Shown: positions 1-64,000 of the stretch, piece after piece
How positions within the stretch are numbered: position 1 is the stretch's first letter
How the letters are laid out: every line of letters begins with the position of its first letter
Assembly: GCA_041397845.1 (NCBI GenBank)
Contig: JAWKVW010000017.1
Coordinates: 3,503 to 67,502 of the forward strand
Reading direction: 5' to 3'
DNA from: Hyphomicrobiales bacterium
GTDB taxonomy: Bacteria; Pseudomonadota; Alphaproteobacteria; Rhizobiales; JAKPQE01
Length of the DNA stretch: 64,000 bases
Position numbers and translations under genes: made by a program
Notes under the pieces: model-generated
Databases searched by the model: none
What the model was told of the DNA's origin: nothing
What the model saw: only the letters and a program-made list of their open reading frames with translations

Positions 1-1
1 C

Positions 2-301
2 AATCCCGAGGTGATCTGGACCTCCGAGGAGGCGCGCGTCTACGAGGAGGGCTGCCTCTCCGTGCCGGAATATTATGACGAGGTCGAACGGCCGGAACGC
101 TGCCGCGTCCGCTATCTCGATCGCGACGGCAAGGAGCAGGAACTCGAGGCCGACGGCCTGCTTGCCGTTTGCGTCCAGCACGAGATCGACCATCTGAACG
201 GTCGCCTGTTCATCGACCATCTCTCCAAGCTGAAGCGCGATCGCGTCGTCAAGAAATTCGCCAAGCAGGCAAAATTCTCCACCAAGCCCGCCGTGCTCTG
301 A
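2..301 (+). CDS. def: Peptide deformylase, C-terminal part (gene begins left of the window)
   Basis: The frame is open from the window edge. Def metal-binding motifs EGCLSVP and QHEIDHLNG are present. The GTG at 11 in the ORF track is internal. Confidence 0.9.
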
Positions 302-656
302 CGCGTCCCGCGTCGAATTGCGATTGCCCGCTCCCGCGGCCTGCGCTCCGGGCCGAAGCGGGGCCGCGCCTCTTTCCGCCGGATCAGGTCGGGCAGGAGG
401 CGATCGTCTGGTCAGGTGTGGTATTCTGCCCAGGCGATGCGGAGTCTTTTGTACGGCCCGGTCTTTTTTGTCACAAAGGTACAACCCACAGGCCAAAGGC
501 AAATATGGGACGCGCGGACTAAAACAATTTTCTGATTTTTGTGCAGGTTTATTTCAGTTGTTGCTGGCGATTAAGTGCGGATAGGCGGATTTTTAATCGT
601 ATTTTTACGGCCAACAGCACAGCCTCATCATTGAGGGTTCTGCTGGAGATATAAAA

Positions 657-2333
657 ATGAATTGGACCATCGGTAAGCGCCTCGCGGCGCTCGTCGGGCT
701 CGTTTTCGTCGGGCTCACCGTCCTCACAGCCGAGCAGGTTTTGGTCGGCCGCGGCCAGCTTTTCGAACAGCGCGAACATGAACTGAAGCAGATCGTCGAT
801 GCCGTCATCGACGTGCTTGCCTACCAGCAGGCCGAGGTCGAGGCCGGGCGCAAGACGCTTGACGAGGCCCAGACCGCCGCCCGCGAAACGGTTCGCCACC
901 TGCGTTATTCCGGCTCCGAGTATTTCTGGATCAACGACATGCATGCCGGCATGCTGATGCATCCGATCAAGCCCGAACTGGAAGGCAAGGATCTTTCCGG
1001 TCTCAAGGATGTCAACGGCAAGGCGCTGTTCTCGACCTTCGTCGAGAAGGTCAACGAGAGCGGCGGCGGCATCGTCGACTACTATTGGCCGAAACCCGGT
1101 TCGCCCGACCCGGTGCTGAAATATTCCTATGTCGAGGGCTTCGCGCCCTGGGGCTGGATTATCGGCACCGGCGTCTATGTCGACGATCTTGATGCGATGG
1201 TCTGGAGCAGCTCCCTGCGAGCGATCTTCTTCGCTTCCATAGTCCTTCTCGTCTGTGGCCTTGCCTCTCTCTTCATCGTGCGCAGCATCACCGCTCCGGT
1301 GCGGGCCCTCGTTGCCCGCATGACCGCCCTGCGCGAGGGCGATACCGCGTCGACCGTGCCCGCTGTCGAGCGGCGCGACGAACTCGGCGAGATGGCGGCA
1401 GCCGTCGAAAGCTTCCGGGCGAGCGCAATCGAGCGCGAACACCTCGAGACACGACAGGTCGAGCAGCGCCAGAACCGCGAGCAGCGCCAGCGCAATGTCG
1501 AGGACCTGATCGGCCAGTTCCGCGATATCACCGCCTCGCTCATCCATGAGGTCGAGGCAACCAACACCGACCTCAACCACACCGCCCACACGCTGTCTTC
1601 GGTTGCCGCGAGCAGCGCCAGCCGCGCCGGCAGCGCCGCCGATGCCTCCCGCGAGGCGTCCTCGAACGTGCAGTCGGTGGCGAGCGCCGCCGAGGAGCTT
1701 TCCGCCTCCATCGCCGAAATTTCCCGGCAGGTGGCGCGCACCACGGAAATCGTCACCGGCGCAACCGCCGGGGCGCAGCGCTCCAATGAAAAGGTCTCCG
1801 GCCTGGCGACCGCCGCCAACAAGATCGGCGAGGTCGTCTCGCTGATCCAGGCGATCGCCGAGCAGACCAACCTCCTGGCGCTCAATGCCACCATCGAGGC
1901 GGCAAGGGCCGGCGAGGCCGGGCGCGGCTTCTCGGTCGTTGCCTCCGAGGTCAAGGAACTTGCCAACCAGACCTCGAAGGCGACCGAGGAAATCGGCGCC
2001 CAGGTGACCGCGATCCAGACCTCCACCGCAGATGCGGTCGAGGCGATCGCCGCCATCGCCGCGACCATGGGCGACGTCAACGCCTATACCTCGGCGATCG
2101 CTGCGGCGGTCGAGCAGCAGGGCGCGGCGACCGGCGAGATCTCGCAGAACGTCCAGATGGCGGCGCACCGCACCCGCACGGTCGTCGACGACGTCGTCGA
2201 GCTGAGCGGTTCGATCAACGAGACCGGCGACACCGCTGCCTCGGTTCTGGCCGCCGCCTCGCGCGTCGGTGATACCTCGAGCCGGCTGAAGCATGAGGTC
2301 GACCGCTTCCTGAAGGACGTCGCGGCGGCCTGA
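657..2333 (+). CDS. Methyl-accepting chemotaxis protein with a periplasmic Cache-like sensor
   Basis: 558 aa. Order is TM, Cache-like segment (YFWINDMHAGMLMHP...DYYWPKPG), TM, HAMP, then the conserved MCP signalling hairpin (EQTNLLALNATIEAARAGEAGRGFSVVASEVKELA). A GGAG Shine-Dalgarno precedes the ATG. Confidence 0.9.
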   Translation: MNWTIGKRLAALVGLVFVGLTVLTAEQVLVGRGQLFEQREHELKQIVDAVIDVLAYQQAEVEAGRKTLDEAQTAARETVRHLRYSGSEYFWINDMHAGMLMHPIKPELEGKDLSGLKDVNGKALFSTFVEKVNESGGGIVDYYWPKPGSPDPVLKYSYVEGFAPWGWIIGTGVYVDDLDAMVWSSSLRAIFFASIVLLVCGLASLFIVRSITAPVRALVARMTALREGDTASTVPAVERRDELGEMAAAVESFRASAIEREHLETRQVEQRQNREQRQRNVEDLIGQFRDITASLIHEVEATNTDLNHTAHTLSSVAASSASRAGSAADASREASSNVQSVASAAEELSASIAEISRQVARTTEIVTGATAGAQRSNEKVSGLATAANKIGEVVSLIQAIAEQTNLLALNATIEAARAGEAGRGFSVVASEVKELANQTSKATEEIGAQVTAIQTSTADAVEAIAAIAATMGDVNAYTSAIAAAVEQQGAATGEISQNVQMAAHRTRTVVDDVVELSGSINETGDTAASVLAAASRVGDTSSRLKHEVDRFLKDVAAA

Positions 2334-2370
2334 CGAGTACGATTGACGACGACAATTGACGGCAGAAAAT

Positions 2371-2397
2371 GACGCCGGCTCCCCGTGGGCCGGCGTC
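2371..2397 (+). terminator. GC-rich hairpin after the MCP gene (weak terminator candidate)
   Basis: The 9-bp stem GACGCCGGC / GCCGGCGTC has a 9-nt loop. No clear U tract follows it. Confidence 0.3.
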
Positions 2398-2493
2398 GCC
2401 GCGTCCGCGGCAAATCCCGGTCACCGGCCGGAGCACTTGACCTTGCCGGCACCTTCCCGCAAAGCAGGGACCGCGCAAACGGGGGATGCGGCA

Positions 2494-3426
2494 ATGGGTC
2501 TTCGCGTCATTTTCATGGGAACGCCGGACTTCGCGGTCGCCACGCTGAAGGCGCTGCGGGCCGCCGGCCACGACATTGTCGCCGTCTACACCCGGGCGCC
2601 GCGCCCCGCCGGTCGCGGCATGGCCGAACGCCGCTCGCCCGTTCATGTCGAGGCCGACGCGCATGGCATCACCGTTTTGACGCCGCGCACCTTGCGCACC
2701 CCCGAAGCCCAGGCGGAATTCGCCGGCTTCGGCGCCGATGTCGCCGTCGTCGTCGCCTACGGGCTCATTCTGCCCCTGCCGGTTCTCGAGGCGCCGCGGC
2801 TCTGCTGCCTCAATCTTCATGGCTCGCTGCTGCCGCGCTGGCGTGGTGCCGCGCCGATCCAGCGTGCCGTCATGGCCGGCGATGCCGAAACCGGCGTCAT
2901 GGTGATGAAGATGGAGGAGGGGCTCGACACCGGCCCCGTCGCAATGACCGCCCGCACGCCGATCGGCGCTGACGAGACCGCCGGCGAGCTGCACGACCGA
3001 CTTGCCGGCCTCGGCGCCGGCCTGATGGTCGAGGCGCTGGCCGCCCTTGCCGCCGGCGAGCTTCGATTTGTCGCGCAGGCCGAGGAAGGCGTCACCTATG
3101 CAGCAAAGATCGAGAAGGCCGAGGCGCGCATCGACTGGACGCGGCCGGCGACGGCCGTGCACGACCATATTCGCGGGCTTTCGCCATTTCCCGGAGCCTG
3201 GTGCGAGTTCGATCCCGGCGGCCGGACGGAACGGGTCAAGATCCTTGCGACGACGCTCGCCGAAGGCCGCGGCGCACCCGGCGAAGTGCTCGATGACGCC
3301 CTCACCATCGCCTGCGGCGAGGGCGCCGTTCGTCTTTGTGTCTTGCAAAGGGCCGGCAAACAGTCCATGGAAGCGCCCGCATTCTTGCGGGGGGCCGCGA
3401 TCGAACGCGGAAAGATGCTGACATGA
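2494..3426 (+). CDS. fmt: Methionyl-tRNA formyltransferase
   Basis: The N-terminus is [15 protein letters not shown] and the [15 protein letters not shown] motif is present. The ORF-track start at 2356 is probably an upstream extension, with the likely ATG at 2494. Confidence 0.9.
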
Positions 3427-4010
3427 ATTCTGACTTGCCACTCGTCCTGCGGCCGGAACAGCCGGGGGACGAGCCGTTGATCGACGCGGTGATCCGGGCG
3501 GCTTTCGGCCAGGATGTCGAGAGCAGCCTCGTCGAGGCCCTGCGTCGCGACGGCGATCTGGCGCTGTCGCTGGTTGCCGAGCGCGGCGAGCGCCTCGTCG
3601 GCCACATTGCCTTCAGCCGGGTCGCGATCGTCAACGGTCCGCGTTCGACCGAGGCGGTCTCGCTCGCTCCGCTTGCCGTCCTGCCGAGCGTCCAGCATGG
3701 CGGCATCGGCTCGGCCCTCGTCGAGGAGGGGCTGCGCCGCGTTGCCCGGTCCGGTGCGCGGCTCGCCTTCGTCATCGGCTATCCATCGTTCTATCGCGGC
3801 TTCGGTTTCGCAGTCGAGCCGGCGAGGCCATTCCGCTCGCCCTGGTCCAAGGCGCCGGGCTGCGCCCACATGGTGCGCGCCCTCGTGCCGGGCGGCCTCG
3901 ACGGGCTCGCCGGTGCCGTCCGCTATCCGCCCGCCTTCAGCAAGGCGCCAGGCAGCGGCCAACCCATGCATCACGCCCATGCCCCGCTATCGGCTCAACA
4001 TCGAGTATGA
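3423..4010 (+). CDS. GNAT-family N-acetyltransferase
   Basis: The ATG at 3423 overlaps the fmt stop (ATGA). A GNAT motif-A-like stretch ([15 protein letters not shown]) is present. The 3' end overlaps the truA start by 32 nt. Confidence 0.7.
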
Positions 4011-4734
4011 CGGCACGCCGTTCGTCGGCTGGCAGCGCCAGGCCGAGGGCGAGAGCGTGCAGGGGGCAATCGAGCGGGCGATTGCCGCCTTTGCCGGCGA
4101 AGTGGCCGGCATCCGCGGCGCCGGGCGCACGGATGCCGGCGTCCATGCGTCCGGTCAGGTCGCCCATGTCGACCTTGCGCGCGACTGGAAGACCGACACC
4201 GTGCGCGACGCCATCAACGCCCATCTGCGGCCAGCGCCCGTCGCCATCCTGTCGGCCGAACGGGTCGGCGACGATTTCGACGCCCGCTTTTCGGCGACGG
4301 CCCGACATTATGTCTACCGCATCCTCGATCGCCGGGCGCCGCCGGCCCTCGATCGCGATCGCGTCTGGCACGTCGGCCGCCGGCTCGACGAGGGCCTGAT
4401 GGCCGCGGCCGCCAGGACGCTTCTCGGCCGCCACGATTTCACGACCTTCCGTGCCGCCGCCTGTCAGGCGGCAAGCCCGGTCCGTACCCTCGATCGCCTC
4501 GACGTCGTGCGCTGCGGCGATGTCATCGAGCTGCACGTCTCGGCCCGGTCGTTCCTGCACAATCAGGTGCGCTCGATGGCCGGAACGCTGAAGCTTGCCG
4601 GCGCCGGACAATGGAGCGCAGCGGATGTCGGCGATGCCCTTGCCGCAAGGGACCGCGCTGCCTGCGGCCCGGTTGCCCCGGCCTGCGGCCTTTGCCTTGC
4701 CAGAGTGGATTATCCGGTCGACGACGGGGCGTGA
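3979..4734 (+). CDS. truA: tRNA pseudouridine(38-40) synthase
   Basis: The protein begins [21 protein letters not shown] and carries the GRTDAGVHA catalytic-Asp motif. The long ORF from 3514 is an out-of-frame extension over the GNAT gene. Confidence 0.9.
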
Positions 4735-4769
4735 GCGGCGGGCGACGAGGCGTGAGCGGCGGGCAATGA
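4728..4769. repeat. Tandem 21-bp duplication spanning the truA stop codon
   Basis: The units are ggcgtgagcggcgggcgacga (4728-4748) and ggcgtgagcggcgggcaatga (4749-4769), identical at 19 of 21 positions. Confidence 0.8.
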
Positions 4770-4782
4770 CCGGCCGCCAATG

Positions 4783-4808
4783 AAAAGGGGCCGCGACCGG
4801 CCCCTTTT
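4783..4808. terminator. Bidirectional rho-independent terminator between convergent truA and hemN
   Basis: The hairpin is AAAAGGGGCCG-cgac-CGGCCCCTTTT, an 11-bp stem with A/T runs on both sides. Confidence 0.75.
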
Positions 4809-4838
4809 GAAATTCCCGTGCGATGAATTCCCGCTGCT

Positions 4839-6181
4839 TCAGACAGCCACGGAATGCCGCGCCGCTTCGCTGTTGAGATAGGCATCGAATGCCGCCGCCG
4901 CGATCCGCACGAACGGCCGGCCGGCCGGGTTCATGCTGACCGTCCAGCCCTCGACCGTCGCAAGCCCGTCCCGCACCAGCTCGACGAGCGCGTCGAACGA
5001 GGCATCGAGCGACTTCGGATCGACGCCGTATTGCTGGCAAATCGCCTCGACATCCACCGAAAAGCCCGTCATCAGCGTCTCGATGATATCGGCCCGCATC
5101 CGGTCGTCGTCGCTGAGCGCCTTTTGCCGCGCCGCCGGCAGCCGGCCCTCGAGCACCGCCCGCTTGTAGCCGCCGATATCCGGGCTGTTCTGGATGTAGC
5201 CCTGCGGCAGCTTGCCGATCGCCGAGGCCCCGAAGCCGATCAGCGCCGGCGCCGTATCGGTCGTATAGCCCTGGAAATTGCGCTTCAGCGTGCCCTCGCG
5301 CACCGCCTTCGCCATCGGATCGTCCGGATGGGCGAAATGGTCGAAGCCGACGGTGACATAGCCGAGCGATTCCAGCGCGACGCGGGCTCGTTCGGCCTGC
5401 TCCATGCGCTCGACCGCGCCCGGCAGCGCGCTGACGTCGATGAGGCGCTGGTGCACCTTGAACCAGGGCACATGCGCATAGCCGAAGATCGCGATCCGCG
5501 CCGGCTCGAGCTCTGCCGCCATGCGCGTCGTCCGTTCGACGTCGTCGCCGGTCTGGAACGGCAGGCCGTACATCAGGTCGAAATTGATCGCCGAAATGCC
5601 GACGGCCCTGAGCCGCTGCGTCGCGTCCGCGACAACCTCGTAAGGCTGGATGCGGCCGATCGCCTCCATCACCTTCGGCGTGAAGTCCTGCACGCCAAGG
5701 CTCGCCCGGTTGACGCCGGCCTCGACCAGCCGCGCCGCCAGATCCTCGCTGACCGTGCGCGGATCGAGCTCCATTGCGTGCTCGGCCTCGGCGCCGATCG
5801 CGAACGCCGCGTTGAGGTGCTCGACCACGAGCCGCAGTGATTCGGCCGGCAGAAGGCTCGGCGTGCCGCCGCCCCAGTGAATATGGGTCGCCCGGTGCCG
5901 ATGCTTCAGGCGGCTCGCGACGAGATCGATCTCCGCCGCCATGACCTCGGCATAGTCGAACACCGGATCGTCCCGCACCGCCGCCTTGGTGGCAGCCGCA
6001 ATAGCGGCAGATCGAACGGCAGTAGGGCACGCAGGTAGAGCGAAACCGAAGTCGTTTCAGCGACTTCGCCAAGCCAGGCCGTATAGCTGCGTCGTCCGTC
6101 GCCGCCTCGAAGTGGGGCGCCGTCGGATAGGAGGTGGCGCGGAACAGTCCGCGTCGCATAGGCGGTCAGTCTCTGGTCCAT
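4839..6181 (-). pseudogene. hemN: Oxygen-independent coproporphyrinogen III oxidase (radical SAM HemN) with several frame changes in its first ~65 codons
   Basis: Residues from TKAAVRDDPVFDY to the C-terminus are intact in ORF 4839..5978. The N-terminal motifs lie in two other frames: MDQRLTAYATRTVPR, then TSYPTAPHF, then YTAWLGEVAETTSVSLYL, then VPYCRSICRYCGCH (the CxxxCxxC radical-SAM cluster). Confidence 0.85.
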
Positions 6182-6217
6182 GGCCGGGACATTCACCGTT
6201 TCAAAGGAAGGGTGTCC

Positions 6218-6231
6218 TTGATGTTGGTCAA
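6218..6231. promoter_or_regulatory. FNR/FixK-type box (TTGA-N6-TCAA) upstream of hemN
   Basis: TTGATGTTGGTCAA is a perfect consensus. It lies 37 nt upstream of the hemN ATG at 6181. Confidence 0.7.
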
Positions 6232-6512
6232 TGTTCGGTTTTCGCCGACATGGAACTTTGCATCGTCGGCAGTGTTTCGCGACGGCAAACGGGGTGTTTT
6301 TGTCCCCGGCCAGACGCGGCAGCGCTACCGGCGGGCGGCGCCCCAGCCCTGTCAAACTCCCCTTCGGGCGCCGAAATCAATGCGATTCCATGGGCTTGTC
6401 GGCTAGAGCATTTCGCCGGCAAGACTGATCGTCGCATGCGCCCATTGGGGACATGATTTTCTGCGCGCGATCTTTAGACTGCGCATCCTCAGCCGTGCCT
6501 CCGCGTCTGCCG

Positions 6513-6526
6513 TTGACATATGTCAT
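6513..6526. promoter_or_regulatory. FNR/FixK-type box upstream of ccoN
   Basis: TTGACATATGTCAT has one mismatch to TTGA-N6-TCAA. It lies about 80 nt upstream of the ccoN ATG. Confidence 0.65.
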
Positions 6527-6606
6527 TGCGCCGAAACGAAGGCCGGTCTGATGGTGCACTGTGATCCCGTGTGGGGGATATCGTTCAAATAGACGGGGCG
6601 GAACCA

Positions 6607-8250
6607 ATGGCAGTCCAAACCAAATCTCTGACGCTCGAGGAAGGCGGCTTTGCGGCATTTCTCGTGCTGTTGGCCCTGGTTTGCATCCTTATTGCAGCCA
6701 AGGCCGTTGATGGCGTCATGCAGTTTCATGCCGCCATCGGCGCCGTTTTCTCGGTGCTCGGCATTTATCTGATCTTCCGCGGATACTCGAACCGGCCCGC
6801 CGGTCCGATTCTGCAGGAGATCGACGGTCGGCCGAACTATCATTACGGTCCGATCAAGTTCGGAATTCTCGCGGCGGTTTTCTGGGGCGTCGCCGGCTTC
6901 CTCGTTGGCGACTATGCCGCCTTCGAGCTTGCCTTCCCGGCCCTCAACTTCGACCTGCCGTGGACCAACTTCGGCCGCTTGCGGCCGCTGCACACCTCGG
7001 CGGTGATCTTTGCCTTCGGCGGTAACGTGCTCCTGGCGACGTCCTTCTACGTCGTGCAGCGCACCAATCGCGCCCGCATTTTCGGCACGATCGCGCCCTG
7101 GTTCGTGATTCTCGGCTACAACGCGTTCATCGTGATCGCCGGAACCGGCTACCTGCTCGGCGTGACGCAGAGCAAGGAATACGCCGAGCCGGAATGGTAC
7201 GCGGACCTCTGGCTGACCATCGTCTGGGTGGTTTACCTGCTGGTCTACATGGGCACGCTGATCAAGCGTAAGGAATCGCACATCTACGTGGCGAACTGGT
7301 TCTACCTGTCGTTCATCGTCACGATCGCGATGCTCCACCTCGGCAACAACGTCACCCTCCCGGTGTCGCTGTTCGGCGTGAAGTCCTACATCGCCTGGTC
7401 CGGCGTCCAGGACGCCATGACCCAGTGGTGGTATGGCCATAACGCGGTGGGCTTCTTCCTGACCGCTGGCTTCCTTGGCCTCATGTACTACTTCATCCCG
7501 AAGCGCGCTGGTCGCCCGGTCTACTCGTACCGGCTGTCCATCGTTCACTTCTGGGCTCTGATCTTCCTGTACATCTGGGCCGGCCCGCATCATCTGCACT
7601 ACACCGCCCTTCCGGACTGGACGCAGACCCTTGGCATGACCTTCTCGATCATCCTCTGGATGCCGTCGTGGGGTGGCATGATCAACGGCCTGATGACCCT
7701 GTCGGGTGCCTGGGACAAGCTCCGTACCGACCCCGTGCTGCGCATGCTGGTCGTGTCGGTCGCCTTCTACGGCATGTCGACCTTCGAAGGCCCGATGATG
7801 TCCATCAAGGCCGTGAACTCGCTGTCGCACTACACCGACTGGACCGTCGGCCACGTGCACTCGGGCGCTCTCGGCTGGGTCGGTGATATTTCCTTCGGCG
7901 CGATCTACTGCCTGGTTCCCTGGCTGTGGGGCCGCAAGGAGATGTACTCCCTGAAGCTCGTCAACTGGCACTTCTGGCTCTCGACCATCGGCATCGTGCT
8001 GTACATCACCGCGATGTGGGTGTCGGGCATCATGCAGGGCCTGATGTGGCGTGCTTACACCAAGCTCGGTTTCCTCGAGTACTCGTTCATCGAGACCGTC
8101 GAGGCGATGCATCCGTTCTACCTGATCCGTGCCATCGGCGGCGCTCTGTTCGTCCTCGGCGGTGTGATCATGGCTTACAACGTGTGGATGACGATCGCCC
8201 GCGGCGAACCGGCCGAAGCCCGCGAAGCGGCGCTGCAGCCTGCCGAGTGA
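6607..8250 (+). CDS. ccoN: cbb3-type cytochrome c oxidase subunit I
   Basis: This is a polytopic membrane protein with heme-copper oxidase His motifs ([27 protein letters not shown]). It is followed by ccoO, ccoQ and ccoP. An alternative GTG start lies at 6571. Confidence 0.93.
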
Positions 8251-8263
8251 GGGGGATCCGATC

Positions 8264-8992
8264 ATGGCAAACAAGCACGAAGTCTTTGAGAAGAACTCGA
8301 TCCTCCTCCTGGTCGGCATCCTTATCGTGGTGGCGATCGGTGGCCTCGTCGAGATCGTGCCCCTCTACTATCTGAAGGGCACGATCGAGAAGGTCGACGG
8401 TGTGCGTCCGTACTCTCCGCTCGAGCTGATGGGCCGGAACGTCTACATCCGTGAGGGGTGCTACACCTGTCACAGCCAGATGGTCCGTCCGTTCCGCGAC
8501 GAACTGGAGCGTTACGGCCATTACAGCCTCGCGGCTGAAAGCATGTACGACCATCCCTTCCAGTGGGGCTCGAAGCGTACTGGTCCGGACCTTGCCCGCC
8601 TCGGCGGCAAGTACTCGGACGAGTGGCATCGTGAACACCTGAAGGATCCCCGGGCGGTGGTGCCCGAGTCGGTGATGCCGGGCTATCCTTTCCTGGCGGC
8701 GACCGAACTCGACACCAAGATGATCGCCGATCATCTCAAGACCAACCGGACCCTGGGCGTTCCCTATACGGATGAGCAGATCACGGCGGCCGCTGAGGAC
8801 GTCATGGTTCAGGCCAATCCGGACAAGGGCGACGTCGACGCGTTGCTGGCGCGTTATCCGAAAGCGGTCGCTCGTGACTTCGACGGCAATCCCGAGAAGG
8901 TCACGGAAATGGATGCGCTCATTGCCTACCTCCAGATGCTCGGCACGCTCGTGGATTTCACGATCTACGACAATAAAGCCGACTTCCGGTGA
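8264..8992 (+). CDS. ccoO: cbb3-type cytochrome c oxidase subunit II (monoheme)
   Basis: An N-terminal TM segment is followed by a single CxxCH motif ([12 protein letters not shown]). The Shine-Dalgarno GAGGGGGA precedes the ATG. Confidence 0.93.
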
Positions 8993-9147
8993 TGGTGATG
9001 ACGTACGAGACCGTTTCGGAATTCGCTCAGCAATACGGCTTGATCTACTTCGTGATCTTGTTCGCGGGCGCGGTGGTGTACGCCCTGTGGCCGAAGAACA
9101 AGGAGAAGTTCGATCGGGCCAGCCAGGTCCCCTTGAGGGAGGATTGA
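8992..9147 (+). CDS. ccoQ: cbb3 oxidase small subunit CcoQ/FixQ (51 aa, below the ORF-track cutoff)
   Basis: Hand translation gives [51 protein letters not shown]. It has one TM segment, its ATG overlaps the ccoO stop (TGATG), and it sits between ccoO and ccoP. Confidence 0.8.
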   Translation: MVMTYETVSEFAQQYGLIYFVILFAGAVVYALWPKNKEKFDRASQVPLRED

Positions 9148-9150
9148 TAC

Positions 9151-10029
9151 ATGGCTGAAAGGCACATCGACGAGCTGTCCGGGACCGAGACTACCGGTCA
9201 TGAATGGGACGGCCTTAAGGAACTGAACACGCCGCTTCCGCGGTGGTGGCTGTACATCTTCTACATCACCATCGTGTGGGCAGCTCTCTACTGGATCGCC
9301 TATCCGACGTGGCCGATGGTCTCGTCATATACCAAGGGCATGATGGGCTACTCGGCCCGCGAAGAAGGCCTGATGGCTTTCGAGGCGGGCAAGGCGGCTC
9401 GTGCTGAGGCTGGTGCCGCGCTTGAAAACACGGCCCTGGATCAGATCCAGTCGACGCCCGCTCTCCTTGAGTTCGCTCAGGGCCAGGGCAAGGCGGCTTT
9501 TGGCGATAACTGCGCCCCGTGCCACGGCCTCGGCGCAACTGGTGGTCCGGGCTTCCCGAACCTGAATGATGACGACTGGCTGTGGGGCGGTACGCTCGAC
9601 GATATCTACACCACGCTCCAGTACGGCATTCGCTCGGGTCACGACGACGCCCGCGACTCCGGCATCACCGGCATGACTGCGTTCGGCGCCGATGGCATTC
9701 TGGACGACGCCCAGATCGCCACCGTCGTCAATTACGTTCGTTCGCTGTCCGGCCTCGAGACCGATCCCGGCCTCGACATGGCGGCGGGCCAGACCGTGTT
9801 CGTCGACAACTGCGCGGCCTGCCATGGCGAAGATGCCAAGGGCATGCTCGAGCTCGGCGCACCCAACCTGACGGACGGCATCTGGCTGTACGGCTCTTCG
9901 CCGGAAGCCATGATCAAGACGGTCACCTTCGGCCGCAAGGGCGTCATGCCCGCGTGGTCCGGCCGTCTCGATCCGGTGACAGTCAAGTCGCTGGCCGTCT
10001 ACGTGCACAACCTCGGAGGTGGCAAGTAA
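9151..10029 (+). CDS. ccoP: cbb3-type cytochrome c oxidase subunit III (diheme cytochrome c)
   Basis: An N-terminal TM segment is followed by two CxxCH motifs (CAPCHG, CAACHG). Confidence 0.92.
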   Translation: MAERHIDELSGTETTGHEWDGLKELNTPLPRWWLYIFYITIVWAALYWIAYPTWPMVSSYTKGMMGYSAREEGLMAFEAGKAARAEAGAALENTALDQIQSTPALLEFAQGQGKAAFGDNCAPCHGLGATGGPGFPNLNDDDWLWGGTLDDIYTTLQYGIRSGHDDARDSGITGMTAFGADGILDDAQIATVVNYVRSLSGLETDPGLDMAAGQTVFVDNCAACHGEDAKGMLELGAPNLTDGIWLYGSSPEAMIKTVTFGRKGVMPAWSGRLDPVTVKSLAVYVHNLGGGK

Positions 10030-10030
10030 T

Positions 10031-11494
10031 ATGCGTGTAGATACCGGTGATAGCGGCAGTGGTGGCGGCTCGGCTTCGCAGAAGCCGCTCTTTGCCAAGC
10101 ATCACAATATCTATCCCCAGGCGATTTCCGGCACGTTCCGGAACATCAAATGGGCGCTGATGGTCGTTACCCTCGGTATCTACTACTTCTTGCCATTCCT
10201 GCGCTGGGATCGGGGGCCAAACGCCCCCGATCAAGCGGTGCTCATCGACTTCCCGAGCCGCCGCTTCTACTTCTTCTTCATCGAGATCTGGCCGCAGGAA
10301 GTCTACTACCTGACCGGCCTGCTGATCGTCGCGGCCATGACGCTGTTCCTGATGAACGCCGTCGCCGGCCGCATCTGGTGCGGTTACCTCTGCTGGCAGA
10401 CCGTCTGGACCGATCTCTTCTATGCCGTCGAGAACTGGGTCGAGGGTTCGCGCCGCGATCGCCTCGTCAAGGAAAAGCAGGGCTGGACCTTCAAGCGTAT
10501 CCGCGAAAAGGCGACCAAGCACTTCATCTGGCTGCTTATTGCCTGGTGGACCGGCGGCGCCTGGGTGCTCTACTTCTCCGACGCCCCGACCCTCGTGAAG
10601 GATCTCGCCACCTTCCAGGCGCCCTTCGTCGCCTATCTCTGGATCGGCATCCTGACCTTCACGACCTATATTTTCGCCGGTTTCGGCCGCGAGCAGGTGT
10701 GCATCTACATGTGCCCCTGGCCGCGCATCCAGGCCTCGCTCACCGATGAGTGGGCGCTGAACATCGAATACCGGACCGACCGCGGCGAGCCGCGCGCCTC
10801 GCTGAAGCGCGGCAAGGAACTGGCCGCCAAGGGCGACACTGTCGGTGACTGCATCGACTGTGGTCAGTGCATCGCCGTCTGTCCGACCGGTACCGACATC
10901 CGCAACGGCATCCAGTTGAGCTGCATCCAGTGCGGCCTCTGCATCGATGCCTGCGACGCGGTGATGACCAAGATCGGCAAGCCGACCGGCCTCATCGCCT
11001 ATGACACCGACATCAACATCGGCCGTCGCCGCGAGGGCAAGCACGAGATCTACAAGTTCGTGCGGCCGCGCACCCTGATCTATGTGGCGATCATCTCGGC
11101 CGTGCTCGGCTTCATGGCCTTCACGCTGACGACGCGGTCCATGTCGGGCATGAACGTGCTGCATGATCGCAATCCGCTCTATGTCCAGCTCTCCGATGGC
11201 GGCCTGCGCAACGGCTACACCATCCGCGTGCTGAACAAGAATACCGAGCCGGCGGAGTTCGCCCTCTCGGTCGCGGGCATCGACGGACTGCGCATCGAGG
11301 CGGTCGGTGTCGAGAATGCGGCAGACGGCAATCCCGTCATTGCCGTCGACCGGGATACGACCCGTGAAGTGCGCGTCCTCGTCTTCTCGCCGCCCAAGCT
11401 GAAGCTCGACAAGTCGACGCCGATCACCTTCACGCTGGTCGCGAAGGATTCCGGTGAGACCTCGTCCGTCAGCGATTACTTCAAGGCGCCATGA
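10031..11494 (+). CDS. ccoG: cbb3 oxidase assembly ferredoxin CcoG/FixG
   Basis: The protein has TM segments and two 4Fe-4S motifs (CIDCGQCIAVCP, CIQCGLCIDAC). An alternative GTG start at 10019 overlaps ccoP. Confidence 0.9.
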   Translation: MRVDTGDSGSGGGSASQKPLFAKHHNIYPQAISGTFRNIKWALMVVTLGIYYFLPFLRWDRGPNAPDQAVLIDFPSRRFYFFFIEIWPQEVYYLTGLLIVAAMTLFLMNAVAGRIWCGYLCWQTVWTDLFYAVENWVEGSRRDRLVKEKQGWTFKRIREKATKHFIWLLIAWWTGGAWVLYFSDAPTLVKDLATFQAPFVAYLWIGILTFTTYIFAGFGREQVCIYMCPWPRIQASLTDEWALNIEYRTDRGEPRASLKRGKELAAKGDTVGDCIDCGQCIAVCPTGTDIRNGIQLSCIQCGLCIDACDAVMTKIGKPTGLIAYDTDINIGRRREGKHEIYKFVRPRTLIYVAIISAVLGFMAFTLTTRSMSGMNVLHDRNPLYVQLSDGGLRNGYTIRVLNKNTEPAEFALSVAGIDGLRIEAVGVENAADGNPVIAVDRDTTREVRVLVFSPPKLKLDKSTPITFTLVAKDSGETSSVSDYFKAP

Positions 11495-12009
11495 CCATGA
11501 CCGGTACATCGGGCCGGTCCGAGCCGAAGTTCCGGCTGACCGGCCCCAAGGTCCTCGCCATCCTGGTCGCGTTTTTCCTGGCGATCTTTGCGGCGAACGC
11601 GGCCCTCATCTATCTGGCGCTCGATAGCTGGCCCGGTCTCGACACCGAGACCGCCTACACCGAGGGGCTCGTCTACGATCAGGAGATCGAGGCGGCCCGT
11701 GCCCAGGAAGAGCGGGCCTGGAAGGTCGAGGCCGTCATCGGCCGCGAGGCGACGGGTGCCGCCATCGTCCGTATCGAGCTGCACGACAAGGACGGCCACG
11801 CGGTCAACGGCATGACTGTCACCGCCGATTTCGATCGGCCGACGGACACCGCCGACGACATGAAGATGACCTTCGTCGAGAAGGAGCCTGGCACCTATCT
11901 TGGCCAACTGGCCGATGTGCCGACCGGCGCCTGGACTCTTGTCATCAACGTCGTCGATCCGGCCGGTGAGCGCGTCTACCGGTCTCGCAACCGGGTTGTC
12001 CTGCACTGA
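11491..12009 (+). CDS. fixH: FixH-family protein
   Basis: 172 aa with one N-terminal TM segment. The ATG overlaps the fixG stop, and the gene sits between fixG and fixI. Confidence 0.8.
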   Translation: MTMTGTSGRSEPKFRLTGPKVLAILVAFFLAIFAANAALIYLALDSWPGLDTETAYTEGLVYDQEIEAARAQEERAWKVEAVIGREATGAAIVRIELHDKDGHAVNGMTVTADFDRPTDTADDMKMTFVEKEPGTYLGQLADVPTGAWTLVINVVDPAGERVYRSRNRVVLH

Positions 12010-12201
12010 CCGGATTGCCGGTGCGCTGGCGGCAGGGGCAGGCATCGCCAGCAGGGCCAGCCTTTCGGATGCGCGCCGGATCTTGCGGAAGGCGCCGCTT
12101 TTCGGCGAATGTGAGCCGCGCCCGTGTCGTGCGCTGCCATCTCGTGAGGCCTTGGCGGACTGGTCCGTGGCCATTCCGCCGCAATGCAGGAGGACGGCTC
12201 C

Positions 12202-14427
12202 ATGAACGCGCATGCGCGTGATTGGTCCGCTTTCGTGACACCCTCCAGGGAAGAGGGCGTCTGCCGCCTCGATCTCGCGGTCGAGGGCATCACTTGTGCC
12301 GCCTGCATGGTGCAGATCGAGAAGGGCCTCGGCGCCCAGCCCGGCGTCAGCAAGGCACGGCTCAACCTGACGAGCCATCGTCTTGCCCTCGAATGGCGCC
12401 CGGACGAGACCGATGCCGGCACCGTCATCGACGTCCTTGAGAGCCTCGGTTACCGGGCCCATCCGTTTGATCCCGGCCGGGTCGATGAAGTCGAGAAGGT
12501 GGAGTCGCAAAAGCTCCTGCGCGCCCTCGCGGTCGCGGCGTTCTCCTCAATGAACATCATGCTGCTGTCGGTTTCCGTCTGGGCTGGCAACGCCTCCGAC
12601 ATCACGTCGGAAACCCGCGACCTTTTCCACTGGATTTCGGCGTTGCTTGCCCTGCCGGCCGCCGCCTATTCCGGCCAGACCTTCTATCGCAGCGCCTATC
12701 ATGCGCTGCGCACCGGCCGCCTCAACATGGACGTGCCGATCACCATCGGCGTGACGCTCGCCCTCGCGCTCTCGGTCATGGAGACCTTCAACCACGCCGA
12801 TCATGCCTATTACGAATCGGCGATGATGCTGCTGTTCTTCCTGCTCATCGGCCGCTGGCTCGACCACAACATGCGTCGGCGCACCCGTTCCTTTGCCGAG
12901 AATCTGATGGCCCTGCGCGCAGAAAGCGCCCTCGTCATCGAACCGGACGGATCATTGCGCGAAATCCCGGTCTCCAGGGTCGCCGAAGGTGACCGGGTTC
13001 TCATTCGGCCGGGCGAGCGCGTGTCGGTCGACGGCATCGTCGAGGACGGCAATTCCGAAATCGACCAGAGCCTTGTCACCGGCGAGACACTGATGGTCGC
13101 GACCGGCCCGGGCACATCGGTCTATGCCGGCACGTTGAACGCCGGCGGCCAGCTCGTCGTCCGGGTTTCGGCGGCGGGGAAGGGCACCCTGCTCGACGAC
13201 GTCAACCGCCTGCTCGACAATGCGCTCCAGGCGAAGTCACGCTACATGCACCTCGCCGATCGTGCCGCCGCGCTCTATGCCCCGTTGGTGCATGGCGCAG
13301 CCGCCCTGTCGTTCGCCGGCTGGTGGCTTGCCGGTATTGGCTGGCAGCCGGCCCTTGTCATTGCGATTTCCGTGCTCATCATCACCTGTCCCTGCGCCCT
13401 CGGCCTTGCCATCCCGGCCGTCCAGGTCGTCGCGTCAGGTACGCTCTTCCGCCACGGCATCCTCCTGAACAGCGGTGACGGCATCGAGCGCATGGCCCGC
13501 GCCAATACGGTGGTCTTCGACAAGACCGGAACGCTGACGGCGCCGGAGCCGGCCATCGCCAACGCGGCGGATTGCCCGCCCGGAACGCTCGCCGCCGCCG
13601 CCCGCCTTGCCCTCTCGAGCCGTCATCCGCTTGCGGCGGCCCTTGCCCACCACGCCGGTCGGGCCGAGCCGTTTGCCGGTGTCGAGGAAGTCGCGGGCGA
13701 GGGCGTCAGGGTGGTCATCGACGGCACCGAGCTGCGGCTCGGTTCGCCGGCCTTCTGCGCCGCCGAGGCAGAGGCAAGGGCGATTGCCGAACGCTATCCG
13801 CTGGCCTCCCTCGTCGCCTGGCGCGCCGGCGAGCGAAGCCCGATGGTGTTCGCCGTCGACCAGAGCCTCAGGCCGGACGCCGCCGCCGTTGTGGCGGCGC
13901 TCAGGGAGCGCGGTCTGGCCGTCGAGATCCTGTCCGGTGATCGCGAGGAATCCGTCGCGAGCATTGCCGCGGCTCTGGGAGTTTCCGAATGGCGTGCAGC
14001 CCAGCGGCCGGCCGACAAGATCGCCCATGTCGAGGCCCTGCGTGCGGCAGGACGCTCCGTGTTGATGGTCGGCGACGGCCTCAATGACGCGCCGTCACTC
14101 GCCGCGGCCGACGTGTCGATATCACCGGTGACGGCGGTCCACGTCAGTCAGGCGGCGGCCGATTGCGTCTTTCTCGGCGAACGTCTCGGCCCCGTCGTCG
14201 CCGCGATAGACGTGTCCCGGCGCGCCCACCGGATCATGCGTGAAAACCTCTGGTTCGCCGCGCTCTACAACACCATCGCGGTGCCGCTCGCCGTCGCCGG
14301 CCTTGTCACGCCGCTGATTGCCGCTGCCGCCATGTCGGGCTCCTCGATTGTCGTCACGCTGAATGCATGGCGGGCCCGCCTCGGTCGCGCCGGTCTTGGC
14401 GACGATGTTGACAGCCGGCAGGCGTGA
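12202..14427 (+). CDS. fixI: Copper-translocating P1B-type ATPase FixI/CcoI
   Basis: It has an HMA domain (GITCAACMVQIE), the CPC motif (ITCPCALGLA), DKTGTLT and GDGLNDAP. AGGAGGA lies 7 nt before the ATG at 12202. The ORF-track start at 12184 is less likely. Confidence 0.92.
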   Translation: MNAHARDWSAFVTPSREEGVCRLDLAVEGITCAACMVQIEKGLGAQPGVSKARLNLTSHRLALEWRPDETDAGTVIDVLESLGYRAHPFDPGRVDEVEKVESQKLLRALAVAAFSSMNIMLLSVSVWAGNASDITSETRDLFHWISALLALPAAAYSGQTFYRSAYHALRTGRLNMDVPITIGVTLALALSVMETFNHADHAYYESAMMLLFFLLIGRWLDHNMRRRTRSFAENLMALRAESALVIEPDGSLREIPVSRVAEGDRVLIRPGERVSVDGIVEDGNSEIDQSLVTGETLMVATGPGTSVYAGTLNAGGQLVVRVSAAGKGTLLDDVNRLLDNALQAKSRYMHLADRAAALYAPLVHGAAALSFAGWWLAGIGWQPALVIAISVLIITCPCALGLAIPAVQVVASGTLFRHGILLNSGDGIERMARANTVVFDKTGTLTAPEPAIANAADCPPGTLAAAARLALSSRHPLAAALAHHAGRAEPFAGVEEVAGEGVRVVIDGTELRLGSPAFCAAEAEARAIAERYPLASLVAWRAGERSPMVFAVDQSLRPDAAAVVAALRERGLAVEILSGDREESVASIAAALGVSEWRAAQRPADKIAHVEALRAAGRSVLMVGDGLNDAPSLAAADVSISPVTAVHVSQAAADCVFLGERLGPVVAAIDVSRRAHRIMRENLWFAALYNTIAVPLAVAGLVTPLIAAAAMSGSSIVVTLNAWRARLGRAGLGDDVDSRQA

Positions 14428-14522
14428 GCCGATATCGAGCGTGCCCGCGGCGTCCATGTCGATGACCGCATCGGCCGCTCGTTGTCGGGCGATGTTGCCA
14501 ACCGAATTCCGGGACGGAACCG

Positions 14523-14705
14523 ATGAACATCCTTCTTCTGACCATTCCTGTCGCCCTGGCGCTCGGTCTCTTCTTCCTCATCGCCTTCCTCTGGGCGCTG
14601 CGCACCGGCCAGTTCGAGGATCTCGATGGCGCTGCGCACCGGGTCCTGCTCGACGACGATGTCGGCGAGGACGATGAAAACAAGCCGGATTTCCTGAAAG
14701 ACTGA
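14523..14705 (+). CDS. ccoS: cbb3 oxidase maturation protein CcoS/FixS
   Basis: 60 aa with one TM segment and a FEDLDG...LLDDD tail. It lies directly after fixI. Confidence 0.85.
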   Translation: MNILLLTIPVALALGLFFLIAFLWALRTGQFEDLDGAAHRVLLDDDVGEDDENKPDFLKD

Positions 14706-14771
14706 TGCGGCCGCCAGGGCGCGGGTCGCGAACGGGCCGCTGCCGACGGGACAGCCCGGGGGCAGGAACGA

Positions 14772-14798
14772 AAACGGCGCGCCAGAGGCGCGCCGTTT
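14772..14798. terminator. Bidirectional rho-independent terminator between convergent fixS and hemA
   Basis: The hairpin is AAACGGCGCGCC-aga-GGCGCGCCGTTT, a 12-bp perfect stem flanked by A and T runs. Confidence 0.8.
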
Positions 14799-14825
14799 GA
14801 TTCAGAGGAGTCCGGAAGCCGGATC

Positions 14826-16106
14826 TCAGCCGCCAGCGGCCGGAAACACCTCGACGCCGGAAACCTTCGGCGTCTCGGTGACGGCGTGCGTCTTCGGCCC
14901 TTCGAGCGGCAGGTCGAGGACCTCCCAGATCTTCAGCAGCGAATCGCGCAGGTTCTCGATCATCGCGTCGTCATGATAGGGCGACGGCGTGATGCGCAGG
15001 CGCTCCGTGCCGCGCGGCACGGTCGGGTAGTTGATCGGCTGGATGTAGATGTCGTGATACTCGAGCAGCAGGTCGCTGGCCTTCTTGCAGCGGTCCGGAT
15101 CGCCGACCAGCACCGGCACGATATGCGTCTCCGACGGCATCACCGGCAGGCCGGCGGCCGACAGGATCTCCTTGGTGCGGGCCGCCTGACGCTGATGCAT
15201 CTCGCGCTCGACCTGGCTGTCCTTGAGGTGCCGGATCGAGGCGGTCGCGGCGGCGCAAAGCCCCGGCGGCAGCGCCGTCGTGAAGATGAAGCCCGGCGCA
15301 TAGGAGCGAACCGCGTCGACGACGGCCGTCGTCGAGGTGATGTAGCCGCCAAGCGTGCCGAACGCCTTGGCAAGCGTGCCCTCGATGACGTCGATGCGCT
15401 CCATCAGGCCTTCGCGGTCACAAATGCCGCCGCCGCGCGGCCCGTACATGCCGACCGCGTGCACCTCGTCGATGTAGGTCATCGCGTTGTACTTGTCGGC
15501 AAGATCGGCGATCCGCGCGATCGGGCCGACATCGCCGTCCATCGAATAGACCGATTCGAAGACGATGAGCTTCGCCCGCTCCTTGCCCGCCTTTTTCAGC
15601 AGCTCTTCGAGATGCTCGGTGTCATTGTGCCGGAACACCTGCTTGTGCACGCCCGAATGGCGCACGCCCTCGATCATCGAGGCGTGGTTCAGCGCGTCCG
15701 ACAGGATGAGGCAGTCCGGCAGCAGCTTGGCAATCGTCGAGATCGCCGCCTCGTTCGAGACGAAGCCGGACGTGAAGACGAGGCCGGCTTCCTTGTTGTG
15801 CAGATCGGCAAGCTCGCGCTCGAGCATGACCAGCGGATGGTTGGTGCCCGAGATGTTGCGGGTGCCGCCGGCGCCGGCGCCCATGCGCTCGACGGTCTCC
15901 ATCATCGCCCCGACAACCTTGGGGTTCTGGCCCATTCCGAGGTAATCATTCGAACACCAGATCGTGATCTCGCGTTCGACACCTTCCTTGCGGAAGAGCG
16001 CCCGAGGGAAGCGCCCTGTCATTCTCTCGAGGTCGGCAAATACCCGATAGCGCTTTTCCTGCCTCAGCGCAGAAATGGCGTCCTCGAAGATTGATTGATA
16101 CCTCAT
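14826..16106 (-). CDS. hemA: 5-aminolevulinate synthase
   Basis: 426 aa of the alpha-oxoamine synthase family. Supporting strings are [35 protein letters not shown] and the PLP-Lys region GTLAKAFG. Confidence 0.92.
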
Positions 16107-16207
16107 CCCGCGATCACCTCCGGTGCTTTTGTCGCAAGAGCGTGCACACTATCGGCCTCCCTTGGCCGTGTCCAACGCCACATTGCCGCGCGTCCCACCC
16201 CCCGGCC

Positions 16208-16221
16208 TTGAGCTTCGTCAA
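16208..16221. promoter_or_regulatory. FNR/FixK-type box upstream of hemA
   Basis: TTGAGCTTCGTCAA is a perfect TTGA-N6-TCAA. It lies about 100 nt upstream of the hemA ATG at 16106. Confidence 0.7.
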
Positions 16222-16315
16222 GGTCCGGGACCGGCAGACTGACCCCCGGTCGGTCACCCGTCAAGTTTTCATGAGAAAAAGTTGCGATATGCCCGAACCG
16301 CCGCCCGCCGGCCTT

Positions 16316-17410
16316 TCAGGCGACGTCGGCGAGCGTTGCCCGGAGCTGTTCGATGTCGACGAGCGAGGATGCATAGGCGGGCTTGCCGATCGGGTCGAGG
16401 TTCATCAGACAGCGGTAATCCTGCCCGAGATAGCGCGCATACATGTAATAATGCGGCGAGCCGAGCGTCGGATTGAAAAGCTCGACGAGCGTTCCCGGCG
16501 CATGCCGGCGCCAGATGATGTTCGTCAGTCCCGCGCCATGCGCCCCGATGATCAGCCGGCTGGCGCTGAACAGGGCGATCTGCGCCTCGAGCGCCAGTTC
16601 CTGCGGGTCTGCCGTCTCGATGCCGTGCCGGGCAAGCAATGCATCGACCTCGGCCTGGTTGCGGAACGGCCGCCGGTTCGGTGCGTTCGCCCCGCGCTGG
16701 ATGAAGACGGCGCGCTCGCCTTCCGGCTTGTCGGCAATGCCGAACCGGTCGAGCGTCGCCTCGAGCGCGGCCTCGTCCGGATCGTGCGGCTTGATGGTGA
16801 AGACCGTGCCGGCCCGGACAACCTCCCGCGGCCCCTGCACGACGACCTCGTGGCTGCCGAAGACGCCGAGCCGCACCGCATCGCGGAAATACGACTGGGC
16901 CCCGAGCCGCGCCGAGACGACGACCGGCAGCGCCTGGTCGAGCCCGAGCCTGTCGGCGAGATGGAGCTTGGCGATGACGTTGTTGATGAAGTGGAAGTAG
17001 TTCGTATCGAACTTGTGGTGCAGCGAGATCAGCGCCGGGAAGCGTCGTCCGGAACCGAAGCGGTGATTGAGGAATTGCGGCGAGCGCTCCCGACCCCGGT
17101 CGAGCGGATAGTCGGTCGAACCCCAGACGACCCGGCCGCCGGCAAAGACGTGGCCGGACCATGGGTCGATGCCGATATCGCCATCGAAGCGGCGCACATA
17201 GGCCTCGTCCGTGCCGTCCAGCCAGCGGATGTATTCGCGGCGAAGGCATTCCGGCACGTCACCGGCAAAACGCGGATCGGACCAGGGCTGGCGGCTGGAG
17301 ATGAGGAGCGCCGACACCTCCTCGAGCGGCGCCGAGGGATGCAGCCGCTCGAGCGTGCGCACCAGGGACTGGCGGGTATGCACCAACTGGCGGCGAAACG
17401 TCTTTTCCAT
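16316..17410 (-). CDS. Glycosyltransferase family 61 / DUF563-like protein
   Basis: 364 aa. The C-terminal pattern NRRPFRNQAEVDALL...QIALFSASRLIIGAHGAGLTNIIW...LVELFNP is typical of DUF563/GT61 as recalled. No search was run. Confidence 0.55.
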   Translation of the reverse strand: MEKTFRRQLVHTRQSLVRTLERLHPSAPLEEVSALLISSRQPWSDPRFAGDVPECLRREYIRWLDGTDEAYVRRFDGDIGIDPWSGHVFAGGRVVWGSTDYPLDRGRERSPQFLNHRFGSGRRFPALISLHHKFDTNYFHFINNVIAKLHLADRLGLDQALPVVVSARLGAQSYFRDAVRLGVFGSHEVVVQGPREVVRAGTVFTIKPHDPDEAALEATLDRFGIADKPEGERAVFIQRGANAPNRRPFRNQAEVDALLARHGIETADPQELALEAQIALFSASRLIIGAHGAGLTNIIWRRHAPGTLVELFNPTLGSPHYYMYARYLGQDYRCLMNLDPIGKPAYASSLVDIEQLRATLADVA

Positions 17411-17529
17411 CCGGCAAGGCTCTCCCGGCTGCGGTCCGGCCTCTCGTCAGTAGCGAAATCGCCTGTGGCCGACAAGCCGAAACGAGGTCCCTTGAACGCC
17501 CGTCTTGCCGGCGACCGGCTGCTTCGCCT

Positions 17530-19455
17530 ATGTTGCGCCGCGTTGCACGCCGCTGGTCGCAGAAGGCCCGGCGTTTGCTGTCGCGGCGCGCCGCGGCAAA
17601 CCATGCCGAGGCAAGGCCGCCCGTGACCGACGACAAGAACGCGACGAACCTGCCGCCGGCTGTCGCTGCCGGCGATCCCTATCTGCTCAGCTACATGTCG
17701 GCAAAAGGCTCCGCGGCCGGGTCCGGCCGGCGCTGGGGCTTGCTGCGCCGCTTTGTCTCTGACTTCATCGTCCAGTACTGGCCGCGCTATCTGCTCGCCG
17801 CCGCCACAATGGCGCTCTACTCGGCAAGCGTCGTCGCGCTGCCCTGGATGCTGGAAAACCTCGTCAACAAGGTCCTTGTCGACCGCAATGCCGAGGCGAT
17901 GCCGGCCCTCATCACGGCCATCATCATCATCTTCTCGGTTCGCGCCGTGACGAGCTTTGCCCAGCGCTACCTGCTGGCGATGGCGAGCCTCGACCTGACG
18001 GTCGACCTGCAGCGCCGCACCGGCCGCCACATCCTGACCCTCGATCTCGCCTTCTTCCAGAAGAACCCGGTTGGCCAGATCATCGCCCGCATCGCCGACG
18101 ACGTCGCCGTGCTCGACCGTGTCGCCTCGAACATGGTGATCACGCTCGTGCGCGACATCGTCACCATGGTCGGCCTCGTCATTTACGTCGCCTGGACCAA
18201 TCCGGTCTGGTTCGGCCTTGCCCTCACTGCCGGGCCGATGATCGCTGTGCCGGCGATCATTGCCAATCGCAAGCTGCGCCGCCTCGCTCATCGCCAGCGC
18301 GAGAACTGGGGCGAGACGCTGACCTCCTATGAGGAGTGCTTCCACGGCATTCGCGGCATCAAGGCGGAAAACAACGAGTCGCTCGAGATCAAGCGCCTCG
18401 ACCACGTCATCGACCAGCGCTGGAACGTCGGCATGAAGGCGGCGCGCACCGGCGCGCTGATGACGCCGGTCGTCGACGTCGTCACCTGCGTCGCCCTCGT
18501 CGGCGTCATCCTCGTTGGTGGCCGCGAGGTCATCGCCGGCGAAGTGCAGGCCGGCACGCTGATGGCCTTCGTCGCCGCCCTGATGCTGCTCTACGAGCCG
18601 CTGAAGCGCATCGTCCAGCTCAACGCCCTCATCCAGATGTGCGTCGCCTCCGTGCAGCGCATCTACGAGGTGCTGGAAATGCGCCCGCGCATCATCGACC
18701 GGCCCGGCGCCGAACCCATCGCCGAGCCGGGCGGCGAGATCGTCTTCGACGACATCTCCTTCTCCTATGACGACGGCCACAAGGTGCTCGACGGCTTTTC
18801 CGCCGTCGTGCCGAAGGGGACGACCGTCGCCTTCGTCGGTTCGTCCGGCTCCGGCAAGACGACGCTGTTCAATCTCCTTGCCCGACTCTACGAAGTCGAG
18901 GGCGGCAGCATCCGCGTCGGCGGCGAGGACATACGCGACATCGCCATTTCGAGCCTGCGTTCCTCGCTTGCGCTCGTCACCCAGGACGTCCTGCTGTTCG
19001 ACGCCTCGATCCGCGACAACATCGCTTACGGTTGCCCGGACGCCGGCGAAGCCGCCATCGTCGAGGCCGCACGTCTTGCCGCCGTCGACGATTTCGTCCG
19101 CAAGCTTCCCGAAGGTTATGATTTCCGCGTCGGCCCGCGCGGCACCCGCCTGTCCGGCGGCCAGCGCCAGCGTGTCGCCATCGCCCGCGCCATCCTGCGC
19201 GACGCGCCGCTGCTGCTGCTCGACGAGGCGACCTCGAGCCTCGACGTCGCAACCGAGGCCCGCGTCCACCAGAACGTCATGAACCTGCGCCGCGGCCGCA
19301 CGACGGCGATCATCGCCCACCGTCTGTCGACCGTCATGGGCGCCGACCGCATCTACTTCCTGGAGGCCGGCCGCATTGTCGAGAGCGGTACACACGAGGA
19401 ACTGATGTCCCGTGCCGGGCGCTATCGCAGCTACGTGATGGAGCAGGTGGAATAG
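17530..19455 (+). CDS. ABC exporter, fused permease-ATPase (MsbA/lipid exporter-like)
   Basis: Six TM segments are followed by an NBD with Walker A GSSGSGKTT, signature LSGGQRQRVAIARA and Walker B LLLLDEATSSLD. The true start may be the ATG at 17695 (MSAKGS...). Confidence 0.85.
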   Translation: MLRRVARRWSQKARRLLSRRAAANHAEARPPVTDDKNATNLPPAVAAGDPYLLSYMSAKGSAAGSGRRWGLLRRFVSDFIVQYWPRYLLAAATMALYSASVVALPWMLENLVNKVLVDRNAEAMPALITAIIIIFSVRAVTSFAQRYLLAMASLDLTVDLQRRTGRHILTLDLAFFQKNPVGQIIARIADDVAVLDRVASNMVITLVRDIVTMVGLVIYVAWTNPVWFGLALTAGPMIAVPAIIANRKLRRLAHRQRENWGETLTSYEECFHGIRGIKAENNESLEIKRLDHVIDQRWNVGMKAARTGALMTPVVDVVTCVALVGVILVGGREVIAGEVQAGTLMAFVAALMLLYEPLKRIVQLNALIQMCVASVQRIYEVLEMRPRIIDRPGAEPIAEPGGEIVFDDISFSYDDGHKVLDGFSAVVPKGTTVAFVGSSGSGKTTLFNLLARLYEVEGGSIRVGGEDIRDIAISSLRSSLALVTQDVLLFDASIRDNIAYGCPDAGEAAIVEAARLAAVDDFVRKLPEGYDFRVGPRGTRLSGGQRQRVAIARAILRDAPLLLLDEATSSLDVATEARVHQNVMNLRRGRTTAIIAHRLSTVMGADRIYFLEAGRIVESGTHEELMSRAGRYRSYVMEQVE

Positions 19456-19503
19456 GCCGACGGCCGCTTCAGGCGGGAAAATGCCTTGCCGCCGGCAAGT
19501 CGG

Positions 19504-20013
19504 TCAGATCGACCGGCGCCGGATCGCGATCGCGATATCCTGAAATGCCTCGGCGATGCCTTCGCCGGTCCTGGCGCTGGTCCGCACCAGCACGTCCGGC
19601 CGGACCGCGAATTCCGGCTCCTCGAGCGGCCCGTTCTCGACAAGATCGATCTTGTTGAGGATCGCTGCCGTCGGCCGGCCGGGCTTTGCCTCGGCGAACT
19701 GGGCAACGAGCTCGGCCATCTTGGCCATCGAGTTCGGCCGGGTGACGTCGGCAACGATGAGCGCGCCCGCCGCGCCTTTCAGATAGATGGTCGAGAAGAT
19801 CGACAGGCCGAAATCGCCGTCCGTGTCCCAGAGCACGAACCGTATCGTCTCCTGTTTGCCTTCCCAGTCGTAAGTGCAGTCATGGGTGTAGATGTCGACG
19901 CCGATCGTTGCCTTGTAATCGGCATCGAACCGGTCGAAGACGAACCTGTTGGCGATCGACGTCTTGCCGACGCCGATGTCGCCTAGGATCATGATCTTCT
20001 GGGCAATGGTCAT
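19504..20013 (-). CDS. Ras-superfamily small GTPase (Rab/Ras-like, 169 aa)
   Basis: Motifs present are G1 GDIGVGKT, switch I YKATIGVD, G3 WDTDG, G4 NKID and G5 TSAR. The ATG lies 6 nt after the stop of the upstream OmpA-like ORF. Confidence 0.85.
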   Translation of the reverse strand: MTIAQKIMILGDIGVGKTSIANRFVFDRFDADYKATIGVDIYTHDCTYDWEGKQETIRFVLWDTDGDFGLSIFSTIYLKGAAGALIVADVTRPNSMAKMAELVAQFAEAKPGRPTAAILNKIDLVENGPLEEPEFAVRPDVLVRTSARTGEGIAEAFQDIAIAIRRRSI

Positions 20014-20019
20014 CTCGCG

Positions 20020-20835
20020 TCATTCCCCCTGAAAGGCGAGAGCGAAGTCGACGCGCCGGTTGGCGCTGGTCGGCCCGCTGGTATTGGCAATCCCCGGTGC
20101 CTCGGGGCGTCCGACGATGACGAGGCGCCCGGCCGCGATGCCTCGTTCGGCGAGATCGGCAACGACTTTCTCGGCGCGCCGTTGGGCGACGACCAGATTG
20201 GCTTCCTTGTTGCCGGTCTCGTCGGCATAACCGATGACCCGCAGCCGCGCGTCCGGCGCGGCGGCAAGCATCTCGGCAAGCGCCGCAAGACTGCGCTTTG
20301 CCGCCACATCGTTGCTGTAGACAATTCCATTGCCGAAGAAAATAGCAGTTGTATCGATAAAGCGACGCAATCTGTCGATTGGCAGATCAACCTGTGCCTT
20401 GACGCTGCCAAGTTCCCCTTCGAGATCGGCAATCCGCGCTTCCGCCTTGCCCTGCGCGTCAAGGGCGGCCGCCAGCGACGCCTCGGTCGCGGCAAGCTTT
20501 GCCTCGGTTGCAGCAAGCTCGGCGCTCGACGGCGCCGCGCCGACCGCAGCGCCAAGGCCGCCGATCCGGGCATCGACCGAGGCAACGGCCTCGGCAAGCC
20601 GGGCGATCGCTGCCTCGTCGGCCTTTTGCGCATCGAGCGCCGAGAACCGCTGTCCGAAGCCGACCATCACCCGTTCGAGCGATGCCATGCGCTCGGTATC
20701 GACGGCGACGAGCTCGGCCTCGACCGGGATCTTGCCGGCGATCTTCCCGGCTTCGGCGATGATGACATCCCGCGCCGCGATGTTCGGCACGAGGCCGCGC
20801 ACCCGCACGATATCGTCGCTGCGATCGTGCGTCAC
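20020..20835 (-). CDS. OmpA_C-like peptidoglycan-binding protein segment with coiled coil and a possible BON-like N-terminus
   Basis: The C-terminus reads RVIGYADETGNKEANLVVAQRRAEKVVADL...NRRVDF, an OmpA/MotB-type motif. The middle is Ala/Glu-rich coiled coil. The GTG start overlaps the upstream stop (GTGA), so this may be the C-terminal part of a larger protein. Confidence 0.75.
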   Translation of the reverse strand: MTHDRSDDIVRVRGLVPNIAARDVIIAEAGKIAGKIPVEAELVAVDTERMASLERVMVGFGQRFSALDAQKADEAAIARLAEAVASVDARIGGLGAAVGAAPSSAELAATEAKLAATEASLAAALDAQGKAEARIADLEGELGSVKAQVDLPIDRLRRFIDTTAIFFGNGIVYSNDVAAKRSLAALAEMLAAAPDARLRVIGYADETGNKEANLVVAQRRAEKVVADLAERGIAAGRLVIVGRPEAPGIANTSGPTSANRRVDFALAFQGE

Positions 20836-21719
20836 GACGGTGGATAGCCGCCAAGGACCGGGTTGGTCGCGACCTCGGCGAGCCTGGCCGAAAACAGCGA
20901 CTGCTCCCGCGCCTGCCAGACCTGGTAGCCGATGAGCCCGGCAAAGGCGAGGGCAAGGCCGCCGACGATGAAATAGGCAAGGCGCGGCTGCCGCGACGCC
21001 TCGATCTGGCTGAGACGGTCGATGAGGTCGTCATGCAGGCCGCGCAGCACGTCGCGGATCGGGTCCTGCCCGGCGGAATCGAGAAATGGCGGCAGCGTCT
21101 CGAGAAAGCCGAGGAAGGCGTCGTCGACCGCATCCTCGATCGGCGCCGAACTGGAGCCAAGGCCGATGGCTGCCACCGCAAACCGCGGCGAAGCCCTGAG
21201 GAAGGCCTTGCGGCCGCCGAGGTCGATGGAGCGGATGCCGCCACCCTTCGAGCGCAGCGCCTCCTCGGCGAAATCGAGAATGGCTGAAAGCATGCCGCCG
21301 ACGAGCGTCAGGTTCTCGCCGCTGCCGGCCTCCGTCGGCGGCCAACTGCCGATCATCGTGCCGTTGCTGTGGTCGATGAGCAGGATCTGCTGCGGACGAA
21401 AGGCGGTCGCCTCCGCCAGCACCAGCTCGCCATAGCTTCGTCCGGTCAGGAATGCCTTCAGCCGCAGCCGCCAGCGACGCGGCGACAGGGCGGATTCGAG
21501 CCGGGCATTGATGTCGGCCAGCAGGTTCTGGAACGCCTTCGCGACCGCCGTCGACACCAGCCGGCCGGTGATCGGATAGAGCGCCTCGACCATCATGTCG
21601 CGCGACTGCGCGATCTCCGAGCGGATGCCGGCGACGACGAGCGGCGCGATCGCCGCTGACAGGCCGCGATGGTCCTCGACCTCCGCCTGCCGCAGCGCGG
21701 CGACGAGGCTGTTGGCCAC
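20832..21719 (-). CDS. Membrane protein segment with a Roadblock/LC7-like alpha/beta region and a C-terminal TM helix
   Basis: The Roadblock-like pattern is QQILLIDHSNGTMIGSW...LVGGMLSAILDFAEEAL...IRSIDLGGRKAFLRASPRFAVAAIG. The TM helix is LAYFIVGGLALAFAGLIGY. The frame stays open and coding-like for 35 more codons upstream, to 21824 (SVSLLEEEQQKLERLGRDVDDFAGKF...), with no ATG. Confidence 0.6.
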   Translation of the reverse strand: MANSLVAALRQAEVEDHRGLSAAIAPLVVAGIRSEIAQSRDMMVEALYPITGRLVSTAVAKAFQNLLADINARLESALSPRRWRLRLKAFLTGRSYGELVLAEATAFRPQQILLIDHSNGTMIGSWPPTEAGSGENLTLVGGMLSAILDFAEEALRSKGGGIRSIDLGGRKAFLRASPRFAVAAIGLGSSSAPIEDAVDDAFLGFLETLPPFLDSAGQDPIRDVLRGLHDDLIDRLSQIEASRQPRLAYFIVGGLALAFAGLIGYQVWQAREQSLFSARLAEVATNPVLGGYPPS

Positions 21720-21853
21720 TGCCCGTTCGAACTTGTCGGAACTGCCGAATTTGCCGGCGAAATCGTCAACGTCGCGGCCGAGGCGTTCAAGCTTTTGCTG
21801 CTCCTCCTCGAGCAGCGAGACGCTTCAACTCATGGAAATGGCCGTTCCCCTGA

Positions 21854-22318
21854 TCAGTCTCGTGCAGCATCATCTGCCGCTGGCTTGGTCGCGAGCGCGG
21901 AGATCTGCCGCCCGACCTCCTCGATTGCCGCCCCGATCGACCGGATCGTCCGCGCCTGCTCGACTTCGGTGCGCCGGGCAAGCTCGTCGAGCCGCCGGTC
22001 GATGCCGTCGAGGCGATCGGCCAGCCGATGCTCGAGCAGCCGCAGGGCGTCGTTGAGCTCGGCGATATTGCCGTCATGCTTGCGATTGCTGTCGCCGAAC
22101 AGAAGCTCGCGCACCTGATCGAGCGGATTGCTCTCCGCCCCGTTCGGCTGACCGGGCGTTGCTGCCTGCATCGCCGCGCGCACGCCGGCAAGGCTCACCC
22201 CGTTGCCCCCCTGGCGAAGGGGAACCGGACCTTGCGCTGCTCTGCTGCTGGGGCTTGGGCTGCTGAAACTGCTCCGTGCCGTTGGCCGGCCGGCTGTTTT
22301 CTTCGGGCATGTGCACAC
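21854..22318 (-). CDS. Coiled-coil protein segment (start uncertain; possibly the N-terminal part of the same envelope protein)
   Basis: The heptad-rich sequence is NPLDQVRELLFG...LNDALRLLEHRLADRLDGIDRRLDELARRTEVEQART. The best SD plus ATG (GGGAGAG-N9-ATG at 22308, MPEENSRPANGTEQFQQPK) is in a different frame, the same frame as 20832..21824. Confidence 0.5.
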   Translation of the reverse strand: MCTCPKKTAGRPTARSSFSSPSPSSRAAQGPVPLRQGGNGVSLAGVRAAMQAATPGQPNGAESNPLDQVRELLFGDSNRKHDGNIAELNDALRLLEHRLADRLDGIDRRLDELARRTEVEQARTIRSIGAAIEEVGRQISALATKPAADDAARD

Positions 22319-22499
22319 GCTCCCGTAGGCGTAATTCTTCTGGTTACGTTTCGTTTACCATCTTTGGCAGGGGAGCGGAACAGCGGTAAAGCAGAGAATT
22401 TCGCCGATTACGCACCGGAGAACTACGCGCGTAGTCGCGCCGCCCGGCAGGCCTGGGAATGTCGGCCGATCCAGCCTGCTGCTTTCACCGCGCCGCCGT

Positions 22500-22942
22500 T
22501 CAGACGAAGCAGACCTCGGCCTCCTCTACCTCGGCGACGTTCTCGTCGATGGACTTCTTCATCGCCATGTCATGGCCGAGGATGTGTTCCACCAGCCAGT
22601 CCTTCAGGAGGTTGGTCGTTGCCCGGATGAGGCCGGGCAGGTGTGAAGGTTCCGCGATTCGAGCTTCTCGGTGATCTGGTCCAGCCGCCGGGCCAGCACG
22701 GCGTGCTCGCGCTCATGCTCGGCCCCGTCGATGAAGTTGATCGAGCGCTGGAACGCCTCCTCACGTACGAAATGATGCCGCATGTGCCGGCGCAGGGTAT
22801 CAATGATTTCAATTGCCCGCTCGCGGCAGGCCTCATGTGACTTCATGTGGATGAAGTCATTGACGATGAAGATGGCGATGCGGTGATCATCGTCGATGAC
22901 GCCATTGTCGATCGTCAGTTTCTCATCCCAGCGGATCTCCAT
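22500..22942 (-). pseudogene. Bacteriohemerythrin-like protein interrupted by one frameshift near 22645
   Basis: The N-terminal 100 aa are in ORF 22604..22942 (MEIRWDEKLTIDNGVIDDDH...EHEREH). The conserved C-terminus LPGLIRATTNLLKDWLVEHILGHDMAMKKSIDEN... continues in another frame to the stop at 22500-22502. Confidence 0.75.
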
Positions 22943-23110
22943 GGCTAACCTCTTTTCCGGCGCTTGTTTTTCGGAGTGTTTTCTCCTGTATCATTCGAAT
23001 AAAATTCAAATAAGTAATTAACGCCATGAAGAATTAGTTAATAGTTCTTAATGTCGTAATTCAATATTTTACCGCCCAGTAATTTAGTGGGCGATACAGA
23101 GTATTTATCC
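22943..23110. promoter_or_regulatory. Conspicuously AT-rich intergenic island upstream of the hemerythrin gene
   Basis: The stretch tcattcgaataaaattcaaataagtaattaacgccatgaagaattagttaatagttcttaatgtcgtaattcaatatttta stands out in an otherwise GC-rich window. It is likely promoter or nucleoid-protein binding DNA. Confidence 0.5.
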
Positions 23111-23304
23111 GGAAAGCATGACGCAACGTAAGAGGCCGCCCGGCGGGCAGGGCAGCCGGACACCCGCCAGTGGCTGATGGCATGCGTAGCGGCGTACCCT
23201 GCCGGCCTCGGTCCGATGTGACCCGGCGGCATGGGAATGTGTCAACGCGATGCCGGGGCCTTCGCCGGGGCCTCTGGCGCGGTCGGGGGATGTTCTGGCG
23301 GACG

Positions 23305-23673
23305 TTATTTGCCAGCCGTGGCGCCGAGTGGCTGCTGTTGTGAGCTGGCGCAGAAGACCTTTCCGGCATCGCTCTCGGCCGGGGTGCACCCGTCGGCGCC
23401 GACTGGCGCGGCCTCGAAGCCATCGGCCTTCAGCACGACGCGATAGTCATAGCGCGGCGCATCCTTCGGCGCGTTGCGGTCATATTTCGAGACCTCGATG
23501 TCGCTCGGCGCGCAGCGCGTCTCGATAATCCCGATACCGGCCTTTTCCAGCACCGGCTTGACCTGCTCGAGCCGGGCAGCGCACGCCTCGAGGCTCTCCG
23601 TTTCGCCGAAGCTCACATGGGTCGAGCCGTCTGTCCCGAGGGTGAGCAGCAGCATGATGATCTTCATCGACAT
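23305..23673 (-). CDS. Small hypothetical protein with a hydrophobic N-terminus (possibly exported), 4 Cys
   Basis: GGAGG lies 7 nt before the ATG at 23673. The protein begins MSMKIIMLLLTLG... No recognisable family. Confidence 0.5.
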   Translation of the reverse strand: MSMKIIMLLLTLGTDGSTHVSFGETESLEACAARLEQVKPVLEKAGIGIIETRCAPSDIEVSKYDRNAPKDAPRYDYRVVLKADGFEAAPVGADGCTPAESDAGKVFCASSQQQPLGATAGK

Positions 23674-23823
23674 CGGCGAACCTCCTTGCAGATCTGAACC
23701 GGCGCGGCTGGAACCGCGCCGAAGCAAGGTCTATGCGATGCTGCCGCGCGGCTCAACCGTCGAGACGGCGAGTGACCCGCCACGTGTCGCGGCAAAACCG
23801 CCCCGATTCCTCGAAACGCCGCC

Positions 23824-24300
23824 TCAGTCGGCCTCGCGGGTCCGGCAGCCGCCGGCCTTCATGGCGCAGTCGGCTTCCGCGCAATCGTCATGGCAGAAAA
23901 GGTCGTACACCGTCTCGATGACGGTCCGCACCCTGTCGCTCGCCAGCGAATAGAAAATGTTCTTGCCGTCGCGCCGGGTGGCGACGACCTTTTCGGCCCG
24001 CAGCCGCGCCAGATGCTGCGACAGCGCCGACTGGCGAATGCCGAGCAGGGTCTCGAGCTCGCTCACCGACCGCTCGCCCTCGGCAAGCGTGCAGAGCACC
24101 TGCAGCCGCCCCTCGTTACCGAAGAGCTTGAGGAAATTGCACGGCGCCGACGCATTGTCGGTCAGCCGGCCGAGATGCCGCGCGCCGCTGCGTCTTGCGG
24201 TCTCGGCGGTGCCCCGCCGCACCTTGGCCGCGGGCGCCGCGATTTGCCGGCGCGCCGGCGTCGCGTCCTCGGCAAGATTGGTGGTCATCAAATCCGTCAT
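23824..24300 (-). CDS. ArsR/SmtB-family metalloregulator
   Basis: The winged-HTH core is LKLFGNEGRLQVLCTLAEGERSVSELETLLGIRQSALSQHLARLRAEKVVATRRDGKNIFYSL, followed by a Cys-rich C-terminal tail. The longer ORF to 25479 is an out-of-frame read of the ATPase gene. Confidence 0.85.
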   Translation of the reverse strand: MTDLMTTNLAEDATPARRQIAAPAAKVRRGTAETARRSGARHLGRLTDNASAPCNFLKLFGNEGRLQVLCTLAEGERSVSELETLLGIRQSALSQHLARLRAEKVVATRRDGKNIFYSLASDRVRTVIETVYDLFCHDDCAEADCAMKAGGCRTREAD

Positions 24301-24358
24301 GCTGAAATCGATCCCTTGGCATGGGCGCGCCGCGGCGAGGGCCCGCGTGCGTCCCGTT

Positions 24359-24378
24359 GTTGCAGTGCACACTGCAAC
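24359..24378. promoter_or_regulatory. 20-bp palindrome upstream of the arsR-like gene (operator candidate)
   Basis: GTTGCAGTG-ca-CACTGCAAC lies 58 nt upstream of the ATG at 24300. No U tract follows it on the minus strand, so an operator is favoured over a terminator. Confidence 0.4.
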
Positions 24379-24404
24379 ATTTGAGAATGATTTGCAATAA
24401 CGAC

Positions 24405-27182
24405 TTATCGCCGCGGCAGCAGACGGCCGAGCCAGTCCCGGGCGAAGATCGACCGCCGGATCGATTTCTCGATTTCGAGGATAAGCATCAGCACGATGCC
24501 GGACGCGACGATGAGGGCGCCGTCGACAAACCCGATCGGCCGGGTGTTGAACAGAAACTGCATCGCCGGCAGGTAGGTGAAGGCGAACTGCAGGGCGACG
24601 ATGCCGCCGACGCCGACGAGCACCGCCGGTGTGCCGAGCATGCCGCGCCAGGTGATCGAGGCGCCGTGCAGGTAGCGCACCGAGAAGAGGTAGAAGATCT
24701 CCATGACGACGACCGTGTTGACGACCATCGTCCGCCCGGTCTCGGCGGAAAGGCCGCGTGCCTCGGCATAGGCGAACATCGCGAACGCGCCGGCCGCGAC
24801 GAGCACCGACACGAGACCGACGCGCCAGAGCAGGAAGCCGGAAAGGATCGCCTCGTCGACCCGGCGTGGCGGCCGGTTCATGATGTCCGGCTCGGCCGGC
24901 TCGAAGGCGAGCACCAGCCCGAGCCCGACCGCCGTCACCATGTTGACCCAGAGGATCTGCGCCGGCGTGATCGGCAGCGTCAGGCCGAACAGGATGCCGG
25001 CGATGATGATCAGCGTCTCGCCGCCATTGGTCGGCAGCGTCCAGCCGATCACCTTGGTGAGGTTGTCGTAGACGATCCGTCCCTCGCGCACGGCCGCGAC
25101 GATCGAGGCGAAATTGTCGTCGACGAGCACCATGTCGGCCGCTTCCTTGGCCGCCTCGGTGCCATTGCCGCCCATGGCAACGCCGACATCGGCACGCTTC
25201 AGGGCAGGGGCGTCGTTGACCCCGTCGCCGGTCATGGCAACGACATTGCCGGCCGCCTGCAGCGCCTTGACGAGGCGCAGCTTGTGTTCCGGACTGGTGC
25301 GGGCAAAGACGCTGGTCGCGGTCGCGGCCGCCTCGAGCGCCGCGCCGTCGAGGGCCTCGATGCCGTCGCCCGGCAGGGGCGGGCGCCCGCCGTCGATGCC
25401 GAGTTCGGCTGCGATGGCTCGCGCCGTCGCCGTGTGGTCGCCGGTGATCATCTTGACCGAGATGCCGGCGCTGCGGCACTCGGCGACCGCCGCGATCGCC
25501 TCCGGGCGCGGCGGGTCGATCAGCCCGACGAGACCGGCAAGCACCAGATCCTCGCCGATGTCGGCAAGGGAAAGCTCGCGGCGATGGCAGCTCGCCGGCC
25601 GGGTCGCAAGCGCCAGCACGCGCTGGCCGCGCCCCGCCAGCCTCTCGACCGAGGCTTCCCAGTAGTCCCGGTCGATCGGCCGCCGGCCGTCCGCCGTCGC
25701 CTCGAAGGCGGCAAGCTCGATCAGCCGCTCCGGTGCCCCCTTGAGGCAGATGAGGGCGCTGTCGTCATGGCCGTGATGCAGCGTCGCCATGAAGCGATAG
25801 GCCGCATCGAACGGGATTTCGTCGATCCGCGGCAGCGCCTTTGCCTCGTCGTCGCCGTCAAGGCCGGCCTTGAGGCCGAGCGCGGCGAGCGCCCCCTCCA
25901 TCGGATCGCCGTCGACGAACCAGCGCCCGTCGGTCTCGTGCAGGGCCGCGTCGTTGCAGATGAGCGCCGCCCGCGCCAGCGTGACGAGTACGCGATCGCT
26001 TTCCGGCGAGATTTCCCGGCCCGCCAGCGAAAAGCCGCCCTTCGGCGCATAGCCCTCGCCGCCGACGTCATACTGGCGCTCGGCGGTGACGACCGAGGTC
26101 ACCGTCATCTCGTTGCGCGTCAGCGTCCGGTCTTGTCCGAGCAGATCGTCGACACCGAGCCGAGCGTCTCGACCGCCGGCAGCGCCGGATGATGGCGTTG
26201 CGCGCCGCCATCCGCTGCACGCCGATTGCCAGCGTCACGGTAAGGACAGCCGGCAAACCTTCCGGAATTGCCGCCACCGCCATGCCGACGATCGCCATGA
26301 AGGCCTCGTCGAGCGCATAGCCGCGCACCCAGACCGCAAAGGCGAAGGTGGCGACCGACAGGCCGAGGATGATGAAGGTGAGCTGCCGGGCAAAGACGTT
26401 CATTTGCCGGATAAGCGGTGTTTCCAGCCGCTCCACCTGGCCGAGCAGCCGGCTGATCCGGCCAAGCTCGGTTGCCACGCCGGTGGCGACGACGACGCCG
26501 CTTCCCTGGCCGGCGGTGACGAGCGTGCCCGAGAATGCCATCGACCGGCGATCGCCGAGCGCGGCGTCGGCGGCGGCCGGCGCGACGGTCTTTTCGGCCG
26601 GAACGGATTCGCCGGTCGGGATCGTTCATCGACCCTCAGATTTCGCGCCCGGACGAGCCGCGCATCGGCCGTCACCCGAGTCGCCGGCTTCCATGAGCAG
26701 GATGTCGCCGGGCACGACCTCGGCGGCCGGTATCGACATCCGGTGGCCGCCGCGCGGCACCGAGGAGCACGCGGGCTGATCATGCTGCGGATCGATTCGA
26801 GCGCCCGTTCGGCCTTTCCTTCCTGGATGAAGCCGATCACCGCATTGATGACGACAACCCCGAGAATGACGCCGGTGTCAACGCCGTGACCGAGCAGGAA
26901 AGTCACGACCGCCGAGACGAGCAGCACATGGATGAGCAGATTGTTGAACTGCTCGAGAAACCGGCGCCAGGCCGGTGTCGGCGGGCTGGTGGGCAGGGCG
27001 TTCGGCCCGTGCGCCTCGAGCCGCCGCGCCGCTTCGCTGGTCGAAAGACCGCTCGTCGTGCTGGCGTGCGCCGACAGGACCTCTTCGAAATCTGATGCGT
27101 GCCAGTCGGCGGCCTGCGCAATGCCCGGACGCGGTGTCGCTCCGGCCGCGTTCTTCGCGGTGGTTCTTCCGGGTGTCGACAT
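24405..27182 (-). pseudogene. Cation-transporting P-type ATPase (type II, Ca2+/Mg2+-like) with at least 5 frame changes
   Basis: The N-terminus is MSTPGR...LSTSEAARRLEAHGPNALP (from 27182). VPRGGHRMSIPAAEVVPGDILLMEAGD, RVTADARLVRARNLRVDE, TGESVPAEK...PEGLPAVLTVTLAIGVQRMAARNAIIRR, LPAVETLGSVSTICSDKTG and TRNEMTVTSVV... each sit in a different frame from their neighbours. The C-terminal 567 aa (24405..26108, TGDGVNDAPALKRADVGVAMG) are intact. Confidence 0.85.
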
Positions 27183-27310
27183 GATCGGGCTCCTCGCATC
27201 GGCCGGGACGGTCCCTTTTCCGATGTGTGCCCGCCGCGCCGTCGGCACCAGAGGGGTGCCACGGAATGTCGCTGTTCGAATCCGACGGGTTTTGACGGCC
27301 TTGCCGAGAC

Positions 27311-28096
27311 TTAGCGGCGCGCCCCGAGCGCCTGGCTGATCCGTGCCGCGCACGCGTTGAGCGGCGGCAGCATGCCGTTCAGGATCTCGTCCCGGCTGGT
27401 CCGGTTCGCCTGCGTGCTGAGATTGAGGGCGGCCACCGTCTTGCCCGTCTTGTCGGTGATCGGCACCGCGATCGAGCGCAGCCCGAGCTCCAGTTCCTCG
27501 TCGACATAGGCGTATTTTTGCCGGCGTACCTGGTCGATGATCGCGCGCAGCATGCCCGGCTCGGTCACCGTTTGCGCCGTGAACCGCTGCAGCGGCGCAT
27601 TCGAGATGAAGCAGTCGAGCTGCTCGCTCGTCAGTCCGGCCAGCAGCACGCGCCCCATCGACGTCGCATGCGCCGGCAGGCGGGTGCCGACATTGAGCGA
27701 GATCGACATCACCCGTTTCGTCGTCGGCACGCGGGCGACATAGACGACCTCGAATTCGTCAAGGACCGAGGCCGAGCAGGATTCGTGCACCGCCTCGACC
27801 AGTTCCTCCATCAGCGGCTGGGCGATCTCCCAAAGCCCGAGCGAGGACAGGTACGAGAAGCCGAGATTGAGGATCTTCGGCTTGAGGAAGAAGTTCCGGC
27901 CGTCGAATCCGGCATAGCCAAGCTCGACGAGCGTATGCAGCAGCCGCCGCGATGCCGCCCGGCTGAAGCCGGTGCGCCGCGCCACGTCGCTCAGCGAAAG
28001 GCTTGGATTTTCATGGTCGAAGGCCTCGATGACCGCAAGACCGCGCGCCAGCGACTGCACGAAATCGCGCCCGTCGCCGTCGTTTTCGCTTGACAC
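27311..28096 (-). CDS. IclR-family transcriptional regulator (PcaR/PobR-like)
   Basis: An N-terminal HTH (DFVQSLARGLAVIEAF...SLSDVARRTGFSRAASRRLLHTLVELGY) is followed by an IclR effector domain. GGGAGGGG lies 7 nt before the GTG at 28096. The ORF-track start at 28210 is probably too long. Confidence 0.85.
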   Translation of the reverse strand: MSSENDGDGRDFVQSLARGLAVIEAFDHENPSLSLSDVARRTGFSRAASRRLLHTLVELGYAGFDGRNFFLKPKILNLGFSYLSSLGLWEIAQPLMEELVEAVHESCSASVLDEFEVVYVARVPTTKRVMSISLNVGTRLPAHATSMGRVLLAGLTSEQLDCFISNAPLQRFTAQTVTEPGMLRAIIDQVRRQKYAYVDEELELGLRSIAVPITDKTGKTVAALNLSTQANRTSRDEILNGMLPPLNACAARISQALGARR

Positions 28097-28118
28097 GATT
28101 TTTCCCCTCCCGCTAGCA

Positions 28119-28154
28119 TGTGCGCATAACGAACGTATGTTCGCAATGCGCACA
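28119..28154. promoter_or_regulatory. 36-bp near-perfect palindrome in the iclR / dioxygenase divergent promoter (operator candidate)
   Basis: TGTGCGCATAACGAACGTATGTTCGCAATGCGCACA is self-complementary at 30 of 36 positions. The outer 9-bp arms are perfect. Confidence 0.6.
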
Positions 28155-28316
28155 ATCTGACGAGGCCCACCAAGGTGCCGCCGCCCATATGACGGCAGGC
28201 ACCAATGCAATCAAGCGCCTTGTCGAGAAAGTCCGCATCGCGATCGTCGGCCGGCCGCCCGGTTCAACATTTGCCGACCCCCGCATCAAGCTGAGGGGCG
28301 GCGGGAGGAAAGACCA

Positions 28317-28814
28317 ATGAGCGCATACCACACGGTATTCGGCTCTCTCGAGAACTACGAGAAGGGCCACATCGAGATCATCAACGACAAGCCGAAGCAC
28401 TATTGCTTCTCGAATGTGTTCGAGGTCGCCGACAAGTCGGCGCCTTACGAGAAGGTCGCGGTCGCCCGCAATCTGGAAAATGTCATCGAGGCCGTGCGCG
28501 CCGAGGGCAATTCGCCCTGGTTCACCAACTCCCATGACGAGTTCGCGCTGGTCATGGACGGCGAGGTCGAGGTCCATTTCCACAAGGCGGTCGGCGACGA
28601 GGTCGTCTCCGAGGAGAGCGAGGGCACCCACGCCATTGCCGGCGAGCCGCAGGGCCCGCGCATGGGCCGCGTCGTCCTGCGCCGCGGCCATCAGGCGATC
28701 CTGCCGAAGGGCTCGGTCTACCAGTTCCGCGCCGCCCGTCCGAGCGTGATCATGCAGCAGACCATCGTCGGGCCGCTGACCGTCCAGAAGTGGGCGGACA
28801 TCTGCTACACCTGA
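28317..28814 (+). CDS. Hydroquinone 1,2-dioxygenase small subunit-like protein (HapC/PnpC type), tentative
   Basis: 165 aa (~18 kDa). It directly precedes a 331-aa partner, an aldehyde dehydrogenase and a maleylacetate reductase, which matches the hapCDEF/pnpCDEF gene order. The assignment rests on size and context only. Confidence 0.5.
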   Translation: MSAYHTVFGSLENYEKGHIEIINDKPKHYCFSNVFEVADKSAPYEKVAVARNLENVIEAVRAEGNSPWFTNSHDEFALVMDGEVEVHFHKAVGDEVVSEESEGTHAIAGEPQGPRMGRVVLRRGHQAILPKGSVYQFRAARPSVIMQQTIVGPLTVQKWADICYT

Positions 28815-28871
28815 TCCCTCTCGGGTTCCGCACAGACCACCTCGCGATCACATGAATTCGGGAGCAATCCG

Positions 28872-29867
28872 ATGAACACCATCACCGTGAAGTCCACGGC
28901 CGCCAGCAACCGCACCGGCTATCGCAGCTTCGAGCTTGGCAGCTTCAGGTTCAGCCGTGACGAATATTTCGTCTACATCACCTGGCCGTCGAAGAACGGC
29001 GAGATGACCCATTACATGTCGGCCGACGCCTTCCTGCGCGCCCTGATGCGCGACGTCGCCTGGGGCTTCTTCTACTACCAGGTCAATTTCGACGCCGTGT
29101 TCGGCACCAACAATCTCTACGGCAAGGTCGAGATGTTCGCCGGCGCGTTCAACGAGACCTACAAGTCGGCCGGCCTCGACCGCCTTGAAACCTTCGATAC
29201 GCCGGTCATCATGGCGACCTTCAAGGCCATTCTCGAAGACTGGACCAATGACGGCTTCGACCCGTTCTCTGCCCCCGAGGAGACCGGCACCGCCTGGCTC
29301 GGCAAGAAGAACGGCGAGAACCTTGCCGCCATCAACCGCGAGCGCGAGGTCTGCAAGCGCATGGTCGGCCTGCCGGGCGACTCGGCGATGCGCGCCGACG
29401 ACAACGGCTATCCGGTCAACCGCGCCTTCGCCGACGTCCCCCAGGACGCGCCGGAGGTCTATGCCGAGCCCGGCTTCGAGAGCGAGGTCGGCGCCGTCAA
29501 TCTCTTTGCCTACCTGTCGCGCTCGGACGTCACCTGGAACCCGTCGATCAGCTCGGTCTGCAAGACCAGCCTCTATTGCCCGACGACCGAGGAATACATC
29601 CTGCCGATCAAGCACGGCAACGACCGCGTCGAGTGGTTCGTCCAGCTCTCCGACGAGATCAAGTGGGAGATCGAGGACCGCGAGAGCGGCCGGCCCCGCG
29701 CCAAGGTTGTCATGAAGGCCGGCGACGTTGCCGCGATGCCGGAGGATATCCGCCATCAGGGCTTCTCGCCGAAGCGCTCCATGCTGCTCGTCTGGGAGAA
29801 CGCCAATCCGGGCATCGTCGAGATGCACCGGACCGGCCAGATCCCGCCCTATCCGGTCGAGTTCTGA
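28872..29867 (+). CDS. Hydroquinone 1,2-dioxygenase large subunit-like protein (HapD/PnpD type), tentative
   Basis: 331 aa (~38 kDa), paired with the 18-kDa ORF. The C-terminal region is cupin-like (HGNDRVEWFVQLSDEIKWEIED...DIRHQGFSP). The call is context-based. Confidence 0.5.
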   Translation: MNTITVKSTAASNRTGYRSFELGSFRFSRDEYFVYITWPSKNGEMTHYMSADAFLRALMRDVAWGFFYYQVNFDAVFGTNNLYGKVEMFAGAFNETYKSAGLDRLETFDTPVIMATFKAILEDWTNDGFDPFSAPEETGTAWLGKKNGENLAAINREREVCKRMVGLPGDSAMRADDNGYPVNRAFADVPQDAPEVYAEPGFESEVGAVNLFAYLSRSDVTWNPSISSVCKTSLYCPTTEEYILPIKHGNDRVEWFVQLSDEIKWEIEDRESGRPRAKVVMKAGDVAAMPEDIRHQGFSPKRSMLLVWENANPGIVEMHRTGQIPPYPVEF

Positions 29868-30094
29868 GACTGGCGCCGGGAGGGTCGCGGGGCAAGGGTG
29901 ACCGCGAGCCCGCCGCGACCATAGGGCCAGGGCGCCGTCGTCCCTCTGGGCGGCGCCCGCACGGCAGGCCGTGACGGCCCGACCCGGCGCCTGATTTTTC
30001 CGCGGTCCGCCGCGGAAATTCCAAAGACCAGACACCATCCGCTTATGCCCAGGCCGCGCCCGCAGCGCCCGGTCCGGGAACGGGAGACTGCGCC

Positions 30095-31564
30095 ATGGGC
30101 GTCCAGAACAAGCTTTTCATCGGCGGCCGGTTCGTCGATGCCGTCGACGGCGGCACCATCGAGGTTCTCAACCCGCACGACAATTCGGTGATCACCGAGG
30201 TTGCCGAGGCCCGCGCCGCCGACGTCGACCGCGCCGTCGAGGCGGCCGAGGCCGCCTTTCCGGCCTGGAGTTCGATGGCGGCGATGGATCGCGGCCGCCT
30301 CCTTTTGAAGCTTGCCGATGCGATCGAGGCCAATGCCGCCGAGCTCGCCCGCCTGGAGTCGCTTGATACCGGCCACCCGCTGAAGGACACCAACTTCCTC
30401 GACGTGCCGCGCACCGCCGTCACCTTCCGCTATTTCGGCGGCATGGCCGACAAGTTCGAGGGCTCGGTCATTCCGGTCGAGGCCGGTTTCCTCAACTACA
30501 CTACCCACGAGCCGGTCGGCGTCGTCGGCCAGATCGTGCCCTGGAACTTCCCGCTGATGTTCACGAGCTGGAAGATGGGCCCGGCGCTCGCCGCCGGAAA
30601 CTGCATCGTCCTGAAGCCGGCCGAGATCACCCCGCTGAGCACCCTGCGCATCGGCGAATTGATGAAGGAAGTCGGCATCCCCGATGGTGTCGTCAACATC
30701 CTGCCCGGCTATGGCGCCACCGCCGGCCAGCGCATCGCCGAGCATCCCGGCATCCACAAGGTCGCCTTCACCGGCTCGACCGCGACCGGCCGGCGCATCG
30801 TCGCCGCCTCCGCCGGCAACCTGAAGAAGGTGCAGCTCGAACTCGGCGGCAAGGGCGCCAACATCGTCTTTGCCGACGCCAACATCGACGCCGCCGTCAA
30901 CGGCTCGGCCTTCGCCATCTTCCACAATCAGGGCCAGGCCTGCATCGCCGGCTCGCGGCTGGTCCTGCACGAGAGCATCGCCGACGAATTCCTCGACAAG
31001 TTCCTGAAGCTGACGAACTCGATCCGCCTTGGCGATCCGCTCGCCCCCGGCACCGAGATGGGGCCGCTGACCTCGAAGCTGCATCAGGAGCGCGTTCTCT
31101 CCTATGTCGAGGTCGCCCTTGCCCAAGGTGGCGAGCTGCTCGCCGGCGGCACGCTGCCGGACGATCCCGCCCTTGCCGCCGGCTGCTATGTCCGCCCGAC
31201 CGTGGTGCGGGCGAAGCCGTCCGACCGCGTCTGCCAGGAAGAGGTCTTTGGCCCCTTCGTCGCCGTCAGCACCTTCCGCGACGAGGAAGAGGTGATGGCG
31301 ATCGCCAACAGCACCGAATACGGCCTCGGCGGCGGCCTGTGGACGACCAACCTCGCCCGCGCCCACCGCATCGCCCGCCACATGGTGAGCGGCATGGTCT
31401 GGATCAACTGCTACAAGCGGGTCAATCCGGCCTCGCCCTTCGGCGGCGTGCGCGCCTCCGGCTATGGCCGCGAAATGGGCTTCGAGGCGATGCGCGAATA
31501 CACCCAGGTGAAATCCGTCTGGGTGAACGTCGACGCCAAGATCCCGCCCTATTACGCAAGGTGA
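30095..31564 (+). CDS. NAD(P)+ aldehyde dehydrogenase (4-hydroxymuconic semialdehyde dehydrogenase-like)
   Basis: 489 aa with ALDH motifs ELGGKGANIVF and FHNQGQACIAGSR (catalytic Cys). The substrate is inferred from context. Confidence 0.8.
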   Translation: MGVQNKLFIGGRFVDAVDGGTIEVLNPHDNSVITEVAEARAADVDRAVEAAEAAFPAWSSMAAMDRGRLLLKLADAIEANAAELARLESLDTGHPLKDTNFLDVPRTAVTFRYFGGMADKFEGSVIPVEAGFLNYTTHEPVGVVGQIVPWNFPLMFTSWKMGPALAAGNCIVLKPAEITPLSTLRIGELMKEVGIPDGVVNILPGYGATAGQRIAEHPGIHKVAFTGSTATGRRIVAASAGNLKKVQLELGGKGANIVFADANIDAAVNGSAFAIFHNQGQACIAGSRLVLHESIADEFLDKFLKLTNSIRLGDPLAPGTEMGPLTSKLHQERVLSYVEVALAQGGELLAGGTLPDDPALAAGCYVRPTVVRAKPSDRVCQEEVFGPFVAVSTFRDEEEVMAIANSTEYGLGGGLWTTNLARAHRIARHMVSGMVWINCYKRVNPASPFGGVRASGYGREMGFEAMREYTQVKSVWVNVDAKIPPYYAR

Positions 31565-31569
31565 GAACG

Positions 31570-32427
31570 ATGACCGAGTTTCTCACCCTGCGCGAGGCGG
31601 TCGCCCGCTTCGTCAACGACGGCGACACCGTCGCCCTCGAGGGCTTCACCCACCTCATTCCGCACGCCGCCGGCCACGAGATCATCCGCCAGGGCAAGAA
31701 GGACCTGACCCTGGTCCGCATGACGCCGGACCTCATCTACGACCAGCTCATCGGCATGGGCTGCGCCCGCAAGCTCGTCTTCTCCTGGGGCGGCAATCCC
31801 GGCGTTGGCTCGCTGCATCGCCTGCGCGACGCGGTCGAGAACGGCTGGCCGCATCGCCTCGAGATCGAGGAGCACAGCCACGCCGCCATGGCGAATGCCT
31901 ACGAGGCCGGCGCCGCCGGCATGCCCTTCGCGGTCTTTCGCGGCTATCTCGGCACCGACTATCCGCGCCACAACCCGAACATCCGCAAGATCACCTGCCC
32001 GTTCACCGGCGAGGAGTTCGCCGCCGTCCCGGCGGTCCGCCCGGATGTCGCGATCATTCATGCCCAGCGGGCCGACCGGCGCGGCAATGTCCACATCTCG
32101 GGCATCGTCGGCGTCCAGCGCGAGGCCGTGCTCGCCGCCCGGCGCGCCATCGTCACCGTCGAGGAGGTCGTCGACGACCTCGACACGGCAAAGGCCAATT
32201 CCGTCGTCCTGCCGCGGTTCACGATTGCCGCCATCTGCGAGGTGCCGCGCGGCGCCCATCCTTCCTACGCCCATGGCTACTACCGGCGCCACAACGCCTT
32301 CTACCGGCGCTGGGACGAGATCGCCCGCGACCGCGACGGTTTCAGCGCCTGGATGAAGGACTTCATCGTCGACGCCCCCGACTGGTCGGCGACCTGGAAC
32401 CGCATGAAGGAGCACGGCTATGTCTGA
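31570..32427 (+). CDS. pcaI: CoA-transferase subunit A (3-oxoadipate CoA-transferase-like)
   Basis: The protein begins MTEFLTLREAVARFVNDGDTVALEGF... It is paired with a subunit B gene that overlaps it by 8 nt. The long ORF from 31339 is an upstream extension. Confidence 0.7.
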   Translation: MTEFLTLREAVARFVNDGDTVALEGFTHLIPHAAGHEIIRQGKKDLTLVRMTPDLIYDQLIGMGCARKLVFSWGGNPGVGSLHRLRDAVENGWPHRLEIEEHSHAAMANAYEAGAAGMPFAVFRGYLGTDYPRHNPNIRKITCPFTGEEFAAVPAVRPDVAIIHAQRADRRGNVHISGIVGVQREAVLAARRAIVTVEEVVDDLDTAKANSVVLPRFTIAAICEVPRGAHPSYAHGYYRRHNAFYRRWDEIARDRDGFSAWMKDFIVDAPDWSATWNRMKEHGYV

Positions 32428-33223
32428 GCCAGCCGTCAGCATCACCCCGGCGCCCGACTACACTCCGGACGAGATGATGAGCGTCGCCGCCGCCCGCATG
32501 GTCGGCAATGACGACGTCTGCTTCGTCGGCATCGGCCTGCCGAGCGAGGCGGCCAATCTCGCCCGCCTCACCCATGCACCCGATATCGTGCTCATCTATG
32601 AGTCCGGCACCATTGCGACCCGTCCCGACGTCCTGCCGCTGTCGATCGGCGACGGCGAGCTCGCCGAGACCGCGCGGGCCGTCGTCTCGGTGCCCGAGAT
32701 GTTCCGCTACTGGCTGCAGGGCGGCCGCGTCACCGTCGGCTTCCTCGGCGCCGCCCAGATCGACCGCTTCGGCAACATCAACACCACCGTCATCGGCGAC
32801 TACGACCACCCGAAGGTCCGCCTGCCCGGCGGCGGCGGCGCCCCGGAGATCGCGACCTCTTCCGGCCAGGTCTTCGTCATGCTGCGCCAGAGCCGGCGCG
32901 CCTTTGTCGAAAAGCTCGATTTCATCACCTCGGTCGGCAACTACCGCGGCGGCGACAGCCGCGCCGCTCTCGGCATTCCCGGCAAGGGTCCGACGGTGAT
33001 CATCACCGATTTCGGCATCCTGACGCCGGAGCCCGGCAGCGGCGAGTTCGTCATGAGCAGCCTTCATCCCGGCGTCAGCCGCGAACAGGCCATCGCCGCC
33101 ACCGGCTGGCCGCTGCGCTTTGCCGAGACCGTCGCCGTGACCGAGCCGCCGGCCGAGGCCGAATTGCGCACCCTGCGCGACCTGAAGGCGCGCACCGCCC
33201 GCGCCCATGCGGGAGACGCGTGA
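32420..33223 (+). CDS. pcaJ: CoA-transferase subunit B (3-oxoadipate CoA-transferase-like)
   Basis: 267 aa with family I CoA-transferase beta-subunit features (IYESGTI, GAAQIDRFGNINTT). Confidence 0.7.
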   Translation: MSEPAVSITPAPDYTPDEMMSVAAARMVGNDDVCFVGIGLPSEAANLARLTHAPDIVLIYESGTIATRPDVLPLSIGDGELAETARAVVSVPEMFRYWLQGGRVTVGFLGAAQIDRFGNINTTVIGDYDHPKVRLPGGGGAPEIATSSGQVFVMLRQSRRAFVEKLDFITSVGNYRGGDSRAALGIPGKGPTVIITDFGILTPEPGSGEFVMSSLHPGVSREQAIAATGWPLRFAETVAVTEPPAEAELRTLRDLKARTARAHAGDA

Positions 33224-34296
33224 TGCGCCCGTTCGTCTATGACGCCCAGCCCGGCCGCGTCGTCTTCGGTGCCGGCAGCCTTGCCCGGCTGAAGGCCGAA
33301 ATCGAGGTGCTCGGCGCCCGCCGTGTCCTCGTCCTGTCGACGCCCGGCCAGCGCGCCTTTGCCGCCACCATTGCCGAAATGCTCGGCGAGCTTTGCGTCG
33401 GCGTGCACGACCGCGCGGTCATGCATGTCCCGGTCGAGACGGCGAACGAGGGTGTTGCCGAGGCCCGCCGCCTTGCCGCCGATTGCGCCCTGGCCGTTGG
33501 TGGCGGCTCGACCATCGGCCTTGCCAAGGCGATCGCCCTTGCAACCGGCCTGCCGGTCGTCGCCGTGCCGACCACCTATTCCGGCTCGGAGATGACGCCG
33601 ATCTGGGGCCTGACCGAGGACGGCGTCAAACGCACCGGCCGCGACCGGCGCGTCCTGCCGCGAACGGTCATCTACGATCCGGAACTGACCGTCGGCCTGC
33701 CCGCCGCCGTCACCGGGCCGAGCGGCATGAACGCCATCGCCCATTGCGTCGAGGCGCTCTAGTCCGAGACCGCCAATCCGGTCATCTCGCTGATGGCCGA
33801 GGAGGGCATCCGTGCACGTGCCGCGAGCCTGCCGACGGCCGTTGCCGCACCCGCCGACATCGCGGCGCGCGCCGGTGCGCTCTATGGCGCCTGGCTCGCC
33901 GGCGCCGCCCTCGGCGCGGTCGGCATGGCCCTGCATCACAAGCTCTGCCACACTCTCGGCGGAACCTTCGACCTGCCCCACGCCGAGGTGCACACGGTTG
34001 TCATTCCCTATGTGACGGCCTTCAACGCCGATGTCGTGCCCGAGGCCATCGGCCGCGTCGCCCGTGCGCTCGGCGTCGATACCCCCGGCGAGGCGGCCGG
34101 CGCGCTCTTCGACCTGTCGAAGGCGATCGGCGCCCGCACCAGCCTTGCCGATATCGGCATGCGCGAGAGCGACCTCGACCGTGCCGCCGAGATCGCCACC
34201 CGCAATCCCTACTACAACCCGCGCCCGGTGACCCGGGAGAGCGTCCGCGCCCTGCTCGACGACGCCTATTTCGGCCGCCGTCCGGCATGCGGTTGA
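33220..34296 (+). pseudogene. Maleylacetate reductase (iron-containing alcohol dehydrogenase family) with an in-frame TAG at 33760-33762
   Basis: ORFs 33220..33762 and 33793..34296 are in the same frame. The read-through sequence is ...AIAHCVEAL*SETANPVISLMAEEGIRA... The combined 358 codons match the usual length, and the stop sits where Tyr is usual. Confidence 0.8.
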
Positions 34297-34328
34297 CAGG
34301 TCAGACGACTTCTCTGGGAGGAACCAAA

Positions 34329-35618
34329 ATGAAAACGATCATCAAGCCTGAAGTTTCCCGACGCACCCTGATCAAGGGCGCCGCTGCCGCCGGCCTTGCC
34401 GCGCCGATGCTGCGCTTCACCTCGGCGCTCGCCGCGCCGCAGACCATCCGCATCGGCTATGTGACGCCGCGCACCGGTCCGCTCGCCCCCTTCGCCGAGG
34501 CCGACGAATACGTCATCGCCGCTGTCCAGGCGCTGTTCAAGGGCGGCCTCGACATCGGCGGCACGAAGCACCCGGTCGAGATCGTCGTCAAGGACAGCCA
34601 GTCCCAGCCGAACCGCGCCGCCGAGGTCGCCTCCGAGCTGATCCTCAACGACAAGGTCAACCTGATGCTGGTTTCCTCGACGCCGGAGACCACCAATCCG
34701 GTCGGCGACCAGTGCGAGCTGAACGGCGTGCCGTGCATCTCGACCGTCGCCCCCTGGCAGCCCTGGTTCTTCACCCGCGGCGGCCAGCCGGACACCGGCT
34801 TCGAGTGGACCTACCACTTCTTCTGGGGACTTGAGGACATCATCGCCGTCTTCGCCGACATGTGGGGCTCGGTCGACACCAACAAGGTCGTCGGCGGCCT
34901 GTGGCCGAACGACGGCGACGGCAATGCCTGGGGCGATGCCAGGATCGGCTTCCCGCCGGTGCTCGAGAAGGCGGGCTACAAGATCGTCGATCCGGGCCGC
35001 TACCAGAACCTGACCGACGACTTCTCGGCCCAGATCACCGCCTACAAGAAGGCCGGCGCCGAAATCGTCACCGGCGTGCCGATCCCGCCGGATTTCACCA
35101 CCTTCTGGACGCAGGCCTCCCAGCAGGGCTTCAAGCCGAAAATCGCCTCCGTCGGCAAGGCGCTGCTCTTCCCGGTCGCCGTCGAGGCCCTTGGCGACCT
35201 CGGCCAGAACCTCTCGACCGAGGTCTGGTGGACGCCGCATCACCCGTTCTCCTCCTCGCTCAGCGGCCAGTCGGCCGGCGAGCTTGCCGCCGCCTTCGAG
35301 AAGGAGACCGGCAAGCAGTGGACCCAGCCGATCGGCTTTGCCCACGCCCTGTTCGAGATCGCCGCCGACACGCTGAAGCGCACGGGCGATCTCGGCGATC
35401 CCGCCTCGATCCGCGATGCGCTTGCCGCGACCGATCTCGACACCGTCGTCGGCAAGGTCAAGTGGGGCGGCGAGGGTCCGTTCAGGAACGTCGCCAAGAC
35501 GCCGCTCGTCGGCGGCCAGTGGCGCCGGCAGGAGAACGGCCGCTACGACATCGCCATCGTCTCCAACAGCGAGGCGCCGGCCGTGCCGACCACCGGCAGC
35601 TTCGAGCTCATCGCCTGA
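34329..35618 (+). CDS. ABC transporter substrate-binding protein (LIV/branched-chain type) with a Tat-like signal
   Basis: The N-terminus is MKTIIKPEVSRRTLIKGAAAAGLAAPMLRFTSALAAPQ. A type I periplasmic binding fold pattern follows. The 741-aa ORF from 33393 is an out-of-frame extension. Confidence 0.85.
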   Translation: MKTIIKPEVSRRTLIKGAAAAGLAAPMLRFTSALAAPQTIRIGYVTPRTGPLAPFAEADEYVIAAVQALFKGGLDIGGTKHPVEIVVKDSQSQPNRAAEVASELILNDKVNLMLVSSTPETTNPVGDQCELNGVPCISTVAPWQPWFFTRGGQPDTGFEWTYHFFWGLEDIIAVFADMWGSVDTNKVVGGLWPNDGDGNAWGDARIGFPPVLEKAGYKIVDPGRYQNLTDDFSAQITAYKKAGAEIVTGVPIPPDFTTFWTQASQQGFKPKIASVGKALLFPVAVEALGDLGQNLSTEVWWTPHHPFSSSLSGQSAGELAAAFEKETGKQWTQPIGFAHALFEIAADTLKRTGDLGDPASIRDALAATDLDTVVGKVKWGGEGPFRNVAKTPLVGGQWRRQENGRYDIAIVSNSEAPAVPTTGSFELIA

Positions 35619-35676
35619 TCATGCGCCCCGGCGGGCGGTGGCTGCACCGTCCGCCGGAAAGACCGAAGGGCCGGCC

Positions 35677-36402
35677 ATGTCCGACTTCCTGTCGCTCGAC
35701 CACGTCTCGAAAAGCTATGGCTCGCTGAAGGTGACCGACGATCTGTCGCTCGCTCTCGCCGAGGGCGAGGCGCTTGGCGTCATCGGGCCGAACGGCGCCG
35801 GCAAGACGACGATGTTCAACCTCATCACCGGCGACGTCCGCCCCGATGCCGGCAACGTCCGCTTCGACGGCCGCGAGATCGCGGCGCTGGCGCCGTCCGC
35901 CCGCTGCCGCGCCGGCATCGGCCGCTCCTACCAGATCCCGCACCCCTTCGCCGGCATGACCGTCTTTGAGAACGTACTGGTCGGCGGCACGTTCGGGGCG
36001 GGCCGCAGCGAGGCCGAGGCCGCCTCCGCCTGCGTCGAGGTGCTCGAGCGCACCGGCCTCCTTGCCAAGGCGAACCTGCTTGCCGGCTCCCTGACATTGC
36101 TCGACCGCAAGCGCCTCGAGCTTGCCCGGGCGCTGGCCACCGCGCCGCGCCTGCTGCTGCTCGACGAGATTGCCGGCGGCCTCACCGAGCACGAGGTTTA
36201 TGCCCTCGTCGAGACCATCAACGAAATCCGCGCCGAAGGTGTCTCCATCATCTGGATCGAGCACATCGTCCACGCCCTTCTTGCCGTCGTCGACCGCCTC
36301 GTTGTCATCAATTTCGGCCGTCTCCTGACCGAGGGCGACCCTGCCGAGGTGATGGCGAGCGCCGAGGTGCAGGAAGTCTACATGGGAATCAGCGTCGCAT
36401 GA
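35677..36402 (+). CDS. ABC transporter ATP-binding protein (LivG-like)
   Basis: Walker A is GPNGAGKTT and Walker B is LLLLDEIAGGL. Confidence 0.85.
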   Translation: MSDFLSLDHVSKSYGSLKVTDDLSLALAEGEALGVIGPNGAGKTTMFNLITGDVRPDAGNVRFDGREIAALAPSARCRAGIGRSYQIPHPFAGMTVFENVLVGGTFGAGRSEAEAASACVEVLERTGLLAKANLLAGSLTLLDRKRLELARALATAPRLLLLDEIAGGLTEHEVYALVETINEIRAEGVSIIWIEHIVHALLAVVDRLVVINFGRLLTEGDPAEVMASAEVQEVYMGISVA

Positions 36403-37097
36403 GCCTCGTCAGCACCCATGGCCTTACCGCCTTCTACGGCGACTTCCAGGCCCTCTTCGGCATCGATTTCAGCGTCGAGGCCGGCGAGACCGTCGCCATC
36501 ATCGGCTCGAACGGCGCCGGCAAGTCGACCTTCCTGCGCACCCTGACCGGGCTCATCGCCAGCCCTGCCGCGGCCATTCGCTTCGACGGCAGGGAAATCG
36601 GCGCCCTCGCCGCCCATCGCATCGTCGCCGAGGGCCTTGCCATGGTGCCGGAGGGACGCAGGCTCTTCCCGAGCCTCTCGGTCGAGGAAAACCTCGCCAT
36701 CGGCGCCTATTCGCGCCGCAAGGGGCCATGGACGCTGGAGCGGATCTTTACCCTGTTCCCGATCCTGAAGGAGCGCCGGCGCCACCCCGGCACCGCGCTT
36801 TCCGGCGGCCAGCAGCAGATGGTCGCGATCGGCCGGGCGCTGATGTCGAACCCGAAGCTTTTGCTTTGCGACGAGATCTCCCTCGGCCTCGCCCCGGTCG
36901 TCATTCGCGACATCTACGACGCGCTGCCCGGCATCAAGGCCGAAGGCACATCGGTCGTCGTCGTCGAGCAGGATGTCGGCCAGGCAATGCAGGTTGCCGA
37001 CCGCCTCTACTGTTTCCAGGAGGGCCGGGTATCGCTCGAGGGCGTGCCGTCGGAGCTCTCGCGCGAGCGGATTTCCGCCGCCTATTTCGGGGTCTGA
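36399..37097 (+). CDS. ABC transporter ATP-binding protein (LivF-like)
   Basis: Walker A is GSNGAGKST, the signature is LSGGQQQMVAIGRAL and Walker B is LLLCDEISLGL. Confidence 0.85.
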   Translation: MSLVSTHGLTAFYGDFQALFGIDFSVEAGETVAIIGSNGAGKSTFLRTLTGLIASPAAAIRFDGREIGALAAHRIVAEGLAMVPEGRRLFPSLSVEENLAIGAYSRRKGPWTLERIFTLFPILKERRRHPGTALSGGQQQMVAIGRALMSNPKLLLCDEISLGLAPVVIRDIYDALPGIKAEGTSVVVVEQDVGQAMQVADRLYCFQEGRVSLEGVPSELSRERISAAYFGV

Positions 37098-37101
37098 CGC
37101 A

Positions 37102-37974
37102 ATGATCGGCTGGCTCGACACCATCGTTCAGGGGCTGCTGCTCGGCGGCCTCTACGCCCTTTTCGCCGCCGGCCTGTCGCTCGCCTTCGGCATCATGCGG
37201 CTGGTCAACATCGCCCACGGCGATTTCATCATCCTGGCCGCCTATCTCGGCATCGCCATCGCCGAACCGTTCGGCATCAACCCGTTCCTCTGCCTCCTCG
37301 TCGTCGTGCCGGCAATGGCCGCGATCGGCTATGTCCTGCAGCGCGGCGTCCTCAACGCCACTCTCGGCCAGGACATCCTGCCGCCACTGCTCGTCACCTT
37401 CGGCCTGTCGATCATCATCCAGAACCTTCTGACCGAGATCTTCTCGGCCGACAGCCGCGGCCTCAACGCCGGCGACATCGAGATTGCCAGCATCCCGGTC
37501 GGCGGCGGCATCGCCGTCGGCGTCCTGCCGCTCCTCGTGCTTGTTACCGCCATCGCCGTCATCGTCGGCCTGCAGCTCCTGTTCACCCGCACCGCGATCG
37601 GCCGTGCCTTCCGCGCCACCTCGGACGATCCGGTGACCGCCGAGCTGATGGGCATCGATGCCCGCCACATCTACGGCCTTGCCATGGCGCTGGCCATGGC
37701 CATCGTCGGCATCGCCGGCGTCTATCTCGCCATTCGAACGAGCATCAACCCGACCATCGGTCCGGCGCGCCTGCTCTATGCCTTCGAGGCGGTGATCATC
37801 GGCGGTCTCGGCTCGCTCTGGGGCACGCTCGCCGGCGGCATGCTCCTCGGCGTCGCCCAGACCGTCGGTTTCCGCCTCGATCCCGGCTGGGGCATCCTTG
37901 CCGGCCACCTGACCTTCCTTGCCGTTCTCGTCTTCCGCCCGAACGGCCTTTTCCCGAAAACCCGCGATCGCTGA
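37102..37974 (+). CDS. Branched-chain-type ABC permease (LivH-like)
   Basis: 290 aa, polytopic, beginning MIGWLDTIVQGLLLGGLYALFAAGLSLAFG. Confidence 0.85.
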   Translation: MIGWLDTIVQGLLLGGLYALFAAGLSLAFGIMRLVNIAHGDFIILAAYLGIAIAEPFGINPFLCLLVVVPAMAAIGYVLQRGVLNATLGQDILPPLLVTFGLSIIIQNLLTEIFSADSRGLNAGDIEIASIPVGGGIAVGVLPLLVLVTAIAVIVGLQLLFTRTAIGRAFRATSDDPVTAELMGIDARHIYGLAMALAMAIVGIAGVYLAIRTSINPTIGPARLLYAFEAVIIGGLGSLWGTLAGGMLLGVAQTVGFRLDPGWGILAGHLTFLAVLVFRPNGLFPKTRDR

Positions 37975-37984
37975 GGAGCACGAA

Positions 37985-39025
37985 ATGTCCAAGGTGCTGA
38001 CTGCGGCCGCACCGGCCTTCGCGATCGAGCGCCAGACGCGCGCCAGCCGCTTCGGCGCCGTGGCGCTCGTCCTTGCCCTCCTCGTGATGGTGTCGATGCC
38101 CTGGTGGGGCGGCCGCGCCGAGATGCGCACGCTGACCGAGTTCCTCTACATTCTGGCGCTCGCCCAGATGTGGAACCTGCTTGCCGGCTATGGCGGCCTC
38201 GTCTCGGTCGGCCAGCAGGCCTTCATCGGCCTTGGCGGCTACGCCCTCGTCGTCTTCGCCATGAAGCTCGGCCTCAACGTCTTCGTCTCGGTCTTTCTCT
38301 CCGGCCTTGTCGCCGCCGTCATCGCGATCCCGACCGCTGCCGTGGTGTTCCGCCTGCGCGGCGCCTATTTCGCCATCGGCACCTGGGTCGTTGCCGAGAT
38401 CTTCCGCCTGCTCATCGCCAACACCGTCTGGCTCGGCGGCGGCTCCGGCCTGTCGATCACCAGCGCCGTCAAGGGCATTCCCGCCTGGTGGCGGGAATCG
38501 ATCACCTTCTGGCTGGCGATCGCCATCGGCCTTGGCGCGGTTCTTCTGTCCTATCTTCTGCTCCGCTCCCGCCATGGCCTTGCCCTGACGGCGGTGCGCG
38601 ACAGCGAGGCGGCCAGCGAAAGCCTCGGCGTGCGGGTGCGCGACATGAAATGGTTCGTCTACGTCGCCTCGGCCTTCGGCTGCGGTCTCGTCGGTGGCCT
38701 CATCTTCATCACCAAGCTGCGCATCTCGCCGGACGCCGCCTTCTCGGCCGACTGGACGGCGATCATGTTCTTCGTCGTCGTCATCGGCGGCATCGGCACC
38801 ATCGAGGGGCCGATCGTCGGGGCGCTCGTCTATTTCGCCCTGCGCGGCACGCTGCAGGACTTTGGTTCCTGGTATCTCATCGTCCTCGGCCTCGTCGCCG
38901 TGGTGCTGATGCTGAAAATGCCGAAGGGCATCTGGGGCTGGGTCGCGGCCCGCCACGACATCCGTTTCTTCCCCGTCCAGCGCCGTCTGCGCCTGACGGA
39001 AACCGGCAAGGGAGGCCGCCGATGA
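37985..39025 (+). CDS. Branched-chain-type ABC permease (LivM-like)
   Basis: 346 aa, polytopic, with LAQMWNLLAGYGGLVSVGQQAFIGLGGY. Confidence 0.85.
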   Translation: MSKVLTAAAPAFAIERQTRASRFGAVALVLALLVMVSMPWWGGRAEMRTLTEFLYILALAQMWNLLAGYGGLVSVGQQAFIGLGGYALVVFAMKLGLNVFVSVFLSGLVAAVIAIPTAAVVFRLRGAYFAIGTWVVAEIFRLLIANTVWLGGGSGLSITSAVKGIPAWWRESITFWLAIAIGLGAVLLSYLLLRSRHGLALTAVRDSEAASESLGVRVRDMKWFVYVASAFGCGLVGGLIFITKLRISPDAAFSADWTAIMFFVVVIGGIGTIEGPIVGALVYFALRGTLQDFGSWYLIVLGLVAVVLMLKMPKGIWGWVAARHDIRFFPVQRRLRLTETGKGGRR

Positions 39026-39621
39026 GACCGGCGATGCGGGTGCTGGCCCGCGAACACATGGCCCTGCGCGGCATCGCCCGCGTGCTCGGCATGGATGCGC
39101 TGATGATCGAGCGTGGCCGCCCGGTCGATGTCGAGGTGCTGCGCGCCATCGTCGAATACATCTCGGCGGTGCCCGACAAGATCCATCACCCCAAGGAAGA
39201 GGATTACATCTTCGCCGCCATGCGCCGGCGCAGCGCCGAGCCGATCCCCGTGCTCGACCGGCTGCTGAAGGAGCACAAGCGCGAATATGAGCTGATCGAG
39301 CGCTTCTCCGAAAAGCTCGAGGCCTATGCCGCCGATCCCGTCGGCGGCGCCCCGGACTTCGTCTTCGTCGCCAAAAGCTATGTCAATTTTCTCGAGAACC
39401 ACATGCGGCTCGAGAACCAGGAGGCCTTTCCCCTCGCCGAAAAACTCCTGACCGAGGAGGACTGGGAAGCGATCGATGCGGCCTTTGCCGAAAACCACGA
39501 CCCGTTGACCGGCGCGGCGCCGGAAGCCCGCTACGAACAATTGCACAAGCGCATCATGGACCTCGGCCTGCCGCCATTCGGCCTCGGCCGCAACCGGGAG
39601 GGCCGTGATGGAACGGCGTGA
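39022..39621 (+). CDS. Hemerythrin-like (HHE cation-binding) domain protein
   Basis: 199 aa. The ATG overlaps the livM-like stop. His/Glu-rich helices are present (REHMALRG..., [42 protein letters not shown]). Confidence 0.6.
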
Positions 39622-40825
39622 AGCCTTCATCTGCGACGCGGTCAGAACGCCGATCGGCCGCTATGGCGGCGCCCTTGCCGGCGTCCGCGCCGACGATCTC
39701 GCCGCCGTGCCGCTGCGTGCCCTCATGGCCCGCAATCCCGGCATCGACTGGGCGATGGTCGACGACGTCGTGCTCGGCTGCGCCAATCAGGCCGGCGAGG
39801 ACAATCGCAATGTCGGCCGCATGGCGGCCCTGCTTGCCGGCCTGCCCCATGCCGTGCCCGGCACCACGGTCAACCGCCTCTGCGGCTCCGGCCTCGATGC
39901 CGTCGGCATCGCCGCCCGCGCCGTCAAGGCCGGCGAGGCCGACCTCGTCATTGCCGGCGGCGTTGAATCGATGTCGCGCGCCCCGTTCGTCATGCCGAAG
40001 GCGACCAGCGCCTTTGCCCGGAGCGCCGAGATCCACGACACGACGATCGGCTGGCGCTTCGTCAACCGGCTGATGAAGGAGCGCTACGGCGTCGACTCCA
40101 TGCCCGAGACGGCGGAGAACGTCGCCGAGGACTTCAGCATCTCGCGTGAAGACCAGGACGCCTTCGCCTGGCGCAGCCAGCAGCGCGCCGAGGCGGCGCG
40201 CGCCGCCGGCGTCTTTGCCGAAGAAATCGTCCCCGTCGAGATCCCCGGCCGGCGCGGCGAGACCGTCATCGTCGACACAGATGAACACCCGCGCCCGGAA
40301 ACGACGCTTGCTGCCCTTGCCGCGCTGAAGGCGCCGTTCCGCCCCGGCGGCAGCGTGACCGCCGGCAATGCCTCGGGCGTCAACGATGGCGCCGCCGCGA
40401 TGATCATCGCCTCGGCCGAGGCGGTTTCGCGCTACGGCCTCAGCCCGCGCGCCCGCGTTGTCGCCATGGCGAGCGCCGGCGTGCCGCCCCGCATCATGGG
40501 CTTCGGTCCGGCCCCGGCAACGAAGCGCCTGCTCGCCCGCACCCGCATGAGCCTTGCCGAGATCGATCTCGTCGAGCTCAATGAGGCCTTCGCCTCGCAG
40601 GCGCTGGCCGTGCTGCGTGATCTCGGGCTGCCTGACGATGCCGCGCATGTAAATCCGAACGGCGGCGCCATCGCGCTCGGTCATCCGCTCGGCATGTCCG
40701 GCGCCCGTCTCGCCCTCACGGCCGTCAACGGGCTGCACCGCTCCGGCGGCCGCTATGCGCTCTGCACCATGTGCATCGGTGTCGGGCAGGGCATCGCAAT
40801 GATCATCGAGAAAACGGAAGGATGA
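39608..40825 (+). CDS. pcaF: 3-oxoadipyl-CoA / acetyl-CoA C-acyltransferase (thiolase)
   Basis: Thiolase motifs are present: [12 protein letters not shown] (active Cys), [17 protein letters not shown] and CIGVGQG. A GTG at 39605 is also possible as the start. Confidence 0.88.
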
Positions 40826-40829
40826 GGAA

Positions 40830-41660
40830 ATGACCACCGCGTTCAACGAACAGAGCCATCTGGCCGAGGCGATCCGCCGGCTCGAGAACACGAGCGATCC
40901 GCGCCTGAAGGAGATCATGGAGGCCTTCAGCCGGCACATGTTCGCCTTCATCAACGAGGTCCGGCCGAGCGAGGCCGAGTGGATGCAGGGCATCGAATTC
41001 CTGACCGACGTCGGCAAGATGTGCGACGACGTGCGCCAGGAATGGATCCTGTTCTCCGACGCTTTCGGCGTCACCATGCTGGTCGACTACCACAACCACC
41101 GTGCCCATGGCGCCGAGACCGAGAGCTCGGTCCTTGGACCCTTCTATCGCGAGGGCGCGCCGGAATATGCGCCGGGCGAGACGATTTCGCAGGACGGCGA
41201 GGGCGATCCCGTCGTGCTCGCCGGCCGCGTTGCCGATGCCGACGGCAAGCCGATCGCCGGCGCCCGGGTCGACATCTGGCAGACCGCGCCGAACGGCCTC
41301 TATGAGGTGCAGGACGCCAGCCAGCCGGAGTTCAACCTGCGCGGCGTTTTCCGCACCGATGCCGAGGGCCGCTATCTCGCCCGAACGGTCAAGCCGGTGA
41401 GCTATCCGATCCCCGATGACGGTCCGGTCGGCAAGCTGCTCGGCGCCGTCGGCCGCCATCCGTTCCGCCCGGCCCATATCCATTTCATCGTCGCTGCGGA
41501 CGGCTACGAGCCGGTCGTCACCCAGCTTTTCACCGACGACGACGCCTATCTCGATTCCGATGCGGTCTTCGGCGTCAAGAACAGCCTCGTCGTCAACTAT
41601 CGGCCGGACGGCGACGGCTATCGGGTCGACTACGACTTCGTCCTGAAGCGGGCTTCCTGA
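40830..41660 (+). CDS. Intradiol ring-cleavage dioxygenase (hydroxyquinol/catechol 1,2-dioxygenase)
   Basis: The motifs YPIPDDGPVGKLL...GRHPFRPAHIHFIV are present. The cluster context (maleylacetate reductase) favours hydroxyquinol as substrate. Confidence 0.85.
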   Translation: MTTAFNEQSHLAEAIRRLENTSDPRLKEIMEAFSRHMFAFINEVRPSEAEWMQGIEFLTDVGKMCDDVRQEWILFSDAFGVTMLVDYHNHRAHGAETESSVLGPFYREGAPEYAPGETISQDGEGDPVVLAGRVADADGKPIAGARVDIWQTAPNGLYEVQDASQPEFNLRGVFRTDAEGRYLARTVKPVSYPIPDDGPVGKLLGAVGRHPFRPAHIHFIVAADGYEPVVTQLFTDDDAYLDSDAVFGVKNSLVVNYRPDGDGYRVDYDFVLKRAS

Positions 41661-42052
41661 TGGCCTATTTCGTCGTCTTTGCAACGGACAGGGACGGCCA
41701 TGGCGCGGTCCGGGCGGCGCACCGCCCGGCCCATCGCGAACGCCTGCGCAGCAACGACCATCCGGTCCGTGTGCTGATTGGCGGCCCGACGCTTGATGCC
41801 GCCGGCGCCATGAACGGCACCATGCTGGTCATCGAGGCCGGCGCGCTCGGCGACGTCGAGACATTCATGGCCGGCGACCCTTATGTCCGGGCCGGGCTGT
41901 ACGGGCGTCTCGAAATCCGGCCCTATGCCTGGGGCCTCGGCGTGCCTTCGAGCCCAGCAGGCGACGGGCCCGCAGGCGACGGGCCTGCAGGCGACGGACC
42001 CGCAGGGGAGGGGCCTGCAGCGGAAGGGCCTGCAGGGGAGAGACGGTCATGA
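41660..42052 (+). CDS. YciI-family protein with a C-terminal (PAGDG)n repeat tail
   Basis: The core is YciI-like (MAYFVVFATDR...MLVIEAGALGDVETFMAGDPYVRAGLY) and is followed by PAGDGPAGDGPAGDGPAGEGPAAEGPAGE. Confidence 0.7.
   Translation: MAYFVVFATDRDGHGAVRAAHRPAHRERLRSNDHPVRVLIGGPTLDAAGAMNGTMLVIEAGALGDVETFMAGDPYVRAGLYGRLEIRPYAWGLGVPSSPAGDGPAGDGPAGDGPAGEGPAAEGPAGERRS
41954..42043 (+). repeat. Six tandem 15-bp units encoding P-A-G-D/E-G
   Basis: The units are ccagcaggcgacggg, cccgcaggcgacggg, cctgcaggcgacgga, cccgcaggggagggg, cctgcagcggaaggg and cctgcaggggagaga. Confidence 0.9.
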
Positions 42053-42408
42053 CCTGGAATGCGCATCGGAACGCCCCGGCGCCGGGCACGGTGCTCTGCC
42101 GCCGCGACGAGGTGCCGGACGGCGGCGTGCGCGAATTCACCCGCGGCGAGGGTCGCGATGCCTTCCGCTTTGTCCTCGTTCGCTGGGGCGGGGAATGCCG
42201 GGCCTATGTCAACCGCTGCCCGCATTTCCTCATTCCGCTGAACACCGGCGACGGCGGTTTCCTGACCACCGCGGGCGTGCTCTGGTGCGGTCAGCATTCG
42301 GCCCAGTTCCGCTTCGAGGATGGCTTTTGCGTTGACGGGCCGTGCAAGGGCGGCACGCTGGAAGCGATCCCGCTTTCCTGTCGCGACGGTGTGCTGGCCA
42401 TTGCCTGA
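42049..42408 (+). CDS. Rieske [2Fe-2S] domain protein
   Basis: The Rieske CxH...CxxH ligands are NRCPHF and LWCGQHSAQF. The ATG overlaps the yciI-like stop (ATGA). Confidence 0.8.
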   Translation: MTWNAHRNAPAPGTVLCRRDEVPDGGVREFTRGEGRDAFRFVLVRWGGECRAYVNRCPHFLIPLNTGDGGFLTTAGVLWCGQHSAQFRFEDGFCVDGPCKGGTLEAIPLSCRDGVLAIA

Positions 42409-42438
42409 CGCCTGCCCTGACACATCTGGCCGGGCGGC

Positions 42439-43782
42439 TCAGCGCTCCGAGAAGGCGGTTTCGACGGCGTTGTAGACCGGCTTCAGGATGTAGCGCAGCA
42501 GCGACTTGTCGCCGGTCACGATCTGTCCCTGAACCACCATGCCGGAAAAGATCGGCTTCATCAGCCGGTTCGATTCGATCGCCTCGAGATCGAGCGCGAT
42601 GTCGGCCTTGTAGTAGTAGTCGCCGGTCTGCGGGTTCTGGTAGGTGGTCGGCGACAGCGTCTCGACATTGCCGTAGAGAATGCCGTCGCGCTGCATGTCG
42701 TAGGTCGAAACGATGAGCCGCACCCGGTCGCCCGGCTCGATGTAGCCGATGTCGTTCGGGCGCACCTGCAGTTCGGCGATGAGCTTGCCCTCGACCGGCA
42801 CCATCTCGACGATCGTCTCGCCGGGCCGCACCACGGCGCCCGCTTCCTTCGGCACGATCGAATGGACGATGCCCGCCGCCGGCGCCCGGATGACCAGACG
42901 CTCGACCCGGTCGCCGAGCTTGACGAGGATTTCGCGGTTCTCGGCAAGCTGCGCCTGCGCCTTGGAAATGCTTTCGCCGAGCTGCTGCTCCTCCTTGGCT
43001 CGCGCTTCGGCGAGCACCGCCTCGGCCTCGCGCAGCGCCTCCTCGGCGTTGATCAGGCCGTGAAAGCTCTTCGAGCGCTCGGACTTGAGCTGCAGATAGG
43101 CGCTTTCCGCCGTCAGGACGGAGTTGCGCGAGGCATAGCCCTGATTGGCCAGACGCTTGCGCGTCGCGAACTTGCTTTCCTCCAGCTCGAGCTGGCGATC
43201 GAACGCGGCAAGCTGGTCGCGCATCAGGTCGACTTCGGTCCGCTTCTGCTGCGCCCGGCTTTCAAAGGTCGCAAGCGCCGTCCGCCGGCGCTCCCGCTCG
43301 GCCGCGAGCAGCCGGCCGTGCTCGGCGACGAGATCGGGAAAGGTTGCGGCATATTTCGAGAAATCCGGCTCGGCTTCGGTCCGCACGGCCTCGAGCCGCT
43401 GCACCTCCATGTCGAAGCTGGCGACCCGCGCCTCGATCTGGCCGTTCTCGCCGTTCGCCTGCGCCTCCGCCAGATAGATCAGCGGCTCGCCCTTGGCCAC
43501 GACCTGTCCGGCATGCACCGGGATCGACCGTACGATGCCGCCTTCGAAATGCTGCACCTCGAGGACCGAGCCCTGCGGCACGATCTGGCCCGGCGCCGCG
43601 CTCATTTCCCGGATCGGAATGATGGCCGAAAGCAGGATGGTGCCGAATACGGCAATGCTGAGGACGGAAAGAATGCCCCTCAGGAATTTCAGGCGCACAT
43701 GCCGCTCGACTTCGATGGGAATCCCGAAATAGCGGGGGTCCCCGAAGGAGCGGTCGGCCGACCGGAGCAACGACAGACTCAT
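42439..43782 (-). CDS. Type I secretion membrane fusion protein (HlyD family)
   Basis: 447 aa with an N-terminal TM segment, a long coiled-coil hairpin and beta-barrel/lipoyl segments. It is the last gene of the ABC-ABC-MFP operon. Confidence 0.88.
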   Translation of the reverse strand: MSLSLLRSADRSFGDPRYFGIPIEVERHVRLKFLRGILSVLSIAVFGTILLSAIIPIREMSAAPGQIVPQGSVLEVQHFEGGIVRSIPVHAGQVVAKGEPLIYLAEAQANGENGQIEARVASFDMEVQRLEAVRTEAEPDFSKYAATFPDLVAEHGRLLAAERERRRTALATFESRAQQKRTEVDLMRDQLAAFDRQLELEESKFATRKRLANQGYASRNSVLTAESAYLQLKSERSKSFHGLINAEEALREAEAVLAEARAKEEQQLGESISKAQAQLAENREILVKLGDRVERLVIRAPAAGIVHSIVPKEAGAVVRPGETIVEMVPVEGKLIAELQVRPNDIGYIEPGDRVRLIVSTYDMQRDGILYGNVETLSPTTYQNPQTGDYYYKADIALDLEAIESNRLMKPIFSGMVVQGQIVTGDKSLLRYILKPVYNAVETAFSER

Positions 43783-43844
43783 AACGCAATACCAACTCGT
43801 AACCTGCCGTCCAATAAGACGGCATCAACGTTAAAATTGTCTGA

Positions 43845-46058
43845 TTACGAGGCGTTGCGCGCTTTTGTCCGGATCTCGCCGATGACCTGGTCCGGCGTGC
43901 CGTCCGCCGCGATCGCACCCTGGTTGAGCAGGATCGCCCGGTCGCACAGCACCATGTGGCTCGGCCGGTTGGTCACCATGATGACCGTGGCGTTTTCCTT
44001 CAGATAGGCGAAGGTGGCCCGGAAACGCTCTTCCGCCGGCCCGTCGATGAAGGTGCCCGGCTCGTCGAGAAGGTAGACCGGCGCCTCGCGCGCCACCGCC
44101 CGGGCAAGGGCGATCTGCTGGCGAAGGCCGTTCGGCAGCGCCGCCCATTCGTCGCCGGTCAGGCGCGTGTCGAGCCCTTGCGAAAAATAGCCGCCATGCT
44201 CGGCGATGCCGACGAGGTCGAGCGCATGGCTGAGCCTTGCCGGCTCGACCGCCGGCGCCCCGAGCGTGAGGTTGTCGCGCAAGCTGCCGTGAATGAACTG
44301 GAGATATTGCGGCACATAGCCGATCGTCCGGCGCAGCACGCGCGGCTCGATCTGGCGCAGGTCGACGCCGTCGATGAGCACATTGCCCGACTGCGTGTGC
44401 CAGAGGCCGAGACAGACCTTCAGGAGCGTCGACTTGCCGGACGAACTCGGCCCGGCGATCGCCAGCGACTGGCCAGGCTGGATGTCTATGGTGATGCCGC
44501 GCAGCGCGATGTTCGTGGCCCGTGGATAGCGCAGGCTCACATTGACGAGCGAATAGCCGAGCGGCTCGCGCCGCGTCTGCGTTCCCTTGGCCGTTCCCGC
44601 CGCCTCCGGCTCGAGCCGCATCATGGCGTTGATCTGCCGCACGATCCGCGCGAACTGCACGATCCGGTCCGTCGCCAGCAGCGCGATCTGGATCGGCGAC
44701 AGCAGCCGCCAGACGATCATCATCGAGGCAATGAGCCCGCCCGACGACAGCGTGCCGTCCATCACCCGGCCGGCGCCGATGACGAGGGTGAGGACGCCGG
44801 CCATCATCACCAGCATCTGGGCGAATGTGTTCAGCGCGAAATTGTAGAGCGACGAGCGGTAGCGCGCCTGCAGCGCGTCGCGCAGACGGAACGAGTAGCG
44901 CGTCCGCCAGGCATCGACCGCCGCATTCTCGCGAATGAGCTGGCGCAGATCGAGGCTCTCGAACTGGAACGCCTGCAGCCGGTTACCGGTAAGGCCGGTT
45001 TCGTCCGAGGCCCGCGACATCGGCAGGTTGGCGAGCGCGACGAGCGCCGAAAGCGCCGCGATGAGGATCACCGGGATGAAGGCGAGCGAGCCGCCCATCA
45101 CGATCATCGCGATGAGGAAGACCAGCGTGAACGGCACGTCGAAGGCCGTCGAGGCAAGCTGTCCGGCAAAGAAGTCCTTGACGTTGCTGAACTGCTTCAG
45201 CCGCGCGATCTGCGAGGAGATCGGCGCCGACTGGGTCATCGACAGCGGCAGGTCGAGCAGCTTGGCGAAGGTCGCGGTCGAGATCGCCGTCACGAAATGC
45301 GCCCCGGCATGGGCGACGATTTGCGAGCGCTGCCGCTTGAAATAGATCTCGAGGCCGACGACGATCGCGCCGACCGCGAACATGTACACGATTGTATCAA
45401 CCGACTGCGTCGGGATCATGTAGTTGTACATCATCATGACGTAGATCGGCACGAACAGCCCGAGCACGTTGATGACGAACGACAGCAGGATGATGGCCGA
45501 ATAGGACGTCGACTTGGCGGCAAGGGCGCTGAGATACCAGTTCTTCTTCCACTGCGGGTCCTGCGTTTCAGGATCGATCGCAAGGAAGGAATAGGCGGTG
45601 ATCGTCCGCCGGCCGGGGTTGACCGCCCGCGGCTGTCCGCCGTCTGCCGTGCCCCGGATGAGATAGGCGCCGCGCTCGTTCTGCCCGGTGATGACGACCG
45701 GCTCGCCGGTATCGAGCACCGCGAATGCCGGAAAGGCCCGCCGCTCGTTCGGCGCCGCCGAGAAGTTTCGCTCGATGCATCGATAGCCGAGATGGTGCAT
45801 GACCGCGAGCAGTTGCGCGGTCGTGTCCATGCGATCGAGATAGGGCATCAGCTCGGCGAGCTGGTGCTCCGTCCCCGACCAGTCGAGCGCCCGCAGCAGG
45901 TCGCGCAGCGCCGTCTCGAACGGGCTGGCGTCGGCCGGTTCGGAAAGCGTCGTGCCGCCGCCGCCGAATGCCGACTGCAGGTTGGCCCGGAACGCATGCA
46001 CCGGGTTCGGCTGGAGAGCCTTGCCCGGCAGTGGTCCCTTGTCCGCCGTCGCGCTCAT
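43845..46058 (-). CDS. T1SS ABC transporter with an N-terminal C39-like domain (HlyB-like); divergent signature and H-loop
   Basis: 737 aa. The ~150-aa N-terminal domain shows no CG-type catalytic Cys motif. A TMD follows. Walker A is GPSSSGKST and Walker B is VYLLDEP, but the signature position reads LPNGL and the H-loop reads VTNRPS. Confidence 0.85.
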   Translation of the reverse strand: MSATADKGPLPGKALQPNPVHAFRANLQSAFGGGGTTLSEPADASPFETALRDLLRALDWSGTEHQLAELMPYLDRMDTTAQLLAVMHHLGYRCIERNFSAAPNERRAFPAFAVLDTGEPVVITGQNERGAYLIRGTADGGQPRAVNPGRRTITAYSFLAIDPETQDPQWKKNWYLSALAAKSTSYSAIILLSFVINVLGLFVPIYVMMMYNYMIPTQSVDTIVYMFAVGAIVVGLEIYFKRQRSQIVAHAGAHFVTAISTATFAKLLDLPLSMTQSAPISSQIARLKQFSNVKDFFAGQLASTAFDVPFTLVFLIAMIVMGGSLAFIPVILIAALSALVALANLPMSRASDETGLTGNRLQAFQFESLDLRQLIRENAAVDAWRTRYSFRLRDALQARYRSSLYNFALNTFAQMLVMMAGVLTLVIGAGRVMDGTLSSGGLIASMMIVWRLLSPIQIALLATDRIVQFARIVRQINAMMRLEPEAAGTAKGTQTRREPLGYSLVNVSLRYPRATNIALRGITIDIQPGQSLAIAGPSSSGKSTLLKVCLGLWHTQSGNVLIDGVDLRQIEPRVLRRTIGYVPQYLQFIHGSLRDNLTLGAPAVEPARLSHALDLVGIAEHGGYFSQGLDTRLTGDEWAALPNGLRQQIALARAVAREAPVYLLDEPGTFIDGPAEERFRATFAYLKENATVIMVTNRPSHMVLCDRAILLNQGAIAADGTPDQVIGEIRTKARNAS

Positions 46059-47827
46059 GCCGCCCCCCCGAAGCTTGCCGCGGGCGCAGTGGCGAAGGCG
46101 GGCGGATCGGCGGTTCGTCCGGGTGGCGCGGCGTCGCGCGCCGGCGCCAGGCTGCCCGCCTCGATGCGCACGAGCTGGTCGGCAAGGGCGAAGTAGGACG
46201 GCCGGCTCGTCGCGATGATGATTGTCGCTTCACCGCGAAGGCTGGCGAGATAGCGGATCAGCGCCTCGTCGGCGGCCTGGTCGAGATAGGTCTGCGGCTC
46301 GTCGAGAATGACGAGTTTCGGCAGCCGCATCAGCGCCCGCGTCAGCACCACCTGCTTCAGCACGCCGGCCGGCAGCAGGTTGCCCGAACCGTCCCGGAGC
46401 GGCGTCTCGTAGCCGAGCGGCAGCAGCGCGACGCGCTCGTCGAGAAGGAGGAGCTGGGCGACCTCGCCGGCTTCCTCGGCGATGTTGACGTGGCCGCCAA
46501 GGGTCAGGTTGTCGACGATCGAGCCGTTGAAGAACGACAGGTCGCGCGACACGAAGGCAAGGTCGGCGTAGGGCGCGGCGCCATCGTGCCGCAGCGTCTC
46601 GCCGGCAACGAGGATGCGGCCCTCCTCGACGGTCTCAAGGCCGGCGAGCGAGCGAAGGATGTGCGTGCCGGCGGCGCCGGCATTGGCAATGACGAGACAT
46701 TCGCCCGGGGCAATCTGGAGGTCGAGACGGACGGCCGCGTCGCCGCCATGCGGCGTGACCGCCGCCGCAGCGCGGATCTCCGGTGCCGCGGACCAGTGCA
46801 CCGCCTCGATCGTGGTCTCGCCGACCGGCGGCAGATCGAGCGCCGGCTGCAGCATCTGCCGCGCCGCCTCGGCCGCCTGCACGTCGTTCGAGATCGAGAT
46901 GACCCTGCTTGCCGACTGCATCATCCGCCCGGTGAGCAGGCTGCAGCAGGCGACTGCGCCGGTCGAGATGTGACCTTCGGCGGCGAGCAGGCCGCCGAGC
47001 GTCAGGACGCCGAGCGTCGCCATCGAGCCGAGCGTCGAGGTCATCACGAATGCCCGGTCCGACGCCTTGATGAGCTCGTAGAGGATCGGTCCGGTGGTCT
47101 TCTGCAGCCGCTCGTGCCGCCGCTTGATGACCTCTTCGGCACCGAGGCTCTTGATCGTCTCGATGTTGCGCAGGATCTCGGTCAGGAAGTCGTTCGTCCG
47201 CACCTCGGATTCGTCGCGCTTGCGGTATTGCGCGAACAGCCGTTTGCCGGCCATGCTCACCGAGATGCCATAGGCCGCGATGATGCCAACCGGCGCCAGC
47301 ACGACAACGCCGCCGATCATCGCCATCAGCACCACGTTGATGATCATGAACGGCAGGTCGACGAGGGCGAGGCGCGACTGGCTGCTGTAATATTCGGCGA
47401 TCTTCTGGACCGCGTTCAGGCTGTCATTGCGCTCGCTGAGCTTCTGGAAGCCGCCCTCGTGCACCAGCAGCCGGGAATAGCACTCGTTCGAGACCGAAAG
47501 GGCAAAGGCCATGGCGCCATAGCCCATGATCGCATAGCGCGCGATCTTCAGGACGGCCTCGAGCAGGAAGACGACGGCGAGCATGACGAGGAACATCGTC
47601 AGCGTCGAACTGGCCTGGTTCGGAATGACGCGATCATAGATCTGCAGGACGACGAGCGGCATGGCGAGGCCGAGCAGGTTGATCGCCAGGCTTGACATCA
47701 ACACCGACTTCCGCGGCTTCAGGAAATCCTGCGCGGTCCGGCGCGGCGCGACGGCAGGCGCAGCGGCGCCAAACGCCGTCGCCTTGCGGCTCCCTGCCCG
47801 ACCAATGCCCATCGTTGTTCCCGCCAA
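46055..47827 (-). CDS. Second T1SS-type ABC protein (PrtD-like TMD) with a degenerate nucleotide-binding domain
   Basis: 590 aa with a T1SS-type TMD (LQIYDRVIPN). The Walker A position reads NAGAAGTH (no Lys), the signature position reads LPAGV and the H-loop reads ATSRPS. Walker B LVILDEP is retained. The stop overlaps the next ABC gene's start (ATGA). The exact start is uncertain (MGIG... or later). Confidence 0.8.
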   Translation of the reverse strand: MAGTTMGIGRAGSRKATAFGAAAPAVAPRRTAQDFLKPRKSVLMSSLAINLLGLAMPLVVLQIYDRVIPNQASSTLTMFLVMLAVVFLLEAVLKIARYAIMGYGAMAFALSVSNECYSRLLVHEGGFQKLSERNDSLNAVQKIAEYYSSQSRLALVDLPFMIINVVLMAMIGGVVVLAPVGIIAAYGISVSMAGKRLFAQYRKRDESEVRTNDFLTEILRNIETIKSLGAEEVIKRRHERLQKTTGPILYELIKASDRAFVMTSTLGSMATLGVLTLGGLLAAEGHISTGAVACCSLLTGRMMQSASRVISISNDVQAAEAARQMLQPALDLPPVGETTIEAVHWSAAPEIRAAAAVTPHGGDAAVRLDLQIAPGECLVIANAGAAGTHILRSLAGLETVEEGRILVAGETLRHDGAAPYADLAFVSRDLSFFNGSIVDNLTLGGHVNIAEEAGEVAQLLLLDERVALLPLGYETPLRDGSGNLLPAGVLKQVVLTRALMRLPKLVILDEPQTYLDQAADEALIRYLASLRGEATIIIATSRPSYFALADQLVRIEAGSLAPARDAAPPGRTADPPAFATAPAASFGGAA

Positions 47828-47979
47828 GATCCCAAGTACCCAGCCGAATTTACGAACGGTGGGTTAACTAATTGGAAATCACGTTCGCCGCGCCGGCGGG
47901 TGCTTAAGAATCTGTACAGCAACGCCCGATAAGGTTCGGAACGGATCCGAATCGAAGCCGTTTTTCCGGCGGAATTGAC

Positions 47980-50900
47980 ATGAATTATCAGGGCGATTTC
48001 CTGAAGCCAAAATCAAATATTACAATCGACGATATACTCGCGAATCCCGACGCGAACGAAACAAAACAGAAACATATCAATTCGATAGTCAACGTACAGC
48101 CTGAATATTCGGTTGTGCGTTATGATATCGTCAATCCACTGCTTTATCTGGACTTCAAGGGTGTCGGAATTCTAACGTCGGCAATAGCATTCGGCCGATT
48201 GCTGTTTCAGGGAACTGATGCTTATACATATCCCGTCGAGAATATCGAGGCGATCATTGCTGCCGCCGGCGGTGATGGCATCGACCGCCTGTCGGCCCGG
48301 CAGGGTTGGCTCGACGCGCCGCTGGTCGAGGAAGAGGCCGTTTATTCCAGCGGCAATGACGACCTCTCCGTCTGGCAGGGCGCCGATTTCCGGGCGGGCG
48401 AGACATTCGGTCACGGCGCCCATCGTCCGGTTGATGCCGCTGGCGACCTGACGCGCGCGCACCGCCTGCCGGTCGATGCGCCCGTCCCCGGCGCCGCCGC
48501 AAGGATTGGCACGACGCCGGCCGTCGCCGTCGACGAAGTGGCAGAAGACGATCGGCCGGACGCCCCGCAGGGTCCGCAGCCCGCCGACATGGCGCCGCTC
48601 GATATTCGCCTCGACGCCGGCGCGCTTGCCGAGGGAGTGGCCGCCGGAACGGTCGTCGGCCGGCTCTCGACACTCGACGAGGACGGTGCCGACAGCTTCC
48701 GCTATCAGCTTCTGGCCACGTCGACACCGGGCTTTGCCGTCGTCGGCGACCAGATCGTCGTCGTCGACCCGACGGTCGTCGATTTCGAGGCAATCACCGA
48801 ACTCGTCTTCAATGTGCGGGTGACCGATCGCTTCGGCCACACCCTGACGAAGTCCTTCACCGTGGCGGTCGAGGACGTCAATGAACGTCCGACCGATATC
48901 GTCCTTGCCGGCGGCGGGGTCGACGAGAATGCGATTGCCGGGACGGTCGTCGCGACGCTTTCAGCGGTCGACGAGGACGCCGGCGAGACGTTCAGCTACG
49001 CGATCACGGCCGATCCCTCCGGCTATTTCGAAATCATCGGCAACGAGATCCGGGTGAAGGCCGGCGCATCGCTCGACTTCGAGGCCGCGACCAGCCACGA
49101 CGTCACCGTCCGCGTGACGGATGCCGGCGGCAACAGCTACGACAAGACGTTCACGCTTTCTGTCGCCGACACGGCCGAAAACCTCGTCCTGACCGCCGGC
49201 GACGACATCTTTGCCGATTCCGGCGTGACGGAACTCTCCGTCGACGGCGGCGCCGGCAATGACACGCTGATGGGTGGTCTTGGCGACGACACGCTGCTTG
49301 GCGGCCTCGGTGACGATGTTCTCGATGGCGGCGCCGGCGACAACGAGCTGCATGGCGGCGCCGGCAACGACACCCTGATCGGAACGGTGCCGGGCGACGT
49401 CCTTTATGGCGACGACGGCAACGATACCTTCCTCGTCACCGGTGCGGCGACGATCTCCGGCGGCGATGGCCTCGACGTCATCCTCGGCAGCATCGGCGAC
49501 GATATCTTCGCCCTGCTCGACAATACGATCGAGATGATCGACGGCGGCGCCGGCGTCGACACAGTCGCAGGTACCGGCGGCGATGATGTCATCGACCTCG
49601 CCGGAACGCTGCTGAACGGCGTCGAGCTCATCGATGCCGGGGCGGGCGATGACACGATCATCGGCAGTGCCGGCTCGGACACCATCGAGGGTGGTGCGGG
49701 CAGCGACCATGTCGTCCTGTCCGGCAACTGGTCGGACTATACGATCAGCCATGACGGCGCGACGGGGGCGTATACGCTCGTCGACAACCGCGCCGGCTCG
49801 CCGGACGGCTCTGACGTCATCTCCGGCGTCGAGGTTTTCGAATTCGCCGACCGCACGATCACCGTCGCCGACCCGGCCGATCTGCTCAATGATGCCCCGA
49901 CCGACATCACTGCGACCGGGCCGCTCGCTGTCGACGAAACCCTCGCGAATGGCGGCACCATTGCGCCGGCGTTCGATCCTGCCGGAACCGTGGTCGCGAC
50001 CCTTGGCGTCGTCGACGCCGATGGCGGCGACAGCCACACCTATGCCCTTGCCGAAACCCGCGATGCCGGCGGCTTCGTCGTTGCCGACGGACCGTTCGAG
50101 GTGTTCGAGGACGCTGGCGGCGACTGGATGGTCCGCGTCAAGGCCGGCGCGACGCTCGACTACGAGACGTCGTCGCAATACGCCCTCGACGTCACCGTCA
50201 CCGATGCGGCCGGCGCCAGCTACACCAGGACGCTGACCATCGCCATCAATGACGTGATGGGCACCTATGCCGGCTCGACCGGCGCCGACACCCTGACGGG
50301 CACGTCCGAGGAAGACGAAATCTCGACCGGTGACGGCAACGACGTCATCAATGGCTCGGTCGGCGCCGATACGATCGACGGCGGCGCCGGCGTCGATACC
50401 GTTTCCTACAGCAGCGGCTCCGACGACATCACCGTCGACCTTGCCGCCGGTACCGGCACGGGCGGCCTTGCCGACGGCGACACCTACCGGAATGTCGAGC
50501 GGGTCGTCGGCGGCGCCGGCAATGACACGCTGATCGCCTCCGATGTCGACAGCGGCTACTTCTGGGGCCGGGCGGGCGACGATTCCCTTCTCGGCGGCGC
50601 AGCCGACGACTACCTCTACGGCGGCGATGGTGCCGACACCATCGACGGCGGCAACGGATCGGACTGGGCCCGCTATGGCGATGGCACCGACAGCGTCACC
50701 GTCGATCTCAACGCCGCGACCCAGAGCGGCGGCTTTGCCGAGGGCGACAGGCTCATCGACATCGAGAATGTCGAGGGCAGCCGCGGCAACGACGTCCTCA
50801 CCGGCGATGCCGGCGACAACCGGTTCATGGGCTATGACGGCGCCGACACCATTTCCGGCGGTGCCGGCGATGACGTCCTGCAGGGCTGGGGCTGGTGGAG

Positions 50901-53900
50901 CGGCCAGGGCGAGGGCGTCGATGGCGACGACGTCCTGTCCGGCGGCGACGGCAACGACGTCCTGGAAGGCCAGTTCGGCAACGACACGCTCTCGGGTGAT
51001 GCCGGCAACGACACGCTGACCGGCGGCATGGGCGCCGATCTCGTCGATGGCGGCGCCGGCACCGACACGGCGGTCTTCGCCGGCAATCGCGCCGACTATG
51101 TCATCGGCTATGACGCGGCGACCGACACCTACACGATCGCCGACACGGTCATTGACCGCGATGGCACCGACACGGTCGTCAATGTCGAGAACTTCCAGTT
51201 CGCCGACGGCACCTTCACGGCAGCGACACTGCTCAACGCCATAACCGGCACGGCCGGAAACGACACGCTGACCGGCACCGGCGGCTCCGACATCATCAGC
51301 GGCGGCGCCGGCAACGACACCATCGACGGCGGCGGCGCCGACGATGCGCTCGTGATGACCGGCGCGATCGCCGATTACGACCTCGTCGACAATGGCGACG
51401 GCAGCTTCACCATCACCGATCTGCGCGCCGGCAGCCCGGACGGTAGCGACACCTTCAGCAACATCGAATTCCTGCGATTTGCCGACGTGACCGTCGCGGT
51501 CTCGAGCCTCGTCCTTGGCACGGCCGGCAATGATACGCTCGACGGCACGGCCGGCGCCGACGTCATGTTCGGCAATGGCGGAACGGACAATCTCAACGGC
51601 AGCGAGGGCGCCGATATCCTCATCGGCGGTTCTGGCACGGATTTCGTCCGCTACACCGCCGACACGACCGGCGTCACCATCGATCTGTCGACCGGCACAG
51701 GTTCCGGCGGCCTTGCCGAGGGCGACACCTATTTCGGCATCGAGCGCGCCGTTGGCGGCCTCGCCGACGATCTCCTCATCGGCGACGGCGATGACAACAT
51801 CCTCTATGGCCGCGTCGGCGACGACACCATCGACGGCGGCGCCGGCAACGACAGCCTGTTCGGCGATGGCGGCAACGACGTCGTGTCCGGCGGCGCCGGC
51901 GGCGACCAGATCACCGGCGGTGATGGTGCCGATACGCTCGATGGCGGCGACGGTGCCGACTATCTGAAATATGACAGCGACAGCATCGGCGTGACCATCG
52001 ACCTCGGTGCCGGCACCGCGTCCGGCGGCGAGGCCGAAGGCGACGTCATCTCGAACTTCGAGCATGTCGCCGGCGGCTCCGGCAACGACGTCATCACCGG
52101 CGACGCTGGCGCCAACAGTCTGCTCGGCCGGGCCGGTGACGATGTCCTGTCCGGCGGCGGCGGCAACGACACGCTGCTTGGCGAGGTCGGCAACGACACC
52201 CTTTATGGCGATGACGGCGACGATTCCCTGACCGGCGGCTCGGGCGACGACATCATTGATGGCGGCACGGGCACCGACACCGTCCGCTTCACCGGCGCCC
52301 GCGCCGACTATGTCATCACCTATGACAGCGCCACCGGCACCTACACCATCGCCGACACGGTCGCCGGCCGCGACGGCACCGACACGGTCGTCAATGTCGA
52401 GAACTTCCAGTTCTCCGATGGCACCCTGTCGGCGGCGGCGGTTCTCAATTCCATCGACGGCACGGCCGGCGACGACACGCTGACCGGCACCGACGGCACC
52501 GACATCATCAATGGCGATGCCGGCAACGACACCATCGACGCCGGCGCGGGCGCCGATACGGTCACCGGCGGCGCCGGCAACGACGTCATCGAGGGCGGCG
52601 CCGGCACCGACACGCTCATTCTCTCCGGCAACGCCGCCGACTACGACATCACCGGCGATCCGGCCGGCACGATGGTCATCACCGACCTGCGCGCCGGTTC
52701 GCCCGACGGCACGGACACCGTGTCCGGATTCGAGTTCATCACGTTCGCCGACCGCACCATCGCCGTCGCCGATATCCTTATCGGCACCGACAACGCCGAT
52801 ACGCTTGTCGGTTCCGATGCGGCCAATCTCATCTATGGCCTCGACGACGTCGACGGCAACGACATCCTCAAGGGTGGCGCCGGCGACGACGTCATCATGG
52901 GTGGCGCCGGCATCGACATCATTGCCGGCGGCAGCGGCGCCGACACGCTCGACGGCGGTACGGGCTCCGACTATCTCGACTATCGCGACTCCACGGCCGG
53001 CGTCACCGTCGACATCGCCAGCCAGACGGTGTCCGGTGGCGATGCAGAGGGCGATGTCGTCTCCAATTTTGAAAACGTCTATGGCTCGGATTCTGCGGAC
53101 ACGCTGACCGGCGATGACAGCCGCAACGTCCTTCATGGCTTTGACGGCAACGACACGATCTTCGGCGCCGGCGGTGACGACATTCTGCATGGCCGGGACG
53201 GTGCCGACACCATCGACGGCGGCGATGGCGCCGATACCGCCTCCTACAACTACTCGACGGCCGGCGTCACCGTGAACCTTGCGACCGGCACGGGCAGTGG
53301 CGGCGAGGCCGAGGGCGATGTCCTCTACAATATCGAGAACGTCCGCGGCTCGAACCACGATGACGTCATCACCGGTGATGCCGGTGCCAACACGCTGACC
53401 GCCGAGGACGGCGACGACACCATCGACGGCGGCGGCGGCAACGACATCGTCGATGGCGGGGCCGGCACCGACACCCTCGTCCTGTCCGGCAACTGGTCCG
53501 ACTACGAGATCACCTATGCCTCGGGAACCGGCGCCTACACGTTGACCGACCGGCGCGCCGGCTCGCCGGATGGCACCGACACGGTCACCGGTGTCGAGAT
53601 CTTCCAGTTCGCCGACCGCTCCATCACCGTCACCGACCCGGCCGACCTGCTGAACGAGGCGCCGACGGATCTCGCCTTCACGGGCGGCTCCGCCGACGAG
53701 AATGCCGCGAACGGCACGCTGGTCGCGACCGCCACCGCGACTGATGGCGATGCCGGCGACGTCCTGACCTACAGCCTCCTCGACGATGCCGGCGGCGCAT
53801 TCGCGATCGATGGAACGACCGGCGCGATCACCGTCGCCGATGCAACGAAGCTCGACTACGAAACCGCCGCGACCATGGACATTGTCGTCCGCGTCACCGA

Positions 53901-56109
53901 TGCCGGCGGCCTCACCCATGACGAGACGGTGACGATTTCGCTCGCCGATCTCGACGAGTTCGACGTGACGACGCCCGTCGATGCTGATGCGGCGGCGAAT
54001 GTCGTTGCCGAAAATGCCGCCGGCGGCACCACGGTCGGCATCACCGCAAGCGCCGCCGATGCCGACGGCACGACCAGCGCGGTCACCTATTCCCTCGTCG
54101 ACGCGGTGGGTGATCCGGTCGTCGGCGGACCGTTCGTCATCGATGCCGCGACCGGCGTCGTCACCGTCGCCGACGGCGCCGTGCTCGACTATGAGGCCGC
54201 GGCCAGCCACACCGTCTATGTCAAGGCGGCGAGCGCCGATGGCTCCTCGGCAACCGAGACCTTCACGGTCAATCTGTCCGACGTCAACGAAACGGCTGTC
54301 TCCGCGGTTTCCGACAGCGCAGCGGCGGCAAACGCGGTCGACGAGAACGCCACTGTCGGCAGCCTCGTCGGCATCACCGCGCTGGCGAGTGACGCCGACG
54401 GCACCGATACCGTCACCTACGCCCTGACCGATGATGCCGGCGGCCGCTTTGCCATCGATGCAACGACCGGTGTCGTCACCGTTGCTGGCAGTCTCGATGC
54501 CGAGACGGCGCTGTCCCACGTCATCGAGGTCACCGCCACCTCGACCGATGGTTCGACCTCGGTCGCGACCTTCACCATCGCCGTCAACGACCTCAACGAG
54601 ACCGCGATCAGCGCGATCTCCGACGCCGACGCGACTTCCGGTCCAGTCGCCGAATCCGCCGCGATCGGCAGCGCCGTCGGCATCACCGCCTATGCGGGCG
54701 ATCTCGACGCCACCGCGACCGTCACCTACAGCCTCACGTCAAACCAGGGCGGCTTCTTTGCCATCGACGCCAATACCGGCGTCGTCACCCTTGCCGGAGC
54801 GCTCGACTACGAAACCGCCCAGAGCCACACCATCACGGTCACCGCAACTTCGTCCGATGGCTCGACCTCGACGCGCAGCTTCACCATCGACGTCGGCGAC
54901 GTCGCCGAGACGATCACCGGCACCGCCGGCAACGACGTTCTCTCCGGCACCATCGGCCAGGACGTCATGCTCGGCCTTGCCGGCAACGACACGCTGGTCG
55001 CCAGCGCCGCCGCCGACAGCCTCGATGGCGGCGACGGCATTGATACCGCCGACTATTCGGCCTCGGCGACCGGCGTCACCATCGACCTTGCAAGCGGAAC
55101 TGGCTCGGGCGGCGATGCGGCCGGCGACACGCTGACCGCGATCGAGAACGTCGTCGGCTCGAACACCGGCGCCGATGCGATCACTGGCGACGGCAACACC
55201 AATTCCCTCGAGGGCGGCGGCGGCAACGACACCATCGACGGCGGCGCCGGCGCCGATACGATCGATGGCGGCGACGGCAACGACGTTCTCTATGGCGGCG
55301 CCAACACGACGGGTGCCGACCAGATTCATGGCGGCGCCGGTGACGACACCATCGACGGCGGCACCGGGCTGAACTGGATCTGGACCGGCTCGGGCGCCGA
55401 CACCGTCGTCAATGGCGGCGGCAACGACATCCTGATCTACGAGGATTCGGACGCTGCCGTGACCGTCGACCTCACCGCCAACACCGCGTCCGGCGGCTAT
55501 GCCGAGGGCGACGTTTTTGGCGACAGCGTCTATGGCGTCAACGGCTCGGCCTTCGACGACGTGCTGACCGGCGATGCCGGCGGCAACTGGCTGCGCGGCC
55601 TTGCCGGCGACGACACCATCTTCGGCCTCGATGGCGGCGACACCATTCGCGGCGAGGCCGGCAACGACACCATCGACGGCGGCGCCGGCACCGATACGGT
55701 GTCTTTCTCGGGCAACTTCACCGACTATCTCATCCGGCGCAGCGGCGACAGCCTCATCGTCACCGACCAGCGCCCCGGCTCGCCCGATGGCACCGACACG
55801 CTTCTCAATGTCGAGACGCTGCAGTTCGCCGACGGCGCCGTCAGCGTCATCCTCGATGCCGACGGCGGCACCCTGATGGCCGGCGACGGCCGCAGCATCA
55901 TCCTCGGTGGCGTCGGCATCGATACCGACAAGAACATCGTCTACGACGAGGGCGGCGACGACCTCATCCTGCTGCAGGACGGCCGCAACGTCGTCTACAC
56001 CGGCGCCGGCAACGACACCGTCATCGGCGGTGCCGTCGGCACCGACCACATTTACGGTTCCGCCGGCGCCGACTGGTACGACGGCGGCGGCGGCCCAACG
56101 CCCATATGA
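47980..56109 (+). CDS. Giant secreted RTX/cadherin-like repeat protein, 5' segment (2709 codons, ends at a TGA inside a frame-disturbed patch)
   Basis: It contains many GGxGxDxUx nonapeptide runs (GGAGNDTLMGGLGDDTLLGGLGDDVLDGGAGDNEL...). Cadherin-like repeats have DENxxxG/DxDxG/NExPTD linkers. A ~50-aa module ...DY.ITYD..TGTYT..D.R.GSPDGTDT....E.F.FAD recurs. The gene is divergent from the T1SS operon. Confidence 0.9.
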   Translation: MNYQGDFLKPKSNITIDDILANPDANETKQKHINSIVNVQPEYSVVRYDIVNPLLYLDFKGVGILTSAIAFGRLLFQGTDAYTYPVENIEAIIAAAGGDGIDRLSARQGWLDAPLVEEEAVYSSGNDDLSVWQGADFRAGETFGHGAHRPVDAAGDLTRAHRLPVDAPVPGAAARIGTTPAVAVDEVAEDDRPDAPQGPQPADMAPLDIRLDAGALAEGVAAGTVVGRLSTLDEDGADSFRYQLLATSTPGFAVVGDQIVVVDPTVVDFEAITELVFNVRVTDRFGHTLTKSFTVAVEDVNERPTDIVLAGGGVDENAIAGTVVATLSAVDEDAGETFSYAITADPSGYFEIIGNEIRVKAGASLDFEAATSHDVTVRVTDAGGNSYDKTFTLSVADTAENLVLTAGDDIFADSGVTELSVDGGAGNDTLMGGLGDDTLLGGLGDDVLDGGAGDNELHGGAGNDTLIGTVPGDVLYGDDGNDTFLVTGAATISGGDGLDVILGSIGDDIFALLDNTIEMIDGGAGVDTVAGTGGDDVIDLAGTLLNGVELIDAGAGDDTIIGSAGSDTIEGGAGSDHVVLSGNWSDYTISHDGATGAYTLVDNRAGSPDGSDVISGVEVFEFADRTITVADPADLLNDAPTDITATGPLAVDETLANGGTIAPAFDPAGTVVATLGVVDADGGDSHTYALAETRDAGGFVVADGPFEVFEDAGGDWMVRVKAGATLDYETSSQYALDVTVTDAAGASYTRTLTIAINDVMGTYAGSTGADTLTGTSEEDEISTGDGNDVINGSVGADTIDGGAGVDTVSYSSGSDDITVDLAAGTGTGGLADGDTYRNVERVVGGAGNDTLIASDVDSGYFWGRAGDDSLLGGAADDYLYGGDGADTIDGGNGSDWARYGDGTDSVTVDLNAATQSGGFAEGDRLIDIENVEGSRGNDVLTGDAGDNRFMGYDGADTISGGAGDDVLQGWGWWSGQGEGVDGDDVLSGGDGNDVLEGQFGNDTLSGDAGNDTLTGGMGADLVDGGAGTDTAVFAGNRADYVIGYDAATDTYTIADTVIDRDGTDTVVNVENFQFADGTFTAATLLNAITGTAGNDTLTGTGGSDIISGGAGNDTIDGGGADDALVMTGAIADYDLVDNGDGSFTITDLRAGSPDGSDTFSNIEFLRFADVTVAVSSLVLGTAGNDTLDGTAGADVMFGNGGTDNLNGSEGADILIGGSGTDFVRYTADTTGVTIDLSTGTGSGGLAEGDTYFGIERAVGGLADDLLIGDGDDNILYGRVGDDTIDGGAGNDSLFGDGGNDVVSGGAGGDQITGGDGADTLDGGDGADYLKYDSDSIGVTIDLGAGTASGGEAEGDVISNFEHVAGGSGNDVITGDAGANSLLGRAGDDVLSGGGGNDTLLGEVGNDTLYGDDGDDSLTGGSGDDIIDGGTGTDTVRFTGARADYVITYDSATGTYTIADTVAGRDGTDTVVNVENFQFSDGTLSAAAVLNSIDGTAGDDTLTGTDGTDIINGDAGNDTIDAGAGADTVTGGAGNDVIEGGAGTDTLILSGNAADYDITGDPAGTMVITDLRAGSPDGTDTVSGFEFITFADRTIAVADILIGTDNADTLVGSDAANLIYGLDDVDGNDILKGGAGDDVIMGGAGIDIIAGGSGADTLDGGTGSDYLDYRDSTAGVTVDIASQTVSGGDAEGDVVSNFENVYGSDSADTLTGDDSRNVLHGFDGNDTIFGAGGDDILHGRDGADTIDGGDGADTASYNYSTAGVTVNLATGTGSGGEAEGDVLYNIENVRGSNHDDVITGDAGANTLTAEDGDDTIDGGGGNDIVDGGAGTDTLVLSGNWSDYEITYASGTGAYTLTDRRAGSPDGTDTVTGVEIFQFADRSITVTDPADLLNEAPTDLAFTGGSADENAANGTLVATATATDGDAGDVLTYSLLDDAGGAFAIDGTTGAITVADATKLDYETAATMDIVVRVTDAGGLTHDETVTISLADLDEFDVTTPVDADAAANVVAENAAGGTTVGITASAADADGTTSAVTYSLVDAVGDPVVGGPFVIDAATGVVTVADGAVLDYEAAASHTVYVKAASADGSSATETFTVNLSDVNETAVSAVSDSAAAANAVDENATVGSLVGITALASDADGTDTVTYALTDDAGGRFAIDATTGVVTVAGSLDAETALSHVIEVTATSTDGSTSVATFTIAVNDLNETAISAISDADATSGPVAESAAIGSAVGITAYAGDLDATATVTYSLTSNQGGFFAIDANTGVVTLAGALDYETAQSHTITVTATSSDGSTSTRSFTIDVGDVAETITGTAGNDVLSGTIGQDVMLGLAGNDTLVASAAADSLDGGDGIDTADYSASATGVTIDLASGTGSGGDAAGDTLTAIENVVGSNTGADAITGDGNTNSLEGGGGNDTIDGGAGADTIDGGDGNDVLYGGANTTGADQIHGGAGDDTIDGGTGLNWIWTGSGADTVVNGGGNDILIYEDSDAAVTVDLTANTASGGYAEGDVFGDSVYGVNGSAFDDVLTGDAGGNWLRGLAGDDTIFGLDGGDTIRGEAGNDTIDGGAGTDTVSFSGNFTDYLIRRSGDSLIVTDQRPGSPDGTDTLLNVETLQFADGAVSVILDADGGTLMAGDGRSIILGGVGIDTDKNIVYDEGGDDLILLQDGRNVVYTGAGNDTVIGGAVGTDHIYGSAGADWYDGGGGPTPI

Positions 56110-56510
56110 TCTGCTAGCTCATCGGCGACCGGCGTGACCGTCGACCTGACGACCGGCGCTGCCTCGGGCGGCGACGCCGAGGGCGATACCCTCATCGACA
56201 TCGCCGCGGTCAGCGGCTCCGATACGCCGACGTTCTCACCGGCACCTGGGTCGGCGGCGAAGGCGGCAGCGACCTGATCGCCGGCACGGACGGCGATGAG
56301 CGTGTACCTGATGGGCGGCGGCGGCAACGACACCATCGATGGCGGCACCGGCGCCGACACCGCATGGTTCACCGGCAACTGGTCCGACTACGCCGTCACC
56401 TATGACGGCGGCACGGATACCTACACCGTCACCGACCGCCGTGCCGGATCGCCAGACGGCGTCGATGTCATCAGAAATGTCGAGTTCTTCCACTTTGCCG
56501 ATGGCACTGT
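56110..56510 (+). other. Frame-disturbed patch joining the two halves of the giant gene
   Basis: Coding-like sequence hops frames 1>2>1>3>1>3. The segments are YDLLAH (frame 2), SSATGVTVDLTTGAASGGDAEGDTLIDIAAVSGSD (frame 1), YADVLTGTWVGGEGGSDLIAGTDGDERV (frame 3) and YLMGGGGNDTIDGG...FHFADGTV (frame 1), followed by SAADVLNDAPTD (frame 3). Confidence 0.8.
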
Positions 56511-59500
56511 AGCGCTGCCGACGTCCTCAACGACGCGCCGACCGACCTCGGTCTCAGCGCGACCGCCGTCGACGAGAACACTGCGAACGGCACTACTGTC
56601 GCCAATGTCTCGGTGACCGACGCCGACGCCCTCGACAAGTTCACCTATGCGCTCGTCGACGATGCCGGCGGCGCCTTCACGATCAATACGGCGACCGGCG
56701 CCATCACCGTTGCCGATGCAACGAAACTCGACCATGAGACCGCCGCGACCCTCGACATCACCGTGCGCGTCACCGACGCCGGCGGCCAGAGCTACGACGA
56801 GGCCTTCACCCTCGACATCAACGACATCAACGAGGCGCCGACCGATCTCGTCGTCGGCCTGTCGGCAACGACCTCGCCGGTGAGTGCGGCCGATGCCGCC
56901 GGCCTCACCTTCGATGGCCTCACCGGCCGGGTTGTCGTCGAGAACTCCGCCGACAGCAGCCTCGATATTGCAGGCTCGATGACCATCGAGGCGACGTTCA
57001 TCTGGGACGATGCCGACGCCACCGACGGCGAGATCATCATCAACAAGGAGTCCTCGTATGAGGTCGCCGTCTTTGCCGATGGTCACCTGAAATATGCGTT
57101 CATGCAGGACGGCGGTAGCTGGGTCTGGATCGATACCGGCTACTACGTCACCGCCGGCGAGCCGACCTCGATCTCGCTCGTTGCCGATACGGGCACGGCA
57201 ACCACTGCCCTTTATGTGAATGGCGGCCTCGTCGCTGATGGCCTCTATGGCGTCACGGCGTTCGCCAGCACCGACTACGACGTCTGGATCGGCGACCGTT
57301 CGCAGAGTTCAACACTGGCGGGCCTGTATTCGTCCGGCGCGAATTTCCACGGCACCATCCAGTCGGTCCGCGTCTGGAACACCGCGCTTGCCGCTGGCGA
57401 GGTCAATGTCGACACCGTCGACGGCTCCCATCCGCATGCCGCCGACCTTCTCGTCGATTTCGATTTCACCGGTGTTTCCGGCGCGACCGTCGCGGATCTC
57501 ACCGGCAATTTCACCGGCCAGCTTCAGGAAGGTGTGGCACCGGCAACGACCATCGTCGTCGCCGAGTCGGCCGCCGGCGGCACCCTTGTCGCCAATCTCT
57601 TTGCCGTCGACGAGGATGCCGGCGAGACCTTCACCTTCGCCATTGCCAGCGACCCCTCGGGCTTCTTCGAGATCGACCCGGCAACCGGCGCCGTTTCTCT
57701 TGCTGCCGGCGCCGCCCTCGATCACGAGACGGCGGACGGCTATGACATCGTCGTCACCGCCACCGACAGCGGCGGCGCCGTCTATCAGGAGACGGTGCAT
57801 GTCACCGTCACCGACATCAACGAGGCCCCGACGGTGACCATCGTCCCGGCCGCGGCCTCCTTTGCCGAGACGACGGCGCCCGGCACCGTGCTTGCGACCA
57901 TCGCCATCGTCGACCCCGATGCCGGCGACAGCCACACCTACGCGCTGACCGGCTGGGGCGCCGACCATTTCGAGATCGTCGACAATGCCGGCACGCTCGA
58001 ACTGCGCCTGCGGGCCGACGCCATCCTCGACTACGAAGCGATGGCCGGCCGGACGGTGTCCGTCACCGTGACCGATAGCTGGGGCGTTTCGGCGAGCTAC
58101 TCGACGACCATCTCGATCGCTGACACGAATGAGGCACCCGTCCTCGATCTCGTGCCGACCAGCGGCGACTACACGGTCGGCGTCGCCGAAACGGCGGGCT
58201 CGGTGCTCTTCAGTGACGTGTCATACTACAGCACCACGGCGCTTGCCGATGGCGGCTATGTCGTCGCCTGGGAGACCAAGGGCGACGCCGACGGCTCGTC
58301 GAAGATCCTCATCCAGCGCTTCGATGCCTCGAGCAATGCCATCGGAAGCCCTGCGGTCGCCTTCGAAACCACGCAGAACATCGACAATGTCGCGCTGACC
58401 CAGCTTGCCGACGGCACCATCGTGCTTGCCGGCCAGATCAACGTCATCGACGGCAATGGCTGGGGCATCGGCGTTCGCCAGTACGACGCCGACCTGACCC
58501 CGCAAGGCTCGACCGTCACCGTCAACACCTTTGCGACCTCGACCCAGGCGGCACCCGATATCACCGCCCTGTCCGACGGCAGCTACGTCGTCGTCTGGCA
58601 TTCCTATGCCCAGGATGGCGACAACTACGGCATCTTCGGCCAGCGTTTCGCCGCCGATGGCAGCAAGCTCGGCAGTGAATTCCAGATCAACGAAGTCATC
58701 GCCAGCAGCCAGCAGAACCCGTCCGTGACCGGCCTTGCCGGCGGCGGCTATGTCGTCACCTGGACCTCGAATGGTCAGGACGGCTCGAGCTGGGGCGTCT
58801 ATACGCGCATCTATGCCAATGACGGCACGCCGGTCACCGGCGAGTTCGTTGCCGCCTCGACGACTCTCAACGCCCAGTACTGGCCGCAGGTCGTCAGCCT
58901 TCCCGATGGCGGTTATGCCGTCGTCTTCCAGTCCTCCGGCCATGCCGCCGAGGACACCGGCTATGGCGTCTATGCCCGCTTCTTCAACGCCGACGGCACG
59001 GCCCGGGGCGACGAGGTCCACGTCAACACGACCGTCGACAGCAACCAGGATGCCGTCGAGGCGACCGCGCTCGCCGATGGCGGCCTGTTCGTCGTCTGGC
59101 GCAGCTACGCCGCCGACGGCACCACGGATATCTACGCCCAGCGCCTCGATGCCTCCGGCAACCCGGTTGGCGCCGAAATCCTGCTGAGCGATGATCAGGG
59201 CTACCAGAACCTGCCCGAGGTCATCCAGCTCGCCGACGGCACCATCATCGCGACCTGGGATTCGAACGCGACGGGAGACGCGACCCGCGGCATTCACCGC
59301 GTCGAGATCGATCCCGGCACCGGCACGGTCACCGGGAAGACCACACTCACCTATGAGGTGAACCAGAATGCGCCGGCGCCGGACGTCGCCGCGCTCGAGG
59401 GCGGCGGCCACGTCGTCACCTGGACGTCCGTCGATCTGACCGGCTCGGGCTGGGACATCATGGCCCGGCTTTTCGACGCCGACGGCAATCCGGTCGGCGA

Positions 59501-62500
59501 CACCTTCCGGGTCAACACAAATGTGAGCTCGACCCAGTACCAGCCGTCGGTGACGACCTTGCCGGATGGCGGGTTCGCGGTCGCCTATGCGAGCTACAAC
59601 TTTGACGGCAACAGCTATGGCGTCGTTGTCCAGCGTTTCGACGACCTCGGCAATCGCATCGGCGACGAGGTGCTGGTCAACTCCTATTCGACCAACATCC
59701 AGTACAATCCGTCCGTCGCCGCGCTGCCGGACGGCAGTCTCGTCGTCACCTGGTCGTCCTTCCTTCAGGATGGCGATCACTATGGCGTCTATGCCCGCGT
59801 GATTGCCGCCGACGGCACGCCGGTGACCGCCGAGATCGCCGTCAACAATCTGAACACGACGAGCGCCCAGCAGGATTCCCGCGTCACGGTGCTGGCCGAC
59901 GGCCGCTTTATTGTCACCTTCGAGACCGCAACCGGCACGGCGACCGGCGATACCTCCGGCTATTCCGTCGACGCCCGCATCTTTGCCGCCGACGGCACGC
60001 CGGTCACCGACGAATTCCGCCTCAACAGCTACACCGGTTCACAACAGCTCAACCCCGAGATCGCGGCGCTTGCCGATGGCGGCTTCGTCGTCGTCTACGA
60101 CAGCTACCAGACCGAGGGCGCCTTCGGGAATTCCTACGGCATCTACGCCGAGATCTTCGACGCGAACGGCAACCATGTCAGCGGCCAGATCGCCGTCTCG
60201 CCCGCCAATGGCGTTTTCGATCAGGAAGCCGACGTCACCGCCCTCGCCGATGGCGGCTTCTTCGTCGTCTGGCACCAGAGCTACGGTTCGGCAACCACCG
60301 ACAACAAGGTCTTCGGCCAGCGCTTCGATGCGACCGGCGCGGCTGTCGGCGGCGCGGTCGACCTTGGCAGCGGCATCGAGGGCGACCAGCGCTATCCGGC
60401 CGTCACCGAGACGGCCGATGGCGACATCGTCGTGGTCTGGTTTGGCCTCGGCGAGGGTTCCTCGCACGATGCAATCAACCAGATCGTCATTTCGCCGACG
60501 ACGGTCTTCAGCGAGGACACCGCGCCCGGAGCGACCATCGCCGTCATCGATGCCTTCGACCCGGATGCCGGCGACAGCCTGACCTATACGTTGCTCGACG
60601 GCGGCGTTCCGACCGCGAACCATCCGCTGTTCGAGATCGTCGACAACGCCGGCACGATCGAGCTGCGCCTGAAGGCAGGGGCAAGCTTCGACGACGAAAC
60701 ATCGCCGACCGAGACGGTGACGGTGCGCGTCACCGACGCTGCCGGCAACAGCACCGACAGGACGCTGACCATCGACATCGCCGACGGCTGGGATGCCCCG
60801 ACGGATCTCACCGTCGCCGACGGCCTGCGCCTCAACGACGGCGTCACCAACCAGTACGCGGCGATATCGAACTTCGTCGACATGCCGACCAGCACCTTTA
60901 CGGTCGAGGTCTCGTTCGCAAGTGACGGCATGCCGGGCGCCGGCATGCCGCTGCTGTCCTACAATGCCGAAGGCGAGGACAACGAGGTCCTCCTCTATGT
61001 GACAGGCGCGGCTGGCATGTCCGCGTTCATCAACGGCCACAACGAGCCGCTCGGCATTCCGGCATCGGAGATCATCGACGGCTCGCAGCATCAGGTCTCG
61101 CTGACCTGGGATGCCCCGTCCGGTGTCATGACCGTCTATATCGACGGCGTCGAGCGGTATTCGACCACTCTCGATGGCCACCTTGCGATCACCGCCGGCG
61201 GCACGCTCGTCTTCGGCCAGGAGCAGGACACGGTCGGCGGCGGTTTCAACGCGTCCCAGATCTTCGACGGTACCATCTATGAAGTGCGCATCTTCGATGA
61301 TGTCCGCACAGCCCAGGAGATCGCCGACAACGCCAATTCGCCGATCGCCGATCCCGCCAGCGAGCCCGGCCTCGTCGCCGACTGGCAGATGACGCCGAAC
61401 GGCACCGGCGGCATTGCCGACCTTGCCGGCGGCCATGATCTCGTCCTCTACAACGGCGCGGCCCTCGCCACCTCCGTTGCGGTCAACGAGAACACCGCCA
61501 ACGGCGAACACGTCGCCTACGTCGCCGACGTCGTCGACAGCGATGCCGGCGACAGCTTCACCTATTCGCTCCTTGACGATGCCGGCGGCGCCTTCGCCAT
61601 CAATGCCGCGACCGGCGAGATCACCGTCGCCGACAGCGCCCGTCTCGACTACGAAACCGCCCAGACGATGAACATCACCGTCCGCATCACCGATGCCGGC
61701 GGCCTGACCTATGACGAGGTGGTGACCGTCAATATCGCCGACGTCGTCGAGACCATCACCGGCACCGCCGGCAACGATACGCTTTATGGCGGCATCGGCC
61801 GGGACGTCATGCTCGGCCTTGGTGGGAACGACAATTTCTATGGCAGCGCCGGGGCCGACTCCTTCGACGGCGGCACAGGCACTGACGGTGTTCGATACAC
61901 CAACTCGACCCAAGGGCTGACGATCAATCTGACGACCGGTGATGCGACCGGCGATGCGGCAGGCGATACCTATCTCAACATCGACAAGGTGTTCGGCTCA
62001 AGCTACGGCGATGTGATCACCGGTGGCAGCGGCGTGCAGTTCCTGCTCGGCGAGGGCGGCAACGACGTCATTACCGGCTCGTCGGCGGACGAGCGAATTT
62101 ATGGCGGCTCCGGCGCGGATACCCTCGACGGCGGCGACGGCGTTGACTGGCTCCGCTACAGCGACGGCTCTCCGGCCGGCATCACCCTTGACCTTGCGAC
62201 CAACACGGTTTCCGGCGGTCATGCCGACGGCGACGTGTTCAGCAATTTTGAAGCCTACGAAGGCAGTGTCTACGGCGACGTGATGACCGGTTCGTCGGGC
62301 AGTGATTTCCTGATGGGCTATTTCGGCTCGGACACAGTGTCCGGTGGCGACGGCGACGACACGCTTTACGGCGACTATGTCTACGACACGGACAGTTCGG
62401 GTCAGGCCGACACCATCGACGGCGGCGCCGGCAATGACACGATTTACGGCCAGGGCGGCGACGACATCATTCTCGGCGGGACCGGCAACGACACCATCCT

Positions 62501-64000
62501 TGCCGGCGGCGGCAACGACACGATCACCGGCGGCGCCGGCAACGACACCATCGACGGCGGTGCGGTAACCGGCGCCTCGACGGCTCTTGCCCTGGCGGCC
62601 GGCGACGATTCCGTCCATCTCGACGGCCTCGGCGTCGACACCGCCGATGGTGCCAGCAACACCGTCGAGTTCTGGATGAACTGGGACGGCGGCGAGAACC
62701 AGGTGCCCTTCGGCTTCGGCTGGTACACGCTGTGGTTCTACAATGGCAGCTTCGGCTTCAGCACCGGCGCGACCGATATCTACGGCATCGATTCCAGCAG
62801 CCTCGTCGGGAGCTGGCATCATGTCTCGGCGGTTTTCGTCAATGGCGACGTCGCGGCGAGCAAGCTCTACATCGACGGTGTCGAGCAGAACCTCTCCCAG
62901 CTCATGGGCTCGCCCAACGACGGTTCGGCCGTCGCCACGACTGACGCCCGCATTTCCGGCAAGACCACTTTTACCGGCAACAAGTTCGGCGGCGACATCG
63001 CCGAGGTGCGCATCTGGAACGACGAGCGCACCGCCGCGGAAATCGCCGACACCTATGACGAACACCTGACCCAGGGCGACGGTCTCGTCGCCGCCTACGA
63101 CTTCGAGAACATGACCGATGGCACCGACGGCGTCATCGACATCTCTGGCAATGGCGCCGACGGCACTCTCGTCGGCATCACCGCGACGACCGTGACGACC
63201 GGCCCGACCCTGACCGATCCGGGCAACGACGTCGCCGTCTTCAGCGGCAACCGCGCCGACTACACCATCACCTACGACGCCGGCACCGACACCTACACCA
63301 TCGTCGACAACCGCGCCGGCTCGCCGGACGGCACCGACACCGTGACCGGCATCGAGACCTTCCAGTTCGCCGACAGCATCGTCGATGCGACCGCGCCGGC
63401 GGCCGTCATCAACCTCGCCCCGACCGATATTTCATTCACGGCAGGCGTCTCCGGTGCACCCGAGGTCGCAACGGTGACCGGAGCGGACCCGGAAGGGGAC
63501 ACGCTTTCCTATTCGCTGGTCGATGATGCCGGCGGGCTCTTCACCATCGACGCCGCGACCGGGCGGCTCAGCTATTCCGGCTCTCTCGATCCGGCGGCGG
63601 TCGAAGCGCACGACATCACCATCCGGGTGAGCGACCCGCACGGCGCCACCTATGATGAAGTGATGACCGTGACGGTCGGCACCTCCGGCGACGACAATAT
63701 CGTCGGCACGGCGCGCGACGACCTGATCCTTGGCGGCGACGGCTACGACACCATCACCGGCGGCGCCGGCGATGATATGATCGTCCGCGACGTCGGCGAC
63801 GCCACCGACCCGCTGTTCGACATCGGCATCGTCTCGCGTGGCTATGACGTCGCGGCAGGCGGTTCGTTCATCAACCTGAACGGCACATCCTACCAGACGT
63901 CGCGCGGCTATCAGATCATGGTGATCGACGAGAGCGGCAACCTCGTCGCCCGCCAGCAGTTCGACCCCTATGCCAGCGCCGCCAACGCCACGGCCATGGC
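56511..64000 (+). CDS. Giant secreted RTX/cadherin/LamG/propeller-repeat protein, 3' segment (frame 3, open to the window end; absent from the ORF track because no stop lies in the window)
   Basis: Hand translation gives a continuous open frame. It contains cadherin-like repeats and three LamG/ConA-like lectin regions (about 56905-57400, 60826-61335 and 62585-63055, e.g. GTIQSVRVWNTALAAGEV, GTIYEVRIFDDVRTAQEIADN, GDIAEVRIWNDERTAAEIADTY). It also contains RTX blocks and about 14 tandem propeller-like repeats. Confidence 0.85.
58224..60495 (+). repeat. About 14 tandem ~50-58-aa repeats (coding) inside the giant gene, beta-propeller-blade-like
   Basis: The recurrent pattern is [LV]..L.DGG[FY]VV.W.S...DG...G[IV]...R[FY]...G...G.EF.VN......Q..P. 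Example: ITALSDGSYVVVWHSYAQDGDNYGIFGQRFAADGSKLGSEFQINEVIASSQQNPS. Confidence 0.8.

What the first reader, a model, noticed from the sequence alone, without database searches (positions are those of the whole stretch)
19504..22318. Ras-like small GTPase coupled to a fragmented coiled-coil / Roadblock-like / OmpA envelope protein: candidate uncharacterised envelope switch
Seen: a 169-aa ORF has a complete Ras/Rab motif set (GDIGVGKT, YKATIGVD, WDTDG, NKID, SAR). Its ATG lies 6 nt after the stop of an OmpA_C-like ORF (RVIGYADETGN...NRRVDF). That ORF overlaps (GTGA) a 295-aa ORF with a C-terminal TM helix and a central segment (QQILLIDHSNGTMIGSW...LVGGMLSAILDFAEEAL...IRSIDLGGRKAFLRASPRFAVAAIG) whose pattern resembles Roadblock/LC7. 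A heptad-rich coiled coil lies upstream. Established: prokaryotic Ras-like GTPases such as MglA and Streptomyces CvnD act with Roadblock/LC7 partners (MglB, CvnB). Inference: this would be a GTPase switch attached to a membrane-spanning, peptidoglycan-binding scaffold, an architecture that matches neither MglAB nor the conservon. The G3 motif is DTDGD, with Asp where Ras has the catalytic Gln, so hydrolysis may be slow or partner-dependent. The upstream ORF pieces occupy frames 2,1,2,0, and the 295-aa ORF stays open for 35 more codons with no start codon. They may therefore be one protein of about 750 aa.
Basis: partly seen in the sequence, partly recalled or inferred. Interest (0 to 1): 0.75.

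Follow-up and report, generated by a model that had tools for sequence, protein, structure and literature searches.

The report
Rup-type Ras GTPase envelope cassette
This is a three-gene bacterial cassette (small coiled-coil protein, membrane protein that binds the cell wall, Ras-like GTPase) that was already catalogued in 2014 as a "Group 1 Rup" system; its broken look here comes from single-base indels, and the one possibly new point is that the membrane protein's unknown domain is predicted to have the Roadblock/longin fold typical of GTPase regulators.

Summary
19504-20013(-) encodes a Ras/Rab-like GTPase (Pfam Ras 7.5e-26). 20020-20835(-) carries an OmpA-like domain.

The "fragmented" upstream protein is one gene of about 617 aa (20020-21873) broken by two 1-nt indels. 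All relatives have a single ORF of 540-640 aa. The heptad-rich ORF upstream (21854-22171/22318) is a separate conserved small gene, so there is no 750-aa protein.

The order small coiled-coil protein > unknown domain-TM-OmpA protein > GTPase holds in all 80 related alphaproteobacterial loci that reach far enough.

The cassette matches the "Group 1 Rup" system of Wuichet & Søgaard-Andersen 2014 (DUFY > DUFX:OmpA > Rup). Their table lists Mesorhizobium loti mlr3243, and they noted the missing G3 glutamine. Here WDTDGDF is invariant in 120 orthologues. So the architecture is not new, though I found no experimental study.

AlphaFold models give the "DUFX" domain an αββαβββα fold. Its best PDB matches are all Roadblock/longin GTPase regulators (Mon1-Ccz1, BLOC-3, TRAPP, LAMTOR, MglB). 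No sequence method detects this.

The histidine kinase/response regulator found near most relatives is absent from this window.

Verdict: a new member of a known, uncharacterised kind; moderate interest.

The parts
19504..20013 (-). Rup (Group 1) Ras/Rab-like small GTPase, 169 aa, intact. G1 is GDIGVGKT, with Ile at the Ras G12 position. G2 is T36. G3 is WDTDGDF, with Asp at the Ras Q61 position. G4 is NKID and G5 is SAR.
   Evidence: Pfam Ras 7.5e-26 and Roc 2.5e-22. The best solved-structure matches are Rabs (Rab31 1.2e-18). The motifs are invariant in 120 orthologues. NCBI calls it 'Rab family GTPase'.
20020..21873 (-). One gene for the DUFX-TM-coiled coil-OmpA protein, about 617 aa after correcting two 1-nt indels. 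In the window it reads as three frame pieces: 21816-21873, 20841-21815 and 20020-20838.
   Evidence: tblastn of the relative's 490/638-aa protein covers all three pieces in three frames. The repaired ORF has no other stop and is 55% identical to the 638-aa L007 protein. All 50+ homologues are single proteins of 520-580 aa with OmpA at the C-terminus.
21816..21816 (-). Frameshift 1: one extra base relative to the closest relative (window CGTCTCGCTG, L006 CGTCT-GCTG). The position is approximate, within a few nt.
   Evidence: DNA alignment; best repair position.
20839..20839 (-). Frameshift 2: one missing base. It creates the apparent GTGA 'overlap' of two ORFs at 20832-20835. The position is approximate.
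   Evidence: DNA alignment; best repair position.
21444..21821 (-). Cytoplasmic N-terminal helical region of the large protein.
   Evidence: AlphaFold model, helices 2-127; the same in the P0003 model.
21555..21599 (-). DMMVEALYPITGRLV, the most conserved motif of the family. It lies in a low-confidence loop/helix start of the model.
   Evidence: Invariant in 55 homologues and nearly invariant in 139 representatives at 50% clustering.
21096..21434 (-). Roadblock/longin-like alpha/beta domain with αββαβββα topology. This is the 'DUFX' core.
   Evidence: AF2 pLDDT is mostly 85-96 in this stretch. The homologue model has the same topology. The top Foldseek PDB hits are all Roadblock/longin proteins: MON1A-CCZ1 1.2e-4, BLOC-3, TRAPP, LC7, LAMTOR, MglB 1e-3. 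No sequence-level hit.
20916..20981 (-). Single transmembrane helix (LAYFIVGGLALAFAGLIGYQVW).
   Evidence: Highest Kyte-Doolittle window, 1.95; lies within the long helix 281-320 of the model.
20698..20814 (-). Small periplasmic ββαβ domain just after the membrane (DIVRVRGLVPN...VEAELVAVD).
   Evidence: Homologue model E340-346, E351-358, H361-374, E379-386. No BON hit by Pfam.
20389..20697 (-). Periplasmic Ala/Glu-rich coiled-coil spacer.
   Evidence: Helices 392-466 in the homologue model. Weak coiled-coil Pfam hits such as DUF7310 and ATG16.
20032..20358 (-). OmpA/Pal-like peptidoglycan-binding domain.
   Evidence: PF00691 5.4e-11. Many NCBIfam OmpA/Pal/MotB-type hits. The homologue model matches Pal/OmpA C-domains with target TM-scores around 0.8.
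21854..22171 (-). Small cytoplasmic coiled-coil protein ('DUFY'), 105 aa from ATG 22171; the ORF stays open to 22318. Its stop is overlapped by the ATG of the large gene by 17-20 nt.
   Evidence: Conserved directly upstream in at least 67 related loci. 58% identical to the relative's 134-aa protein. The overlap is seen.

Best explanation
This is an alphaproteobacterial copy of the 'Group 1 Rup' small-GTPase system. It is a co-translated three-gene cassette: DUFY (a small cytoplasmic coiled-coil protein), DUFX-TM-OmpA (a bitopic inner-membrane protein), and Rup (a Rab/Ras-like GTPase).

Shown here:
- The three genes are invariably adjacent, in the same order, across more than 80 alphaproteobacterial loci whose flanking genes differ.
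- The large protein has a cytoplasmic helical region, then an αββαβββα domain, one TM helix, and a periplasmic small domain, coiled coil and OmpA-like peptidoglycan-binding domain.
- The GTPase keeps every nucleotide-binding motif. It invariably has Asp at the Ras Q61 position and nearly always has Ile at the Ras G12 position.

Inferred:
- The large protein is tethered to the cell wall and presents a probably dimeric Roadblock/longin-like platform on the cytoplasmic face.
- That platform binds the GTPase and sets its nucleotide state, as GAP, GEF or holder. This would be analogous to MglB with MglA, or to Mon1-Ccz1, TRAPP and Ragulator with Rab and Rag GTPases.
- Because the GTPase lacks its own catalytic Gln, hydrolysis should depend on a partner.
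- In most relatives the output is probably a dedicated histidine kinase with a conserved N-terminal domain plus a NarL-type response regulator. This locus has none within the window, so its output partner is unknown.

The split into several ORFs in this window is due to two single-base indels. These are sequence or assembly errors, or very recent mutations. They are not part of how the system works.
For: Identity with the published system:
- Wuichet & Søgaard-Andersen 2014 (PMC4316618) describe Group 1 Rup neighbourhoods: a coiled-coil protein, plus a protein with an unknown domain, an inner-membrane helix and OmpA, plus Rup. They note the absent G3 Gln.
- Mesorhizobium loci, including an M. 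loti strain, are among my homologous loci, with the same gene order and a 169-aa GTPase.

Linkage:
- The GTPase lies directly downstream in 80 of 86 loci. The other 6 are cut by contig ends.
- The small protein lies upstream in at least 67 loci.
- Flanking genes differ between loci.

Single gene:
- Homologues are single proteins of 520-640 aa.
- The repaired gene is 617 aa with no further stops.

Fold:
- Two independent AF2 models give the same αββαβββα domain at high pLDDT.
- All top Foldseek PDB hits are Roadblock/longin GTPase regulators.
- The OmpA/Pal fold of the C-terminus is confirmed.

GTPase chemistry:
- WDTDGDF, T36, NKxD and SA[RK] are invariant in 120 orthologues.

Output module:
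- A histidine kinase and/or NarL-type regulator lies within 6 kb in 41 of 53 loci with full flanks. The kinase is directly downstream on the same strand in 11 loci.

Translational coupling:
- The small gene and the large gene overlap by 17-20 nt. A 6-nt gap with an SD-like run precedes the GTPase.
Against: - No experiment exists for any Rup1 system in the literature I could search. Every functional step is inference.
- The Roadblock/longin assignment rests on predicted structures and on Foldseek E-values of only 1e-4 to 1e-3. Query-normalised TM-scores are low because the query is much larger than the domain.
- Pfam Robl_LC7 and a profile search of PDB sequences find nothing.
- No complex prediction could be run, so contact between the GTPase and this domain is untested.
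- The fourth component that the 2014 paper calls 'highly conserved' (HK or GGDEF/EAL) is absent from the whole 64-kb window.
- In this assembly the large gene, as written, is disrupted. If the indels are real the system may be dead here.
Confidence: 0.75

Rival explanations
1. The cassette is a decaying pseudogene cluster in this organism. On this reading the two indels in the large gene are real mutations, as are those in the neighbouring hemerythrin and P-type ATPase genes. The GTPase would then be an orphan remnant.
For: There are six single-base frame changes in three genes between 20.8 and 27.1 kb. Three syntenic genes at 15-20 kb and the GTPase are intact. The indels are not in homopolymer runs, which is not the classic long-read error signature.
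Against: After repair there is not a single in-frame stop in 617 codons. Conservation follows the family pattern, with 65% identity in the cytoplasmic part and all invariant motifs kept. A P-type ATPase with three frameshifts but 73-78% identity in all but its N-terminal piece (61%) looks more like error than long decay. The source is a metagenome-assembled genome.
Confidence: 0.25
2. The Roadblock/longin resemblance is only a generic α/β sandwich. On this reading the DUFX domain is a sensor or oligomerisation module that does not act on the GTPase directly. The GTPase would instead be regulated by the small coiled-coil protein, by the invariant YPITGR motif region, or by the kinase N-terminal domain. 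The last option is what the 2014 paper speculated, through an in-trans Gln.
For: There is no sequence-level signal for Robl_LC7 or for any PDB Roadblock protein. Foldseek E-values are modest. The most conserved element of the protein is not in the α/β domain but in the helical region, DMMVEALYPITGRLV. The 2014 paper points to an invariant Gln in the kinase/GGDEF N-terminal region.
Against: Every one of the top 50 PDB hits is a Roadblock/longin protein. Most are subunits of small-GTPase regulatory complexes or coat adaptors, and none is a PAS, GAF or other sandwich. The topology αββαβββ(α) is the Roadblock order. The domain sits next to a Ras-like GTPase gene in every locus.
Confidence: 0.25
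3. It is a previously undescribed envelope switch architecture, distinct from all known prokaryotic small-GTPase systems.
For: It matches neither MglAB nor the conservon. No Pfam, NCBIfam or PADLOC family covers the cytoplasmic part.
Against: The same gene trio, the same domain order and the missing G3 Gln are described and tabulated for about 30 genomes in PMC4316618, including an alphaproteobacterium of a genus present in my locus set.
Confidence: 0.03
4. It is an anti-phage defence or mobile-element cargo module, for example Zorya-like, since ZorB is a MotB/OmpA-type protein.
For: A homologue's OmpA domain gives weak PADLOC hits to ZorB (4.6e-9). Flanking genes vary between genomes.
Against: The hits cover only the generic OmpA domain. 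There is no ZorA, no nuclease and no other defence gene. The GTPase and the small protein have no meaningful PADLOC hit: the small protein has none, and the GTPase has a single E = 0.022 hit to PDC-S73. The cassette is found in 119 alphaproteobacterial species genomes, and often sits beside a two-component pair.
Confidence: 0.03

Closest known systems
Group 1 Rup (Rup1) system of Wuichet & Søgaard-Andersen 2014 (DUFY, DUFX:OmpA, Rup, plus HK or GGDEF/EAL)
   Same: The gene trio and order are the same, and the GTPase size is the same (about 160-180 aa). The G1-G5 motifs are Ras/Rab-like and the G3 Gln is missing. The partner has an unknown domain, an inner-membrane helix and OmpA. The coiled-coil partner is present. 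An alphaproteobacterial example (M. loti mlr3243) is listed.
   Different: This locus has no adjacent kinase or GGDEF/EAL 'fourth gene' anywhere in the window. The large gene carries two indels. The paper treats DUFX as an unknown domain and states that Rup GTPases are not coupled to MglB homologues. Predicted structure here gives DUFX a Roadblock/longin-like fold.
MglA/MglB polarity switch (Myxococcus, Thermus)
   Same: A small Ras-superfamily GTPase is encoded next to a protein with a Roadblock-type fold. MglB structures are among the fold matches (6h5b_B, 6hjm; E about 1e-3; target TM-score 0.51-0.54).
   Different: The GTPase is Rab/Ras-like, not MglA-like: its G3 is DTDGD, not the TVPGQ described for MglA, and I did not examine the MglA-type G2 Arg. 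The Roadblock-like domain is embedded in a 617-aa membrane protein that binds peptidoglycan. It is not a free 130-160-aa MglB, and PF03259 does not recognise it.
Actinobacterial conservon (CvnA-D / Mfp)
   Same: It combines a small GTPase, a Roadblock-fold component and, in most relatives, a histidine kinase. The 2014 paper itself draws this analogy.
   Different: There is no CvnC/DUF742 protein. The GTPase belongs to the Rup family rather than MglA Group 2. The Roadblock-like domain is fused to a TM helix and an OmpA domain. The kinase is absent from this locus.
Eukaryotic longin/Roadblock GTPase platforms (Mon1-Ccz1, BLOC-3, CPLANE, TRAPP core, Ragulator)
   Same: These give the best structural matches to the DUFX domain (1.2e-4 to 1e-3). 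They regulate Rab or Rag GTPases at membranes. Rup1 clusters with Rab/Ras/Rho in recent phylogenies.
   Different: The similarity is of fold only, with 10-20% identity. Nothing shows a GEF function here. The eukaryotic complexes are soluble multi-subunit assemblies, not proteins anchored to peptidoglycan.
MotB/Pal/TssL-type inner-membrane proteins with C-terminal OmpA-like domain
   Same: N-in bitopic topology with a periplasmic OmpA-like peptidoglycan-binding domain.
   Different: The cytoplasmic part is about 300 aa and carries the helical and Roadblock-like domains. There is no MotA/ExbB/TolQ-type partner gene in the cassette.

Membership tests
Rup Group 1 system (Wuichet & Søgaard-Andersen 2014) | Single-domain GTPase with eukaryote-like Ras/Rab G1-G5 motifs (Rup family, not MglA family) | tested here: met
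   Pfam Ras 7.5e-26 and Roc 2.5e-22. The best PDB sequence matches are Rab31, Ypt31 and Rab6. The GxxxxGK[ST], T, DxxG, NKxD and SA[RK] motifs are invariant. No formal phylogeny with reference Rup1 sequences was made.
Rup Group 1 system (Wuichet & Søgaard-Andersen 2014) | G3 motif lacks the catalytic glutamine | tested here: met
   The window reads WDTDGDF. The Ras Q61 position is Asp in 118 and Glu in 2 of 120 orthologues. The feature is stated.
Rup Group 1 system (Wuichet & Søgaard-Andersen 2014) | Adjacent gene for a cytoplasmic coiled-coil protein (DUFY) | tested here: met
   21854-22171/22318(-). It is conserved directly upstream in at least 67 loci and has no TM segment (sequence).
Rup Group 1 system (Wuichet & Søgaard-Andersen 2014) | [quoted passage not shown] | tested here: met
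   20020-21873(-) after repair. The cytoplasmic domain has no Pfam hit, the TM helix is at 20916-20981, and PF00691 scores 5.4e-11. Direct sequence comparison with the paper's DUFX proteins was not possible. A Mesorhizobium orthologue is listed in their Table S2.
Rup Group 1 system (Wuichet & Søgaard-Andersen 2014) | Fourth conserved neighbour: a signal output protein (histidine kinase or GGDEF/EAL) with a conserved N-terminal region | tested here: not met
   tblastn with the kinase and regulator families of related loci finds nothing in the 64-kb window, and there is no GGDEF motif. An HK and/or NarL-type regulator is present in 41 of 53 related loci with full flanks. Table S2 of the paper also lists only the three-gene core for most entries.
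Rup Group 1 system (Wuichet & Søgaard-Andersen 2014) | No coupling to a sequence-recognisable MglB / Robl_LC7 protein | tested here: met
   No PF03259 hit in any cassette protein, even at E up to 10.
MglA/MglB | MglA-type GTPase (TVPGQ-like G3, intrinsic Arg finger beside the G2 Thr) with a separate MglB Roadblock protein | tested here: not met
   G3 is DTDGD, not the TVPGQ described for MglA; the Arg-finger position itself was not examined here. No stand-alone Roadblock gene is present. Only fold-level similarity is seen, within the large protein.
Roadblock/LC7-longin fold superfamily | αββαβββ sandwich topology with structural similarity to solved Roadblock/longin domains | tested here: met
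   Two AF2 models share the topology at pLDDT mostly 85-96. All top 50 Foldseek PDB hits are Roadblock/longin proteins, with E from 1.2e-4 and target TM-scores up to 0.62. This rests on predicted structures only.
Roadblock/LC7-longin fold superfamily | Detectable sequence or profile homology to Robl_LC7 (PF03259) or to solved Roadblock proteins | tested here: not met
   hmmscan of 21 domain sequences against Pfam at E up to 10 gives no Robl_LC7 hit. A profile of the domain against PDB sequences gives only two chance-level hits. HHpred-type profile-profile search against Pfam or PDB was not available.
Actinobacterial conservon (CvnABCD) | Four-gene set of histidine kinase, Roadblock protein, DUF742 protein and MglA-Group-2 GTPase | tested here: not met
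   No DUF742 protein and no kinase at this locus. The GTPase is Ras/Rab-like.
OmpA-like peptidoglycan-binding domain (PF00691) | OmpA_C fold with the conserved D...R and NRRV peptidoglycan-binding residues | tested here: met
   PF00691 5.4e-11. GYADETGN...RRA...NRRVDF is present, and the corresponding D, R and RR columns are at least 90% conserved. The homologue model matches Pal/OmpA with target TM-scores around 0.8. Binding itself cannot be tested here.
BON domain (PF04972) | Pfam BON match in the membrane-proximal periplasmic segment | tested here: not met
   No BON hit at E up to 1. The model shows only a small ββαβ unit.

The most novel reading that the evidence does not exclude
The 'DUFX' domain that accompanies every Group 1 Rup GTPase is a cryptic Roadblock/longin-type GTPase-regulatory platform. 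Rup1 is the bacterial clade that groups with eukaryotic Rab/Ras/Rho. On this reading, these GTPases are hard-wired to a membrane-anchored Roadblock/longin partner, as eukaryotic Rabs and Rags are to Mon1-Ccz1, TRAPP and Ragulator. This would overturn the 2014 conclusion that Rup GTPases, unlike MglA, are not coupled to MglB-like proteins. It would also push the GTPase-plus-Roadblock/longin pairing for the Rab/Ras-like branch back into bacteria, here linked to the cell wall.
Probability: 0.45. Interest if true: 0.65.

Novelty: new member of a known kind. Interest (0 to 1): 0.38.

Why it matters
No one has worked out what Rup1 GTPases do. They are the bacterial small GTPases most similar to eukaryotic Rab/Ras/Rho, and recent eukaryogenesis phylogenies use them as a reference clade.

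This window adds no new architecture. The follow-up does show three things:

- The cassette is widespread. It occurs in 119 alphaproteobacterial species genomes, and its cytoplasmic domain is found in about 3,400 clusters at 50% identity.
- The cassette is strictly linked.
- Its unknown partner domain is predicted to have the fold used throughout biology to regulate small GTPases.

These results turn a vague "conserved neighbourhood" into a testable model. A Roadblock-like platform tethered to peptidoglycan would control a GTPase that lacks its catalytic Gln, and in most species that GTPase would feed a dedicated two-component system. Culturable hosts such as Mesorhizobium, Methylocystis, Methylobacterium and Rhodoblastus are available for testing.

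The finding also carries a practical warning. The apparent gene fragmentation in this assembly comes from indels and should not be read as biology.

Tried and rejected
- PADLOC scan of the GTPase, the small protein and two full-length homologues gave only generic MotB/ZorB-type OmpA similarity, so I dropped the defence-system idea.
- Pfam and NCBIfam on the cytoplasmic part gave no family.
- A profile of the α/β domain against PDB sequences gave only chance hits.
- An alignment with the window's OmpA ORF as first sequence mis-aligned its N-terminus (A3). I abandoned it and modelled the full-length homologue P0003 instead.
- The listing of cluster members on ten distant representatives returned no organism names. 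The spread of the DUFX domain across phyla is therefore taken from the 2014 paper, not shown here.
- tblastn and motif scans found no kinase, response regulator or GGDEF partner in the window.
- Six literature searches for experimental work on Rup/Rup1, or for a Roadblock assignment of DUFX, found nothing. One candidate preprint on peptidoglycan-damage signalling was unrelated.
- Promoter and terminator scans were uninformative: 0 promoter-like sites, and terminator-like sites not above expectation.
- I considered programmed frameshifting and rejected it. The two indels have opposite sign, are absent from all relatives, and come with similar indels in unrelated neighbouring genes.

Full report
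**What is in the sequence**

On the minus strand, ORF listing and three-frame translation show four elements:

- a 169-aa ORF at 19504-20013;
- a 271-aa ORF at 20020-20835;
- a 295-aa ORF at 20832-21719, which stays open without a start codon up to 21824;
- an ORF of up to 154 aa at 21854-22318.

The 169-aa product is a Ras-family GTPase. It hits Pfam Ras at 7.5e-26 and Roc at 2.5e-22, and NCBIfam small_GTP at 6.6e-14. Its closest solved relatives are Rab31, Ypt31/32 and Rab6, at about 1e-18. The 271-aa ORF ends in an OmpA-like domain (PF00691, 5.4e-11). The other two ORFs match no Pfam or NCBIfam family.

**The "fragments" are one gene with two indels, plus one separate small gene**

Homologues of the 330-aa open frame are single proteins of about 520-580 aa that carry OmpA at their C-terminus.

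The closest relative is 65% identical. It is a Kaistiaceae/Pseudomonadota MAG, seen as loci L006 and L007. It encodes an uninterrupted 638-aa protein that starts MLHETDPKDGHFDELKRLLF. The window encodes MMLHETDQGNGHFHELKRL in one frame, continues LLEEEQQKLERL in a second, and continues the periplasmic part in a third.

DNA alignment shows one extra base near 21816 and one missing base near 20839. Correcting the two gives a 617-aa ORF with no other stop.

The upstream coiled-coil ORF is not part of this protein. It is a separate gene of about 105-135 aa, found directly upstream in at least 67 related loci. Its stop codon (21854-21856) is overlapped by the ATG of the large gene (21873 or 21870).

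**Are the indels real?**

Measured against the same relative, the neighbouring P-type ATPase (24414-27104) is split into four frame pieces and the hemerythrin-like gene (22548-22942) into two. That makes six single-base frame changes in about 7 kb. Three syntenic genes at 15-20 kb and the GTPase are intact.

The repaired large gene keeps every family-invariant motif and has no in-frame stop. I read the indels as assembly or sequence error, or at most very recent mutation. Only the reads can decide. Either way, the fragmentation is not a property of the system.

**Conserved linkage**

I collected 86 loci: 6 through exact-protein look-ups and 80 through a scan of one genome per species. The scan found 119 matching species genomes, all Alphaproteobacteria where the record title names a class. 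They include Methylocystis, Methylocella, Rhodoblastus, Mesorhizobium, Bradyrhizobium, Rhizobium, Hyphomicrobium, Methylobacteriaceae, Xanthobacteraceae, Geminicoccaceae and Kiloniellales.

A GTPase orthologue lies immediately downstream on the same strand in 80 of the 86 loci. The other six end at a contig edge. Flanking genes differ from genome to genome. The refutation criterion "no conserved linkage" is not met.

**It is an already described system**

Wuichet & Søgaard-Andersen (Genome Biol Evol 2014, PMC4316618) split prokaryotic small Ras-like GTPases into the MglA and Rup families. For "Group 1 Rup" they describe the following:

- eukaryote-like G1-G5 motifs with the G3 glutamine missing;
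- a neighbourhood made of a cytoplasmic coiled-coil protein, plus a protein with a conserved unknown domain, an inner-membrane helix and a C-terminal OmpA domain;
- a signalling output protein, either a kinase or GGDEF/EAL, whose N-terminal region has an invariant Gln that they speculate acts in trans.

Their Table S2 writes the core as DUFY>DUFX:OmpA>Rup. [quoted passage not shown] My locus set contains a dozen or more Mesorhizobium loci, including an M. loti strain, with this order and a 169-aa GTPase.

It is still not a new architecture.

In the literature I could search, Rup1 is later used only as a reference clade that clusters with Rab/Ras/Rho. I found no functional study.

**The GTPase**

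In 120 orthologues the following are invariant or nearly so:

| Motif | Sequence | Note |
|---|---|---|
| P-loop (G1) | G[DE]IGVGK[ST] | Ile at the Ras G12 position |
| G2 | Thr | |
| G3 | WDTDGDF | Ras Q61 position is D in 118 and E in 2 |
| G4 | NKxD | |
| G5 | SA[RK] | |

Guanine-nucleotide binding should therefore be intact. Both hallmarks of Ras-type catalysis are replaced: the small residue at position 12 and Gln at position 61. From what is known of Ras, Rap and Rab chemistry, I infer slow intrinsic hydrolysis and dependence on a partner.

**The partner protein**

An AlphaFold model of the window's 330-aa piece, built with a 55-sequence alignment, has mean pLDDT 83.6. It shows N-terminal helices, a compact domain H-E-E-H-E-E-E-H at residues 131-243 (pLDDT mostly 85-96), and a long helix containing the TM segment.

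A second model, of the full-length homologue P0003, has mean pLDDT 80. It reproduces that domain. After the membrane it adds a small ββαβ unit, a coiled coil and an OmpA/Pal fold. The OmpA/Pal fold matches solved Pal and OmpA C-domains with target TM-scores around 0.8.

- MON1A-CCZ1 (1.2e-4)
- BLOC-3
- TRAPP core subunits
- dynein LC7
- Ragulator LAMTOR (target TM-score 0.62)
- Fuzzy-Inturned
- AP sigma subunits
- MglB (about 1e-3, target TM-score 0.51-0.54)

Sequence methods see none of this. There is no Robl_LC7 hit at E up to 10 in 21 domain sequences, and a domain profile against PDB sequences gives nothing.

The 2014 paper does not make this assignment. It states that Rup GTPases are not coupled to MglB homologues.

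The strongest sequence conservation lies elsewhere, in the motif D(M/L)MVEALYPITGRLV (window 21555-21599). It is invariant in 55 homologues and nearly so in 139 representatives clustered at 50% identity. In the models it sits in a low-confidence loop, which would fit an interaction site.

The cytoplasmic region defines a large family: 3,443 representative clusters at E up to 1e-3, and 733 at E up to 1e-30.

**The output module**

Clustering the neighbours of the 86 loci shows a histidine kinase family and a NarL-type response regulator. The kinase has HisKA or HisKA_3 plus HATPase_c, often PAS, and a conserved N-terminal region with no Pfam match.

Among loci with at least 4.5 kb on both sides, 41 of 53 have the kinase and/or the regulator within 6 kb. 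In 11 loci the kinase follows the GTPase directly on the same strand.

The window and its nearest relatives (L007, L008) belong to the minority without it. No homologue of either family and no GGDEF motif occurs anywhere in the 64 kb.

**How it most likely works**

- Shown: three translationally coupled genes; the domain order and topology of the large protein; strict linkage; and the unusual catalytic positions of the GTPase.
- Inferred: the large protein spans the inner membrane. Its OmpA domain is fixed to peptidoglycan through a coiled-coil spacer. Its cytoplasmic Roadblock/longin-like domain is probably dimeric, like other members of that fold. Together with the YPITGR region and the small coiled-coil protein, it binds the GTPase and controls its nucleotide state. 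The loaded GTPase then acts on an effector, which in most species is a dedicated kinase/regulator pair.
- Weak hint: the small protein shares a short N-terminal motif with the large protein (hhalign probability 55%).
- Untested: whether the platform is a GAP, a GEF or a holder, and what signal it reads. Cell-wall state is the obvious guess.

**Verdict**

The finding is real and its Ras, OmpA and Roadblock-like elements hold up. It is a new member of the Group 1 Rup system, which was described in 2014 and has no experimental study that I could find, not a new architecture. Its fragmentation is an indel artefact. The only potentially new element is the predicted Roadblock/longin fold of DUFX, and that needs homology-level and experimental confirmation.

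Noticed in passing
window 24414-27104 (-): A P-type cation ATPase, 922 aa in the syntenic relative, is split into four frame pieces. That is three single-base frame changes, with 61-95% identity kept across the pieces.
   Followed up: partly
window 22548-22942 (-): A hemerythrin-like gene lies directly upstream of the cassette on the same strand. It also carries one frame change near 22640. It is syntenic in the two closest relatives (L006, L007) but not in other loci. It could be a lineage-specific partner or simply a neighbour.
   Followed up: partly
window 14973-27104: All six detected indels lie between 20.8 and 27.1 kb. The syntenic genes at 15-20 kb are intact: an ABC transporter at 17530-19455, a 427-aa gene at 16322-17434, and a 485-aa gene at 14973-16415. 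The indels are not in homopolymer runs. This uneven distribution is unexplained; local assembly quality and real decay are both possible.
   Followed up: partly
window 22172-22318 (-), two frames: The N-terminal tail of the small coiled-coil gene may contain a further frame change. MPEENSRPANGTEQ... in another frame weakly resembles the relative's MADDNVRSMNGGGQ... (E 8e-4 in a tiny search space). The true start of the small gene is therefore uncertain, either 22171 or further upstream.
   Followed up: partly
window 21854-22171 and 21760-21873; related loci: The small protein's conserved N-terminal motif (TIDQVRELLFG..R...L) resembles the N-terminus of the large protein (LK.LLF..E..RL..L). hhalign gives probability 55% and pairwise E 1.2e-4. 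This may be a shared helix used for assembly.
   Followed up: partly
L022, L030, L045, L050, L062-L064, L073, L080, L081, L084 (directly downstream of the GTPase); many others within 6 kb: A histidine kinase family has a conserved N-terminal region of about 130 aa with no Pfam match (G.A....D..V....G.L..WLP..G..C....LL.GM...). It joins both HisKA-type and HisKA_3-type kinases and usually comes with a NarL-type regulator. It is probably the 'fourth component' of the published system. I could not pinpoint the invariant Gln that the paper mentions.
   Followed up: partly
window 23857-24288 (-) and 23326-23673 (-): An ArsR/HTH_5-type regulator and a conserved 117-aa protein lie between the ATPase and the hemerythrin gene. 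They are syntenic with L006 and L007.
   Followed up: no

Follow-up and report, generated by a model that had tools for sequence, protein, structure and literature searches.

The type I secretion operon on the minus strand of the window (the whole 64,000-nucleotide stretch of Hyphomicrobiales DNA that was analyzed) encodes two unlike ABC half-transporters, a short one (S) and a long one (L), and a HlyD-family adaptor. The sequence motifs of S and L and the conservation patterns of their relatives make it probable that the two proteins form an obligate heterodimer with one L-centered ATP site, which works with HlyD and a TolC-type channel to export the giant repeat protein encoded next to the operon. 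In such an engine, L would supply a C39-like cargo-docking domain and the sole usable P-loop, and S would supply the second transmembrane half and a nucleotide-binding domain (NBD) that no longer binds or hydrolyzes ATP by itself.

The genes (Table 1) follow the order S-L-HlyD, i.e., ABC-ABC-MFP, and the minus-strand S/L junction reads ...GCGGCATGAGCGCG..., so that the stop codon of S (TGA) and the start codon of L (ATG) overlap as ATGA. The open reading frame (ORF) positions and this junction bear out the arrangement given in the original prediction. The ATG at position 47812, which yields a 585-aa protein and fits the ortholog better than the upstream TTG, is the likely true start of S. The ABC_membrane domain of S covers residues 44 to 300, and its ABC_tran domain covers residues 368 to 512. 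No sigma-70-like consensus site was found in the 152-bp divergent intergenic region. The same gene order is seen in essentially all of the 80 related genome loci whose length allows it to be seen, as well as in 4 metagenome loci, and S/L junctions across the related loci usually overlap or abut. None of the 10 suitably sized candidate ORFs scanned in part of the window matches the TolC/OEP family; they belong to other families or have no family match. The tolC gene is often distant from T1SS genes, and a TolC-type channel encoded elsewhere would join the HlyD adaptor for export of the giant RTX/cadherin protein.

Table 1. Coordinates, within the window, of the S-L-HlyD operon, its motifs, and the neighboring giant gene
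Feature	Positions	Strand	Remarks
HlyD-family T1SS periplasmic adaptor	42439-43782	-	447 aa; TIGR01843 and HlyD_3 matches
L, long ABC half-transporter (C39-like domain, TMD, NBD)	43845-46058	-	737 aa
L Walker B VYLLDEP (Asp-Glu intact), D-loop TFID, H-loop VTNRPS (His to Asn)	43959-44078	-	From alignments to ABC exporters and HlyB
L signature position LPNGL	44124-44138	-	HlyB equivalent LSGGQ; from alignments to ABC exporters and HlyB
L Walker A GPSSSGKST, canonical	44427-44453	-	Residues 536-544; Lys in 75/75 family members
L N-terminal C39-like domain	45564-45926	-	About residues 45-165; first helix without Cys
S, short ABC half-transporter (TMD, NBD; no N-terminal domain)	46055-47827	-	590 aa from TTG 47827
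S H-loop ATSRPS (His to Ser)	46196-46213	-	From alignments to ABC exporters and HlyB
S signature position LPAGV for LSGGQ	46361-46375	-	From alignments to ABC exporters and HlyB
S Q-loop FVSRDL (Gln to Arg)	46538-46555	-	From alignments to ABC exporters and HlyB
S degenerate Walker A NAGAAG-TH	46661-46684	-	HlyB equivalent GRSGSGKST; first Gly to Asn, Lys position deleted
Divergent intergenic region, S/giant gene	47828-47979	.	152 bp; presumed control region
Giant RTX/cadherin-repeat protein, first open frame	47980-56109	+	2709 aa; presumed cargo
Giant gene continuation, other reading frames	56110-64000	+	Cadherin, laminin-G/ConA-like, and RTX domains

Motifs were placed by phmmer alignments to ABC exporters of solved structure (PrtD, PCAT1, and P-glycoprotein) and by MAFFT alignment of the NBDs with those of EHEC HlyB and Vibrio vulnificus RtxE. 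Both agree with what had been read from the sequence earlier, namely, that S has no Walker A Lys and carries LPAGV and ATSRPS and that L combines intact Walker A and Walker B motifs with LPNGL and VTNRPS. L also retains its Q-loop (YVPQ). The Walker B motif of S (ILDEP) is intact, and together with the D-loop it is all that S retains of the ATP-contacting motifs. Classical degenerate sites still bind ATP; with the Walker A Lys of S gone by deletion, even ATP binding at the S-centered site is doubtful. This degenerate Walker A is itself conserved, reading NPGAAG-TL in the ortholog from locus L006 (70 to 72% identity).

The N-terminal region of L had been described as a C39-like domain without an obvious catalytic Cys, and several lines of evidence uphold that description. 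Positions 2 to 694 of the LssB model align with residues 46 to 731 of L. The AlphaFold2 model of L (pLDDT 82.7) is best matched in the PDB by the HlyB chain from the HlyB/D complex (689 columns of the 691-residue chain), aligns over 712 to 717 columns with PCAT1 including its peptidase domain, and also aligns with the TM287/288 and TmrAB chains. A profile of the L N terminus matches the C39-like domain of HlyB (3ZUA) weakly (E value of 0.31), and PF03412 was not detected in the L protein of the window. Active C39 peptidases carry their catalytic Cys in the first helix (residues 46 to 57 in L), and the sole Cys within residues 1 to 180 of L, Cys94, lies outside that helix.

In the closed NBD dimer, S and L would form two composite ATP sites. 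The dead one would consist of the S Walker A, Q-loop, and H-loop, devoid of Lys, Gln, and His, opposite the L signature LPNGL. The working one would be built around the L Walker A, Q-loop, and Walker B and completed by the S signature LPAGV; it would retain Lys542, Ser543, Gln584, Asp665, Glu666, and the D-loop Asp, with Asn substituted for the H-loop His and Pro for the signature Ser. Because the S-centered site lacks Lys, Gln, and His, ATP turnover, if any, would occur at a single noncanonical site, and the claim of at most one competent ATP site was right. We infer that ATP is used at this L-centered site. In the textbook model, HlyB works as an ABC homodimer whose two ATP sites are both canonical and cannot do without the H-loop His and the Walker B Glu, and Zaitseva and coworkers reportedly found in 2005 that the H-loop His is essential in HlyB. 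By that paradigm, the putative working site, with its LPAGV and H-loop Asn, could be inactive too. However, H-loop Asn and Gln mutants at site 2 of ABCC1 show wild-type-like transport (PMC7756269), so the His-to-Asn replacement need not kill activity.

The 80 related genome loci come mostly from Alphaproteobacteria, and at least several hundred species carry the S-L family in their genomes, among them culturable Azospirillum, Magnetospirillum, Roseibium, and Phaeobacter. The L Walker A conforms to GxxxxGK[ST] in all 75 loci, whereas the Lys position of the S Walker A is occupied by Lys in 47 of 80, by Arg in 29, and by other residues in 4, and the whole motif is canonical in only 39. The Q-loop Gln is retained in 33 of 80 S proteins versus 51 of 75 L proteins. 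LSGGQ is found in no family member, S or L; signature residues 1, 2, and 4 have an entropy of 1.0 to 1.2 bits in S versus 1.6 to 2.1 bits in L, and the remaining two residues vary strongly in both proteins. The odd signature and the RPS-type H-loop are traits of a large family, not peculiar to the window, and the asymmetry is the pattern expected if S has the degenerate NBD of a heterodimer. When 1.84 billion proteins were searched with a profile, 24 of the top 150 cluster representatives proved to be natural single-chain S-L fusions; they are 1257 to 1437 aa long, with S at the N terminus followed by L including its N-terminal domain, and are exemplified among isolates by Azospirillum lipoferum 4B (annotated, 1378 aa) and Rhodospirillaceae bacterium LM-1 (a 1299-aa ORF).

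The conserved S-L-HlyD order, the constancy of Lys in L (75/75) versus S (47/80), the fusions, purifying selection on S, and the giant repeat-protein gene upstream of S in most related loci (see below) all favor the originally proposed heterodimeric engine dedicated to the adjacent giant substrate. Comparative genomics points to physical S-L heterodimerization, and there is good support for reading the pump as a heterodimer in which no more than one ATP site works. The model of one good site is not family-wide, since other subclades split the defects over both sites. In Bradyrhizobium-type loci, S keeps Lys, Glu, and His and L lacks Glu and His; in the family, the catalytic Glu or the H-loop His is often missing from whichever subunit retains the P-loop Lys; and a Phaeobacter plasmid pair has lost every catalytic motif in both NBDs.

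A different arrangement, in which L pairs with itself in the usual way and S makes catalytically inert homodimers of its own, appears quite unlikely. In the work behind PDB entries 7SGR and 8DCK, just one of the three HlyB dimers in the HlyB/D complex was reportedly proposed to engage substrate, and S2 dimers could sit at the non-translocating positions of a similar assembly. L has, by sequence, all the elements for ATP binding, its predicted model is HlyB-like from end to end, and a purely structural role is conceivable for S, which lacks the P-loop Lys. However, an L-L site would still couple its Walker A to the poor signature LPNGL; signature positions 1, 2, and 4 vary less in S than they do in L, which fits an S signature serving the L Walker A; the fusions join S and L 1:1 within a single chain, as is usual for an intramolecular heterodimer; and the Bradyrhizobium-type pairs suggest that the two NBDs are complementary.

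In a comparison with the 70%-identical ortholog, S has a dN/dS ratio of 0.375 (0.22 in the TMD and 0.51 in the NBD), L has one of 0.374 (0.34 in the NBD), and HlyD has one of 0.22. S is under purifying selection. In phylogenetic trees, the S and L proteins fall into a clade each (bootstrap support of 100 for both) with mirrored branching, both apart from HlyB, RtxB, and RtxE and from the sampled LapB/LssB-like ABCs. That S retains only Walker B and the D-loop among its ATP-contacting motifs and that its NBD evolves faster than that of L might suggest a functionless, decaying duplicate upstream of the real pump gene, a reading that is very unlikely and largely refuted: the S ORF has stayed intact in both the window and the ortholog after about 0.6 synonymous changes per site, its overall dN/dS equals that of L with the TMD as the most constrained part, the S clade is ancient and represented at every related locus, and the fusions retain S as their N-terminal half.

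Of the curated models, HlyD passes that for T1SS adaptors, TIGR01843 (301.9 bits; cutoff, 208.65). Against TIGR03375 (LssB), TIGR01842, and TIGR01846 (cutoffs of 693, 510, and 726 bits), S scores 260, 200, and 142 bits and L scores 423, 254, and 253 bits, all below the cutoffs; LssB is the top-scoring curated model for both, and its cutoff is missed by a long way by both and likewise by family members from Magnetospirillum, Roseibium, and Phaeobacter. The NHLP systems (NHLM_micro_ABC1, NHLM_micro_ABC2, and HlyD; TIGR03796, TIGR03797, and TIGR03794) have a similar outline, i.e., a three-gene set with one ABC that has a C39-type domain, one ABC that lacks it, and HlyD, and two-ABC NHLP-type loci are documented (PMC6959600). 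It is nevertheless highly improbable that the operon is an NHLP-type peptide or bacteriocin exporter not tied to its giant neighbor. The window proteins miss all three cutoffs widely (TIGR03796 and TIGR03797, cutoffs of 853 and 709 bits, give 208 and 183 bits for L and 116 and 106 bits for S; HlyD scores 44.7 bits against the TIGR03794 cutoff of 156.2), and S, L, and HlyD all score higher on T1SS models. In addition, L lacks the catalytic Cys, and the synteny of the family is strong with giant repeat proteins, not leader-peptide precursors. The possibility that the proteins are canonical and their odd motifs an alignment artifact is refuted, as the HMM and MAFFT registers agree, including those against HlyB and PrtD, and the flanking conserved residues (GxxGxG...LL, DEP, xxLD, and RPS) are in place.

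The original prediction took homodimeric ABCs as the T1SS background, which holds for the HlyB type; a two-ABC system, MARTX RtxB/RtxD/RtxE, was already known (PMC3034196). This "atypical" four-component T1SS of Vibrio, which includes TolC (Boardman & Satchell 2004, as cited in PMC3034196 and PMC4316617), resembles S-L-HlyD in having two different ABCs that secretion cannot do without and that are proposed to pair as a heterodimer, in adjoining a giant RTX-type cargo gene divergently, and in having TolC encoded elsewhere. It differs in its gene order (rtxB-rtxD-rtxE, or ABC-MFP-ABC, on plasmid pR99) and in that RtxB and RtxE are both Group 2 transporters of about 700 aa (PMC4316617), whereas S has no N-terminal domain. 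In V. vulnificus RtxB and RtxE, the Walker A, Q-loop, LSGGQ, DEAT, and AHR motifs are all fully canonical. Because these two proteins are canonical and share a group with HlyB (100% bootstrap) that excludes S and L, S-L is a separate lineage in which the two-ABC state arose independently. The LssB/LapB-type systems (TIGR03375; LapBCE and LssBD) share with L the domain order C39-like, TMD, NBD and export the same class of cargo, giant adhesin-like repeat proteins with RTX repeats. However, they are homodimeric with a single ABC gene in place of the S-L pair, and the sampled LapB-like sequences keep LSGGQ and mostly the H-loop His.

The exporters with degenerate sites (TM287/288, TmrAB, BmrCD, and TAP1/2, with Pdr5 and ABCG5/G8 as the extremes; PMC7756269) likewise consist of unlike halves, side by side or fused, and carry substitutions in one composite site. 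In the window, two unlike half-transporters, fused in relatives, are encoded together, and the substitutions are concentrated in one composite site (the missing Lys, Gln, and His of S and the LPNGL of L). The S clade has counterparts of two of these cases, namely, the Walker A Lys-to-Arg change of ABCG5/G8 and site 1 of Pdr5, in which all motifs are degenerate (PMC7756269). Those exporters keep a fully consensus second site, though, whereas the L-centered site has Asn in the H-loop and faces LPAGV instead of LSGGQ. None of them is described as exporting giant proteins or as working with a HlyD adaptor, except that one review counts TmrAB as a T1SS (PMC8277102).

The most likely cargo of the S-L-HlyD pump is the giant Ca2+-binding RTX/cadherin protein. 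Its first open frame matches PF00353 with 524 bits over 28 RTX nonapeptide stretches and contains six cadherin domains. The presumed cargo gene is broken by frame changes; the open frame from position 56406 (at least 2531 codons) reaches the end of the window, so that the C terminus, and with it any C-terminal signal, lies beyond the window. At about 37 of the approximately 50 loci with enough upstream sequence, a giant gene lies directly upstream of S, mostly on the opposite strand; about a quarter of the assessable loci have no adjoining giant. The giants at related loci are rich in Asp, Thr, Gly, and Asn, and many share with that of the window Ig/cadherin-type repeats from about residue 200. 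Among the annotated giants, that of Azospirillum is an Ig-like protein of 5193 aa and that of Phaeobacter a PA14-domain protein of 2599 aa.

A fairly unlikely reading is that ATP hydrolysis by the ABC part is minor or dispensable in the S-L family. In its favor, LSGGQ never occurs, Glu or His is often gone from the subunit with the P-loop Lys, and the Phaeobacter pair lacks all catalytic motifs. If this were true and Phaeobacter-like systems still secrete their giant neighbors, the main driving force for export of RTX/Ig-repeat proteins of several thousand residues would come from outside, with Ca2+-dependent repeat folding as a ratchet or the proton-motive force as candidate drivers, and the NBD pair would be just a nucleotide-gated or purely structural latch.

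The S-L family is widespread in Alphaproteobacteria, apparently has no name, and is found beside giant adhesin-like genes; no curated model or publication that names it was found. Because the NCBI pipeline gives the S-L genes generic names only and no curated ABC model is passed, both the system and its link to giant adhesin-like proteins are invisible in current annotation. It represents a large natural lineage with an asymmetric, sometimes fused two-gene ABC, no LSGGQ, and a graded loss of catalytic residues, which provides a natural "mutant" series for the questions of how much ATP turnover is needed for giant-protein export and what a degenerate site contributes to it.

In the window, three minus-strand genes are arranged head to tail: a short ABC half-transporter without an N-terminal domain (S), a long ABC half-transporter with a C39-like domain (L), and a HlyD-type gene. 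The stop codon of S and the start codon of L overlap as ATGA (minus-strand junction, GCGGCATGAGCG). According to Pfam, S and L each consist of an ABC transmembrane region (TMD) and an ABC ATPase domain (NBD), and the HlyD protein scores above the cut-off of the type I secretion adaptor model TIGR01843 (301.9 bits versus 208.65). Among the curated type I secretion system (T1SS) and NHLP-type models, the T1SS ones score best with both S and L (LssB, then PrtD and HlyB), all below their cut-offs; the LssB scores, 260 bits for S and 423 bits for L, are well under the required 693. GC content is uniform over the operon region, and a promoter scan at the locus found nothing. In the NCBI annotation of this Hyphomicrobiales MAG, S and L carry only generic domain names. 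The NCBI model of S (547 aa, from Met44) is probably too short, because residues 30-43 are kept in the 70%-identical orthologue, where Met44 is replaced by Leu; among the S starts, the ATG that gives 585 aa fits the N-terminus of the orthologue best. A separate 130-aa ORF, YciI-like by eye and ending in a tandem PAGDG/PAGEG pentapeptide repeat, adjoins putative aromatic-degradation genes, namely, an intradiol dioxygenase-like and a thiolase-like ORF (both by eye).

Coordinates of the genes and regions discussed (window positions unless a locus handle or accession is given)
Feature	Position	Strand	Length	Remark
S	46055-47827	minus	590 aa	counted from TTG
Region bearing on S start	47698-47827
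ATG start of S	47812	minus	585 aa
L	43845-46058	minus	737 aa
HlyD-type gene	42439-43782	minus	447 aa
YciI-like ORF	41660-42052		130 aa
Giant gene, start	47980	opposite to S		152 bp from S
Giant gene, stop	56107-56109
RTX-like coding in other frames	56278-56613
Region of frame breaks	56100-56620
Resumed open frame	56406 to window end
Fused S-L, Azospirillum	L087 10129-14265 = NC_016623.1 319798-323934			followed by HlyD; faces 5193-aa Ig-like protein
S/L/HlyD operon, Phaeobacter piscinae P36 plasmid pP36_f	L088 6337-11458 = NZ_CP010649.1 54871-59992			adjoins 2599-aa PA14-domain protein
Vibrio coralliilyticus plasmid pSNUTY2	L089 5376-14070 (CP020456.1)			ABC pair of 528 and 712 aa

The original prediction held that both ABC proteins have non-canonical ATPase motifs. 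Mis-registration of these motifs is ruled out by concordant alignments: the same register was obtained when L was aligned by phmmer to P-glycoprotein-type exporters, when S was aligned by phmmer to Aquifex PrtD and PCAT1, and when the NBDs were included in a MAFFT alignment with EHEC HlyB and V. vulnificus RtxE (genes from annotated plasmids). The departures read in S (NAGAAGTH without Lys, LPAGV, and ATSRPS) and in L (LPNGL and VTNRPS, next to intact Walker A and Walker B) are thus genuine.

ATPase motifs of HlyB and of the two ABC proteins of the window
Motif	HlyB	L	S
Walker A	GRSGSGKST	GPSSSGKST	NAGAAG-TH
Q-loop	VVLQEN	YVPQYL	FVSRDL
Signature	LSGGQ	LPNGL	LPAGV
Walker B	IFDEAT	LLDEPG	ILDEPQ
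D-loop	SALD	TFID	TYLD
H-loop	IAHRLS	VTNRPS	ATSRPS

In L, Lys and Ser of the P-loop, Gln of the Q-loop, the Asp-Glu pair of Walker B, and Asp of the D-loop are intact; the departures from the canon are Asn in place of the H-loop His and the Pro of the signature. In S, a one-residue deletion has removed the Walker A Lys, the first Gly of this motif and the Gln and His of the Q- and H-loops are replaced, and the signature likewise contains Pro. Each ATP site is shared between two NBDs: one contributes Walker A and B and its Q- and H-loops, and its partner contributes the signature (PMC7756269). Given this composite make-up and the motif losses in S, the S-centred site of the predicted S-L dimer would be dead, and the sole site that can be considered would be the L-centred one, completed by LPAGV from S. 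The Asn in the H-loop of L need not disable that site, because replacement of the H-loop His by Asn or Gln in site 2 of ABCC1 leaves transport wild-type-like (PMC7756269).

The N-terminus of L had been described as C39-like without an obvious catalytic Cys, and several lines of evidence support this assignment. Position 2 of the LssB model aligns with residue 46 of L, so that the alignment spans the N-terminal domain, and a profile of 28 family N-termini weakly matched, in register, the C39-like domain of HlyB in PDB (3ZUA, full-length HlyB; E 0.3-0.7). Pfam detected no Peptidase_C39 in L of the window and a weak one in the Magnetospirillum orthologue (E 0.003). The AlphaFold2 model of L, built from an alignment of 56 sequences (mean pLDDT 82.7), has as its top PDB match HlyB in the HlyB/D complex (689 columns, 691-residue chain, TM 0.76/0.81), followed by PCAT1 with its peptidase domain (712-717 columns). 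The sole Cys in residues 1-180, Cys94, is not part of the domain's first helix (residues 46-57).

The closest relative of the operon, on a 7-kb metagenome contig, has the same three genes (S 70-72% and L 67% identical) and a similarly degenerate Walker A in S (NPGAAG-TL); downstream of more distant S-like proteins (~570 aa), there is always an L-like protein (~720 aa) as well as a HlyD gene. An S-specific motif, searched in a single genome for each GTDB species, yielded at least 591 confirmed relatives. The best 80 of these are nearly all from Alphaproteobacteria, including isolates of Roseibium, Magnetospirillum, and Algihabitans and MAGs of Bradyrhizobium and Marinicaulis, and every locus of sufficient length among them shows the order S-L-HlyD. 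In RefSeq, such proteins are named “ABC transporter transmembrane domain-containing protein” or “ATP-binding cassette domain-containing protein”; members from Magnetospirillum, Roseibium, and Phaeobacter scored above no NCBIfam cut-off by themselves, and no name for the family was found in NCBIfam. No paper on the family was found in the full-text literature, a search that did not cover most subscription journals, so a prior description is possible.

Comparison of these loci supports a heterodimeric engine with at most one competent ATP site, as originally predicted. The Walker A Lys is present in L in all 75 loci; in S, it is Lys in 47, Arg in 29, and another residue in 4 of the 80 (39 are fully canonical). 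The Q-loop Gln is found in 51 of 75 L and 33 of 80 S sequences, and the LSGGQ signature in none of either, the commonest form being [LIVM]-Pro/Ser/Thr-x-Gly/Ser-hydrophobic. S and L both vary strongly at signature positions 3 and 5; at positions 1, 2, and 4, entropy is 1.0-1.2 bits in S and 1.6-2.1 bits in L. Such a tighter S signature would be expected if it serves an always-intact Walker A.

Further support comes from gene fusions. When 1.84 billion representative proteins were searched with a profile, 24 of the best 150 matches (lowest score, 564 bits) are single chains of 1257-1437 aa, in which the N-terminal half corresponds to S and the C-terminal half to L, including its N-terminal domain. 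RefSeq contains one such fusion on plasmid AZO_p3 of Azospirillum lipoferum 4B (WP_244442643.1, 1378 aa), three other Azospirillum plasmids gave the same kind of match, and the genome loci include fusions of 1299 and 1331 aa. In a neighbour-joining tree (597 columns, Poisson distances), S and L form separate clades, each with bootstrap support of 100/100, with mirrored internal branching. At the base of both clades is a distantly S/L-like ABC pair from a gammaproteobacterium, Vibrio coralliilyticus, preceded by genes for hemolysin D, a 743-aa “response regulator”, and a 474-aa ORF; its short subunit keeps Walker A, with most other motifs gone.

Against the 70%-identical orthologue, dN/dS was 0.375 for S (TMD, 0.22; NBD, 0.51), 0.374 for L (TMD, 0.29; NBD, 0.34), and 0.22 for HlyD, values that are upper bounds, since the high GC content of the genome probably makes the dS estimate (~0.6) too low. 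S is maintained, with a somewhat relaxed NBD; together with its conservation across the family, these ratios rule out a pseudogene or remnant.

The presumed cargo is encoded by the giant gene divergent from S. Its first 2709 codons specify 28 RTX nonapeptide stretches and six cadherin domains; after the stop, RTX-like coding resumes in other frames, and the last open frame encodes cadherin, laminin-G/ConA-like, and RTX domains, for a total of >5,300 codons with the C-terminus beyond the window. The frame breaks may stem from misassembly of repeats in the MAG, or the cargo gene may really be damaged. In ~37 of the ~50 loci with enough upstream sequence, a giant open frame rich in Asp, Thr, Gly, and Asn begins no more than a few hundred bases from S, mostly on the strand opposite to it; several are longer than 3,200 codons and continue past the examined DNA, and many have Ig/cadherin-type repeats in common with the window protein, from near residue 200 on. 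Annotated giant neighbours are the Ig-like protein of Azospirillum and the PA14-domain protein of Phaeobacter, the latter encoded on a plasmid of 65 kb. Dedication of the window pump to the adjacent giant protein, as originally proposed, is well supported by this pattern, but such adjacency is not universal: about one-quarter of the assessable loci, chiefly in Magnetospirillum and related Rhodospirillales, have no giant neighbour.

Two-ABC type I systems are already known from the MARTX toxins of Vibrio, which need RtxB, RtxD, RtxE, and TolC and for which a heterodimer of RtxB and RtxE was suggested (PMC3034196, PMC4316617). However, the pR99 plasmid (NC_009701) has the order rtxB-rtxD-rtxE, the motifs of its RtxB and RtxE are canonical (GxSGSGKST, Q, LSGGQ, DEAT, AHR), and both proteins group with HlyB in the tree, whereas the window has ABC-ABC-HlyD, an S subunit that lacks the N-terminal domain, and degenerate motifs. 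Gene order, motifs, and phylogeny rule out membership in the MARTX RtxB/E group; the two-ABC T1SS of the window therefore arose independently. NHLP bacteriocin exporters likewise combine an ABC protein with a C39 domain, one without it, and HlyD (PMC6959600); membership in this group is ruled out, as all three curated models were missed by a wide margin. The best functional analogy would be with heterodimeric exporters that carry a degenerate site, such as ABCG5/G8 (Walker A Lys replaced by Arg) and Pdr5 (site 1 fully degenerate) (PMC7756269), although, unlike in these, the better site of the S-L family also lacks LSGGQ.

In several subclades, the defects are spread over both composite sites. 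Bradyrhizobium-type S proteins (five loci: L026, L035, L046, L075, and L078) have Arg in place of Lys and keep Glu and His, and their L partners keep Lys and have Glu replaced by Asn, Gln by Glu, and His by Phe. In seven Roseibium-type loci (L022, L030, L031, L034, L042, L044, and L062), S combines the Lys-to-Arg replacement with Asp-Asp, and L has Asp-Asp or Asp-Asn and Tyr in place of His. Neither composite site is canonical in either type. In the Phaeobacter piscinae pair, Lys of Walker A, Gln of the Q-loop, the acidic pair of Walker B, and His of the H-loop are all unrecognisable in both NBDs, so that this locus looks like a type I-like pump without any recognisable ATP site. By the rules derived from HlyB, none of these pairs would be expected to hydrolyse ATP: either catalysis in the family is arranged differently, or it proceeds very slowly, or these cargos no longer require hydrolysis. 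With one predicted dead and one near-complete site, the window pair would be among the “cleaner” designs of a widespread family in which, judging from its sequences, a T1SS is combined with a degenerate-site heterodimeric ABC transporter.

Follow-up and report, generated by a model that had tools for sequence, protein, structure and literature searches.

RTX proteins that carry cadherin domains are a recognised class, exemplified by V. cholerae FrhA and by RtxL1/L2 (PMC3034196, Linhartova et al. 2010). Criteria for the RTX adhesins LapA, MpIBP, SiiE and the A. hydrophila adhesin have also been set out (10.1101/2025.09.30.679566; PMC5550230; PMC12077191). In Rhizobium, the Rap and cadherin-like (CHDL) lectins are exported by PrsDE, bind exopolysaccharide and shape the biofilm matrix (PMC5061743, PMC9298526). 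MARTX proteins have a four-component type I secretion system (T1SS), RtxB-RtxD-RtxE (Boardman & Satchell 2004, as reviewed in PMC3034196).

Here we compare with these systems a locus in a window of 64,000 nucleotides from a Hyphomicrobiales bacterium. We conclude that this locus probably holds one very large gene, encoding an RTX-family cargo of the adjacent T1SS, and that the gene is broken at 56.1-56.5 kb, for which we favour a consensus error.

Results

The + strand was coding throughout 47980-64000 (GC3 0.83-0.84), as the original prediction had held for the stretch from 47980 to the window end. The reading frame was interrupted, however. ORF A (47980-56106, + strand, 2709 codons, frame 1) ends at a TGA (56107-56109). 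It is followed by a disrupted junction (56107-56513, + strand), in which three-frame translation showed frame switches near 56223, 56302 and 56512, and then by part B (56514-64000, + strand), which is in frame 0. As predicted for the second half of the gene, this frame has no stop after 56403 and is open at base 64000. The lesions thus amount to one in-frame stop and three frameshifts, all within ~420 bp, which had been silently repaired when the gene was first taken as intact.

The coding signal at the junction ran in frame 1 (56110-56223), frame 0 (56223-56303), frame 1 (56302-56511) and frame 0 (56514 on), and modules could be followed across it. Frame 1 holds a VDL module (56107-56226, E 9e-19), the tail of which is in frame 0 (56223-56249), and an SPDGTD module (56371-56514, E 2e-30); the first cadherin domain past the junction is in frame 0 (56565-56816, E 7e-36). 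The earliest possible start codon of part B, GTG 56613, lies within this cadherin domain and has no ribosome-binding site, and no C-terminal-type motif was found inside the window. Since the modules pass through the TGA and across frames, part B lacks a plausible start of its own, and the window contains no C-terminal-type motif, A and B belong to a single gene. It has at least 5,342 codons, a lower bound within the window as its 3' end lies beyond base 64000; the predicted size of more than 5,300 codons therefore stands, although in an interrupted frame. The deposited protein MEZ5841016.1 (2,636 aa) ends at the TGA and begins at 48199, 73 codons after Met1 of ORF A (at 47980), which is conserved in the orthologue of a related locus, L029. 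The public record of the gene is thus split and starts 73 codons too late.

We detected domains with Pfam, with HMMs built from the gene's own copies (cadherin-like, SPDGTD, blade, VDL and LamG) and, for RTX nonapeptides, with a regular expression. The RTX blocks that had been predicted were clearly present: HemolysinCabind (PF00353) matched part A with E 9e-162 (30 stretches) and part B with E 2e-38 (7 stretches), and the nonapeptide pattern GGxGxDxUx had ~67 matches, ~54 of them in ORF A. The blocks are spread along the whole protein and are not confined to the C-terminus. Cadherin domains (PF00028) were matched in both pieces (E 4e-68 in part A, 3e-57 in part B). With the own-copy HMM we counted 13 cadherin-like domains (7 in ORF A and 6 in part B) rather than the more than 15 originally predicted, arranged in groups of 2, 1, 4, 1, 2, 1, 1 and 1 that are separated by RTX and other modules. 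Nine SPDGTD modules were found (7 in ORF A, 1 at the junction, 1 in part B), in agreement with the predicted number, together with 11 VDL modules (8, 1 and 2, respectively).

Besides RTX blocks, part B contains 3 LamG domains, 14 blades and a further domain starting at ~63800. The three predicted LamG/ConA-like regions were recovered as three Laminin_G_3 stretches (Pfam, E 1e-38). LamG/ConA-like domain 1 (56913-57441, + strand) matched Pfam Laminin_G_2 and Laminin_G_3 at part B residues 216-323. LamG/pentraxin-like domain 2 (60807-61319, + strand, own-copy HMM coordinates) is the best Laminin_G_3 stretch (part B residues 1481-1640) and also matched Pentaxin (Pfam, E 7e-24, 85 bits against a cut-off of 25); used as a query against metagenome contigs, it gave no match. 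LamG/ConA-like domain 3 (62610-63041, + strand) is the third Laminin_G_3 stretch (own-copy HMM E 2e-71). The propeller-like repeats, predicted to number about 14, are indeed 14 blades of ~55 aa (58188-60506, + strand), identified by own-copy HMM, AlphaFold2 (AF2) and Foldseek.

A protein search across the repaired junction gave no close homologue (best local identities 38-61%), and the matches listed were all below ~1,360 aa, so that no giant relatives were among them. The best relative of the last 302 aa in the window, in a search of genome contigs, was only 50% identical. A plasmid megablast returned only 40-50-nt RTX matches. The domain combination had been thought unusual. Judged by module content it is not, since the same modules are mixed in intact public proteins of 4,000-7,400 aa.

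For structural modelling we chose a representative cassette (53233-53949, + strand) of a VDL module, an RTX β-roll, an SPDGTD module and a cadherin domain. Its AF2 model (pLDDT 95.3, pTM 0.82) shows a β-roll with one strand per 9 residues, followed by a module of five strands (residues 91-132) and a β-sandwich. Foldseek matches of the model included cadherin and protocadherin EC domains (24-33% identity), the serralysin β-roll 1smp and the RTX-like domain 9cse of A. hydrophila. The blade model (mean pLDDT 83.9) is all-β; each repeat has four strands, and confidence is low at a hinge (residues 395-399). It matched seven-bladed and tandem propellers (GH74, Gemin5) with a Foldseek probability of 1.00, and also CylK and the CV39L lectin, the latter with a target-normalised TM-score (TMt) of 0.74. 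Many database matches extended over ~50% of the 14 blades used as query, consistent with a seven-blade unit, and we read the 14 predicted blades as two tandem seven-bladed β-propellers.

Sequence searches against the PDB with the N-terminus, the SPDGTD profile and the blades yielded no meaningful match. In matches to the SPDGTD and blade queries, designed Kelch proteins share only 'GSPDGTD', and a GH43 match had E 0.027. In Pfam, no sequence family covers the blade repeat. For the SPDGTD module there are more than 6,000 cluster representatives, and for the 55-aa blade repeat more than 2,400 matches.

Directly upstream of the giant gene, and divergent from it, are the T1SS genes, with no gene between cargo and transporter. 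Running away from the giant gene, all on the - strand, they encode a short ABC paralogue (46055-47827, ~590 aa; TIGR03375, ABC_tran), a long ABC permease/ATPase (43845-46058, 737 aa; Pfam ABC_membrane and ABC_tran; identical to MEZ5841014.1) and a HlyD-family periplasmic adaptor (42439-43782, 447 aa; TIGR01843, Pfam HlyD_3). The giant gene thus adjoins its T1SS, as first proposed. No outer-membrane component was found within the window. The adaptor scored 301.9 bits with TIGR01843 (NCBIfam cut-off 208.65). The long ABC protein has an N-terminal extension of ~180 aa, the Walker A motif GPSSSGKS, the C-loop LPNGL (not LSGGQ) and the H-loop TNRPS. Its best NCBIfam family is LssB-type TIGR03375 (423 bits, under the cut-off of 693), and among solved bacterial structures it is closest to HlyB and PCAT1. 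The short ABC protein, whose gene overlaps that of the long one by 4 nt, has no N-terminal domain. Its Walker A motif (NAGAAGTH) has lost the lysine and its C-loop is LPAGV, while the Walker B motif ILDEP is kept. It aligned with TIGR03375 from model position 152 (260 bits), reached only 35 bits with ABC_tran, and has the Aquifex PrtD-type transporter 5l22 as its closest solved chain.

This layout, a cargo gene divergent from short ABC, long ABC and adaptor genes, recurs in L029 and in the more distant L032 and L034, in all of which a 447-aa adaptor gene also follows the ABC pair. The L029 cargo is orthologous from Met1, colinear, and 48% identical over ~780 aa. The cargos of L032 and L034 are small; they have RTX repeats and end in ...ERI(Q/E)W at the C-terminus, which is what one expects of a T1SS substrate. 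NCBIfam did not reveal a named C-terminal signal domain in them.

The protein begins with a conserved region of ~95 aa (47980-48270, + strand; MNY...QPE.SVVRYDI.NPL.YLD...), defined by conservation in relatives and 44% identical to the L029 orthologue. An alignment scan with it found one further relative (L036), on a 2.9-kb activated-sludge contig, and it had no Pfam, NCBIfam (both residues 1-207) or PDB sequence match. A region of this kind may act as a plug, and an RTX adhesin anchored at the cell surface as in the LapA/MpIBP type, with an N-terminal plug that keeps it in the outer-membrane channel until a LapG-like protease releases it, would fit both the poorly conserved linker of ~100 aa that follows and an Ala-Ala-Gly motif at residues 94-97, with a similar one in L029. 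We consider such anchoring unlikely. This motif is short and could easily arise by chance in an Ala/Gly-rich protein; no LapA/MpIBP-type retention module was detected in residues 1-207 by NCBIfam or Pfam; and no LapG/LapD-like genes were found among the scanned ORFs of 1-47.9 kb, or within 10 kb beyond the L029 transporter. Ig-like extender domains in a long tandem array were likewise not found, as at most four cadherin domains occur in a row. With the RTX blocks also dispersed, the original likening to LapA, SiiE and MpIBP is not supported. As neither a LapA-type retention module nor LapG/LapD turned up in these searches, it is unproven that the protein is a surface-anchored adhesin.

What gives rise to the break in the middle of the gene? 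We think an error in the local consensus of the metagenome assembly somewhat more likely than real decay, because a similar dense patch of frameshifts lies in an unrelated P-type ATPase gene 30 kb from the giant gene (26.1-26.8 kb, at least 4 frame changes within ~0.7 kb), which points to a property of the assembly. The 4 lesions are also confined to 420 bp in an otherwise open frame of ~15.7 kb (8.1 kb on the 5' side of the patch and 7.6 kb on its 3' side are clean), unlike the spread expected of neutral decay. A genuine pseudogene, truly inactivated in the population, is still a serious possibility: the deposited sequence carries the stop and the three frameshifts, the depositor's annotation closes a CDS at the TGA, and genuine frameshifts are documented in large RTX adhesin genes (10.1101/2025.09.30.679566). 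Another gene in the window, for maleylacetate reductase, has a clean nonsense codon, a simple in-frame TAG that fits real mutations as well as errors. The 2,709-aa N-terminal product of such a pseudogene would have no C-terminal T1SS signal and would not be exported. Programmed frameshifting was rejected, as three shifts and one stop are too many. With several error-like patches in the window, pseudogene calls in this genome need read-level support.

Two further explanations would do away with the single gene. A chimeric mis-assembly, in which at least two smaller RTX genes were joined via shared repeats with the error patch as the join, could be imagined from a metagenome-assembled genome (MAG), the more so as the junction falls in repeat-type sequence and the L029 contig breaks inside its own giant gene. 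We regard it as improbable: at only ~60-84% identity the internal DNA repeats have diverged too far to collapse, the two sides of the junction do not differ in composition or GC3, there are intact proteins that resemble this one in size and module mix, and a k-mer join is not expected to produce indels. Collapse of near-identical repeats was rejected as a cause on the same grounds, with no internal repeats above 84% identity. That ORF A (47980-56109) and a separate downstream gene starting after 56406 are independent is hardly credible. The public annotation of A as a stand-alone 2,636-aa protein speaks for it, but A stops within an RTX/VDL unit and lacks a C-terminal signal, VDL and SPDGTD modules lie between A and B in shifting frames, and B was rejected as an independent gene because its first frame 0 start falls inside a domain.

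Discussion

The giant protein is best read as a Ca2+-dependent extracellular binding or matrix protein. Its modules fit the extracellular binding or matrix role originally proposed for it, while the surface attachment that went with it is unproven. We infer that the long-ABC/short-ABC pair would export the unfolded chain C-terminus first, together with the HlyD-type adaptor and a TolC-like channel whose gene lies elsewhere. Once outside, the many dispersed β-rolls would be folded by Ca2+, and the SPDGTD module after each β-roll may continue it as a small β structure. Ca2+ would also stiffen the cadherin-like domains, which could give a long Ca2+-dependent fibre or matrix protein. The LamG domains and the two seven-bladed propellers are likely to be its ligand-binding, possibly glycan-binding, parts. 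The predicted carbohydrate-binding modules are thus present as lectin-fold families (LamG and propeller), but such folds are no proof of lectin activity, and carbohydrate binding is suggested by the fold families only. We rejected a MARTX or pore-forming toxin identity, as no such domains were found.

The giant gene itself is of an ordinary, common bacterial type and is not new; giant RTX/cadherin exoproteins are common in Alphaproteobacteria, and this one adds little on its own. The most distinctive feature is the transporter, with two paired ABC proteins whose ATP-site motifs are degenerate. Tentatively, it may define a T1SS subclass of its own, in which a long ABC protein (with N-terminal domain) is obligately paired with a short one, both with LPxG rather than LSGGQ C-loops, with the H-loop histidine mostly absent and the Walker A lysine of the short partner lost in the clade, serving cadherin/RTX cargos of 394 aa to more than 5,300 aa with an ...ERI(Q/E)W tail. 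If so, the ABC pair would have at most one near-canonical ATP site. Separately, the SPDGTD module and the 55-aa blade repeat are very widespread extracellular modules without a curated family. All three are reasonable targets for family curation, and the paired transporter is a target for studying how a T1SS handles cargos of very different size.

Like RTX systems generally, the locus has nonapeptide repeats with ABC transporter and membrane-fusion protein genes nearby, and its predicted folds include the β-roll (pLDDT 95), a cadherin EC-like β-sandwich and the β-propeller. With LapA, MpIBP, SiiE and the A. hydrophila adhesin it would share a giant, modular, Ca2+-dependent T1SS cargo with ligand-binding domains, and LapA-type genes, like this one, are often mis-annotated or fragmented in assemblies. 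In contrast to them, the protein has no recognisable retention module, no LapG/LapD genes were found among the ORFs scanned on its upstream side, its cadherin runs of at most four are not a near-identical Ig-like extender array, and its β-rolls are not restricted to the C-terminus. Cadherin-domain RTX proteins likewise combine RTX β-rolls with several cadherin domains, and have a T1SS export that would apply here as well and a proposed role in adhesion or biofilms. The giant protein, which is encoded in an alphaproteobacterial MAG, is much larger than these, has RTX blocks dispersed over its full length, and adds LamG domains, two predicted β-propellers and SPDGTD modules. Its predicted propellers superpose on CylK, which has an RTX-like domain and a seven-bladed propeller, and on the propeller lectin CV39L (PDB 7ron, 6gxs), at only 10-16% sequence identity.

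Compared by description, the Rap and CHDL lectins come from the same bacterial order and are likewise Ca2+-binding, cadherin-like T1SS cargos. Rap proteins are small, however, with one or two CHDL domains and a one-ABC T1SS, against a giant cargo and an ABC pair here. In this last respect the locus resembles the MARTX T1SS, where the operon that diverges from the gene of a giant RTX cargo likewise encodes two ABC proteins and a single adaptor, and the outer-membrane protein is encoded elsewhere. It differs in that its cargo has neither MARTX repeats nor a cysteine protease domain (Pfam, NCBIfam), rtxC and rtxH are absent, and the gene order is ABC-ABC-adaptor; moreover, both C-loops are non-canonical here, and the short ABC protein is without the Walker A lysine.

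Frame structure of the giant RTX gene

The plus strand is coding from 47980 to the end of the window, as judged from a GC3 of 0.83–0.84 in both long frames versus ~0.5 at second positions. The original prediction of a single giant adhesin-like gene stands as regards coding extent, but not as one ORF, since a TGA and three frameshifts interrupt it. Its 5' piece, ORF A (47980-56109), comprises 2709 codons in frame 1 and terminates in this TGA; frame 0, which carries the 3' piece B, is free of stops only from 56406 to base 64000.

Three-frame translation showed an RTX-type peptide that jumps from frame to frame between 55900 and 56700. In the exact mapping, the path follows frame 1 to 56106, meets the TGA at 56107-56109, continues in frame 1 (56110-56223), shifts to frame 0 (56223-56303), returns to frame 1 (56302-56511) and shifts once more to frame 0 from 56514. 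We placed the modules at the junction with HMMs made from the gene's own repeats; the repaired junction copy was among the 9-11 seed sequences, a slight circularity that is immaterial at the scores obtained. A VDL repeat module (56107-56226, E 9e-19) begins on the stop codon in frame 1 and has its tail in frame 0. It is followed by a module of the SPDGTD type in frame 1 (56371-56514, E 2e-30) and a cadherin domain in frame 0 (56565-56816, E 7e-36). Frame 0 has no start codon upstream of GTG 56613, which sits within this cadherin domain and lacks a ribosome-binding site. Because modules span the junction frames, and because B has no earlier start codon, A and B are fragments of a single ancestral ORF, at least 5,342 codons long and interrupted by one stop and three frameshifts in ~420 bp.

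ORF A is deposited as MEZ5841016.1 (‘cadherin domain-containing protein’, 2,636 aa), the first residue of which is ORF A residue 74 (48199). The orthologue at L029, a related locus in a Kaistiaceae-like MAG, aligns with ORF A from Met1 (MNY...) onward, and the two stay colinear over ~780 aa, at 48% identity, before the mosaics diverge. As the alignment begins at Met1, the gene probably starts at 47980, and the public annotation probably places its start 73 codons too far downstream.

Origin of the break

What gives rise to the break at 56.1–56.5 kb? DNA repeats inside the giant gene are just 60-84% identical, and repeat collapse is therefore an unlikely source. The lesions are tightly grouped, and clean sequence flanks them for 8.1 kb on the 5' side and 7.6 kb on the 3' side. 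The same dense-frameshift pattern was found in a fragmented P-type cation ATPase gene (24405-27353, minus strand), the pieces of which (Cation_ATPase_N, two E1-E2_ATPase parts, the DKTG phosphorylation site and the C-terminal half) are spread over at least four ORFs, with every break within ~26.1-26.8 kb. A maleylacetate-reductase-like (Fe-ADH) gene (33220-34296, plus strand) has a lone in-frame TAG at 33760-33762 (...HCVEAL*SETANP...), where homologues have Tyr (TAC expected). Most other scanned genes in the window matched their Pfam models end to end. We lean towards an artefact, that is, a locally unpolished or heterogeneous MAG consensus, because dense indel patches sit in otherwise clean sequence, a pattern that neutral decay fits less well. 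A real pseudogene is nonetheless quite possible, as genuine frameshifts are documented in RTX adhesin genes (10.1101/2025.09.30.679566). If the stop is real, the product of A would lack a C-terminal signal and its export would not be expected.

The maleylacetate-reductase-like gene belongs to a hydroquinone/catechol catabolic cluster (27.3-41.7 kb). The window also contains a complete-looking cbb3 oxidase cluster (6565-14427, plus strand; subunit I, FixO, FixP, FixG, FixH and a FixI-type P-type ATPase), and a small Ras-family GTPase gene (19504-20019, minus strand; PF00071, E 8e-26) adjoined by ORFs without a family match.

Domain content and predicted folds

Pfam searches matched HemolysinCabind (E 9e-162 and 2e-38), Cadherin (E 4e-68 and 3e-57), Laminin_G_3 in three stretches (E 1e-38) and Pentaxin (85 bits). 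Counts on the repaired translation (all plus strand) gave 11 VDL modules, ~67 RTX nonapeptides, three LamG domains, nine SPDGTD modules of ~50 aa (within 49720-63392) and 14 propeller-like repeats, or blades, of ~55 aa each (58188-60506). The predicted RTX, LamG, propeller-like and SPDGTD content was thus recovered, while the cadherin-like domains numbered 13 rather than ‘more than 15’. Searches of the window part with Pfam and NCBIfam found no catalytic, pore-forming or effector domains. The last ~65 codons (63800-64000, plus strand; ...GIVSRGYDVAAGGSFINLNGTSYQTSRGYQIMVIDESGNLVARQQFDPY...) start a new domain that matches no earlier module and is truncated by the window edge.

The model of the blade region (34 homologues) was all-beta, with four strands per repeat, a mean pLDDT of 83.9 and a low-confidence hinge halfway along (residues 395-399). 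Foldseek matched it to tandem and seven-bladed propellers (GH74 enzymes, Gemin5, CylK and the CV39L lectin, TMt 0.74). When VDL, beta-roll, SPDGTD and cadherin modules were modelled together as one cassette (pLDDT 95.3, pTM 0.82), the prediction resembled cadherin EC domains, an Aeromonas RTX-like domain and the serralysin beta-roll. In this model the SPDGTD module can be read as five strands that follow on from the beta-roll, which it may cap.

The adjacent T1SS and related loci

The predicted neighbouring type I secretion system (T1SS) was confirmed: three genes lie upstream on the minus strand, divergent from the giant gene, with 152 bp between the nearest and its start codon. The short ABC gene (46055-47827) and the long ABC gene (43845-46058; product identical to MEZ5841014.1) overlap by 4 nt; for both, the nearest model is that of LssB-type T1SS transporters, with scores under its cut-off; the HlyD-type adaptor (42439-43782) scored above the TIGR01843 cut-off. 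No outer-membrane component was found within the window, as is common at RTX loci (PMC3034196).

The nearest solved bacterial relatives of the two ABC proteins are HlyB, PrtD and PCAT1. The long ABC retains Walker A (GPSSSGKS), with LPNGL as C-loop and TNRPS as H-loop; the short ABC has an LPAGV C-loop and a Walker A without the lysine, which is also gone at L029. Relatives have the LPxG C-loop in common, and the H-loop histidine is mostly missing in the paired ABCs of the window, L029, L032 and L034.

The order ‘cargo <-> short ABC - long ABC - adaptor’ is repeated at these three related loci, with the long ABC 67% identical at L029. The pairing is kept down to ~33% identity (L032 and L034), and loci at 28% are ordinary one-ABC systems. 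The small RTX-repeat cargos of L032 (394 aa; 3818-5002, minus strand) and L034 (702 aa; 4387-6495, minus strand) end in ...DFVDIERIQW and ...HFEDMERIEW, respectively. Similar ...ER(I)xW ends occur in several other SPDGTD-bearing proteins, and this ending may be a secretion tail motif for the two-ABC transporter group.

Comparison with known systems

The domain combination, originally thought unusual, proved not to be so, as intact public proteins join the same modules: P0343 (4,979 aa; 8 cadherin, 11 SPDGTD, 13 blades), P0418 (5,015 aa; cadherin, SPDGTD, blades, 3 LamG) and P0338 (4,094 aa; 15 cadherin, 7 SPDGTD). The giant gene belongs to the cadherin-RTX class, recognised by 2010 (PMC3034196). 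More distinctive are the paired ABC transporter with its degenerate motifs and two widespread modules outside curated families. At a threshold of E <= 1e-3 the SPDGTD profile matched 6,075 cluster representatives, often in giant proteins, and the blade repeat matched >2,400 proteins, where its partners are RTX, cadherin, VCBS, T9SS or dockerin modules; no family in Pfam, NCBIfam or PDB sequences covers either.

Neither the N-terminal retention module nor the long tandem Ig-like extender array of RTX adhesins was found in the window part of the protein. Its N-terminal region has ~95 conserved residues, then a variable linker and an AAG motif, an arrangement that hints weakly at a plug-and-cleavage design. 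From its families, the protein would be exported through the adjacent T1SS, fold under the drive of Ca2+ and serve in extracellular binding. The cadherin-like T1SS cargos of rhizobia are lectins that depend on Ca2+ and bind exopolysaccharide made by the cell itself (PMC5061743, PMC9298526); by analogy with these, a matrix role for the giant protein is plausible.
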